Source: Marsupella aquatica
Lineage: Eukaryota; Plantae; Marchantiophyta
Assembly: GCA_973895155.1 (NCBI GenBank)
Contig: OZ316894.1
Coordinates: forward strand, 24,798,709-24,862,708
Direction: 5' to 3'
Length of the DNA stretch: 64,000 nt
Shown here: in pieces, positions 1-64,000 of the stretch
Layout of the letters: each line of letters begins with the position of its first letter
Numbering within the stretch: position 1 is the first letter of the stretch
The notes under the pieces: generated by a model
Databases searched by the model: none
What the model saw: the letters and a program-made list of their open reading frames with translations, nothing else
What the model was told of the DNA's origin: nothing
Made by a program: the position numbers and the translations under genes

Positions 1-1278
1 AGATTAGTCATTCGACACCTGAGACTACTGAAGAGTTCTGGAAGATGTGTAGAGAATCAGGATTTAAGTGATGAATCTGTATAACAGAGTTCAGCATTAC
101 AAAGGGAGCAAAAGGCTCAACAATGGGAGCGAACGAGTCATGCTGCTGGTCAACCTATTCATCTTCTCACCAAAGGGTTTCCTTCAGATTTTACCAGAAC
201 CTTCTTTGCACATCCTTCTCAACCATTCGTTTCCAAGTATTCTACTCCTAAAGATGGTCGATGCTGGGACTACAACCCTGAGATTTGCCCAGATCTATCT
301 TATCTACTGTAGGGTCCCAATTTCTTTTGGGTAACCAGTCCTAAACATAGTGGAAATTGCGAGACTGAGGTAATCTCCTTGGCACCGTTGTCTCGCGAGT
401 GGCTGCACACTCAGGGGCAGGGAAATGTGGTCCAATTTCCATTGACAGAATGGCTATTCACGACACAACTGTCTGGCTGGGAGAACCTGTAACCGTAGTT
501 TAGACCACAGCTGAATGGAATGTTGGTCCAGTTATGTACTCACAGATTGCTTTTGAGGCTCCCTTGCTCCCTTTGCCTGGTGGCTTACGATGGCAATCAT
601 AATAATGGTGCGTCAGCAGATTTTGAGTTTGTATGTTGCTCGATTTAAAATAGATGATGCATAACCAAAATTGGAGTCATTGCAGACTATTTCAAGCAAA
701 AGAGTCTGATCTATTTGGCATCTATTTGGCAAGCCCAAGAAATGTTTTAGGAAGTTTTTTTCGGGTAAGTATTTACTGTTAAGATCAGTTGATTCCCTGC
801 TATCTTAGACCTATGCTTAAAGTCATGTTCATTTTGTGCAACGTCAGCAAAAAACTTCAAAACCAAAAAAAACTATCCCAAAACTGATTTAACCAGGTCT
901 GACTGCTGCCCCTTCTCTTATTAAAGTGGGATCAAATGAAACAATCCAGCTCAAATTGAAAACCTTTTCAGAAACAAAACTGTTAGAGAAACATTTTTCC
1001 AACTAAACTGATATGAAAAACGTTTTCAAAAACGAGTACAGAATAAGCATCACTCAGAATTTATGGAAATGTCTTATCATATATGTATTTAATGTTATTA
1101 TAATATATGTTGGGCTTTGTAAACTTCAATCAAGAAATGTGAACCGAATGGAAAGGCCAACTTTTTCTTTCTGTCATATTTGTTCGGAAGATGAAAATTA
1201 AGATGTGGGGTGCAAAAATGTTCAGGTGCCACAAGTACACAAGGATGTGATGAACTCATGGGTCAGCATATACTGAAC

Positions 1279-3432
1279 TTATCTGACGGGAGCAGCAGTA
1301 ACTTGATTCACCTGATTTAATTCATCTAACCAGGACTGAATTTTGCACCATGCTTCTGCACGTCTCCTGATCCTTCCGTTCTCTAGCCTGGTTCTTTTGG
1401 CTGCCCCATGCCAGCTTTGGAAAACATTCATCTGAAGTGTTCTGAGAAGTCTCCCACAGAAATGGAGGATTAACTTTTGCATTGCAACAAGCGTTCCGTT
1501 CCACCTTCTCTATTTTCTCTTGTTCACCTTGATCCAGTGCTAGAAAGTGTGAGTGTCTCAAGGAGGACAGAGATAAACAAGTGAGACAAATTAAGCATAT
1601 TTAACGAGGTGTGCAGAAACACAACAAGTCCTAAGTTTCTCCAGTTCTTCCAGTGCAACGTATTCTAGCAGCACGGGCTTCAGAACTTCGTAGAAATGAA
1701 GTTCTTAGATTTAAAGTCAGTCTCTCAGATTGCTGTTGATCAAGAGTTCCCTGATATCAGCTAAAGAGCAACAGAAATTCGCCTCTTGATCTCAAATCAC
1801 TGCAGTATTGAACAATGTTGCTTTTGGAGTGGTGAAAAGTATGCCATGCGGCATAGATTATAAGCTGCGAAACAGCTGTCCAATATTGAGAAACCTTATT
1901 AGCAAGTCTTAATGCTGACCTTTGGGCATGCCCGTCAGCAATCCTTTCAAGTGCCAACGCCTTCATCAAGTTTGTACCTCTGAGAACATTCACGTGTTGC
2001 ACCCAATCATCCCAAGCTTTCTTTAGGTCTGCTTTATATTTCGCTACACCAAAAGAGCAAGTCTGCAATACACCCATTGAGCATGCTGAACTCCACATCA
2101 CGTTACGACCCTCACCCCCAGAAATGATCCAATTGAGAAAATACTGCTGCACATGGCGATATGTGTGTGGGGGCTGGGGGGATGAAGTTTTGAAATCATT
2201 TTCCTACCAACCAATGAAGTTAGAGCAGTGTGATGCAGTTGTCAAGACGGTATCGCAACAAGTCGTATCACGACATATCAGATCTGAATCAATTGCATGT
2301 TCTTACTTCTTTCAGTGTGGAAAAGCAAAGTCCTAGCAAGGCTTGCTGGTATTGTTTCTCAGCCTTGTGTACCAGGAGCCAAGCTCTCCAGCAGATGCTC
2401 TGTTGCGACCTCTTTCTGAACAAGGCAGCACGCAGATGCAGGAGTTTCTTGTACGTCAAAGTTTCCCTCTCCTGGCTAGACATTAAACTTTTCCAGGCCA
2501 GGAGGGTCCTTCGCAAGAGAGAAATAGCTGAATGCAACAACGCACGCTCCTCGAGTAACCTGAGAGATGTGGCAACACGTGAATTGGGAGAAATATATAT
2601 CTTTCAAGTTATCGGCAAAATTTCCGTCTTCGACAGTACGCTTATGCCTTTGAGCGACAAGAAGACGGACATGAACAGGTAGCGTCTTCCATTGGCGATG
2701 AAATTTGTCAAGATGCTGGAATAGCATGTAGCAGGTAGAAGAATCCAATCAAGCTCTGGATGTCCAATTCACCTGCTTGACAACAGCACTTTCTTCCAGG
2801 GAATCCAGCCATAATGATGAAGGCGTCTCCTGGACGAGTGCAAATCGGATAGCTCCAGCTGTTGTGAATAGAGCTCCCTACGCTCCTGCTTTTCTCGTTC
2901 TCTCTGGCAGGAAGCCCACGTTGATAATCTCATGATGTAGACCATTCTTACAATTTAATTTTCCTTCCTTTCCCATACCAGAACAAACATGCCTTCACCT
3001 TGGCTTGCCCTGCATAGTGGCCGCCCTTGTTGCTTATTACAAAACGTGTCTGGTGTAGCGAATCATATGACATGTCTACTAGGGAATTCCTGGACAATTT
3101 CGTGGCTCCACGAGATTGCAGTCAATCTAGAGGACGGGACAGCCCTGCGAGACGTTCACAAGGCTTTTCTAGATCTGGCTGGGGGATGCAGGCTATCTCG
3201 AAATGAATGAAATGTTGCGTCAATTACAGATTGCAGACGACAATTTCACCTCTGCCAGCTCCGTGATGAATATCTCACCTTCAGCTTAACGACGCCCCAA
3301 GCTTTCCTTTCTTCGACGATTAAGCAGTTCCGGAGCCTTTCTCGCTGCATTTTCAGATCGTCCTTCGACTTGACGTTCTTATCTTGGAAAGCAGGTCCGT
3401 GCTGCGGACAAGGGAGCTCGGCTAATTGGTAC
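1279..3432 (-). CDS. Multi-exon Sfi1-repeat / CCDC191-like coiled-coil protein (probable centriole/basal-body protein); 5' exons unresolved
   Basis: Phase-compatible exons ~2906-2774 (REREKQERRELYSQQLELSDLHSSRRRLHHYGWIPWKKVLLSSR) and 2559-2307 (LLEERALLHSAISLLRRTLLAWK...CWRAW) have AG/GT boundaries. A-x-x-H...LL...W motifs typical of Sfi1 repeats recur. The last exon ends RRRAEAWCKIQSWLDEL... at stop 1279. Family assignment is from recall. Confidence 0.45.
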
Positions 3433-4324
3433 CTATGAGGACCGGATCTCCTCCAAGCATTGATACATTGTGAAACAAAATTGATCATCCTTGCCCAGCT
3501 TGAAATGTAGATAACTAGACGGAAACAGCCACAAGCTTGCACGAGACCATCGCATATGCGGACAACTAATTCGAAACGGATAAATGGGATGTAAGCACGT
3601 TTGTGGAGACAGGATACTACCCGTGATCTCGACAATTCGGAATTGAACCAAAAGGACCAATTCACCTTCGTTGTCATAAGTGGTGTTAGCACAAACCTCT
3701 GAGATAGAATGGACCAAAAAGTTAAACGAAAGCGACAATCCAGGGTGCAAGGAGATTTACAAGCGAGCTTTGGATATTCTCGTAGTGCAGTTTGATGGTC
3801 TGCCTGCATTGCACACGGAGTTCTTTCCGCTCTTCCATGGAAATAGAAGGAGTTGCTGCGGTCTCTTGATGCTGAGAATGTTCCTCCTGATTTGACGAGA
3901 CTCATAACCACGCTGCCAGTGCCTACTTTAGCGCAAAGTTTCCGAAAATGCATCACAACTCTTTTCCGAGAAGGACGCGCTGTTCGAAGATGCCCAACCA
4001 AATAGTGCCTTACGCATGAGGCTCAAGGAATAATTAGTGTCAATTCAACCTCCATAGAAGAAATTGAAAAGAAACCTGTGAAGATTACTAAGCCACGAGG
4101 ACGTATGAGCTAGACTGAGAGTAGTACCCTCCCCTTTGAGCATTCATCTCACTGAGAATTATGAATGTCTTAACTCTCCGTATCAACGACAAGTGATCAA
4201 GGCGATCACTACGAGGATAAGACAGTCGGGAGACGAAAGGGGAGGAACAATGGACAGTGCAGAAAGCCAGTAGGATCGGTTGCCTTGTAGAAACGGCAGT
4301 TAGGTTCTGTAGTTAAAAGGCGGA

Positions 4325-4338
4325 TTTAGGGTTTAGGG
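4325..4338 (-). promoter_or_regulatory. Telo-box (AAACCCTA-type) upstream of the Sfi1/CCDC191-like gene
   Basis: TTTAGGGTTTAGGG lies just upstream of the putative 5' UTR exons. Telo-boxes are common in plant promoters. Confidence 0.35.
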
Positions 4339-5090
4339 AACTAGTGACTTGTCTTTCATTCTGTAACAGCCACAAATCAGAGAAATAAATTCAAGAGCCC
4401 TCCAACAGCAATGGAACTCGCGCACAAACTACATGCCAAGAGTGAAGTTATTTAGGACAAGAGCTTCAGAAGATCCAAGCCAGCCTGTCACGGACACAAG
4501 ATATACCTCGATCGGCTCGGTTGTTGTCAAAATGAATAGTCAGAAGCCTTCAGCGGCATTATTTTCTGGTAAACAGACCTTTCTGCAAAGGCCCACAGAC
4601 CACTGAATACTATTCCCAACATGCTCCAAAACCGACGCGTCTCCAGACTGCAACAACCGTTGACCTTGAGAAGTAAAATATATAGACATTTCCTGACGGT
4701 TTGACAATGCTCCATTATTCTCATTTTCGAGAGGAGGAGATAACCACAGGATCTCACAGAAGCACGAGCTCAGGGTTTTCAAACTAATGGCGTTAAGGAC
4801 CAGTTTATGTCATCAAAAGAATCGAAAATCTGTTAATGATCGGTTCGACTATCCTGTACGTCTTTCTACCTAGAAAACCTGAGTTGAAACCATGAATTTT
4901 ACACCCGTTAAATCAGGTCCAGTTCGGGAGCCCCTTGCACCAGCCGGGCAGCAAATTGGAGACAACGAAATTCCTGGAAAAAATATAAAAAGGCCCATGG
5001 AGGCACGTCTTGCATGAGACTGCGAACAGGCCTTCACTCTCATATTTTCAGCCCCCGCAATCGGGTTTGCGCGAAATCGCATTCGGTATC

Positions 5091-6349
5091 CTATCGATAA
5101 TCGAAGTCTATTTCAATATCGGCGAATTTTCGCATTAGCTGCACGAGACACGTCGTGAATCTGGCGATCATCTGATAGTCGTCCCGCCCTATAGCTTCTG
5201 AGATCTGTGCGTGCACCACAAGCCGCTTCAAATTCGGGCACCTCTCCAAGATACCTCCAATGCGCTCAGCAAAATGCTCATTGATGACAGTAGAGCCAAG
5301 CTCCAACCAAACTACCCTTTCCAAAAGAGTTGAGCCCCACAGAGCGGTCTGAAGGAGCCCCTCGACTAGATTGTAGCTCAAGGCCAGACTCAGGAGCTTC
5401 GGGAATGAGACCGCAATTGTCTCCAGTTCCATCACCTCTTCGTCCCCGTTGATTGTGAGTCCCCAGAGCCGCAAGCTCCTCAGTTTTGTTGCTTTCGAGA
5501 TGACATCGTAGAACCTTTCCCACCCGATGTGAAGTCTTTGATATCGACAACCTCAAGCTGAGCAATAGACTTTGCAATGTCCAATTGACTCGTACTGACA
5601 TCATCTATTCTCAAGACACGCAAGCTCCCCTTGCACGAAAGCTCGAATTCCTCAAACCTGCAGTCTTTCAGAAAGAGGCTCTCCAATTTATCCGCTTCAA
5701 GAACGACCTGATCAATACCAAGTACCTCTACATAGAAAGCTCTCAAAGTGGGACTATAAAGCTCCATACTCGACTGTGAATCGGACAAGGTAATATCTGT
5801 GTGCTGAAGAGATAGAGACTCCAACTTTGGGCAGGCAGAAAGGAGAAGATTGAGATCCAATGCCGAAATGCTGACTCGTGAAAGGGTGAGAGATTGGAGG
5901 ACAGGGAACTTCGGGACGCTGGGTTCAAAAGAGGTTATAGCCGTGTATCCAACAACTAAGTGCTCAAGCCTCTGTTTTCCACAAGTTTCCAGAATGTTAA
6001 TACTCGTTTTAGTTTGAACCATGTAGTTCAAATAGCGGAGTGATTCTCTTGTGTACATGAGCCAGGCGATTACTGCAGCTGCAGAGAAATTCACTGTGTG
6101 TCCCAGGCAAATACTAAGATCATCCAGTGACCTCGTTTGAAAAATCGTGCGGGTGATGATTATTTCCAATTCCTCTGCGGAACGCTCTCGGTAGCCTGTC
6201 CAGTCAGCATTGCTAAAGGAGAGAGTGTGAAGATGACGCCTCACTGCCTCTCTCCACTTTCTGCAGGCCGCCGACGCCACAACCACATCCCGCGCAGCCC
6301 CAAGGTGAGATAAGATGGTGCCAATCACCTCCACAGGTAGCCCGTCCAT
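5091..6349 (-). CDS. F-box/LRR-repeat protein (At1g67190-like), intronless CDS with one 1-nt frameshift at ~5528
   Basis: N-terminal F-box MDGLPVEVIGTILSHLGAARDVVVASAACRKWRE is followed by LRRs (SISALDLNLLLSACPKLESL) and C-terminus RCPNLKRL...QLMRKF. Adding one base at 5528/5529 joins ORFs 5480-6349 and 5091-5474 (DFTIGWERFYDVISKATKLRSLRLWG) into 419 aa. Confidence 0.9.
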
Positions 6350-7945
6350 ATTGTGACACTGATGGCGTCCAAAATTGGCCCTTCGCGGATAAGAGTGGCC
6401 ACGGGAAATTCACCACTCGGAGAACTCAACACTGATTTTGAGAAAAGTGCTCGCACATACCAGTCGACGATTGCATCTGAAAAATACAGTGGTAATTCTG
6501 ATCAGCTCGAGATCACGTCAGCACGGGGAGGAAGGGTGTACGTCTATCCTGTTATTTTGTGACTTTGTATCTCTGAACCTAACAGGCAAGTTAGCAATTC
6601 GTCATACGACACAACGTCATGCTGCAATGGTCAACTTGTGCAGTCCTCTCAACGTCACTACTCGAGCTATCTAGAGAGTCTGACTTGCCACAAGATATTG
6701 GCACCACTCACGACAAACAATTCCATCGTCCAAAACACGGGGCCATCTATGCAACTATTTTTCTAGAGTGCTCGCATGTAGGTCGTTCCCGTCGCATTGA
6801 CGATGCCACAGAGGTACGAGCACATGAAAGCATTTCATTGAAGACTTCACGCATGAATAGATGCCAAATTACGAATAAACAAAGAGCAAGGCAGTCAATG
6901 ATGAAACAATGGCACATAACCAATGTCCTGCGCAAGTCTGGCCAACCTGACACAAACGTGTAAGGAGAACACCGAATTATTGCCCACGCAGCGGTCACGG
7001 AACACAATGCGGCTTTCAACGCTCGCTGCCTCCCAGCAATCCGTCTTGCTTTTTCTCTACGCTATGCTATCCTCTCATTCTTCACGCATGACCAAAACTC
7101 CAACAAATCTGAACACAATTTTTTCCAAAGATGCCCGCAGCAGCCACACACTCATTTAACCTGCCGATCTGCTGCTCTCCAACAAAAGCGCAGACGAAGG
7201 CCGGCAGCGGCAGCACTCCGTCGGTCAGACTCCAAAGCCGGCCTCCAGGGAATCATCACCGAAACGCAGATGCGGTAGAGACAGCGCAATCATCATGAGC
7301 AGGAGCCAACCAATCCTCCCGTCGCCGCACTCTCACGTACGTAGCCAAACCATCCGCAGTACGACCGGAAGCCACCCCACCAACCAGCAAGCGGAGCTGG
7401 CCTCGCGCATACTACACTACTTGACCGCCAGGTAGGGAGCTATAGACTATGGGCAGACGGATCGACCACAGCTCGTCGTCGTCCTCACAAATTCCAACCC
7501 GATAGTGGTAGTGATCCGCAGGCCGCAGGACTCCTCTCCCCGCAGCAGAACGCGATGCAGGACCAGCGACACAGCTGCTCGAGTCCCCTTTCTCCCGTGA
7601 AAAGCCAATTGCATAAACATGGAGAAAGGTCAAGAGCATTACACTGCAGCGCTCCTCCCTCCGCTCTGCTTCCGGCACAAAATTTGATACCGCGCGAGCG
7701 CTCCACAATCCGCCTTCCCCCGCAGAATCGCGATGGAGAACAGGCGACAGAGAGCTCTGCTGCCACTGCTGCTGCTCGTCCTCCTCCTCCTCGTCCTCCT
7801 CCTGTTTTCTGCGTCGGAATCGAGAGCACAGAAGAGGCAGGCGGATCTCCGCAATCATCCGAAAAGCGGAGGCGTCGAGTTGAATGCCGAGTTCGGTCTC
7901 GTTTCTCGTGTCGCCTTCTTTACTGCTTCCGTAGCAGAGTAGTAG

Positions 7946-8067
7946 TTCTGCTCTGTTCTGTTCTGCTCTGCTCTGCTCTGTTCTGCTCTGCTCTCCTCTC
8001 CTCTCCTCTGTTCTGCTCTGTTCTGCTCTGCTCTGCTCTCCTCTCCTCTGTTCTGCTCTGTTCTGCT
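7946..8067 (+). repeat. (CTCTG/TTCTG/CTCTC)n pentanucleotide microsatellite near the 5' end of the F-box gene
   Basis: About 24 directly visible 5-bp units. Confidence 0.9.
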
Positions 8068-8192
8068 AAACGTCCGCTTTCGGTCCAGTACTCACTACGG
8101 AACAGTTCAGCACTGTCGTCCGAAGCATCCTCCGGTCATTTCTCTGCTCGTCGTCATCGCTACAGTGTCGTAGATCCGTCCCTCCGAAAATG

Positions 8193-8445
8193 ATGCTCCC
8201 ATGGACCACAACGTTGGTTTTAGAAACCCCCATGGACCACATTTCGGCAAAATTCGAGTTTATTTGCAATAATTTGATGTTCATAAATTAAAATGATTTT
8301 TTTTTAGCTTTGCGGATGTGCTAGAGTAGTAGGTAAAGCTACACGTCCCCTAAAAGTGGCTGTGACTTTTTGGCCATTTTGGTTGAATTATTAATCATAG
8401 AATGGAATGTGGAGGGGTAAATTCTATTAGATTAATTTTCATTAC
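8193..8445 (+). repeat. Diverged inverted copy of 9960-10200 (non-autonomous repeat fragment)
   Basis: ATGCTCCCATGGACCACAAC...ATTAATTTTCATT aligns with the reverse complement of 9960-10200 over ~250 bp. Confidence 0.8.
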
Positions 8446-8660
8446 ATTAATATGAAATATTAGGGCTTGTGTTTTTTTGAGTCTCCTCCTTGTCTAGTAA
8501 TTGCCTTGCTAGTGAAAAACTCAAAATTATTTTAACTCATAATCATCAAATTATAAGCCCCAAACACCCATGGACCACCAGAGCATTGTATCCATCTGGG
8601 CTTCACTTTCGTTCGTGTCACTCCAGTTCACACAATAAATAAATAATGACTGTAATTTTG

Positions 8661-8865
8661 GACTTCCACTTTGTCTATGAATCCCAAATGGACTGGCAAT
8701 ACTTGGATGGAGTTGCTCAAAACTAAAGCCAAGCCCTGATGGACCTCCACTTTGTCTATGAAACCCAGATGGACTTGCTCAAAATTAAAGCCAAGCCCCG
8801 ATGGGCCTCCGCTTTGTCTATGAAGCCCAGATGGACGGCAAAGCTTGGATGGACTTGCTCAAAAC
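8661..8865 (+). repeat. Three tandem copies of a 62-81-bp unit
   Basis: GGAC(T/C)TCCACTTTGTCTATGAA..CCCA.ATGGAC...TTGCTCAAAA is repeated three times. Confidence 0.8.
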
Positions 8866-9625
8866 AATTAAACTGAATGATAACATTGTGCACACTTTTG
8901 AGTGAAATGTGACTTGTAAACGGTCTCCTTATCATTTGGAGCCGGTTTCAATTACATTACCGAACTGGTTTCCTCGATAACTTGACAACATTAAACCTGA
9001 AAGATGTCAAGACGTCATGCCATTACTTAGGATCATCATGACATTCTGACTTTTTTCTCCCCAAGTAGTCAAAGTCATGAGCTACGATCTGCAACCGGTT
9101 CCTTTCTCTTTTTGGTGTAAAAGCAATGATCACTTCACTCAATCCATGGGGATGGCAGGGACAATGTCTAAGTCCATCTGAGCTTTTATGTTGTAATTTT
9201 GAGTCTCCGTTAGGACATCTCAAACCAGCTCATTCCTGGGGGTTTCCCTTGACCAAAATGTTGCTGGCCGGGAAAAATATGTAATTCTCACTAAAGGTAA
9301 CTGTCAGTAACTCGGGCGGTCAGCACACCGCTCTCTGCACCAAAAGTTGCTTTGTGCAGTATGTGTCAGCGCCCTTCAAGAATCATTTGTGCCCTTCAAG
9401 GATTGCCAGCGACCATCCTAAAATTGTCGGCACCCAGCTGACTCGTGGGAGCGTGTTGAAACCCATTCCAAACCTGAAACCCTGTGGATTAAGTTGGCCC
9501 CAAAGTTGGATTTTGGTCCAGGTTGCACACATAGATTTATTAGAAGGGCTGACTGGAAAAAATGGGTGAGATCAAGTTTGAGACACCCTATCAATTATTA
9601 AGTTCAAAGAATATGAGTAAGGTAT

Positions 9626-10255
9626 ACATGCTACCTACACACTGGAGGTTTGGAAGTTATTAGGAGGCATTAAGAAATTTATGCTCCCATGTCATCATTT
9701 TAATAATCATTCATAATATATTGTACTCTTTTCTATGCACATCTCTCTTTCTATTTACATACGTTATGGTGTGGGCATAGAACCCATTTTTTAATGCAAA
9801 TACAAATCATGAGAAAATATGCATGAGTACCATTTGACATACATCATAATCATGAGTTTTCCATCCACATGATGAGCCATGGAGTTACAGTCTAGAGACT
9901 TCACTCTAGAAGCCTAGGCCACCACTCTAGCTTAGTTGGTGCTTTATAAGTAAGATTGACACAATGAAAATTAATCTAGTAGGATTTACCCCTTGGCATT
10001 CCAAGATGAATAACCCAACCAAAATGGCTAAAACTTAAGTCACTTTGATGGAAGTGCAGCTTATCTACTCCTCTAGCACAGACTCAAGACAGAAAAATAT
10101 TTGAATTTATGAACATCAAGTTATCATAATTAAACTCAAATTTTGGGAAATGTGGTCCATGTGAGTTTTCAAAGACCAATGTTGTGGTCCATGGGAGCAT
10201 AAATTTCTTAATGCCTCCTAATAAATCCCAAACCTCCAGTCTGTAGGTAGCATGT
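9626..10255. mobile_element. Foldback/MITE-like element with 66-bp inverted ends
   Basis: 9626-9691 versus the reverse complement of 10190-10255 is 63/66 identical. The interior is AT-rich and non-coding. No clear TSD. Confidence 0.6.
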
Positions 10256-11649
10256 GAAGTGGGGGGGGGGGGGGGGGCGCAAAGGTTTTGGCACATTCTA
10301 AGATAAACTGCGACTGAGTTGTAGTTGGCTCAATTGTCTCTTGGCTGTATCTCATGCAAAGAGTACCATACCCACAGGCTACCCCATCCTTGGCTAGCCG
10401 TGTGTGGAATGAGGTCCCGTTGCTGGACTTCATTTCTTGCACAATAATGTTTCTATGAAGTCTAGCAAGACAACAAATATGAAGAAAATAAATCTTGCAT
10501 AATAATATTTCTATGTTATTTAGTTAATTCTCATTTTAAGTGTTACACAATAATATTTCTATGCTATTTAATTAATATTTATTTTAAGTGTTTTTTAATT
10601 GAGATTCATGATCACTTTTGTCTGTACTATTGTCTAAACCCTAAACCCTTCACTCTAGACCCTAGGCCCTTAAGAATAGACTTGGTTCAGGCTTTATAGT
10701 AAGATTCAGTCAAAAAATAAAGTTGTTTAGCAAAGGACTCTAGTAGTATGATAAAGTTATTGAGAAAGGGATTTCTTTTACATAGGGCAACCGAAGGGAA
10801 AAACCCTCAATTCCTGTTTCTTGAATTTAAAGTAAATAAATCCTACCCACCACTAAATTGCCATCTTTCATACACCATGGATTGAACTGGAGACCCGTTA
10901 CAACAAAATCTGGTGCATTAACCTATCCCTCATAAAACATAGGCTGTTGGTGGCTTGTCAGAAAGTCCTGTGGGCCCGCAGGCAAGGGAATTGATATCTC
11001 ATCAAAGTCAACTTGAAGGACTTTCCTGATTTACATTTTGGTGAATGTTGGTCTGGATTTAATGAGGGATGTGGTCTGAGTCCTACGAATGTTAGGGGGA
11101 GAGTGCCAATGTGGAGGGAATAGTACTCTCACAAGAGGCCATTTGAAAGAATATTTAGGAATAATCAAGGGTAGAAAACACACCAAAAACACACCAAGAC
11201 TGAACGGGGCTGGTGGGGTGGGGGGATCAGAACTTCAATCTCAGTAAGGAAGAGAAAAAGCTGTCCCTCGGAGTGTGGTAGGGGGTGCCGTCAGTGAAAA
11301 TTGCACCCTTTCATCACAAGGTACCATATGAATATCAACAAACCCAAGACGCCTTACAAACTCCAAGCTCTAGAACATGCAACTTTCCTCATTTTGTGCA
11401 TGAAAAGAGAGAAACTCAAAATTCCATCCCAACTCCAGACATGAAGAGTACAGATCGTGCCGAGACATCTACAGAGCCTCTGAACATGAGCATTTTACAA
11501 TTGGCAATGGGGCATCGTCAGTCTTCCATGCTGAGGTGATATGATCAGAACCACCTATCACCGAAAGTAACCGCATCAGAACACACTAAATGACACCACG
11601 CCAATTCAGATGCACACAGGCTGAAGTCCTTATGGTGCTTAGTGCAGGT

Positions 11650-14600
11650 TTAATCTGCATCCCCCAGGCCATCACTACCATCTCCCCTCTTGTTAATGAC
11701 CGCATAGTTGGAGTCGCCACGTGGCTTGCCCAGTTGCTGTCCAGCAAGTTCTGCATTCCGTCGTAAAACTGCCCCTGGTGAAGGATACGGACGCTGTTGA
11801 AACAAGGGGCCCTGAATTGACGACAGCGGTAGGGTTAGCAAGTCATATAGAACAATATGCTCCTCTCAATTACTTTGAACCCAGAATCTAATCAGTTATG
11901 TAGATACATGACGATAACAAAATCCTGCAGCCAGACAACCCAGAGGTTTTATAGTGAGAGGAGCTTACAGTGGCTGTGGTATCTGCTGCCCTCGGCTGCT
12001 GCCCTTTTAGTCCCACTCCCCTGCATATCCAACGACGCGAATCAATCCTGATCAGACCAATAAGGCAGCCAACGCGTACAACTCGAAAAGGACACACTTA
12101 GAGCAGCGGCGAGTCAAGGTAGACTACAGTTGGATGAAAATGACAATACAAACTAATACTTCAGAACGATTCGTGTATATCATTTACCATCCCCCGCGAG
12201 GAGCATCAGAGTAGGAACTGGGATCCATGGGGTCCAGTTCGTCTGAGTCGGCAGGGACTCGCTTTTTTTGTTCTTTCCTGTTGAACTTGCCAGTTGGTGG
12301 CTTCATGCCCAGTCTACAGGGTAAACGTGTCCATTGATCAGCGATAACAACACGAAAAGATGTTATTTGCGAAAACACGACCCAAGCTACCAAACCCACT
12401 GCTCGAAAAGATGAAAATTTGCAGAGCAGAATCCAAACCAGTTCAAATAGAATAGAACACCAATTTGAGAAAGTAAACCTTGCAATTTAAGAGAAAGCAT
12501 CCAATGCCGATTACATCAGTGAGTGAGCAGATGATAATAATCAGTAATAGAGACTATACTAATTGTTAGCCAGACAGCTAGCCGTACTGTGTGAACTATG
12601 CGCCACACACCTTTGTTTTGGTTCCTTTCTGACCGTTTCTGCTTCCACAGCTGCAGCTATGTCAGCCTGCCACTTGTGCTTAAACTCAGGCTCCACAACA
12701 CTTTCCTCGAAAGCAGGGTCTGTTGCTGCTGCCACAGGCTGATTCCGTTTTGCACCTTGGGTCATACTCGGAGGAACTTTAACGTTCAGGACTCTGCAGG
12801 CACAACATCAACGTAACCACTGAGCATCCGAGTGAATATCGTCATCAGGAATGCATGAAAGATGTTGATGATAAGATGTTCCGAGTATAATTGGCATTCA
12901 GATTTTATCGCCAGAGTACATGTAAGAACTCTGAGCACCTTGTGCAGTGATTGCAATAGTTCCAAGCCTGCACCAATCCTCGACCCCAGCCACCACACCC
13001 AGCGCACTTCTTAAATTTGGAAGCCGATCCATTAGATGCTGCTTCCCCAGTTCCAATTGATGATTTATCTAGCTTCGCCCCTTGGGCAGCCATAGCAGGT
13101 TTTGGGCGCTCCCAGCTTGACTCATTGGTTTTAATATTATAATAATACTTGTGACCTGTATCATCATTTCAAACAACGGTACAAATTATCTTGACAGTTG
13201 TGAAGGCCGCCTTCGATCCAAACTGTTATCCTCACGAAAATCAAGAGAAACAAACAATTCCTGCGAAAATGATTCAAAACAGAGTGAAATAAGTTCACCA
13301 GTTCCACTGTCGGATGCTTCCTCCCAATCAGGAGGCAACGGTGGCAAGGCGGGTGGGGGTGGAGGTGGTGGCACAACAGCCTTCACTGTGGGGCGTTCCC
13401 ACTGGCTTTTGCCTGTGCTCTCGTTAAAATAGTATACATGTCCACTCGCTGGGTCCTTTCCTTCCACCTGTCAACATCAAGTACACTATTTTCAGCAGAG
13501 ACAAAGTTTGAAACCGCGGTTTGGAACTAGACATCAGGCACAGCACATGCTTAGGATTTGATACGAACTGTCGAAAATATCCCAACTTGCAACATATCAA
13601 AAAAACATGTCCTCCAGCACTGGAGTCAAGATTAAATTCTTCAACGGTGCTTTCTTCTACATATCATGACCAATGCAAGAATCTCTTACCCAGCCTGGAG
13701 GCAGTCCATTCGAAGACGACTCTTTTCCAGAAGATCTAGCATCAGATAGGCCCTGTAACACATCCATGCACTTTTACTACTCCCAACAGGCAAATGGTAG
13801 ATGATTCCAAATTCTAAGAAGCAGTAGTTCATTAACCAAATAACGTCATTCACTTGACAAAATTGACATAGCAGGGATTTAAGATTGAAAGGCGAGATGA
13901 ACTAGGCTGCAAGAGATGATTGCAGAAGTCAACAAACCTGTGATGCGCCATCGCCAGAGATCGACTCCTTCAGAATGCCACGGGCTGTCAGTCTTTGCTT
14001 CAAAAGATCAGGAAGATCTCTTTTGTCTACTCCATCCTCATATTCTTGGAGATTTTCTTCATCAATTCTGTCTCTCTCCGTGATCTCAGGCTTTCTGTTG
14101 AGATTATTCATTATGTTTGGACCTGTTCGATTGCTGTCATAGTCAAGACCCCTCACTGGACCAACTGATCCTTGCATGGGGACATTAGGATACCCTTCAG
14201 GGGCGTACCCAGATGGACCTCCTGGAAGTCTAAACATAGGAGGACGAACACTGTTGTAATATGCTCCTCCTCCAGGCAATCCATACCCATTTCCAATTTC
14301 AACATTGTCTACAGACAACACAAAGTTGGAAAACCTTCATTAAGAGGTGACTTCAAATCGTCAAAACGAATTACAGCAAAGTGCTTGAAGGAAGACTTCG
14401 TGAGTATCAAGATGTAAAAGATGTGTAAACATATCAATCAACCTCACCGTGTGTGTGCTACAGCAGAATTGCACGACAAATAAAATAACGGGACCTAATG
14501 ATTCACCTCTTACGGTAACACTGACGAGAAATTCTCGGGTGACCCTTATAACTATAGCCCTTCAGGGACAGATGGTGCTTATGCTTTACGAGTAGCAATT

Positions 14601-17600
14601 ATTTATGATAAACATCAATCGGAACAGAGACTGTGACATTGACAACAGTGAATCCGGCCAGTCTGACAGGGAATGGGAATAACACATGTTAAAACAAGAA
14701 CATGAGCGGCCGCACTACCAGAACTGAGTATAAATCGAAACAGTTAAGAGTGCCAGAAAGACATGGTCCAAGTTGTAAGCTTAATCGTAGACTTAACCAA
14801 ACTTCCAGAATTAGCAAGGTATAGCCTTCTGTTACAGTTGCTTTAGACAGCTGGAGTCAGGCGGCCCATCAAGCCTTGGGAGCATAAGTCTCCTTGAGGA
14901 TTTATCAAAAGACCAAAGATGAAAAGACAAAGCTTTGGAAACGGGCAGAAGTGCAGGAAAGAACTACCACCTCCTAGGAGAACGTCTAAGCACATCGCCT
15001 ATTACCATACAACATCGTATCTCTGAAAGAAAAAGAACATACTTTGACAGACAAGTTGCTCCACATTATCCAGACCTTCCAAAGCGGCTGGAAAGCTTGG
15101 GTTCCTTTCAAATTGGTTACTCCAATTCTGACCTAATGTAATTGCTACAATTTTTATTTTGTGTTTGATAGAGTTCCCAAAAGCAGTAAGGTTTGCTGTA
15201 CAATTGGGACAATCCATTAGTTAGGAGGGCCCAATACGAAGGAAGTATCAACCATGACAAAACTTCCAACTGATTCCATGTCATATTATTGAACAAATAA
15301 AGGGACAATCAGTCTCTTGAAGTGGAATCCTTCATCAAGACCGTCCTTCACGTAATTCAGACAAACAAGTGGGATAGAGATAGATCAGAAACATGGAAAC
15401 TTTAGCCACCCCACTTCATTAGCCACAATCAAGTGGGTTGCACCATCGACAAAGCACAAAAGTTCCAACCCCAACAAAACCGAATACCACCACCTTGGTC
15501 AAGTTGATTGGATCTTCCACGCTTGGAAGCCAGATCCGCCCGATGTTCAGAAGTCATCCTCAAAAGTCTCTCCTGCGATCACATTGGACAAGTTTCACCA
15601 TATCTCCATCCAAACATCAGCATTTAGCGGAAAGGGTTCCATCTCCAGGGACCACAAATTCACTGCAGAAGATTCCATAACAGTCCAAGGTATGGAAGTG
15701 CACAATTCCCCTTGAAAGTTGTCATGGAACCACTGCAGCTCTCCAGCACCATACTTTGGGAGAGGATAGTCACGGCTACAGAATTTTCTCACCCGCAACC
15801 GAGAACCATTAAAAGTGTGTACAATCAACCACGTTAGCAATGTTATTCTCACCTTTAATGCACTAGGATCATGTCGAGAAGATAAAATATCTCTTTCAGC
15901 CATCTCCGTTCCTTCAAAAGATCTATTGTCGCGCCTGCAACATAGCCAGAATTGAGGGAAAAGTGGAATAGTCAACAATTTAAAATGAGATGCCAAAAAT
16001 TGTGTAAATCGTAAAAACAGTTCGAAATACTCGGTCGAGAACTCGGAATATCAGCCATCCTTATAGTTTCTTAAGTTGAAAGCTACAAGCTAGAAAGCAA
16101 ATTATTTTCATCTGATGACACTCACCTTTGCTGAGATATAATATCTTGGGCGCTATGCTCCTGAAAAACAATAAAAGCAGGATACTGGTTGATTAGGCCA
16201 TCAGTTCTATACAACTCCAATAAGATCAAATTCTCTGGGTGAATCCAGTTCCAGCGAGAAATCTTGAGCATCAGATACCTGGATCTCTAAGCGAAACCAG
16301 CTGGAAAAATGTACCTGCTCGCGAAGTACCGCTGCCTGAACAGCTAGCTCAAAAGCTGGCGTAGTGCGGCTTGTCACAGAGCCCGTATTGCCCTGTCCAT
16401 GAAGCCTTGATGCCTCCACGGCTCGCTCAAAAGCTGGTGTAGTGCGGGTCTCAACAATGGGACCAGACGAAGCCCCCCCATTTTGCCCTCCATTTTGCAC
16501 AAGGATTGTACCCTCCGGATGTCCAGAGGCAGACCCTGGTTGCCAGGCATTGTGGTTTAGAGGCGACTGCCAAGAAGTAGACTGATCAGGATGATTCGGT
16601 ACGTCATTCCTAGCAGGTTGGTCCTCAGGGGCCGGGTCCCAACGTGACTTCCGCTTCTGATCTCGTCTTGCCTTTGGTTGATCATCTGAAGAGTCCTGCC
16701 GAGCCGGATATCCTGCAGGTGGTGACTCCTGTTTCTGGAGTGGAAATCCAGATTGATGTTGTTGGCCATGCTGAGCATCAGCATGCAACCCAGGCATACT
16801 GTTCCCCTGAGGTCGCTGTGAATAACCCTGTTGCCATGGCTCTAACTGTTGTGATTGGTTAAAATGAGATGATTGAATTTGGGGGGGAGGCTGAGGATGA
16901 TGCCAGGGAGCAACAGCTCCACCTTTTGCGCCTTGAGAAGGATATGGAGTACTAGTGTTGTGAAGATGAGAGGGGTGGTGAAGGGGGGCCTGTCCAGGAG
17001 GTTGAAATTGTGGACCGTGAACGCCACCTTGAACATGCTCAGATTGGGGACGTGGAGGATGCTGTGGCGGCCCACCATAGGATTGTGGCTGAAATTGAGC
17101 TGGGAGTTGTGCTGGTGCACCTTGAAAGACAGGAGCCTGAGGCATCTGCTGAGACTGGGGTCCTGTGTTCGGACTAGGAAAGCTTCCACGTGGCGGAGGA
17201 GCTGATGACATATACTGGGGTGGTCTCTGATGAGGACCGCCATGTGCAAAAGATTGCACTTGAGAGAATGGTGGCCCAAGATGCCCGGAGGGATTCGGGT
17301 GAGTCCCATGTAACTGAGATGATTGGATGCCAGGAGGGCCTGAAGGACCTGAATAAACACCAGAGCCTTGCAAGCCGATAAGCCCTGGAGGACCTCCATG
17401 TGCTAAGTTGTCGATAGAACCAGGAAGGGGCTGCAAGTTGAGACCAGGTGGAGTCGTAGCCTGATGTGGAGGAAAATTGAAAGACTGTGAGCCACTTGAT
17501 GGAGGCTGTGTAAATGGTGCTTTTGAATACGGCTGCTGACTAGGCAGATTTCCTGGAGAACTAAAGTGGTGCGGAGGTTTAGGTTGAGCTGATGGAAAGG

Positions 17601-18009
17601 CACTAAGGTTCTGGGAATTTGCTGAAGAACGAGGTGGATATTGCGGCTGATGAGGAGGTCCAGGCATCGGAGGACCATTTACGTTAAGTCTTGTCTGATG
17701 CATAAACGCGTGAGCAGGGGAAGATTGTGAGGCACTACTTTGAAATGAAGTACCCATCAGACGGTCGTTAGGTTGTGCCTCCGGAGGTTGAAGGGGGACA
17801 CCTGGAGGGAACATTGCGGGATGAGAAGGAGATCCAAATTGAGCACCTGGATACGGACCTTTAACTTGTTGTACTTGATGTAAAACACCCGATGCAGGTG
17901 GAGGGGGCAGACTTGGTGATGGACTTGAAAAGGGTGGGTGAGACTTTTGCACGTGAGGTTGCTGCAAAGCCTCATCCTTAGGGGTACCCATTGTTAACTC
18001 ACCTTTCAT
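11650..18009 (-). CDS. PQBP1: PQBP1-like WW-domain splicing factor (At2g41020-like) with a long Pro/Gln-rich N-terminus; 12 coding exons
   Basis: Phase-consistent GT-AG exons: 18009-16315, 16160-16126, 15934-15853, 15572-15494, 14308-13938, 13752-13690, 13467-13299, 13155-12939, 12793-12611, 12313-12188, 12020-11969, 11811-11650. It has two WW domains (LPPGWVEGKD...YYFN...SQWERP; LPPDWEEA...YYYN...SSWERP), CAGCGGWG...CNHC, and the PQBP1 C-terminal signature [19 protein letters not shown]...[22 protein letters not shown]. The start could be ATG 18009 or 17991. Confidence 0.9.
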
Positions 18010-19606
18010 TCGACAAAGGAAAACGCAAGCCCAGAGTCAGATGCAATGATGGTGGGAGCCCTGTTGTGAGCAACATTCCAAGCCTTACTCTTATGCGAGG
18101 TCCTCACATACCCCTGTACCTGACCAGTGATAGTCATTCCCAACTGCGAATCAATGACTGCTTCCAATTGACCTGTGCACAGGCTGAAATTTCGTGTATC
18201 TGGATGGATAACTCTAGCTTTTCATGACTCAGCCGATTCTGGTCCAACAGTATGCACCTGCACATGATTCGTTTCAGGCTCTAAACATTCAAACCTTTGT
18301 AGATATATGTGTTTCGGCTACAGTAACAAATATGATGACGTAGGTCCAAAAAACCAAAAGCACACAAATTCCACAGTTCTCCTTCCGATGAGAACTGCTG
18401 GACGTGACAACCGGGAGACATAAACCGTTTTAGTTGATATGTTTACATTCAGGCCCTTCATTAGCTCAGTGACCCAGCCAATACTACTCTCCTTCAAACG
18501 ATGGACAGTGGACATGCCAACTGAGCACCATAGAACGTTTTCCTTGATACAATATTATTTGAGCCCTCCCTTCACACTCATTACCTAGCGTGAGACGAAA
18601 TTGACCTAGCTCAAAATCTACTTCAGTGCAGAGCTCTTTTCCCAGAAGCAGATTGGTCGCACTTTCATCTGAGTGCACTGTCCTCGGATCTCAACAAACA
18701 ATCCTGTGATTCCCACCTATCTTAATCTCCCTCTTTAATCGCTCTCGCTGTTCGCACTGAAATTAGGTCTTTAGTTGGTGGGCCTTTAGACGTCTTTCCA
18801 ATCCACGGTTTCTGTCAATTTTTGCGATGTTTATAACGACATGGGCACAGAAGGTACAACAGCACAAGAAGTGAAGGAATTGAAAAGTGGGAGGTACCAA
18901 ACCTGTGATTTTTCCATGAAGAACAGTCCCACTTTTGAATTCAATGAACGCAGAAGATTCGTTCAGTTTGGCCAGGTACTGGATACTTGCCCCGAGAAGA
19001 ACATCAATATCTCAGGTCCACAAGATCCCGCTAATCAATTCCACTGGTGGTTCAAACTCCATACACAAACTGTACGCATACACAATAACGGAACGTCAGC
19101 TATCCGCTCCGGGCCAAACATTGCGAAATTTGGACCCAACACCACAACGGACAAGTACTCGCTGTTCCACTCATATGTGTATTGTAAAAGCTGAGTTTTT
19201 TAAGGTCCTTCTGTTTGGCTAGGAAACTCGCTAGGAGGGAGGTAGAATGCAGTTGCCAAGTGAAAATGAAATGCACGAATCTCTACGTCAGATGCCCTAT
19301 GATTGCGTCCAATGGAACACCTCCTTGATACTTTACATCAGAACTCAGCCCAGGTAATTGATATTGGTGGCAATCAAGCTGGACGTGTACAGTCGTTTAA
19401 ACTCTGGATGAGGCCCGGATAGATTTTAGCAATCGTTGATATCCGCACGCTGGAATACGTTTATCCTGAGGCAGACATGTATACACACCACGCCAGCCCA
19501 CTCCTTCCCTCCCTTTCCCCCTAAATTGTACACTTCACTACACTACGCACTCATACAGGGAGACAATTGAAATTCACCCGCTTCTTCACAGAACCGATTC
19601 CTCACA

Positions 19607-19638
19607 GAAGAAGAAGAAGAAGAAGAAGAAGAAGAAGA
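19607..19638 (+). repeat. (GAA)n microsatellite in the probable 5' UTR/intron of the PQBP1-like gene
   Basis: About 10 GAA units are directly visible. Confidence 0.85.
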
Positions 19639-20098
19639 GCAAATTCAACGATGTGTCGATGTGACATTCCCCACCTCCCTCGCCTCCAGAAAAAATAACA
19701 AAAGAAGGAAAGAAAGAGAAATAGAGGCCAGAGAAAATAACCGCCCTCACCTGCTGACCTTTCTTCTCGACTATGATGAAGCTCCCCAACTTGAAGAATT
19801 CCTGCAACCAGCAAAGAGCAGTCCTGGACGAGGCCAGCCAGACAGATCCTACGACGACAACCAACACGACCACTTGCTACGCTGCGATCTAAAGAATGCA
19901 GGTTTCCTTCAACACCCCCAAAAATTTGCAGTATGCTCCACGCTTCTCTCCTGGGCACTCGTGCACGGTGCGTCGAGAGCTTCTGGATCTGTTCTACAAC
20001 TTACTATTCCACCTTGCACAAATCTTTGCTTTCTGCTATCGTCGACCGAACAGAGGCAGAGGGGAGGAGAGAAATCCGTCCCAGTAAGAGCTTTGGCT

Positions 20099-20107
20099 AA
20101 ACCCTAA
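20099..20107 (+). promoter_or_regulatory. Telo-box AAACCCTAA near the probable TSS of the PQBP1-like gene
   Basis: Exact telo-box at the edge of the gene's GC-richer 5' region; a site-II-like GGCCCAA lies at ~20284. Confidence 0.35.
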
Positions 20108-20944
20108 TTCCCAGGGGGCTTCTCTTCACCTCAATATAAAATCACCACCTTGTATCAATTTCCCCTCCCATGAACTCAAGTAGGGAACACAGCTATGGGT
20201 GATCTATTATTCTATTACCCGGTAATAACAAATGTCAAAGTTGAGCTTTGGAGACACCTTTATTTATTCTGTTGGTGAATTTTGGCCCAATTCTTATCCA
20301 AAGATGGTTTGGGTTTACTACTGACTAGCCTTACTACTGACTCTACTGATTGCCAAAGCTTTGCTTTCCCCCACTTGTTGCCTCATCCTGAAACTTGTCA
20401 CCACCCCAGAGTGTCACCACCCGACCACCCAAGAGCCATGGTCTAGAGACTTCACTGTAGACCATAGGCTCTGGAGTGTAACTTGATAAAAAAAAAACAT
20501 TATTGGTTAGATGCTAAAGGGAAAATTTAGATATTTTTTTTGCCTCGTTATCACCTTCCTTACTCCTTTGAGACTCTGGTCATGAGATTCAGACTGTATT
20601 CTTTTATATCTTGGAAGACACAAAGGTGCAAATGTTATGTGTCAAGACACCTCTCTATGTGATATACCTCCCACTTCATCAATAATTTGCCACTCTACCC
20701 TAGATGGTCCCCTCAATGTAAGGGATATGATCAAATTTGAGCATGTGGAGTCCCTTCCACTTCAATATCAAAAGTTGACTGCGTGAAGCTTACTCCACTT
20801 TGGTAAGGACATTTCTTATATTAAGTTCATCACAACCTTCCATACATACACATAAAGTGTTATTCCACCAGAATCTTGCCTTGGATGCTTGAGTGCACCC
20901 ATAATTATACATTACTAGCTCAATACCCGTGCGTTGCACAAAAG

Positions 20945-21350
20945 AAGTCGTGGCGGCCAAGATGTCATGTCGGCCAAGATATCGTTGAGAAAAAAAGATG
21001 TGTTGGCCAAGATGTCGTGTCCGCCAAAAATTCATGGAGAGAAAAGATGTCGTGCCAGCCAAGCGGTCGTGGAGAGAAAAGATGTTGTGCCAGCCAAGAG
21101 GTCGTGGAGAGAAAAGATGTTATGCCGGCCAAGCGGTCGTGGAGAGAAAAGATGTCGTGCCAGCCAAGCGATCGTGGAGAGAAAAGATGTTGTGTCAGCC
21201 AAGAGGTCGTGGAGAGAAAAGATGTCATGCGGGCCAAGCGGTCGTGGAGACAAAAGATGTTGTGTCGGCCAAGAGGTCGTGGAGAGAAAAGATGTCGTGC
21301 CGGCCAAGAGGTGTTGAGAGAAAAGATGTTATGTTGCCCACGAAGTTGTT
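20945..21350 (+). repeat. 35-bp tandem array (~11 copies) inside the Helitron 3' end
   Basis: Unit GCCAAG(C/A)GGTCGTGGAGAGAAAAGATGT(T/C)GTGCC(A/G); GCCAAG starts at 21058, 21093 and 21128 give a period of 35. Confidence 0.9.
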
Positions 21351-21530
21351 GAGAAAAAAATTGGCTAAGTATAAAAATGTTGTGAGTACAATATGGTCAA
21401 TAAGTAAAACATGTCATTAGTCAAAGACATTATGAAGTAAAAGATGTTGTTAAATACAAAAGTGAAAGAATAACATTCACACTTGATACAATATTTTGAA
21501 GAGAATACACATGATGAGGTCTTTATTGAT

Positions 21531-24500
21531 TTAGTAGAGAACTTCATCATATACAACATTTTTGGTCAACTTTGCTTCTCCATCTTCATCGTCTGGAAGC
21601 CCGTCTGGAAGTAACACTTTTATCCTTGTAGGACATGTTGCTCTTGAAAAGGCAACATACAATTGACCATGGCTGAAAACCGACTTAGAAAGTTGCAATC
21701 CTACATGTTCTAAAGTTTGACCTTGTGCCTTATTAATAGTCATGGCATATGCCACTCGAACCGGGAATTGGACTCTTCGCAGCATGAAAGGAAGTCCCTC
21801 ATCTGACGTCAACGGAATACGTGGTATGAACGTTATGTTCCTTGCATGTTTGCCTGCAAGAACCCGCGCCTCTATGACACGACTATTGATTGTACGTACT
21901 ATGAGTCGTGTCCCGTTACATAATCCTGTAGTGAAATCGACATTACGTAAAAGAATAACAGGGCATCCAACCTTAAGTACCAGCTTGTGCGGAGGCAAAC
22001 CGTTGGGTGTTAGCGTATTCAAGAACTTAGTATGGTAAAAGTCACGTCCTTCCAATTGATCGGGGCGATCTATACTTAAGAAGGTGTGCGCATCTCCTGC
22101 GAGCCCTTCCAATATTGAACTGTTGATCTTCAGCGCCTCCTCGTTCGTTGGTGCCAATATTGTTCTCTCGCTTAGGAACTTGTCATCAATATTCTCCAAT
22201 GATGGATAAATTGCATGAATCAAGGAGTCGGTGTCAACAATGTTCTCCGTCATGGATGGCGGGACCATAATCATGTTATTTAACGCTCCTTGCTTTGGCA
22301 ATTTATCATCCCCAAGTTGAAGGAGCCATTCTTGGAAAGTCCGGTTCCCAAACTCAATTGAAGTGGATGTACCCTGCGCACGCATATTCTCCATAAGCTT
22401 GAATGTTTTCACAGAGTGCCAAATGTGAGATTTCTTCAAGCATCCTCCCACAATCTGCGCACGGCTTGCTCTTGCTTTCACCGGCAACACTTGTTGAAAG
22501 TCCCCTGCAAATGCAACCACCAACCCCCCAAACTTTATGTTGTCTTCTCTTATGTCGCGAAGTGTCCTATCAAGCGCCTCCACAGCATGTTGATGAACCA
22601 TAGGTGCTTCATCCCACAGAACGAATGTTGTCCTTCGCAACAATTCAGCAAGCTCCGTTTGCTTCTTCACGTTGCATAGTGATTGAGCATTGGGATTGAG
22701 AGGAAGCTTAAACCTTGAATGTGCTGTGCGACCTCCATCCAACAACAAACCTGCAATTCCCGAAAGAGGCCACAGCCAACGCTACGTCCCCATCAGCCCG
22801 CACCCTACGTAGAAGAACATTCTCCACAAAGGTCTTCCCTGTCCCTCCTGGCCCATCTATGAAGAATGTGGAAGCCTCACGACCCCGAACCGCCTCCAAT
22901 ATTGTAGTGTAAGCAATGCGTTGCCCAACATTCAACAACAGCTCCTGCTCAGCCAATTGTTGTTCCAAATCCTTCTGGCGATAGGACATATCCTCCTGTA
23001 TCAATTGATTGGTGTTCGCCAGATCTTCACAAAACTGTTCTGAAGGGAGGGGCAACCCAAATTCACCCAACGTCTTCCCTTGGGTGTGCAATGCCTGTCC
23101 AATTAAATATAGTGCGAAGCTCCTTTGTTGTTCTTCTGAGGGTTCAAGAAAACCCATGCTGAGAAGGCAATGACAACAATCATCACTCAACTTTGAAGCG
23201 TAACTTGTCCATAGATCATAGGGTTGTGTGGGGCCGCCAAAGATGAGGATGGTGATGAACAACCATCGAAGTTGTGAGCCGGTCTGCATGAGACCCGCCT
23301 CGCCAAGACACCTATCCCACTCTACATCATTCTCATACAATCCACGCACGAGGGCGGCCTCTTTGAACGTTGGATGCACCACGTTCTCAAAAGTTTGGAG
23401 ATCTTCAAAACTTTGAGCCCGAGTGACAACAATCAAGAGGGCTCGCAAATAATATCTCTCCCCAGCTGATGGTGCCACAAAGTACATTCGCCCAATGCTA
23501 AACCCTTGTTGACGCAGAGACCATTTCCGTAGAGCCTTGTTCCACGTCCATTCTTGAGGGAAATTAGTGTACGTGACATGGCGTGCCGATTCAAACATTG
23601 CATTTGTCTTGAACCATCCTGTCAAAGTGGTATCCCTGTCCGACTCCCTTTCAACCACATCTATGATGTCTGCATCTTCATTGAACATCACCGCCTGCTC
23701 CCTTTTACAATGTACTTGGAGACGTTGGACAGAAGTACTACTCTCTGCCATTTTAAATTGGAAAATCCGCCACGTCCCTTCCGCCGCAGACACGTAACGG
23801 GCATCAAGATGTGTTTTGATTTCATCTCGTGACTCTCCAACTTCCACCGTCGCCCGATCATGCCCCTTATATACATACTTGTATAAGTACTTAATTGCCT
23901 TAATGGAACAACAAATCTCCACGTTAATGTGAGCATTGTATTTCATGCTCAAGTATGGGCTATAGGGAACAACCCACTTGTTGTCAAACCTAAATCCATT
24001 ATTGTCCTTGCTGAATGACTGGCCATTGTCTCACCTCCGATACAAAGGATAGCCTCCATCCCCTTAGGGGGTTGACTATCAAAAATCTTAGGAACCACGT
24101 GCGATCCAAAATAGGTATTTTTGGCAGATTTTAACTAAATTTTTAAAAAGCGTAGGAGGCAAAAGAAGGTATTATAAACTCATGTTTATAGAATATTCTT
24201 TAATATATATCCTTTATAAAGTAAAATAGGTTATTAATATTGAAAATAGAGAATATTCTTATAATATTTTTTTAATAAAATAGGTATATTTATATTAGGC
24301 TAGGATCGCACGTGGTACCCCAAAATATACGCTTAGTTAACCCCCCGAGTCCATCCCCAAATTGTGTCTCTGAGGAGAATTCGCAAGGATATTTCTTAGT
24401 GCACTTCCCATCTTCCATGCAGGGCGAGTTTGGATAACCTATGCCACACGGACCATGGACCATGCACTTGGTTATTGTCTCATGAAGTCAAGGATATTTT

Positions 24501-26846
24501 ACTCTATCTGGGATCTTCGCACACACCAACTCATCCACCTCGCCAGGGGTGCGAATCTTGTGCTGCTCTGCCAAAATGATCAACATGTGGGCATGGGGCA
24601 ACCCACACTTTTGGAACTCTATGACATACATAGAGGCAACGGGCCTTCCTAAGACCCCTTGGCGAACCTCTGCTAACAGCGCCCTTAGCTTCAGTTTGAA
24701 GCATCGTGCCACAATCTCATCCCGGTCGGCTGGACTTTGAACCTCAAAGCACTCTGCTTTGATCTTCGGCCATTCTAGATTGCAAGGGAACGTGATGAAG
24801 AGATCTGGCGGGCCGTATGTGCGTACGACAGCCATGGCATCCTGGTATGCTTGGGCCATGCTACGTGTGCTACCACCATAAGTAGAGGGCAGGATGAAAG
24901 TCTTGCCCAACTCACTTGTGCGTGCATCTCCCTCGTGCACGGCATCTTGAAGACCCGAATATAGGTCAGTTCGCAATTTTTGTTGATTATTGCGGATATA
25001 CGTCAAGCGTGTTTGATCGATGCATGCGTAGGCATCAACAATGGACTGCTTTAGGAGCCGTCCACCACGAAGGAGCCAATCATCATTGCATCGTGCATGA
25101 AGATGATATGCAAAGTATTGTAGTTGGGTGACCTTCTTGGACCCGTTACGTCCACTCCTTGCCCCGATAACAGCTTGATGAAGAACCCCGTCACTCATTT
25201 CAAAACCCGTCAATGGGATATCATATGACCATCCATCTTGGCCTCGCGAGAAAAGAAGAACATAGTGGAGTGGTGCATAAGACCTATGCCACTCAGAGAT
25301 CTTACGCAATTGCCCATCTGTTTGCCTAAGGATGATGTCCCTATGGCATACCTCTAAATCTTCATCACCCACCATGACAACGCCGATCTCATCAGCCGTG
25401 GGCTTGTTATAACGTCTTGGATCACTGTCGCGCTCGGCCAGGAGGCGTAAAGATGCCTCTGGCACATCACCCCCCTTGATCCGACTTCCTGCGTTCTTAA
25501 ATAGATGAACATATCCATTATGTTCATGCAACATGTCTTGTAGTTGAGCCAGTATCCTTGGATCCAAGTGCGGCATTCGGTTGAGCCTGCAACAAAAGCA
25601 ATTAGAACCACTCGGGTTGGAGATATATGAAAATGTACCTAAGCAAGATGGAAGAGCAAGTGGTCATGGGATTGGGGAAGGTACCTATTCCCCACTTCAT
25701 TGGCGGTGTCGTAAATGTACAATTGCGCGAATTTGGGTCCTTCTCCTATAGGGGGCAAAAGGCTTCCTGCAAGATGGTACAACGCTCCTTGGATACGAAA
25801 GGAATAAGGCCCTCGACTATTATTGCGCTCATCCACTTTTGCACCAATGGAGGTAAACGCCAAGGCATTGTTATAACCTCTTATGTTGTTGCGGAAATTC
25901 TTCCCAACATTGTCTTGCCTTGTAAGCAAGCTTTGTAGAGGCTCGGGTGGGGCACCAAAAGGAGGCAATTTCACCTTGCCGTCCGCACAACAGGCACTAC
26001 GCCATACGCCCCAAACCATGTCGAGCCAAGTGAGGATCCAACGGCCTTCGCACCTTTGGAAGACGACTGATTAGTTGTGCCCTCCGTCTTCTTCGTGCTA
26101 TTTCTTCTTCGCTCCGCAATGCAGGTGTGACTGGTGCAGCTGCCAAACTCTCCTGGACTTTAGACATAATATCCGGCCCTACATCCGGTTCCCTTTCTCC
26201 ACTTGACAGCTCCAAGGTCCCCTCCACAAAAGTGTCAAATTCACCATCCCCATCGTTGACATAATCTTCTTCAGCTTCATATAATTCCCCCACCGCATGT
26301 TGATCAAACCCGCCATCCATTGCCCCATTGATGAGCCACTCCTCATCAAACAAATGAGTTTCAGTGTGAGTGTGCATCGGTTCCTCTGGCGGACAATCAA
26401 TCCCCATCATCCAACACCCCATTGATAAGCCACTCCTCATCATAGAGGCAAGGTTCCGGCTGAACATGTGATGCTGCCTCATAGGACGCGTTGGAGGCTA
26501 ACTCCAATGGAGGATGGTGAATCCCACTTTCATCCAAAGCACCTTGAATGAGCCATCCTTCATCAAATACATGTGGGTCACAGGGAACCAAGGGTTGGCA
26601 GACCAATGTGCTCGGATCACCAACACTAATATTGGAAATGGCATGGGGCCTTTCCAATGCTTGCCCTTGACCCCGAGCCTCATGATGAAGCTGTCTTCCA
26701 CTGTTCATACGGCAAACCAAGTTTGGTTGAGCGCTCACCTCTGCCTGAACCCCATGAGTTGGAGCCCCCGCATCCCCTCCATTATTCCCAACCACCCCAT
26801 TTTGTTGTTGCTGACGCTGCGCTCGCCTCGCCCTCCGTCTTTCATT
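21531..26846 (-). pseudogene. Helitron RepHel (HUH Rep endonuclease + PIF1-type SF1 helicase), disrupted; first 22 codons displaced to 45872-45807
   Basis: Rep motifs PDLFITFPCN, YVIEFQKCGLPHAHMLI and KYLYKYVYKG. Helicase motifs FIDGPGGTGKT, VLWDEAPM, AGDFQQVLPV, GLCNGTRL, AYAMTINKAQGQTL and HGQLYVAFSR. Intron 25684-25587. Lesions: frameshifts ~26400 and ~22765, apparent deletion ~26000, stops at 24488 and 24031, MITE at 24063. Confidence 0.95.
24063..24349. mobile_element. MITE (287 bp) inserted in RepHel
   Basis: TIR CTTAGGGGGTTGACTA / TAGTTAACCCCCCGAG; subterminal inverted repeat GGAACCACGTGCGATCC (16/17); direct repeat TCCATCCC at 24055-24062 and 24350-24357. Removing it restores CTKKYPCEFSSETQFGDGGYPLYRR. 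Confidence 0.9.
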
Positions 26847-29546
26847 CACTAGAAGAATCCGAGGTGAACTGAGACCGCAATATATGACTCATTTTGGCTC
26901 ATGAGACTTCATTGTGACTCAACGTGACTTGACCCACGCTGTGACCCTTGGAGTTGCAATAGTTGAGACCAAAAAATGGAAGTCACTATTGATACTGGGC
27001 TTTGCAACTTGCTTGATACCCATTTGTGACTGATCTGTGACTTTATTGTGGAGTCTAGCCTTGTTTCGACGTGACTGCAATATGACTTCAGCGAGTCACA
27101 TCGTAAGTCATATACATGACTTACCCGCATTCAACAACGACTAGCGTGTGACTATTTAGTGTCACAGGAGAGACCAATGGAGACCCTGGCCCGCGTCACA
27201 CAACAGAACCATTTGGGACTCTATATACTCATGTTTATAACTAATAAGGTTCACATGCAAGTTATAACCATGACTAATGAACACAGAGGGACAGTTCATA
27301 AGGAGAGAGAGCACTCGACATTACAATACATAGAAACTTGATGTTCTAACTTTAGAAATATAACACATTGAATACAAGAAATGAACATAGTATGAATGAC
27401 ATCCACATGAAACAAAGCATCATATAAGCAGATCCTACATAAAACATTCATAAGAATTAAACACAATCACAATCTTGCTAAAAAATGAAGATCATTTGAA
27501 TTCCAATGGAATAGTTTACAATGTGATCAATGTAATTTAGACAAAACAGGAACTCATAATTGATGACTGTAGGATGAGATAACTGAAAGCACATGCATGA
27601 TACTATGAATCTCCAAGAGGACATGATTCTTGTACTGCTTCTTGACATCTAAAATCTACATAACATGACTCACACTACAAACAAATAATGGCATGACATT
27701 GTTATGGATCCTCTATGAACTTGCTTGGCCATAATACCAAAGAACCTGCAGCATCTCCAAGTGTCTTTTGAGGAGAATCATCATTTGTGTTTGGAATGGG
27801 AAGGACAGCTTTAGGTTTCACTAGTAATGTGACTAACACTACTGAATAACCTGGGGGAATCCTCTTGCCATGGAACGTTGTGGCTTAGACGCAGAATGCT
27901 CCGCTGTGATATTGTCTCCAACTTTTCTAGTGCAGTCTAGGCAATTAGACTGCTTTTGCGAAAACTGCCCTTCTTAAAAGTGAGCAATACTAATAAGCCT
28001 CGGGGGTGGAGCGTTTGTTACGATGGCCGTGGACCTACCGTGGGCTATGGTAGAACACTCTATTGTCTATGATGATTCTGAATCTGCTTGAACTGCGAGT
28101 GGATGTGCTTTAAGGCAAACTTGTCGGAGAAATTAGAATGGGGGGACGGAGCTGTCAGTGCTTAGGTTGTGGCATTTTTGAGATTGTCAAGAGTAATCTG
28201 TGATCTCATTTCTAAACGGTTTGAGCTCCTCTGATGTGCATAGGAATCGGGCTGAGGAAAGCTTTTGGGAGCTATCATCGGAACTAGCTTTCGATCTATT
28301 TCTGCTACTTTTGAATTGGTACTTGGGAAGGCTTTGTATCGTTAAGCACTACAAGATTCACAGGCCAGACCTGCTTGCTAGTATGAGGGGCTTTGAAGGA
28401 ATGTGTGGCCAGGGCTGATTAAGTATGGATTAATTTTGCATTGCCTGAGATACTGAAACTGCCACCCGCTTTGTTTCAATGCCTTTGATATTAATTGTTA
28501 ATATCTCAAGAGGGTCGTCAACTAAGCTGAAAGGAGTCAAAGCTAACTACAAGCTGGCAAATACAGAGAATGCTCCCAAGTCGAGTCAGGAGGAAGTTAC
28601 TAAAACTAGACCTTCACAACTCTCGAAACTGGAAAGTGAAATTCAGCGTGAGACACGTAGCTGAAGGCCACAAGGATAACTATATGGCCACGCTGTCCCC
28701 CATTCAAGTCCAAAGTCCTCTTCAGATTGTCTGAACTCCTATTGAATGTATTGAATAATTATTTCATCACAGAAATTTTCAGAACAAACACGGAAGCACC
28801 AGGGGGCTGAGGATTGGATATTGAGGCTGAAGACATTGAGGTCATAAACTAGGTGTGGTTCGGGTGACAATGTTAGCAACTGATGCTTCTTCAGGGGAAC
28901 TTCCCATGTGCAGTTTATCCACACATGATTGACTTTGGTTCTTGCTGTTTTTCTTTTGGTGTACTCTTGAGTTTGGTGTCACTCTATCCTTTCCTGTAGC
29001 CTCGAAATAGGAACACACCTGCTTAGTGGTCCCCAATCGCCCAATGATTTATAATGACTGTGTCTAGGTGATGTATGCATTGCGTGTTCATTCCAGAAGA
29101 ATGAATATGTACACTTTGCACAAACCTGGACAGATTTTGAATGTTATTTATCTGAGTTTCTGTTTGTGAGCTCTGACTTGGAGCCTTAACATTTGTGTTT
29201 CTGTGGGGCTGAGCAGAGTTTGTTCCGTCTAGAAGCTGCTGTACTGAAGTGATCAGCCTCCGGCTTGGAGGTGAATCTTCAATTTTTTGTGGATCCGAGT
29301 GACTTCTGTCCAGCTGAGTTTTGCTTTGTCGGGACGATTGTGTTTGGCTAAGATGCTAGATTGTGACTTGTCTTCTTGCTTCCAGCTTGTGTATTTTCAA
29401 TTAATAGAAGTTGGGAACGAAGTGATAATTGAATTTCCTTATATTAAGCATCTTCACCTAGAAACTCAATACATAAACTCCAGGATTCCCTCGGGACATA
29501 AAATGAGCCAAATTGTCTCAAAATTGGGAACTTGCACCCGCACTAC

Positions 29547-29889
29547 TCAAACAATTGTGTTGGGCTTGGTGGCCTTGTAAGTCTTCTTTAGCTTTCGCAA
29601 TGGAGGTTGAATCTTGCAGTACGTCAAGGGGAACTTGATCTTTGAATCATGGAACTGCTTGGTACTTTCTCGCTTGCACAGAGAGACAGGGACTGTCGTA
29701 GTCTTCATGATCTGGATGCAAGGGAACCGAACTCTATGACAAGAAGCCATCTCATCATACATCTGCTCTGCAGCTCCGTTTCTTGTGGTATCACAATATT
29801 CCTTGTACATGTTGTGATAACCTGTACGACTCTGATACGTGGACCCAGATACCGAAGTTCTTAATTGTGGTGGGCTTCTTTTCGAAGAT
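29547..29889 (-). pseudogene. RPL18A: Captured last exon of 60S ribosomal protein L18a (eL20) with upstream intron acceptor
   Basis: CTACCAG|[16 protein letters not shown], then a frameshift at ~29839, then [43 protein letters not shown]...[18 protein letters not shown]...KPNTIV*. No upstream RPL18a exons are visible. Confidence 0.9.
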
Positions 29890-30897
29890 CTGGTAGACAC
29901 ATTATTCAGCATTTGCTAACTTCGAAACTAGAAGGGTAACACATTAAACAACAGAGAAACTCACAACATCCTCCTTTGGTCCTTCAGAGTCTGTACTTTG
30001 ATTCTGAAGTTTGACTGAGTTTTTGTTTACTAAAAGAATGTGACTGTGTAAGAGTTCCGTTTGGCAGTGGATTGGTTGAAGCACTTCATGCTAGTGTGTT
30101 GTCCACAGCTCTTCAACTAGCTTTCGTCTTCCTTGTCTTTCACCACTTACGATGACATCAATTCAGCTAAGACCATAGAAGGTTCCAAAGCATCTAACTT
30201 GTAAAATCGCATTCTATTACATCAAGGACTAAGGTGTTGGGTGCCAAAGGAGACAGCACAACAAACACGCTGAAAAGACTTCAGGACTGGGTTCAACAAG
30301 GTAGTGAAGGTGCTTAGAGCCATAGTAAGTATGCATTCTGTATCTTTCTCTGTTGATGTGAGCTTGTGCATAATGGGAGTTGTAGTTGGCAAGAGTTCCA
30401 AATATGAATAGATCCAGAAGTATGTGATCATGTACTTGCTCTATAAAGTTCTGAAGATATAAGCATTTTCTGTTAGACCAGACAACTTGGGAGTTGGTAA
30501 GTGTCACCTGCATCTGAGGGGCTACACCGGGGCATCAGTGGAGGTTCACTTGCACAACACGACAACCAGTGAATTTTCTCTCTATTGCAACCTGCAAGGT
30601 GAGACTTTCGGTCTTTCTGGATGAAAAAACAGGAGTTTAATATGATTGATATACATGTCCGTCGAGAATATGGGTTTATCACCAAGCTCTTTGTCTTAGG
30701 AAACTCATAAACTCAGAATCAAATATGTACTATGCATGTTTCATGCTATGTGTATACTATGACCTGTAGTTGGAACCAAGACAATGAGTGGGAACTGATT
30801 AGTTTAGGTGGTTGCTGTTGGCGAGGCAAGTCGACCTCCTGCTCACCTTGCTCATCAAAGGACGTGAACAGAGGACATCACAACGAAAGCAACACTT

Positions 30898-31347
30898 ATG
30901 GTGAGGACCCGCAACGCTGAACATGTGCGACTTGCACGCAAGGCAGAGATGTTGCGCCTTGAGTATGTCAGACTTGGGATCCTTCCAGCCCAATCTGCAT
31001 GGTACTTTGAGTACCCTGTTGTTTCCAGGAACAACTACAGCCGGCCTCTACCTGCTTCAGTACCCTTCCCGACATCCTTGGTATTTGTGTCTCTTGTACA
31101 TGACCCGCCACAAATTAGGTGCCAAGGGTGTGTACACAGTTGCCAATATGACTGTCCTGCCTGTAGGGCTTCTGGCCCAGAATTGGATGACCGTTCTCTT
31201 GGATGCCGATTTTTGCACAGAGCACAATGTATCATCTGGAACCACTCGCCATCCTGCAGTGTGCCTGGTGATGTCACTTGTCCTGCCCTCCCAGACCCCA
31301 CCACCGGTGACTTTGGTGTCTACACATGTTTGGATCACATGCTCTAG
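30898..31347 (+). CDS. Cys/His-rich hypothetical cargo protein of the CACTA (149 aa)
   Basis: Uninterrupted ATG ORF starting MVRTR, with CQGCVHSCQYDCPAC and further Cys/His; an acceptor-like TTTAG|G lies upstream at ~30806. Confidence 0.4.
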   Translation: MVRTRNAEHVRLARKAEMLRLEYVRLGILPAQSAWYFEYPVVSRNNYSRPLPASVPFPTSLVFVSLVHDPPQIRCQGCVHSCQYDCPACRASGPELDDRSLGCRFLHRAQCIIWNHSPSCSVPGDVTCPALPDPTTGDFGVYTCLDHML

Positions 31348-31962
31348 AGGACCACTTGTCACACCGCATGCACAGACCAGATACCATTGACCTATAGCTT
31401 AACACTCTGACTTCAACACAGAGGATATTTACTTAAAATTTTGATGTATGAGCAATTTTGGGTCCAGGGTTTAGGGTCAACAGTACATAACTTATATCCT
31501 ATTATGCCTGCACTAAGCAAAATATCCTAATTTAAGAGGCTAGCAAACTCGCATAAAAGTCTCTATTGAAAGACTGCTTTCATGACTGCTTTAACCTGGT
31601 GAACATTGCAACGTTGAATGAATTAATGGGCCATGTGATAATATGCAAAATGATTTATGCCTCACTTATTTGTCTCAGCCACTATCATAACCTATTTAGG
31701 ATGTATAAATTTCAACCCTTATGACACTGCTTCATACCAATCCTCTTCGAAGAATGCCTGTTTTACATGTCACGACTATTGTATGTGATTCAAATGCATG
31801 AAATGTTGTTGCAGATCTCCTTTGGTGAATCATAGCCACAATTAAAATTGAGGTGTTGGTGGAGAAATTGTATTAGGGGATCAGTTTTGTGTGTGGGCTC
31901 AACATACCAAAAGTATGTGTGCTCTGCATCCTTGTGTGGCCATTCCAATTCATTGCAGTAGC

Positions 31963-32106
31963 AAATGCCTTTGTACCTTAAATGCTAAATATATTTTACT
32001 TTCTGTGCAGTCTGCTAAATTGTAGAGTCTATCTAAATGCCTTTGTACCTTAAATGCTAAATATATTTTACTTTCTGTGCAGTCTGCTAAATTGTAGAGT
32101 CTATCT
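31963..32106 (+). repeat. Perfect 72-bp tandem duplication just upstream of the PHD ORF
   Basis: AAATGCCTTTGTACC...GTAGAGTCTATCT at 31963-32034 and 32035-32106. Confidence 0.9.
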
Positions 32107-32117
32107 CATGCGCAGGC

Positions 32118-32936
32118 ATGGCACGGCCTAAAATTCAAGCCAAAAAGCGTGTGACAGAGGTGAGAAACACAGGTGTACTTGGGGCAGATGCTACTAACTT
32201 CTCTGCAAGTCAGATTTTCCAGAAGGCAGCTCATTGTTGTGCCATTTGTGACGATGGTGGGGGCCTGGTCATTTGTGAGGGCCCTTGCATGAGGCATTTC
32301 CACCTCAACCCGGAGTCTGACCTTGCTGCAGAAAACAACTGTCCAGGGGTGGGCCTCCCGTCAACACACGAGGGAGACTGGATGTGCACTGATTGTTTGG
32401 AGAAGCAGGCTAAGTGTGCACAGTGTGGGAAGTTGGGGTCCTATGAGGGCTCTGTTGATGCTGCAGCAAATGTTAGGAAATGTCCAGACCATTTTTGTGT
32501 GAGATTTTTCTGTTTTGAGTGTTTGCCTGCTCATGCCACAGCTTGCCCACTTCATAGGTGCAAGGCATGTGGTGAGCATGATGATGACTACTGGACTGAC
32601 ATAGTCCACTGTGCTAGGTGTCCCACTATGTGGCACTATCATTGAATGTATCCTCCTTTATAACAAAATATGTATGTGCCATGACAAGTTGGTTGCACTT
32701 CATTTCACCACGGATATGGATTTTGTAGTATATATTCAAACAATGTCCTGCATCCGTGCAGGTGCCTAGTACGTATTGTTCACATATCCCTTGTACCTAT
32801 CAAAATCGGACCTGAGCACCAGTGGGCCAGATCAACTCAAAAAGCAGGAATTTTGTTGTCCTTGTATTGTCAGGTGAACCCATTCTTCCAAAATTCACTG
32901 TCATCACGTAGAGTGTGTGTACATGGAGCCTGGTAA
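32118..32936 (+). CDS. EDM2/NSD-type composite PHD-finger protein inside the CACTA (probably two exons, donor mutated)
   Basis: CAICDDGGGLVICEGPCMRHFH...WMCTDC...KCAQCGKLGS...VRKC...FCVRFF...CPLHRCKAC...HCARCPTMWH follows the EDM2 PHD cluster as I recall it (CAICDNGG..CCEGSCLRSFH...HQCFICKNLGSSD...CPLHKC..C...CRRCPKSYH..C). A CA|TTGAAT (32641) to CAG|G TGC (32762) join would complete H-x-x-C. Confidence 0.75.
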
Positions 32937-33795
32937 ACGTAGAAAGTGTGACCACCCAGCAGTGTTTACAGGGGTCAGAGCGATTTTGGTCCATGGCCAG
33001 CATGGGTTGACCAAAGTGCATTGGCCAACTGTACAGAAACGATTCTCTGAGCTCCATGGCACTGTAGTTCAGGACATCACTCCAGAGACTACACATGTTG
33101 TTGCAGGGACATGGCTATCAGTGATAAATAAGTGGTCATGGTCCTACATGAATTCTGCAATTACTAAGCAAGGCCTAAAAGTAGTTGAGGCCTCTTGGAT
33201 CACAGATTCCATAGCACATAAGATTGTACAGGATACTGAGCAATATGAGTTGTGGGAGGATGAAGAAGCTACTGCATCAGCTTGGGCTGAACAAGAAGTC
33301 TGGGAAGCAAAGGCACGGCTTGCTGATCTCCAATATGGACCTGTACTCAACAAAGGACAGAGCTCTACAAGGCTGAAGAGTATGTTGGTTGAGGAGACGA
33401 AGCAACCAACCCCCATTCTGAAAGGGCTGAGCATGGTATTTGTGGAGGCGGGAATTGGAGAGGTTAAGTGCAAAGTGTACAAGTCCACAGTGCTTGACCT
33501 AGGTGGGACAGTGGAGGAGAATATAACAGAGGACACCACTCATGTCATTACTAAGTCATATCCCAAAGCCTGCCGCAAGTTTGGGAAGGGAGACATTCGC
33601 TTTTATGTCATGTCCCATAATGTGTTTGTGGTTTCATATGCTTGGCTTGTGGAATCAGTAGCAGCTGGGAAGCGTCAAAACCCAATGGACTATGATCTTT
33701 TTGAGGCCTGGCCACGGAAGGGTCAGGATCCTTACAGAGAGGACTATGAGACAACAAGTGAGGAATGGGTCATTAGCGATTCTGAATCAGAGTGA
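32923..33795 (+). CDS. Tandem BRCT-domain protein (two Pol-lambda-like BRCTs) inside the CACTA
   Basis: Open 290-aa frame. Two repeats carry BRCT hallmarks: F/L-x-G, GG/HG-TV, TTHVV/TTHVI, and W-I/L-x-D/E-S...Y-x-L. The second repeat (VFVEAGI...LGGTVEE...THV...KFGK...YAWL.ES..AG...N...Y.L) resembles the plant DNA polymerase lambda BRCT from recall. Confidence 0.8.
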   Translation: MEPGKRRKCDHPAVFTGVRAILVHGQHGLTKVHWPTVQKRFSELHGTVVQDITPETTHVVAGTWLSVINKWSWSYMNSAITKQGLKVVEASWITDSIAHKIVQDTEQYELWEDEEATASAWAEQEVWEAKARLADLQYGPVLNKGQSSTRLKSMLVEETKQPTPILKGLSMVFVEAGIGEVKCKVYKSTVLDLGGTVEENITEDTTHVITKSYPKACRKFGKGDIRFYVMSHNVFVVSYAWLVESVAAGKRQNPMDYDLFEAWPRKGQDPYREDYETTSEEWVISDSESE

Positions 33796-34282
33796 GGAGT
33801 AGTAGCATCAGTTTGGACACAAGTTTTTTTGTATAAATCAGATCATTGAAATAAATGTGATCTTTGAACTAATGTACCTTGTTATGGTTGGTGGCAGTTG
33901 GGCTTATTTTACTGTTGGCGGATTGTTGTTTCCTACTGCCTGGGGGTGTCACTGTAAACGTACATGCAGAGGCGGTACATTTGAGGACAGCGGAGGAGGT
34001 GGTGACACCCTCCAACATTTAGGAATTTTGTGTCATTCACTTGACAATAGGTACACTACTTGCGAACCTGTTTTTTTCTTTTGGGGTGGTTTAGGGTTTG
34101 TGAGAATTTAGTACACGGTATGTTAACTCTTTTGGCAGATACAGTCAGGGATATATGGAACACAAATACCACCATTAGGCATCCTTGTTCACTACTGTCC
34201 ATGACTGCAGAGCTCCCAGCCTGTTACAATGCACCCTGGTCACCACCCTCCCCAGACCTAGCCCAGGGCACAGGCACTGCCT

Positions 34283-37200
34283 TTGCATCATCCCACAAGG
34301 ATATCACGCCATGATAATAAGCTTTGGCAGCGTGAAAGGTTACGAACCAGACTTTCAGGAGCCAGTAGGATGAGATGTCCTTGTGCAATCTGCCAAGGAT
34401 CCCGTACCAGGGGTCTGAATGAGGTTTGGCGGCATATCGCGGTTCATGGAAGAGATCCACGACATCGAGTTTGGAATGATCCTGCAGAGGGTGATTCTTC
34501 CGACGAGGAGTGGAGGTTAGAATTTGATACTGCCAATGCTGCAAGACGGGCAAGTGAGGTTCTGCTTGGTGCATTTGAAAATGTTGTAGCTGGTCTCTGT
34601 GGGTTGTCAGCTCTCCAACGGGATGGTGCTCAGGTAGCACCACGTGACGAAGGAATTCATGTGGAAGAGATGGTGAGAGACATCTTCCAAGACTTGGATG
34701 CATTTCATGATGGGCTGGACAATGAAGAGGATACGGCTGCAAATGCAAGTGTGCCCCCTGTCGAAGAGCCTCTTGATGAGTTTGAGATAGGGCAGGAAAC
34801 CCCTGGGCATGATGGGATGTTTGGCTCTCCCCTGCAAATACAGGAAGGCAGGAAGTCTTTGTACCCCGGTAGCAAATGTTCTAAACTGGGATTTGTCATC
34901 ATGTTCCTGAACATTTGCGGCAACCACAATGTCCCCAACGTTTTGGTTTCTGAGTTGTTGGCATTCTTGCGAACAACTGTGCTACCAGATGGTAATATTT
35001 TGCCCAAGAACATGTACGAGGCAAAAAGATGCATATCTAATCTTGGATTGAACTATGATTCGATCCATGCCTGTCCTGATGGGCATGTTCTTTTCAGAAA
35101 GGAGTATAAAGAATCGTTGACATGCCCTAAGTGTGGGAAGCACAGGTATCGGAACTCAGGAAAGTCTATGGTTCCCGCCAAGGTACTTCGTCATTTTCCA
35201 CTCATTCCCAGACTTCAGCGGATGTTCAGAAGCCGTGCCATCTCGGAGATGATGACTTGGGCAACTGACAAGAAAAGTGATGATGGGCTACAACGACATG
35301 CTGCAGATTCAAGGCAATGGAAACTCATAGATGAGATGTATCCCGAATTTGCTGCTGAGCCGAGGAATGTCAAACTTGGGCTGTCATTGGATGGGGTAAA
35401 CCCATTTGGAGACAAGAACAACAAATTTTCGTGCTGGCCTGTAACTATTTTGAATTATAACCTTCCTCCTTGGATGACTACAAAGCGATTTTTTGTTCTG
35501 ATGGTCCTACTGATACCAGGGCCAGACAGTGTTGTATCTGCCAACATAGATGTGTTTCTGGCTCCCCTAGTGGAGGAATTGAGAAAGCTTTGGGAGGAAG
35601 GAGTTCTCACATATGATGTCCTATAGAGGCTTGGGAGGTTAAACCCATTCATCCTTAGAGCCATTGTCATTCTGACTATAGCTGACTACCCAGCCCATGG
35701 GATGATATCAGGCCAAATAACAAAAGGATATTGTGCTTGTACTATCTGTGGGCGCAATGTCACCAGTGAGTACTCCAGAGCCCTGCAGAAAGTGATATAC
35801 ATGCATGGGCCATCGTCGTTTTCTGAAGGCAGATCACCCTTACAGAGAAAGACAGGCACTGATTGCACACTTTGGCAATGAGATTGAGCAACGTGGACCC
35901 CCGGCACGAGTGACCAAAGAGGAGATCAGGCAGTGGGGAGCACTGAGGGATGACTATATCAAACGAGGGGGCAGGGAAGATGGAGTGAGTGATCCAATAA
36001 AGCGATATGGTGTAAAAAGACTGAGCATATTGGACTTGGAGCTCAAGTACTGGAGGGTAAGCCTCTTGGAGTTGATGCTAATTGGGATACATGTTTTGGT
36101 TCAGAGCATGTGCATTCATTTCGAAGAGAGAGACTAAACTTGAGGCATTTCCTGACGCTTTTGCATTGCAACGATGCAGGAGTTTGAGCCAAGCAAACAT
36201 AACATTGATGTTATGCACATTGAAAAGAATATTTGTGAGAGTCTACTCAGATTCTTGTGTGGAGAGAAAGACACTGGTTCAGTGAGATTGGATCTTGAAC
36301 AGAGGGGAATGAAACCCCATCTTTGGTTGAGGCCACATGCCCACAGAGCTGATGTGCTCTTGAAGTACCAAGCGCCCTATGTTCTGACAGACACAGAGTG
36401 GGAACTATTTGTGCAGAGGTTGAGTTCTTTGAAGGTTCCTTCAAACTATGGCAGTGCTTTCAAGAAGCATATCATGACTAGAAAGCTTGGTAGTATGAAA
36501 AGCCATGACTACCATATGTTGATGCAACAGGTGTTGCCTTTATGCCTGAGGGGCCTGTTGCAGAAGCCTGTTCGTACTGTGATCATGCGACTCAGTGATG
36601 TGTTTCGTCGTATTTGTGTGAAGGTTTGGGATGAAACACACTTCCCACAACTGACAGAAGATGTCGCTCAGGTGCTGTGTGACCTGGAGATTTATTTTCC
36701 TCCCGCATTTTTTGATGTCATGACCCACCTACTTGTCCATGTTGTGGAAGAGCTACACCAATTTGGGCCTGTGAGTGCTCGTTGGTTGTACCCTTTGGAA
36801 CGGTACATGAAGCTACTCAAAGGTCACGTGAGAACATATTACAAACCTGAAGCAAGCATGGCTAAAGGTTACATCAAGGATGAGACTCTGGGATTTCTGA
36901 CCGAATACATAGCACAATATGAGCATGTGAAGACCAGGGTGTGGAATTCTGATGAGGAGGAAGGGGTGATAGGTGAAGTACTGGAAGGGGCTGCAACCAC
37001 AAAGAACCTGACCATATCTATGAGAGACTTGACACATGACTTTGTATTGCACAACACTGTGGTGATGGAACCCTGGATACAGTGAGTGCATACATGTGCT
37101 ATAATCCAGTTCATGAGCTTAAATGTTGTGTTCGTGTGGTTTTCTCCTTCGGCCTGTTCATGTTTACCCAAGCTAATGCTGTGTGGTTGTTCGTTCAGGG

Positions 37201-37964
37201 AGTATGAGTCATTGAAGGCGGCCCATCCCACTGCAGGAACAACTTTTCCAGGTTTCATGGAGTGGATCAGAGTGGCAATTAGAGAGCATCACGAGACCCA
37301 CCCAGACATGGATGCAGATGTTTACCTACTGTCTAATGCCCCTAGCCTGAAAGTGAAGACTTACAAACGGATGAGAGCATATGGGAATCACTTCCGAGTG
37401 AAGGATGGTGACAGTGCCTACAGGGTGACGAATGACTGCGGGCTCATCACTGTATTTGAGCAAGAGAGCCACAATCACGACAGGGCCTGGATGGAGATGG
37501 GATATGTGGGAGAATTAGTTGACATATGGGCTCTGGACTATGGGGCGGTGTCCAGTCCTGTGATTCTTATGAAAGGTTCATGGGTGCGGCAGGATTGGCT
37601 TGGTAACAGGGCTACCATGAAGAGAGACAACGACGGTTTCTTGCTGGCCAATTTCAGAGGGAAATTGCCCGAATGGTCTGAGCCATTTGTGTTTCCTAGT
37701 CAGGTGGAGCAAGCTTTCTTCCTGGATGTGGAAGACTCCCCAGGTTGGCGTGTAGTGTGTCATAAATAGGCCAGGCAACGTCGGATGGAAGGATCAAACC
37801 TTGAGTTTCATTTACACTCTCATAGTGCCTTTGATCGTCGGCGTTCAGACCAAGTGCCTGTAGTTCATGATAGCGGGGACTTCATTCCTGTGACAAGGGT
37901 AGATGCATTTGCTGAAGGAGGCGAATTCAGAGATGCAGATGCCAACAGTGTGCCTGTGCCATGA
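34283..37964 (+). pseudogene. CACTA transposase TnpD/Tnp2 (Transposase_21, DUF4218, DUF4216), disrupted
   Basis: Motifs CPCAIC, IHACPDGHVLFR...CPKCG, HAADSRQWK...EPRNVKLGLSLDGVNPF, DVMHIEKNICE, FFDVMTHLLVH...WLYPLERYM and EPFVFPSQVEQAFF. Introns 36057-36179 and 37082-37198. Premature TAG at 35624 and 37767; CATG duplication frameshift at 35800-35807. Confidence 0.95.
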
Positions 37965-38120
37965 GTAATGTGAATTGTTTGCATGGACATTAGTGAGGGG
38001 AAGGATGTGTAATAAAGTAATTCTGAAGCAACACAGATGTATGGATGGATGCCTGGTGATTGTGGTTGCATTGTGTTATACGGGGTGACCATAGATGACA
38101 TGTTTTTGTGGTCCAATAGG

Positions 38121-41100
38121 ATGGAACAGAGTGACACAGAGATGTGTGAGTATGAAAGGAAAGCTATGGAACAACGAGCATACGTGAAAGCCAAAATCGC
38201 AGAACTGGATCTGAAAAAGGATGTGGCTGAATTGTAAGGGAACGATTCTAAACTACACCCCTCCGCTGAGTGTGTGTGACATGAATAGTTCAATGTGGCA
38301 CTGAAATTGTGACTGTATTCTCATATTGGAATGTCGCAGAGCCACAGCATTTTCAAAGAAACAAAAGGAGTACGCAAGAAGGGTGACCAACACTATCTCT
38401 GGGCCTGTGCGTTGGAGTGACAGGTTGAGCAAGAAGGTCGTACCTACAATGGCAGAATGTGGAGATGACATTGATGCTGCACAGGTGGGTGCAGACACTA
38501 GACAAGAAGATGCAGATGATGAGTATTTTCCAGAGGAAATGGATGAGGATGGGGGTTATGAAGATGAATACATTGCAGAGCAGCCCCAAAAGAAACATGT
38601 AAGTAGTTTTCCCAACAAGGTTTTGAGTTAAAAACTCTTGTTTAGAGGTTTCATATGTTCAGTACTACACATATGTACCTTGCTTAGTTCCTGACATTGT
38701 AGTTGGTGATGTGATGCAGCGTCCTGCCAGTTCTGTTTTGCCTTCGAAGCCTGTGCATGCACCATACCAGCAGGGGGGGCTGACCTCTGATCAAGGTTGG
38801 CGAGGTGGTAGTAGTGGTAGATCCCAGGCTGGTGCCCAATACTATGGCAGGGGGCAAGCTCTAGGTTATGCCCGTGGTAGAGGCAGAGCAGGTCCAAACC
38901 CACAATCTCGTGGGTATGGACGTCCACCTCAACCATGGGGATGTGAGTATATATCTATATGCCAGTTCTTTGTGAAGGCATGGCACTCCTGAATTTCAGA
39001 CTGCATATCAATTTTTGACATTGTTTGGGATGTATGGGATTCAGACAACATGAAATTCTGTCCACCTGCCATTGCATGCAGATTCTGCCCAACCTGATTG
39101 GGCAAATGCTAGTAATGATCAGTTCCAATGTCCACAAGGACAGACATGGGTTGAACCAGGTTGGGAGGATGGTGGTGGGTCGTGGAATGAACAAGGTTGG
39201 GAAGGTGGTGAAGGTAATTGGCAGGGATATCAAAATTCAGTACCTACAAACGTTGGAAGAGGGGCAGGTAATGTCTGATCTTGTCAGCAATGGAAGAACT
39301 CATTATATGTGGAGTCCATTCACGTGGGGGGGACTCTGCACATGTATAATATGTGTGCAGGTTGGACAGTCGAACCATCGACTCAAGTATTCACTAATGC
39401 CCCTATGCAGATGCAGCACGGAAGGGGGACAGGTATGTCGGTGAATGTTCAGTTGTTTTCCTACAGTTTGTACTTAGTTTTCAGTACATATGTTTGCACA
39501 CACATACCTAGAAAGTGACATCATCCGGCCCCTGTACTAGGCTGGACAGGTGGTCCAGGGTCGCAACAATTTCAGAGTGCAGTCCCTGCACAGGCATCTA
39601 CAGGCAGAGCTACAGGTATGTATGTTTGAAGAATTTTTCTTGAAGTGAAGCATTGAATGTTGCCGTCATCCATTCTGCTATATGTAGTTCTCAAGCATGA
39701 ATGGCATTGTATTTTCCCAGGTGGCTTCAGAACCCCAGGTAGGGTGAATGAAGGGGTGGCCAATACAACGCCCAGTACTACCGAGAGCAGTGCACGAGGG
39801 GAGGTGACAAAGAAAGGGAACGTAAAGTTGAATGAGAGACAATGGGTGGATGCTGAGTGTCCTCGCAAGAACCGATGGCATGCTGATTTGAAAGCTGAAG
39901 TATTGCGTTGGTTAGATGTGAGTGTTATTAATTTTAAAAACCAGCATCCAAAAGATTGGAAGACTGTATGTGAAAATGTTGCTGCCAAATGGAATTATGT
40001 GGGCAGTGATGATGGCGTGGACATAGGTTGCCTAGAGAGTACAGCAGGTAAAATTATCAAGCAAGAGAGGTGGAGAATGCATAAGGCTTGGAAGGAAGGT
40101 GGGGAGAAGCCAGATATGCCTCCACCAGCCAGTTGTGATGATAAAGTGTGGGCAAGGTTAGTAGCTTATTTTGTAACAGATGCTTCAAAAAAGAAGAGTT
40201 CACAGATGACCGAGGCCAGGTTGAGTGTTCAGAACCCTAATCTGACAGGAAGGACCGGCACTGCACCGACAGCTAAACGTTTGGTAAGAATGAATGGCCT
40301 AGCTATGTAATTTATGCTACACTATGTACTATTTTTTAGTGTAAACCCATACATGTAAACTTTGTTTTTTAGTGTACGTTCCCTGAATATTGATCGATAA
40401 CTTGTGTTTGCCATGCATGTGCAGAAAGCCCAATTGGGGCAAAGCCCTTCAAAAGAAGAGTTGAGGGCTGAAATTGTGAACACCCGGGCTCAAGAGGGTG
40501 CATCTGAATCCTCCAAGCATGTAAGTTATATGAGTTCTGATTGGTAATTGAATGACCTGTGTTGAATTTCAGGTGTACACTGTATATAACATTGATTGTG
40601 CATATATTGCCCAACATTTCATATGGAGTGATTGAACCTATACCCCTATGTCATGTAGGGAGGTGGATCTTCACTTACAGAGATAAGTGGTCGTTTGAAG
40701 GCTGTCGAAACATGTCTTCCAGAGATCAATGAACGTTTGAATTCATTGACGTACTGACTTGTTCCATGTGAACTTCAAGACATTAATGGAAGCTGTTGTG
40801 TCGGTGAGAGATAAAATTGATTCCAATTCTGCAGGAGTTCCACCATCACCACTTGAGGTGGCAAAGTCGATGCACTCTTCTGGCATGCCAACGACATGTA
40901 GGCTTGAAGGTAAGGCCTTTACAACTGTGTGGGATATGATTATTAAATGTATAGTTTGAATTGACATTGTTTGTTGAATGTGTTATTTTCGGTAACATAT
41001 ATTGTGGTTGTTGTGTCCATAGAGAATAAGACAGGTGCTACAGAGAAGAAGTATGAGAACCTGGAAAATACTCGCTGTAATTTAGAGGCAACAAAGTTGC

Positions 41101-41666
41101 AGTCTGTACAAGCAACTTGTTTGACAGAGGGCAGTCAACCATGTTTGGATGAGGATGACATTGGCAAGGGAGTGGATGATATCAATGTTGGGGCAAATGA
41201 GGATATCAGCAAGCATGACAATGATACCATTGAGCCAGATTCATGCTATGTAGATCTTGACTCCATTGCAGAGATAAATGATTTGCAGAATGTATCATTC
41301 TCAATGACAGGTGTGCCTCTTGTTAAGATAAATCCAACCAAAGAGTTAGTTGGTATGACACTCCCAGGTGATGAACCTGCTACTGTGACAGTCCTAACAG
41401 AGGAACCTACTGAGCCTAGCTTCACTACTGTGAAGAGAGGAAGCATGCGCACACGAAGCAAGTCTGCTGGTGGGAGCAAAGCCACGTCAAAGGTTTCATA
41501 CAAACCTCCAAGAACAGTGCTGGCAGAAAGATCTAAGGTGGAAGTGGGGAAAGCACCTAATGCTGAGGGACAAAGTGGCTTGTTAGCTGTTGATGAGAGT
41601 GGAACACGAGTAGGATTTGCCAGAGTGCAGGTTGGTTCCGGGAGAGCGACGCCGTTCAGGAGATAG
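38121..41666 (+). CDS. CACTA TnpA/Ptta-like (Transposase_24-type) multi-exon protein
   Basis: Phase-compatible exons 38121-38233 and 38340-38598, several small Gly/Gln-rich exons, core exon ~39721-40283 (WARLVAYFVTDASKKKSSQMTEARLSVQNPNLTGRTG), and last exon to the stop at 41666. Canonical position downstream of TnpD. Confidence 0.7.
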
Positions 41667-42104
41667 ATGCGCGAGAGAGTGAAGATGGTGGGGAGCGGAA
41701 GACGGGTTGGGACTGGACCCTTGGTGCCGGTGGGTAATATGTGGGGTTTCAATGAACAATGGGCCAGTTTGAGGAGGATTAAGAAGCGCGCACCCCACGT
41801 TCTTGTGTGGTGGTTGGGTGGGGTTTTGTTTGATAGAAGAAGAAATCACCATTCTCTTATGGAAGAAAGAAAATCGCAGGAAACAGTGGGCGGGAGAACA
41901 AGGCATGTAATAGAGAACAACGAGGCATGTAATAGAGTACTTGCTGTTACTCTAACGGTGCACGAACACTCACCTTTGTCTTCCGCTTTGTCTGCTATGG
42001 CCAACAAATCCCAAAGCGCTGCCGAGCTTGGTGGTTGCTTGATGGTTGAAAGTGCGTAGCTCACGTCCCTACCTCAATGTCCAACTCAATGTGGGATGCA
42101 ACAG

Positions 42105-42210
42105 CTTCTCTTGGTCGCATCTCCTCTTCGTCGCATCTCCTCTTCGTCGCATCTCCTCTTCGTCGCATCTCCTCTTGGTTGCATCTCCTCCTTGTCGCAG
42201 CTCCTCTTGG
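42105..42210 (+). repeat. 16-bp tandem repeat (TCGCATCTCCTCTTCG), about 6 copies
   Basis: Units are directly visible. Confidence 0.8.
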
Positions 42211-45200
42211 GGTTCACAGCTAGCGCGCAGCAGCGCTCGATGGTTGACAATGCGCAGCTGAGCTAGGAGAAGAACTGAATGACTGTGGCTGCTCTTCTCT
42301 GCAGTCCAAGCACCCGGCTGGCAGAATGCTACGACACCTGAAAGAAGCGCACTTTCAGCTGCATGGCCGGGACTAGTAGAAACCGTTGACGGTGAAGGGC
42401 ATTCTCGGTTTGGACCTCCTCTCTCCAACCCCTTCTAACCCGCACCTCCAAAGTTGATTCGGGAGTTGATTAGCAATAACGTCGCTCCTATGCCAAAGGC
42501 ACCAAGAACCAAGCCAAAAGAAAGGGTTTAGCAAAGGGAGAGCGATGTAGTGTGCACTGATCAATGACTCAAAGTTGACGTCGAACCCTCCATTGCGCTA
42601 GCTATTGGCGATTGCCACACAGAGAGCAGCCGTATGTAGCAAACTGTAATGCAGATACTCCCGTCAAAGGTCGATGCGTCACACTCAGCTTTAGAGGAAG
42701 GATAAACGATTGAGCAGCATTGCATTGTGCAAAAATGTTGGAGAAGCACATTGCTTCCAGGCCCGAGCTCACCTCCTTCCCCTTTCACCACTTCGCAGCT
42801 CCTCCAAGAGACATTCACTCAAGGGCACATCACGCAGTTGCTTGCCCTCCTCAGAAGCTCAACACCACAGCCACCAAAGTTGTCAGCTCCCACTGCAACT
42901 GAACAGGTCACTACCAAAAGCCCGCTCCCACCGCAGCTGAACAAGTGAGCGACACAAGAGTGTAGGACCTCCGCCAAGCCCAGGGCAGCAGCTCAATGAA
43001 ACTCAATTTGCAACTCGTCTCACTCTCGCTCTTGCTGCAAAGAAAAAAAAGCGCAGGTCAAACTCCTTTGTGGCCTCAGTCCCCACCGCTTTCCCCAAGC
43101 TATGGACAACTACTAGCAGCTTGCGCTCACAGCATGACATCCAGGTCTTTAGCCAACTGCACACTGGAAACCGAGAGAAGTGAGCGCAGTCACGCAAGGC
43201 CAAAAAAGACCAAAGTTGAGCCAAAGCAAAACTTTACTAATGTATTTACAGTCAAGCATGAGGGCAATCAGGTAAGCAGAAGACCACGCATTCCCGCAAA
43301 GAGTTGTAGGTTCTCGTCACTTCCTCGCCTCTGTATAGAAGGTCGATCGTTGTATCTCGGGTACCCAATGATAGTGGAGATGAATGCAAATAGGCCTCAC
43401 CAATCGCCAGTCATCCGCGATAAACCTCCCGACAACCTTGCTCCTATACACCTTAGCACCCGCGTTGTCACCACAGGAAAGACGAATGTAAGATTTAGGG
43501 CCCACCTAAACCCTATAGTGAGATTGCAGTCGACAATGGGTCATATAGCAAAGGTCGAAGCTCCAAGCCCTACGCAATGACATGAAATCCCACCTCCAAA
43601 AGCGCTAAATGTATTGACTGAGTGCGATCAGGTGCAAGAGTCGAGAGCAACTGAGGAAAAGTGCATTATCGGGCGCAAAGTGTTTGGCCTTGGATTCCCT
43701 TGCAGAAACGTGAAGGAAAACCCTGGTGGTAGCCGTTGACACTTTGTGCAATTTTCCTTTACAAAATCCGTTTACCCTAAACATTGAGTCGACTGGAAGG
43801 ACTCGTTCATAGGCATTCTGCAAGCACCTAACACATTTAGACGTAAGTTCACAGTTAGGATTAAACGATAACTAAGACCAAGGGTGCATGCATTTTTTTT
43901 GGGGGGGGGGGGCTTTTAGTTGGGTATTTTGGGTATAGTCATTGGGTTAGATAAATATCCTAAGTCACCCAGATGGCAAAAAACAACACCTACCCTTAAA
44001 CTCACCCTCCTCAAGCATAAACCCTCTGAAAACCCATTGGACATTTGGAGTCATTGGCAAAAGAGGGTTAAATGGATGAAGAATGGACCGGGGGGGATGG
44101 ATGCCGACGATCCAATGGTCCCTAAACCCCCATCCCCTTAACATGCAACCCCCGACCCTTGACATCAAACCCCCCCTAAACCCCCTTTAGTGAAAACCCA
44201 GCCACCCCCTAGCCTTGACATATAAACCCCCTAAACGTCTTGACAACTCGACTGTGGCTAGACTATCTTTGCAATGCCAAGGGCCATTTTTAGAGTGCCG
44301 CTTGCAAGCTCAGGCTCTCAAGATCCTCCCAAGGCAGCAAACAAGTTAGGGTCCCTAAACATGTTCCTTTACCCTAAATCATTGCGTCACTATTTCAATC
44401 GAGTGTTCTTCGGCTGGACAACCCCCTAACCCTAAACCCACACCCCCTTGAGACCGGTACAAATCTACCTTTGTGCATCTCAGCCTTTTATAGATGGAGT
44501 TAGTAATCGATCCCTCCGTAGTCCACCCTCCATGAACCTCACTCCAAACCCTTTTTGGTCACAAATAAGGCCATTTATTGCGTTATGCCCCTTGCTATCA
44601 CCCTCTTTATAGAATTACCCCTCCTCAACATAAGTGAACATTACCCATGATGTGCTAGACTATTCACCATTCACAAAGTAGCAAGGTTACTTCTCATAGT
44701 CTTTTAGTGAACTATAAAACACTAATAGTCTTTTGTAGTCTTCAACAAAACCGGTGCAATGGGTGCGAGTCGTTTCAAGTATGGAAAAAGGACTTAGTGG
44801 GCTTAGTCCTATAAGGTATGGTCTAAATTGCCCCGGTTTCTACTAGTGTGTGAAAACTTTCCCGCTCATGAAACAACAAGACTCTCACTTTGCGGGCGCA
44901 CTCTCTCTTTCTCCAAGTCCCTCCACAAAAGCTTTTGGCAGTCAAAAGTTTAGGGCAAAAGCTATTGCCAGTTGTATCAACTTGCAATTGCGCAACATGG
45001 TTCATTGGAAGAGGGCTTCCGATAGAGAAATTGATGCAACGGCATTGCATTGTGCACTTAAGGAAAAAGAGGTCCTAAATTGGGCCCTTCAATATTCCCA
45101 TATGAAGGGGGTTCCATTTGATATTGGCTAATTATGGGGTATATATGCAGAGCAAATTTTTAAAATGAGTTAGTGGATGAAGTGAGTTTTAATATGTGTG

Positions 45201-45806
45201 TGAGCAGTATGTGACAAGTACCACTAATTGGTTGTGGTGACTTTTTTAAGGTAACTATGTATGTAGAGTATTAGGGTTTAGGGTGCATCATTATTTTTGG
45301 GGGCATGGCACAAATTTTCACACCTTTTTGAACTCAGTTGCGGCCGTGTACATGAATGTTAACTTAAATTTGGTTGGTTCTTGTCTAGCTAGAATCACAA
45401 ATTTGCCCTACTTACCTAAACTTCAATTAGGGTAAAAATGTCATGTATACTTTCTTACAGGGGAACAATAAAGAGCAACTCAGTGATGGTTAAAGCAAAG
45501 GGAGGTAACTATATATAATTGCATGACATAATGTGATTAATATGATGGATCCAAAATCATATGTATTGGGCAAGGAAATCATGTAAGTCATGGTCACTTA
45601 TATAACTTCAATATACTTGCCTTAACTCAGTTACAGAAGCAACTTTCCCAATAGTTAAATACATGACTTCCCAGAACTTCACCAAAAGTGAGTCAAGAAG
45701 ATGTAACAAAGATGACACCCTAAACCTTGGAGTCACTTATTTTCAAAGGTCTCACACAAGTCATGTAAGGCTGGGTCTCAGAATGGCTCGGTTTCTTCTA
45801 GTGATT

Positions 45807-45872
45807 AATGGCATCTTTATTTTTGGCATACCTCTCTCGCCGAGCCGCCAATACCTGGTCGGGAGGAGGCAT
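45807..45872 (-). pseudogene. Displaced N-terminal 22 codons of the Helitron RepHel
   Basis: ATG at 45872 gives MPPPDQVLAARRERYAKNKDAI, in frame across the ATT TSD with NERRRARRAQRQQQ at 26846. Confidence 0.85.
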
Positions 45873-46209
45873 GTTGGCAACGGTGCCCTCACCATAAGAA
45901 AGACCTAATTACTCCATGCTCCCGCCCATAGTCCGTTGTCTGCATCCAACGCACATATTTTGTTAGTCATTCTAATTTAAATGAGTCATTTAAATTTACA
46001 TGCCCCAATCCAAGCTTGACAAACCCTAAGTAAGTTGAATGTCGGTTGGAGGACACCATCGCAAGAGACATGGGATATTAGAAGGAGCCCAATATCCATC
46101 AAGGATACATCCTATAAGGGCCCCCTCATCCCGCCCACCCACCCAACCTTGGCGACGTTCCTCTTGCTTCGAGGAGTTGTGCCTCTTGCCCCTAAGTTAA
46201 CCCATGTTT

Positions 46210-46820
46210 GCTTACTTGGCTTTGGCCACCCCTATGCCGAGACCCCTTGGGGCAACGGCACGGCTTGGCCAACTTTTCAACTAAACATTTCGCCACTCCT
46301 TGCATGATCCCCAAACCCCATTGGTAACCCCAAAGTTTTTGTGACTTAAAGTTGTTTAACTTAAAGTCGTGGCGGCCGCTTACTTGGCTTTGGCCGCCCC
46401 AATGCCGAGACCCCTTGGGGCAACGGCACGGCTTGGCCGACTTTTCAACAGGCCTTTTTTCCTACCCCTTGCATCCCCAAACCCCATTGGTAACCCCAAA
46501 TTTTTGGTTACTTTAAGTGTCTAACTTAAAGTCGCGGCCGCTTACTTGGCTTTGGCCGCCCCAATGCCAAGACCCCTTGGGGCAACGGCACGGCTTGGCC
46601 GACTTTTCAACAGGCCTTTTTTCCTACCCCTTGCATCCCCAAACCCCATTGTTAACCCCAGATTTTTGGTTACTATACGTGTCTAACTTAAAGTCGCGGC
46701 GGCCGCTTACTTGGCTTTGGCCGCCCCAATGCCGAGACCCCTTGGGGCAACGGCACGGCTTGGCCAACTTTTCAACATGCCTTTTTCCTACCCCTTGCAT
46801 CCCCAAACCCCATTGGTACC
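46210..46820 (+). repeat. ~165-bp tandem array (3.7 copies) in the Helitron 5' non-coding region
   Basis: GCTTACTTGGCTTTGGCC starts at 46210, 46378, 46540 and 46705. Each unit contains TGCCGAGACCCCTTGGGGCAACGGCA. Confidence 0.9.
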
Positions 46821-47309
46821 TCATCCAAGCTTACTCGGCTCCTTACTCACCAACGCCACGCCCCCTTGGGGTGGTGGTGTGGTTTGCAACATTTTCCAAC
46901 TTGGATGCTTGAGAGGAGGTGGTCCCCTCATATATGCTTCTGGGGACCTGCCACCCCTGGACCACCAATGGTCCCTATATTTTGGCCCCCGACCCACACG
47001 TATTTGAGTGTTAAATTGAGTGGCAAGTGATCACGGCAAGGTCGAGGGGTTGGCGCGAAGTTGGAACCATAAGAATGAGTTCAATTAGGGCCTGTGCTGG
47101 TTAGGTTTAATGACACTTATATGACAAAGTCTAGGGCACCTGGACCTGAAATGGGTGATCAAGACGCCTGGAGTGAAATCCCGCGATAGTTTCCAACGTT
47201 GGACCGTCGGCCGTCGCTGGTTCAAATGCAGCGAGGGAAAAATGGTGAGACGGCCTCGCTTGTTGTCGGAACATCGCTGGTCCAGGCGCGGTGAGGGCTG
47301 GTTGTAAGG

Positions 47310-47880
47310 GCTGGCCGTGGCCGTGGCAGCGAGGCAGGCAGGCAAGGCAGCAGGCATGGCAGGCCGTGTTGAGCGAGGCAGGAGGTGCAGCAGCCGGCAG
47401 GCCATGGCGAGTGGGTCCGTAGCAACCCTGCTCAAGGCAGGCAGGCGCGTCAGGGCTGGTCGTGGGGCGATAGTAGAGCAGCCGAGGGAGGGAGGTAGTC
47501 AGGCACAAAGGGCGAGGGCGGTAGTTGCGCCAAGGGAGTCGGGCCGTGGCAAGGAGGAGGGAGTGCTGGCCGTGGCGGGGCTGGCCGTGGCGGGGCTGGC
47601 CGTGGCGGGGAGGAGGGAGGGAGGACTGCCGTGGCAGGGAGGTTGTCGAGCGGCCGAGGGAGGGAGGGAGTCGGGTTGCCGAGTCGGGGCAGCCGTGGTG
47701 GGGAGGTCGTCAGGTGGCCAAGGGAGCACGGCACCCTTCCAGTCCAGGCGTGAGCGAGTGGCAGGGAGGAGGGAGGGGCGGCGGTAGCCTGGCCGTGGCG
47801 GGGAGGGCGCAAGTCGTGAGGGGCGGCGGTAGTCGCGGCCAAGGGAGGGAGTCGGGCCGTGGAAGGAGGGCGCAAGAACG
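47310..47880. repeat. GC-rich low-complexity tract with repeated GGCCGTGGC in the Helitron 5' region
   Basis: Multiple GGCCGTGGC(G/A)GGG and GGGAGG units; CpG-rich. Confidence 0.7.
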
Positions 47881-48068
47881 GGAGTCAGTGGTCCCACTAT
47901 TGGTCGCCGCCTCGCGCTATACACCATTTACGCAGTGAAACCTTTTTTGATTGCGGCTGTTGCTTTCTTTTTCCCCGATTTGCTTTGTTCCCACTTAAAA
48001 CCGGCCGCCATATTTGAATGGTCACGACCACGCTAAAAAAAGGCGCAACCTTGTATTATAGTTTCTGA

Positions 48069-51000
48069 TTATTATTATAGGTGCACTCATGACTTTTGTA
48101 TGTTTTGGTGCTTGTTCTAGAAAACTTTGAAAAAGTGATTTAAATAGATATTGTTACCAAAGATGTTTTCATGCAAGTTAAGTCCTTTCTTTAGTGCCAC
48201 TAATTCTCAAACACTGCCACCCATCATGCATGGTTAAGTAAGTTCTTGAATGGATATTATTGGAAATTTAAAATTTTGCAAATTTCATGAAAACAGGCAT
48301 GACCTTTGTAGATAGTTTTAACCTCCTAAAACTTTATTGAAATTCATAAAGTGTAGCTTACATCGTGGAACATCTTGTTAGACATTTTGTGAGTATTGGG
48401 TAATACCGAAAACCTGAAATTACTGAAAAATTTCAACTTTTTACAGTATTTAAGCCTGCTGTTGCTGTTAAAATGCCAAGTGTAAATTACGGGTTTACGC
48501 TGTTACGGGTTTACGCTGTTAAGAGTTTACGCCAATACGGGATTACGGCTTACGCCTTACGCGTTTAAGGAAAGTTCACGTTACGGCGCTACGACTAACT
48601 TCGCAACGGGACTTAGAAACGGATTGGGGACTTCATACCTTGATAGGAATCAAGCACAAAGTTCAGGCGCTCACTCCTGTATTTTCACCACCCCTATTCA
48701 CTTGCTCTTTCTCTTCGAAAGCAACCTTCGCAGCAAGCAAATCACCGTTGCAGCTATGGCGAACCTGGGTGCTGAGGAACAGTATCAAACTGAAGCTCTA
48801 GCAGTCTCAAAAGTAGTGGCAGCTCGCATACCACGAGCGCCTGATAGTCTTTCTAATTTACAAGACTCTTTACAGCACTTAGGATTGGAGCGCTTGCTCA
48901 GGATCCCCTGGAATGTCGAGCTCGACTCCTACTTGCAGGATTTTGTGAAGGGGACTATCATCCCGATTGAATTCAGGCAAACGATTCGAGCTCACCCCAG
49001 CCTATGGACTGTTGAGCAAATTGCTTACGCCTTTGGATGCCCGTCAGAAGGAGAGGCGTTATATTCCAAGAAGCAGGACTTATCTGCTCCATACTTCTCA
49101 GGAACTCGAAATGCCAAGAATGGTTGGAACTTGTCCCAGTGTACTTATCCTGAATTGAGAGTGCTCATGGAATTTCTGGTACCCATTCTTCATCCGAAAA
49201 AGCCAACTCTCTGTCTTGTGGCCTTGGCTAACACCATTGTAGCTGCTCATAGTGGAGCTATAAAAGTAAATTGGGCCCTACTTCTGTTTAATGTAATGAA
49301 GGATCAAGTAAGGAGCTTGGAAGCAGGGAGGACCACTTGCTTACAGAATTATCTCTCTCAGCTCTATTATACTCATGACTGTTTATATCTGGAGGAAGAG
49401 ACAGAGAGGGGGTTACTCCTGATTGACTTGGGTATTGAAGAAGAAATTCCTATGGAGGACATTGTACATGTCACCCCATTGAATTCGAATGATCAGAACG
49501 TTGAGGAGAATGCTGATGTTCCTATGGAGGATACTTCATTAGAAATCCCTACACATTCTCCTATGCATAGCAGGGAAGTTGTTTGCCAATCAATAAGTAA
49601 TGAGAATTTCCCTAGCCGGACTATGGATGCAGATCCACTAGAAGCTGAAGAAGTAAGGAGCATTCATCAACAAGACGATGATGCTACACCAACTGATGCT
49701 ACTCCTCATGAGACCACCAGGTCCACTCCTTCGAAGGCAGAGTCGAATCAGCAGCTTATTGATAAGTTGATATCTCTCCTCAGTTGTAGTGATGATGGAC
49801 TATATGATGCTGTTAATAATTTGAGAATGGAGGCTGTTAGTTTGGGATCACCATTTCATGATCAGCTAAGCCCTGTCAGAATAACCTCTCCCCCAAGAGA
49901 ACCAGCACCAATGGAGTTTGTGATCTGTACTCCTGTCACTGTACACCCCCCTCCCCTAGAAACAAGTGAGCCCATTCCAGTAACAGATAGTATCAGCTGT
50001 GTGGCTATTGTGGATGACTTGTTAGAACTACTACAGTGTGAACCTCGATAGATAGCATCTGTGGTCCGCAACTTGGTCCAACAATGTCCAACTGCTAGTC
50101 CTACTTCTAGCCCAGGTTCACAACCTTACAGCCCTGATTCCAACTACGAACCCACAGAAGGACCCACCTACAATCGGTCACAATATGAGCACCCTTTTGA
50201 CAGAGAAGATCTACCTGAAGACTCTGATCCACCCTCAGATGGTGAAACTTATAGATCTTATGATAATTCTCTTGAGTCATCCCCAAGGCAGGGATTTGAA
50301 AATGTTGATACTGCCTTAAGATCCAATCCAAACTTAGTAGCAGTTGTCACTTCATCTACTCAAACACCTCGGAATGCCACCATCGAGAGTAGATACTCGA
50401 GACATCCCGAGTCCCAAGTGCACAGGTATGTGGAGACCTGTAAGATTATGCAGGCCAACAGACCACCGGTTGGAGAATTTTGGAAATACTACTATCTCAA
50501 GAAGACAGAGGCCAGTTATATCTTCGACCTCAGGTGTTTTGGAACTTCCAGACTGGAGATGGCACAATTCGATGAGTTCTGGACTGACTCTCTCTATTTC
50601 CGACCCATTCTTGCTGTGATGCTACTTCAAGGAGATGTGGAGGTGGAGGATTCAGATTTAGTTTTGGCATATTTTGGAAATTTGGCAGCTTATGCCCTAG
50701 ATTTTGTGGTTTCTTTTCTCATGCAGAGTAAGAAATCTACTTCTCCCCAGAACGCTTACCTTCCTCGAGAGCCCAAGGTTACCCTTGTTTCAACCAGTTC
50801 ATTAGTTGAGAAACAGAGAATCTGGAACAATGTCACCTCTCAAACTCTGGCCAACTTCAATCGGTATTTCAGAGATGTCAAATGGAGGCTTCACCCTTTC
50901 TATTCCAGGATGCTGAACTCTGATGAATTTCTATACCATTATCCCCAAGTATATGCTGCTACTTGCAATAATTATGACGTGATTGGGATATATAGAGAAG

Positions 51001-52614
51001 CTCTTCGAATAGACATATGTTATCTAAGGAGAAGAATGCCCCTGATGTATCCTGAAAGGCAATTGAGATGCCTACCCTACTCTCGAGGATCCCCACGCCA
51101 GGCTGAGCTGATGGAAGTTACTCAAGCTCGGACTGTTACCCTCGTGGAGCTACTCGAACCAGAAGATATCCGACAACAAGCTTGAGGCAGAATCTAAGTC
51201 TTTTTAGTTAAGTTTTAAGAATAGTGCATCTTTCCCTATTTTTCAAAATGTGTTATAGAGCTTTAAAAGCTATGAAACTTATTTAGTGTGTAGCCTGTAC
51301 CTAGGAAAACCTACTGGCAAAATTTCAGAATTTTTCGAGCCAGGAGTAGAAAGTTAAAAATAGTTGAATTCGGTAAGTCTTTAAGTCTACCGCATTCACC
51401 AGATTACGTCTTTACGCTTTTACGCTTTTACGGGTTCTTACTTAGCCATTTCCCGGCTTTTCACTTACTGAATCGCTGTTTTGACTTTTTGAGGAGTATG
51501 AAGAGGCATGTCTCTTCGACCCTATCACCTCTTACCCTGTAGGATTTTACTATAAGACCCCTCCACCACTAGTGTAGAAGTATGGTAAAGTCTAGCAATT
51601 TTTGCCTTTCCTTGGTGTTCTGCCAGTTGATCATGAATGTTAAGAGTTCGAGATCAGGCTTGACACCAGGAGAAGACTTTCCTCCTTCTTGTGGTTTAAT
51701 TCTTTGAATAAATCATAGGAAGTAAAATTCCTTTTGTGCAAATCTTTTGAGTTGTGATGACAGATTCCTTGTTGATGACTCATTGCAATCTCCTGAGTTC
51801 TTAAAGTTAACTCATTGAGTTTAAGTCTCATTGAAATTGATGGATTTTCTTTCATGTTGCTTAGTACCATCTAAATGTTGAAGTAGCCACTCTTTTAGAT
51901 CTTATCTGAGTACCACTTAGAAAGAAAGGATAAGACATGCTAACGACATTTTAAAAGGTACTCTAGTAAGCAGTTTAGATCTGAAAAGCAAACGTGGATT
52001 TGAATCCTTAAGTCCTTTCATTTTGACTTATGTCTAAGGAGTAACCTTGGTCTATTCTAGACTCCCTTAGCGTACTTTGAGATTATTTTCTCTTGTGTTT
52101 TGTTAATCATTCCTTTTTCATTAATTTATGGTTACCCAATGCTGAGTTATCATTGAAAACTACTCACCGCTGTGGAGCGATCTTCAAAATACCTTATTAA
52201 AGTAATCAATTCTAATTACTATGTGTTAAAGAGAGTTCTTAAACTCTCATTTGTGTTTTTATGTATCAAACCAACCCCATCTTGTTCTTTACGGGAACGA
52301 ATACCGAGTTTGAAGACCTTTAAGTGTGTTTTTGGTTCTTCATAGCAAACTACACATTTGCTCTTAGATCTTGAGTTACTGTGTAACCACGATTATTCTA
52401 ACTTTAGTTCGGTGCTTGGTTAAGTTAGATCTAGAACTACTATATTCAATAGTAGGATTTAATTGGTGAAAGGAACTTAGGCTAATATTGCAAAGCCAGT
52501 TAGGAGATAGGAAGAGATTGGTCTGTGGAGACTTGGTATGGTGGATGAGCTTAGACTTTGGTAAAGTTCTATTGTATGTTATCGTGGACATAACGTCTAG
52601 TGAGGTGAACAACA
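48069..52614 (+). mobile_element. Probable Ty3/Gypsy (Athila/Tat-like) LTR-retroelement segment whose first ~25 bp (20890-20914) lie on the far side of the Helitron
   Basis: The rebuilt start TGAGTGCACCCATAATTATAC... resembles Athila-type LTR starts. LTR-like motif GGGAACGAATACC at ~52293; possible end ...AACAACA at 52614. Carries a retroelement-type accessory ORF. No second LTR or TSD found, so boundaries are uncertain. Confidence 0.4.
48756..51185 (+). pseudogene. Retrotransposon-associated accessory ORF (~809 codons) with one in-frame TAG at 50049
   Basis: ORFs 48624-50051 and 50061-51185 share a frame. The N-terminal domain (LGLERLLRIPW...TIRAHPSLWT...GEAL...YFSGTRNAKNGW...C..PEL...FLVPILHPKKP) recalls repeated hypothetical proteins of bryophyte Gypsy elements. 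An acidic/Pro-rich linker and a C-terminal helical domain follow. Confidence 0.55.
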
Positions 52615-53627
52615 TATTTACTATGTTGAGTGCTTGTATATAAGTTTGTTGGATATTGCACGTGTGCATGTTGTCTTATGCATGGGTAGTGGTTGTTATA
52701 ACACATCTGACCACTCATATGAATTTGCCTAAGATGTTATGGAAGAGTGTCCTTCCAAGGAGAGTGGACTCCCAATCTTAGCTACTTCCTAGAATTATAA
52801 AGAAATGGCTGATCAATAATAGGGTAAAAATGAACATTCCATGCCCTACCAAAACTATAGGTATGAGGAAGCCTCGGGGATGGTCCCATTTCAATCCCAA
52901 ACATCCCTAATGGGTTTTAAGCTCTCAGAAGTGGGTAGGGCAAGAGGATTACAACTCATTACCCTTGACAAACAATGGAATGAGCCCAAGTCAGCAAGTG
53001 GTTTTTGTCCACCTTTGAATTTAATTTACATTTACACTAGAGCTAGATTACAAACAACGTCCTATAAACAACATACAAAGAAAAATTCACATGATAGTTA
53101 TGCAACAAATAACATTTCTCCTTCGATCCATGCCAACAAGCAAAGGGAAGCACCTCAAGAACATTTTTACACCCATGCCCTACCAATAATGGCTTCTGCA
53201 TACTAGGTGCCTGGCATCACACATTGGGCTGGCATGCCAGGCATTTTCCGAGCCTACAGTTAGAGTAGAATTGCACCCATTGTTGGAATCCCCAAAAGTT
53301 TTGCAGCCAACACCCCAATAACTTTTCTCCACTGCCCTATTCACTATCTATCCAAATAGTCATTCAAGTTTTGGCAGTGCTACAAGATAGGATCTATGCT
53401 GGTTGTTGTGCAACATGTGTGCATCTGACATAAGGTCAACATTCCAATATTTATTGATGGCTTTGGGCGCCAGTCCATCCTCTACTGATGCGCATTGTAA
53501 AGTTTTGCCCTTCCATCAACAGGTTTTGCCCAAGTGGAGTGCGCAATCCTACTGCTATATTTCCGCTTGTGTTTGATTTTTGGTCCCAAGAGGTGTGTAT
53601 GTAGATTGCACAATATGCTTTCTTGAT

Positions 53628-53885
53628 CCCGTTCTTGATCATACTTTTGTCCACGTGCTTAATCAACAAGGGAAGACCTTTATGCCATACCACAATAGTT
53701 GTGCCATTCATATTTGAATTGAGCGAGACCCATGTGAACCTGTTAGTACGAACCCACCCGTTCTTGATCATACTTTTGTCCACGTGCTTAATCAACAAGG
53801 GAAGACCTTTAAGCCATACCACAATAACTGTGCCGTTCATATTTGAATTGAGCGAGACCCATGTGAACCTGTTAGTACAAACCCG
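53628..53885 (+). repeat. 129-bp tandem duplication
   Basis: CCCGTTCTTGATCATAC... at 53628 and 53757, with few mismatches. Confidence 0.9.
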
Positions 53886-53922
53886 GGTGGGTTCCTGCCA
53901 CAATTTCTGGCCCTCCAAGGCC

Positions 53923-54029
53923 TTATTTATTTCTTTTTTGAACGGCAAAATCCAGAAGTTCTCCACCAAGATTTGAACCCAAAACCTCCTAGCTGCAAGG
54001 CAGGACTTTGAACCATTGGGATACACCTA
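53923..54029 (-). mobile_element. tRNA-derived SINE-like element
   Basis: On minus: A-box-like TATCCCAATGG (54023-54013), B-box GGTTCAAATC (53979-53970), short body, and A-rich tail AAAAAAGAAATAAATAA. No TSD seen. Confidence 0.5.
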
Positions 54030-55809
54030 ATGATACACTTAGTGTGCAATTGATTTTGTACTTAACTGTGTTCAAAATCTTTATAATAGAAATTTTGATG
54101 TTGCTATATGGTGAATGCAACTTTCAGTATTTTGTCTTATTCAAATTCTTTTGTTATGTATTTTTATTTCAATGTGTCTTACCAAGGTGCATCCCTTGTA
54201 TAGTTTAGATTTTGAATTTATTCTGGCACCCCTCTATAAATTTTAATCTTTGCTATATTTAAGATCATCCACACTTTAACAAAGCTCATGTAATTTCAAG
54301 CCCTTATTCTCATGAGTGAAGAAGAAATGATCTAAATAAAGTGCACTCCTTGTGTCTTTGAGTTCTACTCATGGTTTTGTATCCTAAATTTATGGGTTTA
54401 ATTAATTTGAGTGTCATTACCTACATAAGTATCTCTACTCGTGTACAATTTCTATGATATTGTGGCATTTTTGACAATTTCTTTCCTGGTCATTATAACT
54501 TTTCTTTACATGTGTACTTTTACTCTTGTACCTTATGTGCAAAACTTTTCAATATCATAGACTGTAAGTCTTCCTAATCAATGTCCTGTTTATATTTGCC
54601 ACAAAAACTTAGATCACCTGCATATCACTAGAAAACAAAAAATGAAGCATGTTCCAAGATGAACATGCTATATAGTGCAAACACAAGTTCCACACATGCG
54701 ATTGTGAGGAACCAAGTCACCACACGCGTGAAGGGGCAATGACTATTAAATTTTACGGGGAAAAATCTAGATTACTATTTAAGCACAATGTACATACAAT
54801 GTAAACACAACTATGAGTGCTTGGAGCGAGGTGGACAGACGGAGCTCAGCTTGTGACAAACAGTGGCAGAGTGCTTGATGACAAAGTGACTGGTGATTGA
54901 TAGAGTGCTTGGTGATAGAGCTCGTGACAAGACAGGACAACACAACAACCGGACAACATAGCATCACAAAGGCATAGAGCATAATATCATTCTACTAGAG
55001 GAGTACTGAAAATTCTTTAATTGTGGTGAGTGGATCTTACTCAATCATTTCATGGGGCATGTCTATGCAGCATGAACAAATGATTAGAAAATTTCCAAAA
55101 TTGGTTAGTTCACTTTTATCGCTGATTGAAACCTGATTGGATTGCTCTTTGAGTTCTTGTTTGGAAGCTAGCTAGCTTGCCAAGAACAGACTCAGCCTAG
55201 ATTGCCAAGTTCTGTAGTTTATTGAAAGCGGGATTGAAAGATCTATAATGGTTGTCACCAAGCAACTATTGAGGGCAAAGTGTTCCTCTACATGCCTGCC
55301 CGAGAAGCTATGGCAGAACCTTGCTGCGGAAGAAGCTTTGCAGTTGCTGTTATGGAGCTATGGTGATCCAGATCTTTGATCGCCCTCTACTGGGGAAGCT
55401 GTTGTGGCATTTGTTCTCTTGGAGAAGCTCTGGCGTTTGAAGAAATCAGTTGGCAGTCTCCAAGCTTGGACAGTCAACGAGGCCCAATGTCAAGCTTTGA
55501 CGGCGGCGAGGCAGTTCACTCACAAAAACATCAAGCCTAAACCCAAAATGTTGCAATAGGAAGCGGAGAAAATGACGGGTGCAATGTGTACTACCGGTGC
55601 TCAAAAATGTTCCAAAAGTGCCATTTTGGGTAGAATAGGGCGCTGTCCTCACCCTTTTTGTCCCGATCCCCTTACAATGTCATGGCGGGCTTCGGGTTCC
55701 CGCTAACAGGTTCATGTGTTGGGTTGGGACAAAAAAGGAGAATTTATGGGAGCGTGCAGCGGAACACTTCAAGAAAAACAAGCTTGGAAGTCTTGAAAGT
55801 AGGACAAGT

Positions 55810-56720
55810 GAGTTGCTTGAGAGCAAGTGTGGTAACATTCTGAAGGCTACCACCTAAGTTATTGGGCACTACAATTCTATGAAGGCGTTGTTTTATGACA
55901 TGTTGTGCACCAACAGCGCAGACTTTACAAACATACTTCTAAAGTCATCCCAAGGGCAGAGACTTCATGTTTTTTGCTACTAAATGTTGAAGGATATATT
56001 GCCCAAGGTGGATGATGCTAGAGGATCAAATGGCCAACGGGCAAAGGGAAGCAGTGGTTAATCAAAAGCTCGGGGGTCTCACTATATGGGGACCTCCCCA
56101 TCGCCTGCGATGTTTTTAGGCCTCGGACCCCCTAAAATGTAAGAATTTTTTTTAATTTTTTAACCCCTATAAAGTTGGAATATTCTTGGAATATTCTAAA
56201 AATTGGATTAAAAAGACCCTAATGTTCTTATAAGTCTCAAAATTGAATTTAAAAGACCCTATTGTTCTTCTACAAAAAATTTTAAGTCTTCCCTTAGAAT
56301 CAATAAAATGACCCTATCCTTCGTCGCACGTGATATGCCATTTTTGTGGAAGTGAAACCCCCGAGATCAAAAGCATAGTACTACAAGACACAAAGAGAAC
56401 AAACATCCTTCTAAAGAGCAAGAGTAGGATCAAAAACTGAGATTTTGAAGGAAAACAACATCACTACTATGGAAAGTAGTAACAAGAAGCCCCTTGGAAC
56501 TAAATTGGCAAAGGAGAATGCAAAGAAAGAGCGGGCCCAAGAAGATGTATTCAAGGTTTCAGCTCAAGGTTTCAGCCCAAGCTCAGCAAGTGATAGCTTA
56601 AACATGGTTGTAGCACTTGAGAGCTCTAGAGACTTAGACATCCATGAATATGCTTACCTGGCCCATTGAGCATCTTGACAATGAGACCAGGGAAATTGTG
56701 GAGGCAAAATGAAATGGCCA
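55810..56720 (+). pseudogene. Highly decayed PIF/Harbinger ORF1-like (NAM-associated-type) remnant, interrupted by a MITE
   Basis: Fragments LESKCGNILKAT..IGHY, F.F..C...LKD..PRW (across frameshifts) and KKPLGTKLAKENAKK occur in the expected order. Confidence 0.35.
56069..56365. mobile_element. MITE (297 bp), same terminal type as 24063-24349
   Basis: TIR CTCGGGGGTCTCACT / AGTGAAACCCCCGAG (14/15); direct repeat ATCAAAAG at 56061-56068 and 56366-56373; AT-rich core. Confidence 0.9.
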
Positions 56721-56738
56721 AGTTGAAGGCAAGATTCT

Positions 56739-57470
56739 TTCTCATCCCCAAGCTAATGTAGTTACCCACAACATCCAAGAGTTCTCTCTCAATTGTTGTG
56801 CCAGGTCATGGAGAGCTCTTGGTTGTCTTCAAATCTTACTTGAATTTATTGCTCAACCTATTTCCTTTGTGTTCTTTCATGCATAGGACACCACAAACAA
56901 TTGGGAGGGGCATGTCTTCAATGATTATGACATGGTGGCTATTGCTGAATACCAGCTAGAAATGGAAGACCACTTTTGGGCAGTATTATCAACTACATTC
57001 ATAGGAGTAGGTAATACAATTATATAGACTCCAATAGAGACACATGGATATACTACAAATTAATAGGACCAACAACATTTTTATCACAATGTGTCATATC
57101 TTCTTCTCATCCCCAAGCTAATGTAGTTACCCACAACATCCAAGAGTTCTCTCTCAATTGTTGTGCCAGGTCATGGAGAGCTCTTGGTTGTCTTCAAATC
57201 TTACTTGAATTTATTGCTCAACCTATTTCCTTTTGTGTTCTTTCATGCATAGGACACCACAAACAATTGGGAGGGGCATGTCTTCAATGATTATGACATG
57301 GTGGCTATTGCTGAATACCAGCTAGAAATGGAAGACCACTTTTGGGCAGTATTATCAACTACATTCATAGGAGTAGGTAATACAATTATATAGACTCCAA
57401 TAGAGACACATGGATATACTACAAATTTATAGGACCAACAACATTTTTATCACAATGTGTCATATCTTCT
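56739..57470 (+). repeat. Near-perfect ~366-bp tandem duplication
   Basis: TTCTCATCCCCAAGCTAATG...GTGTCATATCTTCT occurs twice; I see only one indel and one substitution. Confidence 0.92.
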
Positions 57471-58236
57471 ATGTCACTGGTCAATTCGTCTATGCCACTT
57501 TATCTCACTCACTGCCAGGAAATTCTATGTTATGGAATCCCGTCAGAATTGGCTGATCGTCTGCATACAAAAGCAACAAGAGCAGGAGGAAATTCTGACC
57601 ATTCACTAAAATCACAATTTATTCCACCCTTGGATCAAACAAGCCAAAGCACTTGCCCCGTCTCCCTCACTATCCTGTTTTGGCTGTCGCATTGCCAATC
57701 TACTCCTATGGTAATACTTCAGGCCTACTCCACGATACATGATAATCATACTTTCTTCCCCCGCTTCTTCCGTAAGGTACCATTGTGCACTGAGTGGCAT
57801 ATAGGGCAAGAAGGTACGCATGGTTAAGAGAGGAATGAAAAGTAGCAGGTAGGGGAGGGAGGGGCCTTGAGGGAAAGTAGAGGAGAGAGGGGAATAAAAG
57901 AAATGAAGGAAAAAATCTATAAAGATAGAAAAATTGGGGAATTTAAAAGAAGAAAAAGTTGGGGACAAGAAGATAAATGAAAGCTTTGACCTAATGAAAA
58001 ATTGTTGCTGGCTAAAATTTATTTATGTATTTGGCTCAGAAATTTTCTATGGACCAATTCTAGCCTGGCTAATTATTTCAGCAAAAAGTGGCAAAGGTTT
58101 TCAACAAGATGGAATCTGGCAAATCTTTGCCACTAAAAGAAGGCTATCATGATTGTATGTAGTAAAGTTCTGGTAACAGGGCATTATGGGTCATAACACC
58201 CCCTAAAAGAAGGGCTTGAGCTCAAGTTTGGCAAAC

Positions 58237-58261
58237 TATTATTATTATTATTATTATTATT
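58237..58261 (+). repeat. (TAT)n microsatellite
   Basis: About 8 units are directly visible. Confidence 0.8.
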
Positions 58262-58389
58262 TTCCGGAAGAGGCAGGCGCCTCAGAAACTTTGCTCATTT
58301 TGGTGGGCTATTATTGCCCATCATGTCCTCATAACAAGGCATTCATGCACAGAAATGCCTAAGAGAATTTATATTGTTACTAGTTTTAG

Positions 58390-58690
58390 TAAAAGTTTCA
58401 TAATACCCAGCTCCAAATCTGTTCTATCTATGCATTCTTGTCCATAAGCACCAAAACTTAATGGGAACTTAATCACCCCATTCAAAACTACAGTAGTTAA
58501 AGTAGAGGAGACTTTTCATAATACCCCTACTTTGACCCCTAGATCCAAAGCAATCCTATGCATTCTTCTCCATAAGCACAAAGCATTAATCCCTTATCCA
58601 CATTAGTGAGAGTAGAGGAAAAGTTTCATAACACCCCTGGTATCCAAACATGTACTATGCATCCTTGTCCATAAGCACCAAAAATTACAA
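58390..58690 (+). repeat. Three diverged ~110-bp tandem units
   Basis: TTTCATAA(T/C)ACCC...CTATGCAT.CTT.TCCATAAGCAC is repeated three times. Confidence 0.75.
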
Positions 58691-59126
58691 AGAGAAGAAT
58701 CACCAAGGACATTAAGTACTAGCCTGATCACCCTCTCCTTGATCCTAAATAGAGATGGCGAGAAAAAAACCCTTGTAGAAACTAGAATTCCATACTGTCT
58801 ATTTCTTGTTCATCTTTGCCTCCTCCCTTTTTTGGTCTGCACCCTCTCTTTCATTTATGCCCCGGTTAGAATCATGGTCTAAAGGTATCACTCTATACAC
58901 TAGGCCTAAGGGAGTAACTTTTATTAAGCTTGATTAGTTTGCCCCCTCCCTTTTTTGGTCTGCCCTTCACATTAATTCATGCGTGAGTAAGAGTCATGGT
59001 CTGGAAGCTTCATTCTAGATATTAGGGGTCGCGTCATGGTCAGGAGCAGCCATTGTTTTCTTATTTTGAAACATTAGCCACGGTGGAAACTGTTTTACCC
59101 TACAGACAAGCATAGGTATGGTTGTG

Positions 59127-59340
59127 GACTATTTTCTTTCAATTACACAATGTTTTCTGACTATTGTAGAGTATTTCTTGGCTACCACTCCCCATAAATG
59201 CATTAGGTGTTGGCAAATGAAACAACTTTCTAAACCAGACTATTTCTTCCAATTATACAATGTTTTGTGACTATTGTAGAGTATTTCTTTTTCTTGACTA
59301 CCACTCCCCCATAGTGCATTAGGTGGTGGCAAATGAAACT
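59127..59340 (+). repeat. Diverged ~112-bp tandem duplication
   Basis: GACTATTT...AATGTTTT.TGACTATTGTAGAGTATTTCTT...GCATTAGGTG.TGGCAAATGAAAC occurs twice. Confidence 0.8.
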
Positions 59341-60573
59341 GAATACCTAAATTTTGGTCCTAAATCTAGAGGTATCCTAAAAGTACAGTGTCAGCTACCT
59401 TTTGAGGTATGGTTAGTCAATAATCCTAGTTGAGTTAAGTTAACTCAACCTACAATTAAGGATTAACATACAAATGACACAATAGCGAGGTGAAAACATC
59501 TTGACCACAATTATTCCTAGTTGAAATGTTTCAACAAAGATTTGACCAATTCCATTGTGAGGCGCTAACGGTGAGCTCGGTTCAACATCATTCTTTGGTG
59601 CATCAATTCCATTGCGGCGGGGCGGGAACTACATTTGCAAGAGTGCCATTGACCTTGATTGAGTGGTGATTCTGCAGTGCATCAATGCTCTATTACCTAA
59701 AATATTAGCCTGCCTGTTTTTGGCTGAACTTCCGCTTTGTGGTGGGGGCCCAAAATGTCTCCAATTTTTTTTTCTGTGCATACAATTTTGCGTACATGAT
59801 TCTGTAAAATGCAGTGTACAATACTAAAGAGAGGGCGTTTGTAACAGTTCAGCTTTTGGGACCATACTCCTTTGGTCAAGGGCCTGGTTCAGGTAAGTGA
59901 TTGGCGAATTCCCCCCTCCCCCCAAATGCCTGTTTTTAGGTAAATGATTGGCTAATTTTGGCCCCAAAAAGTGGCTCCTCAGGAGGCTTCACTCTAGACA
60001 TGAGGGGTCACACGAAATAACTCGAAACAAGTTTTGATTAAGCTTTGATTAGTTGATTAAATATAGACAGATATAGACATAAGTAACGCCCTTCTAACTG
60101 GTGAAAAGAATGTCGCCGTTCGCTACGCGAGTAACGGCTTTCCTTGCTATTTTCCTTTCACAGACGAGTCATCAGACAAGCCCGATGAGAGAGTGAGAGG
60201 GAAGACGTTAAAATTAGGGCAACGACCTCGAGCTCCAGACTCCAGAGAGAGTGAAGGAGCTCGACTGAGACGACGAAGACCTCAGTGCATAGGCGAAACG
60301 AGCTCCAACGACGGGTCGGACGCGTCGCGGATGCGTACGAGGAGCAGGCTGGCAGGCAGGCAGAAGTGAGGCACCTCCTCCCGCTTTCGGCAGGCCGGGC
60401 GTCTGCAACGAGCTCGTCGGTCGTTCGTCTCCCGTCGCAGCACTTTCTTGCGGGGGGTTCTTTCTCCGTCAGGACGGACTGGTTGTGCCTCTGTTCTTTT
60501 TTTGGAGAACCGCTTCGTATTGAGACGCCCTCGTTTTCAAGCAGAAGCGGCGTAGCAGGAGTGCGTCGGCAAC

Positions 60574-62229
60574 ATGAAGCTCGTCAGGTGAGTGAAATCG
60601 GACGCGCGTTCCCGCTTCTTTTTCTTTCTTCGCACACTTTTCATTGGGTCGGATAATGCCAGACGGAACGCCTGTTCTGCTTTCAACGTGTACCCGGTGG
60701 AATTAGTGGCCGTTTGGTACACTGGGGCTGATGAAGGGATTGTCGCAACGGGCCTTTGAGAAGTAGTCATGTTGGTCGAGCTCGATAAATTCCTTGAGGC
60801 TTAGGGGTGATTACTTACCTTGACGACTGGGTCTTGGGGGACTGTTTTCGTTCGAGAAGGCTACATTGTGCGGAACAGGACGACTAAGTTTTCAGTGTGC
60901 CCAACTTGTTCTTTAGATGCGCTCTTAATTAGATTTTTGCATTTCAGGTTTTATGCGCTAATGATGTCATGACTTGAGAGGCATTGCTGGGAACCGGTCA
61001 GGATATCTACGTGACGTCTGAAGATGAGATGTCGGCCAATGCTGTTGTGACGGGTCCGTGTGTGCATGTGTGTAGGTTTTTGATGAAGCTGAACAACGAG
61101 ACTGTTTCCATTGAACTGAAGAATGGGACTATTGTTCATGGGACGATCACAGGTGTTTGTTAATACTCTTTTTCATCCCTGGTTGTGTGTTGCATTGTAG
61201 CTGTAGCGCTTCTTCCCGTAATTCCAAAATTTTGTGGACAAAATGCCCTAAATGTGCGGATGCCGCGAGATGACATAGTGTCTGGATTGGAGCTATCCTG
61301 ATGTTATGGTCTAGTGTTAGTTGTTCACGACAATTTGAGGAGGCAGTGATAAAATTGTGACCCTCTAGCTACTGTAGTGGCATTGTCATCAACGCTCAAG
61401 CTTGCAAGCCCTCTGTAACCTGGGTTCCCGCTCAAGAGCAGCAGCAACCTGATTCTTGACGCTATAGCTGGTGATAGGGTACTTGCCATTTTACTCAAAT
61501 AGTTCGTGGAACTATGTATTTTGCTTTACAATTGAGTATAAAGCGGTCTTGTCTGAGAGTTCCTACCAAAGATATACAATGAGCGGACTTTGTGTTGCGG
61601 CCTGGAATTGTTGCAAGGAGGGCAAAATTTAATTCTAACGAACTTACCGGATTTTGATGGCAGGTGTGGATATTAGTATGAACACTCATCTGAAGACAGT
61701 AAAACTTACCTTGAGGGGTAAGAACCCTGTTACCCTCGACCACCTCAGCATTCGCGGAAATAACATCCGCTATTATATCCTGCCGGATAGTCTGAATTTG
61801 GATACTCTTCTCGTAGACGATACGCCGCGGGTCAAGGCCAAGAAGCCTATTGCAGGTAGGATTCTCCTTACACCAGTGTACCCCCTCAATTATAAATATC
61901 TTTGGCAGTGTTCTGGACTATGTGCTCCTTTACTTCATTTTCGTCAGTACTTCATGCTTGGCAGTCCCGTATTGCCTGCCCAAGATTTCTAATTTCAGAT
62001 AGGTATCTCTAATAATTTTGTTTTCTGCTGTATTGTAAAAGCAACGTCCTTCCGTTCGAAGGAACTTACCGGACTAGAATAATTGTTTGCGAATATTATT
62101 GTCAGGAGTATGCCGTTAGTAGGTCAATTCAACATATATCAACCCTAAATTTCAATTCCACTTGCAGGAAAACCAGTGGGCAGGGGCAGGGGAAGAGGCA
62201 GAGGAAGAGGCCGTGGTCGTGGACGGTAG
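60574..62229 (+). CDS. SmD1: Small nuclear ribonucleoprotein SmD1 (114 aa, 4 exons)
   Basis: Exons 60574-60587, 61076-61152, 61664-61855 and 62168-62229 total 345 nt, all GT-AG. Protein [41 protein letters not shown]...[23 protein letters not shown]...GRGRGRGR*. Confidence 0.97.
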
Positions 62230-63529
62230 TTGCACCCGGACTGTTATTTTGTCTCGTGGGGAAGTTGTGATTTCTTGCTTAGCATCTCTTGTAGGGAATC
62301 TACTCATCGTTTTCCACATGGTAAGCTGGGTGAGTGCCACAGTGCAATTTACCGAGGCTCTTTTGTTTTCCAATCTTGAAGAACTTGAAACAGTAGTCTA
62401 CCAGTGGAACTCATTTCTGAGTGTTGAATGTGCACTGTTAACTGAAGCGGTGGAACGGATGCACGTGAGCTAGGTAATGGCTGAAGCTTTCTCTTCTCGT
62501 TTTTAGATCCAGCATGACCTCCCACTCAAATGTCTGAAAGTAGTGTGAAACTTTCGATTTTTATCAAGGAGAATGTGCCACCTGCGGAAGCACCGGCTGG
62601 GGGGATGAGTAAAGCACTAGTTGGATATCATCTGAGGCGTGTTTACTCCAATTGGCTGGTGCAAATGAGTATTGCAGATTTTGAGGTCATGCAGTCACAT
62701 GGTGAAGCCTGACAGCAGATTTGTGTCGGTTGCTTCGTAAGTAAGTTACAGGTGAAAATTTTGAAGTTTAGCTCAATCTGTTTAAGTGTTCAATGTAAAT
62801 GGTTTATTTTTCTTAAGCTGAAGTTTGCAGAGATTTGCCGATATGTGACTGGGACCGTCTACCCTCAATGTTTGGTAGTTACTCCTCACGACAACGAGGA
62901 ACTAAATATTTCAACGGTATGCTACTTCTCGGCCCCTCTGGCGGTGGATGGAAGAGAGTGCCTAAGTGTGTCAGACCTAGTTAACCATATTAGCGGCCGC
63001 TGGATGAGCGTTGACTGATGATAAAGGACCGTCTAAAGGATCCTTTGGAAGTGAAGTGAGAAACCGAAGTTTGACTTGAGCTCGAGAAGATCTATAGCAA
63101 TCGAGCAATCATATGCTTCATCCTACATCTGGAGTTACACTGAGTAAAGAAGTTTACGTAGTTGGCATTATTTCTGGCAGTAATGGCAGGGAACGTGTAG
63201 ATTCTGAATTCCTCTTTGTAAGGTAAGGGAAGTCAATATTTGAAACCCCCCAAACATAATCATACTAACAATACTTACACACCCGGTACAAGAATTTGAA
63301 ACTTTGTTGAAAGCGCACATGTAGTGTAAACATTAACATCGCCCGGATGGTAGAACCCTGTCCGATGGAAAACCTGAGAATATTTGGACTGAAAGACAGT
63401 TGGAAGCCTGAGTTTGGAAACCCTACGAAATCGATTTATGAACTCAATTGCGAGCACGGTTTAGAGTCTTGAAGCCTTGGAGCGTTTGTGGGTAACAACA
63501 TAGCCTGGGCTGATAGGATAACGAAGGAC

Positions 63530-63670
63530 CTACAGTACTGGATAATCTAGGGAACTGTTGTTCCAGCCTGGTATTTTGACAGGATTAAAAATTGCAAGTT
63601 TGATAAGTCCATCTTCGTAACGCTCTACACAACTGGAGGTCGAGTTCACTTCGTATGAGCCAGTTTCTGC
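63530..63670 (-). CDS. Probable terminal coding exon of an unidentified convergent gene extending beyond the window
   Basis: CAACAG| acceptor, then 46 codons AETGSYEV...EDGLIKLAIFNPVKIPGWNNSSLDYPVL*. A strong minus-strand donor GTAAGT at 63278 suggests a 3' UTR intron. Confidence 0.35.
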   Translation of the reverse strand, partial: AETGSYEVNSTSSCVERYEDGLIKLAIFNPVKIPGWNNSSLDYPVL

Positions 63671-64000
63671 CTGTTGTGAATCAATTACTCGTTCTGGGCA
63701 ATGATGGGACCTGCGGATTGTAGATGTGAAGCACGTAGATGTGTGCTTGTAGGTGATGTTTGGATGGTCCCCAGAAGGTGGCGACCATCAACCCAGATCA
63801 TTGCTATTCCAGCGAATCGTTTGTTCTGGTATGCGTTACTGCTGGGGAAAATGCTTACTATGGTGGTTCACAAGCAACTGCAGTCACACTCATTGCTTTG
63901 CATTCAGGCTTGATTGTTTCCAGTAGCTGTGCCATCCAAACCTGTGAAATCTGGGATTGCAGTCTGCACCAGTAGGTTAGTGTTTTGGGTAGCAAGCCCA

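Follow-up and report, generated by a model that had tools for sequence, protein, structure and literature searches.

Structure of the locus

The window analysed here is a stretch of 64,000 nucleotides from the liverwort Marsupella aquatica (contig OZ316894.1), and it contains a CACTA element of 18,957 bp at 26847-45803. The 11-base end motif is found at just two places, 26847 (+) and 45803 (-). The terminal inverted repeats (TIRs), recognized by terminal motif and arm pairing, lie at 26847-26876 (5' TIR, +, starting with CACTA) and 45774-45803 (3' TIR, -); their 31-nt arms are 81% complementary, and an ATT TSD adjoins each of them (26844-26846 and 45804-45806). These results bear out the preliminary description of this DNA, which had placed the genes discussed below inside CACTA ends defined by TIR and TSD. 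The CACTA inverted termini and 3-bp TSD, together with a TnpD bearing Transposase_21, DUF4218 and DUF4216, assign the element to CACTA/EnSpm.

Two genes stand in front of the transposase. The first, identified by Pfam, PDB and its relatives, encodes an EDM2-type PHD module with a basic N-terminus (32118-32645, +), which is 175 aa long in this copy; a perfect 72-bp tandem duplication found by repeat search (31963-32106, +) lies immediately 5' of its ATG. After a spacer (32646-32922) comes an intact tandem-BRCT ORF of 290 aa (32923-33795, +; Pfam matches and open frame), comprising BRCT1 (about 32962-33258), a 53-aa linker, BRCT2 (about 33418-33708) and then an acidic tail. The ATG of TnpD at 34370 is on the same strand, 575 bp 3' of the BRCT ORF. 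The arrangement reported earlier, a PHD ORF and an open 290-aa tandem-BRCT ORF co-oriented about 0.5 kb before TnpD, was thus confirmed.

In this copy, stops at 35624 and 37767 together with 4 extra bases near 35800 break the frame of TnpD itself (34370-37964, +; Pfam matches to Transpos_assoc, Transposase_21, DUF4218 and DUF4216). Downstream lie an exon of a TnpA-like gene (39657-40310, +; Pfam Transposase_24, E 1.6e-4, under the cut-off) and a nested insertion that has inverted CACTA-like ends of its own (42372-44848) and was recognized by its end motifs and by a lower contig depth than that of the element core. Upstream, at 29550-29915 (-), is an intronless fragment of RPL18A (eL20), identified by Pfam and PDB matches and by its frames, the frame being broken near its 5' part. 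Overlapping frames of 159-161 aa at 30868-31390, one of them Cys-rich and without a Pfam match, lie where the contig depth of the element is highest and are possibly a third cargo gene.

Outside the element, a Helitron Rep-helicase gene in pieces (21531-26497, -) adjoins the CACTA insertion on the left, and repeats of 162-168 bp lie to its right (46210-46857). Further to the right, at 48486-51185 (+), there are adjacent frames of 521 and 377 aa with one stop between them and no Pfam match, which are perhaps retrotransposon-derived. Two host-like genes were also seen, an F-box/LRR exon (5480-6409, -) and a Pro/Gln-rich frame of 609 aa without a Pfam match (16207-18036, -).

Copies of the element in sequencing contigs

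Five sequencing runs from three studies contain at least half of the words of 31800-35600, and four of them were compared; these four cover 30/30 bins. Small shares only are present in runs X6-X9, which lie outside the comparison. The runs (X1, X2 and so on below) were selected by their match to this stretch, and one of them may be the window's own source. In X1 the contig depth was 1799 for the BRCT contig (one difference from the window), 1554-1782 for the TnpD contigs and 242-327 for the nested insert, depth not being equal to copy number. This depth suggests a similar degree of repetition for the BRCT gene and TnpD; among the contigs listed, none covers PHD, BRCT and TnpD together. The preliminary description had considered the case that the cassette exists in this copy only, and the contigs show instead that it is not confined to this copy. 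An artefact or single-copy oddity was rejected on the same contigs.

Family contigs are 0-1% from this copy, and the CACTA family looks young. The 4 extra bases that TnpD has near 35800 are missing from almost the whole contig depth of X1, X2 and X3. Contigs of X1, X2, X3 and X5 contain opposite-strand joints of 27881-27885 with 41638-41641 and of 29587 with 41869, and in other copies the interior appears to have been turned round or rearranged with respect to the left end. At 33960, between BRCT and TnpD, X1 and X2 show loose ends and a contig of X3 begins, which makes this position a second junction; the 575-bp spacing between BRCT and TnpD may therefore be specific to this copy or subfamily.

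The PHD gene belongs to a separate short clade

Three NSD-like PHD models match the PHD ORF in order (E 2.7e-5, 0.0048 and 0.01), all under the Pfam cut-offs, and in the PDB the ORF matches NSD2. The ORF consists of 2.5 atypical PHD repeats in an NSD-like order, the last unit being incomplete in this copy and complete in relatives; full-length relatives have 220-245 aa, and the 175 aa encoded here lack the last ~50 aa. A search of 1.84 billion representatives returned 216 matches, of which the best 8 are all short (131-245 aa) and 43-61% identical, and on this ground a recent copy of a host gene was rejected. Likewise, near-identity to a host gene, which had been raised as a possibility, was not what we observed: the module is ~35-45% identical to long host-type PHD proteins.

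To place the module we built a tree from 66 of the 124 rows that have the PHD1 motif, with the 58 lower-ranked rows excluded and six frameshifted tails trimmed. The 18 short PHD rows make up one side of a branch with an SH-aLRT of 99 and a long stem, outside land-plant EDM2 and with an unsupported sister. A profile of the short family scored EDM2-like proteins at 93-113 bits (top 25 rows) and four CHD/NSD-like proteins at only 47-72 bits. An EDM2-type tail motif was present in 4/6 full-length short members and 63/90 long hits, compared with 0/4 CHD/NSD-like proteins, and the best named long matches are EDM2-like proteins, liverwort ones among them. Taken together, the profile scores, the tail motif and the separate clade indicate that the PHD module is EDM2-type but is not EDM2, and the EDM2-like character first proposed for it holds. 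In the short family, Cys columns are 94% conserved versus 41% for other columns. With the separate short clade and the divergence, these conserved Cys also uphold the proposal that the cargo is remodelled and not a raw or recent host copy. Many of the clade rows are truncated or frameshifted and 11/18 are shorter than 200 aa, as expected for decaying copies of an element.

The clade differs from the long proteins just in front of PHD1. An acid lies within eight residues before the first Cys in 73/74 long host-type proteins versus 1/18 clade rows. A His occupies position -2 in 17/18 clade rows versus 3/74 long proteins, a contrast that is partly circular because a motif at that place had served to select the clade initially. 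When aligned with AIRE, the clade His stands opposite an acid of AIRE. That acid in AIRE binds unmodified H3K4, and the acidic patch binds the H3 tail. On the role of the acidic pocket residues nothing was found in PMC12266144. Loss of the acidic patch in front of PHD1 may have altered histone binding or abolished it, and it weakens a reading in which the short-clade PHD plainly reads H3K9me2.

The stop at 32643 and the question of a fusion

The PHD frame ends in this copy at a TGA (32643-32645). The preliminary description had proposed a second PHD exon overlapping the BRCT ATG, and with it a spliced or frameshifted PHD-BRCT fusion in which the stop would come from a mutated splice donor at 32642. 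This proposal has some appeal, in that a GT at 32642 joined to the AG at 32760 would yield W-H-Y-Q-C-L, which fits the WHxxCL motif, and in that the frame 32685-32936 does overlap the ATG of the BRCT ORF. The contigs, however, continue past the stop in frame and with no intron. In X1 and X2, which come from two studies, three contigs apiece depart from the window after 32644 and stay in the PHD frame; their continuation reads C-L-K-E/D-R-Q-A-E-G-Y, and the relative P0007 has C-L-K-D-S-Q-V-S-G-Y. Read by hand, the X1 and X2 continuations differ at 4/30 bases, all third positions and 3 of them synonymous. Four X5 contigs begin with different sequence and match the window from 32639 onward. The 6 bases in common, 32639-32644, point to a likely microhomology deletion in this copy, visible as contig loose ends, whose junction generates the TGA. 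We conclude from the contigs that the C-terminus of this copy's PHD protein was likely lost in this way, and the stop at 32643 is best read as a deletion junction rather than a mutated splice donor.

The proposed exon was also compared with the conserved PHD tail. PHD-tail profiles compared with the window in six frames did not rank the frame 32685-32936 among their 12 best pieces, and the spacer that includes it has no PHD-tail match, while 6/6 leave-one-out controls were recovered at E 9e-7 or better; the second exon and the fusion were rejected on this result. In addition, the BRCT relatives begin at their own Met, full-length PHD relatives stop directly after the tail, and a search for a longer BRCT form gave 1 match, an insect protein at E 1.2, which is weak evidence. 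The missing tail match and the in-frame contigs make the fusion a very improbable reading, and below we treat PHD and BRCT as two genes.

The tandem-BRCT gene

PF00533 matches the BRCT ORF in 2 stretches (E 2.1e-13, 50.7 bits, cut-off 21.3), and the two BRCT halves are 24% identical to each other. We found two relatives, P0001 and P0002, which represent 2 and 3 unnamed members. They are 294 and 295 aa long, 60% and 54% identical to the ORF over the full length and 53% to one another, and they have the same starts and ends as the ORF. A profile search at near length revealed no BRCT clusters beyond these same 2, related BRCT loci were absent from metagenome, viral and prokaryote collections, and the ESM Atlas yielded nothing but generic BRCT clusters under 0.9. 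The length range searched thus contains 2 BRCT clusters, compared with ~15 for PHD, so joint travel of the two genes need not be widespread. Loose ends at 33225-33258 in X2 and X5 read in frame as a diverged sister BRCT gene, and one of the changes equals P0002.

BRCT2 may resemble the BRCT domain of plant Pol lambda. The human Pol-lambda BRCT (2jw5) was the last of 38 PDB hits of the ORF (E 1.1), in a comparison that held no plant Pol-lambda sequence, and Pol lambda was absent from the longer-form, near-length profile and ESM Atlas searches with BRCT. As regards a phosphopeptide-binding tandem BRCT of BRCA1 type, whose two domains pack closely and form a phosphate pocket, the ORF has the 53-aa linker and weak matches to BRCA1 (E ~0.003-0.01). 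AlphaFold2 models scored low, with pLDDT 35 for the whole BRCT protein and 37 for BRCT2.

Several comparisons address constraint on this gene. Invariant columns amount to 98/196 in the BRCT cores versus 2/24 in the linker loop (Fisher p 5.6e-5). When we simulated neutral change to the identities of P0001 and P0002, the frame stayed open in 1/1000 and 0/1000 runs, a test that is biased because the protein database lists only open frames; the contrast between cores and linker is independent of that bias. Moreover, the observed substitutions are milder than the simulated ones (BLOSUM mean -0.03 and -0.22 versus -0.53 and -0.57, sd 0.15 and 0.14). The sequence comparisons for both genes argue that PHD and BRCT are under constraint, probably as purifying selection.

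Resident genes and captured cargo

The RPL18A fragment serves as a contrast to the two genes. It is close to plant eL20 (Pfam E 3.4e-18; best PDB eL20 match E 6e-48). High identity to the host and neutral decay, the profile of Pack-type neutral cargo, are seen in this piece and not in PHD or BRCT. The observed/expected ratio of CpG, which is noisy in such short stretches, was 0.18 in PHD, 0.24 in BRCT, 0.40 in TnpD, 0.56 in the RPL18A piece and 0.71 in the host F-box exon. The low CpG of PHD and BRCT fits a long residence in methylated element DNA. Judged by these properties, PHD and BRCT look like old residents and RPL18A like recent raw cargo. Across the CACTA genes (32118-41666) CpG is depleted and CHG is not (o/e 1.1-1.3); the Helitron at 21531-26497 is mildly depleted for both (0.71 for CpG, 0.66 for CHG).

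It is conceivable that the CACTA element captured stand-alone PHD-only and BRCT-only genes of the host and that these hitch-hike without benefit, as RPL18A does. The element does take up host sequence, the RPL18A fragment being an example, and with family contigs so close to this copy the open BRCT frame found here proves little. On the other side, none of the 15 short-clade PHD clusters looked up had an annotated-genome accession, while the matches that carry names are the long EDM2-like ones. CpG is strongly depleted, many relatives are broken and contig depth is high, all of which suits genes borne on an element, and the X1 and X2 variants differ mostly at synonymous sites. We therefore consider passive cargo unlikely.

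It is quite likely, in our judgement, that PHD and BRCT are accessory genes selected on the transposon. The genomic setting of the relatives bears on this point. A scan for loci related to PHD gave 16, all distant (27-61% over short stretches) and none with BRCT, TnpD or TnpA matches; in the related-locus scans for both genes no diverged PHD or BRCT relative was found beside a transposase, so selection on the relatives may be host selection.

A possible role in anti-silencing and repair

We propose that selection on the transposon has probably kept both genes of this element, one for a PHD module of EDM2 type that stands alone and one for a protein with tandem BRCTs. By analogy, a PHD-only protein without the RFD, the methyltransferase-like parts and the acidic patch could imitate EDM2 or be its decoy within the ASI1-AIPP1-EDM2 pathway. 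By such mimicry or titration it may allow full-length transcripts of the element's long genes to be made through H3K9me2 chromatin. The double BRCT, which is catalytically empty, might hold factors of end joining or of the damage response in place while the element is excised and inserted.

If the two genes are selected on the transposon, functions in anti-silencing and repair are somewhat more probable than other functions. As a whole, two separate transposon-selected accessory genes with anti-silencing and break-handling roles are our best reading, which we put forward tentatively, as nearly an even chance. A more specific version, in which a plant CACTA lineage turned an EDM2 reader into a mimic that stands alone and has a rewired histone pocket, and joined it with a double BRCT that recruits end joining, as a two-gene toolkit for counter-silencing and repair that is not known from any DNA transposon, is possible but doubtful.

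The same two genes could instead serve insertion. The PHD module would then steer the transposase to a given chromatin state and the BRCT pair would link it to the transpososome. Steering of insertion by chromatin state is familiar from the PHD of RAG2 and the chromodomains of chromoviruses. Both genes are co-oriented and immediately 5' of TnpD, the zinc ligands are strictly conserved, the altered pocket residue suggests a new specificity, and this copy appears to adjoin a Helitron and tandem repeats, all of which would suit steering. EDM2, the closest host relative, is nevertheless described as acting on the processing of transcripts and the control of silencing (PMC7472560, PMC7529245). Insertion steering is in our estimate improbable, a shade below passive cargo, and we retain two accessory genes for anti-silencing and break handling as the preferred reading.

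If this reading is true, a host chromatin reader from the heterochromatin read-through pathway would be carried by a transposon, which would be a new route in the arms race between them, and a transposon-borne BRCT adaptor would bear on the break repair of cut-and-paste elements. The PHD and BRCT proteins are small and easily assayed. A natural PHD-only clade with an altered pocket offers a means to work out what the PHD block of EDM2 recognizes.

Comparison with known systems

In the openly accessible literature searched we found no description of a CACTA with a PHD finger and BRCT, or with EDM2 cargo. PHD, BRCT and EDM2 are absent from the main text of an atlas of Arabidopsis transposon products (PMC13547354) and from that of a survey of Spm structures (bioRxiv 10.64898/2026.08.24.746577), where some accessory domains among the 962 structures are unclassified and may contain such modules.

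EDM2 is the nearest host system. H3K9me2 is reported to be one of the marks that its PHDs bind, and EDM2 together with ASI1 and AIPP1 favours distal polyadenylation through heterochromatin (PMC7472560, PMC7529245); transposon silencing is altered by EDM2 (PMC3632883). The protein has an N-terminal RFD, acidic domains and a methyltransferase-like ELP domain (PMC7529245). The short PHD family shares with it the block of two and a half atypical PHDs and the EDM2-type tail motif. In contrast, the short proteins have PHD matches only, at ~225 aa versus 1000-1600, with no DNMT1-RFD; their PHD2 has a Cys for the host His and ~20 residues fewer, and the acidic patch before PHD1 is lost. The module also belongs to a separate clade and lies inside a transposon.

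For the BRCT gene the comparison is with plant Pol lambda, whose BRCT binds Lig4 and XRCC4 and which has been tied to excision-site repair (PMC4444747). The two have the BRCT fold family in common, but the element protein has two BRCTs and no polymerase.

Pack-CACTA elements carry captured host fragments between CACTA termini. Host-derived sequence lies between CACTA termini here as well, and the RPL18A piece is of this type. PHD and BRCT differ from such cargo in being far from any named host gene, in having their own starts and, as far as sequence can indicate, in being under purifying selection.

Known anti-silencing factors of transposons are DNA-binding (VANC, TnpA) or enzymes (TET/JBP). 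VANC of the Mutator-like VANDAL elements is transposon-encoded and linked to anti-silencing (PMC5735166). Like VANC, the genes described here encode accessory proteins distinct from the transposase. VANC belongs to another superfamily, however; it binds specific DNA motifs and causes demethylation, whereas here there are a PHD and BRCTs with no known DNA-binding part, and no VANC-related Pfam match was found in the window. TnpA of Spm/CACTA is reported to derive from the helix-turn-helix domain of the transposase (bioRxiv 10.64898/2026.08.24.746577). It is likewise an accessory regulator of CACTA elements, and this element has a TnpA-like exon downstream, but PHD and BRCT come in addition to it, lie upstream and derive from the host. 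TET/JBP genes are carried by fungal EnSpm and other DNA transposons, with escape from silencing as their proposed role (PMC12730594). They resemble the present case in that a host-type chromatin gene stands beside a transposase of the CACTA group. They differ in being enzymes and in fungi, whereas here the modules are a non-catalytic reader and adaptor, in a plant. The known kind to which our observations belong is thus that of transposon-encoded accessory chromatin factors, and the pair of PHD and BRCT genes is a new form of these.
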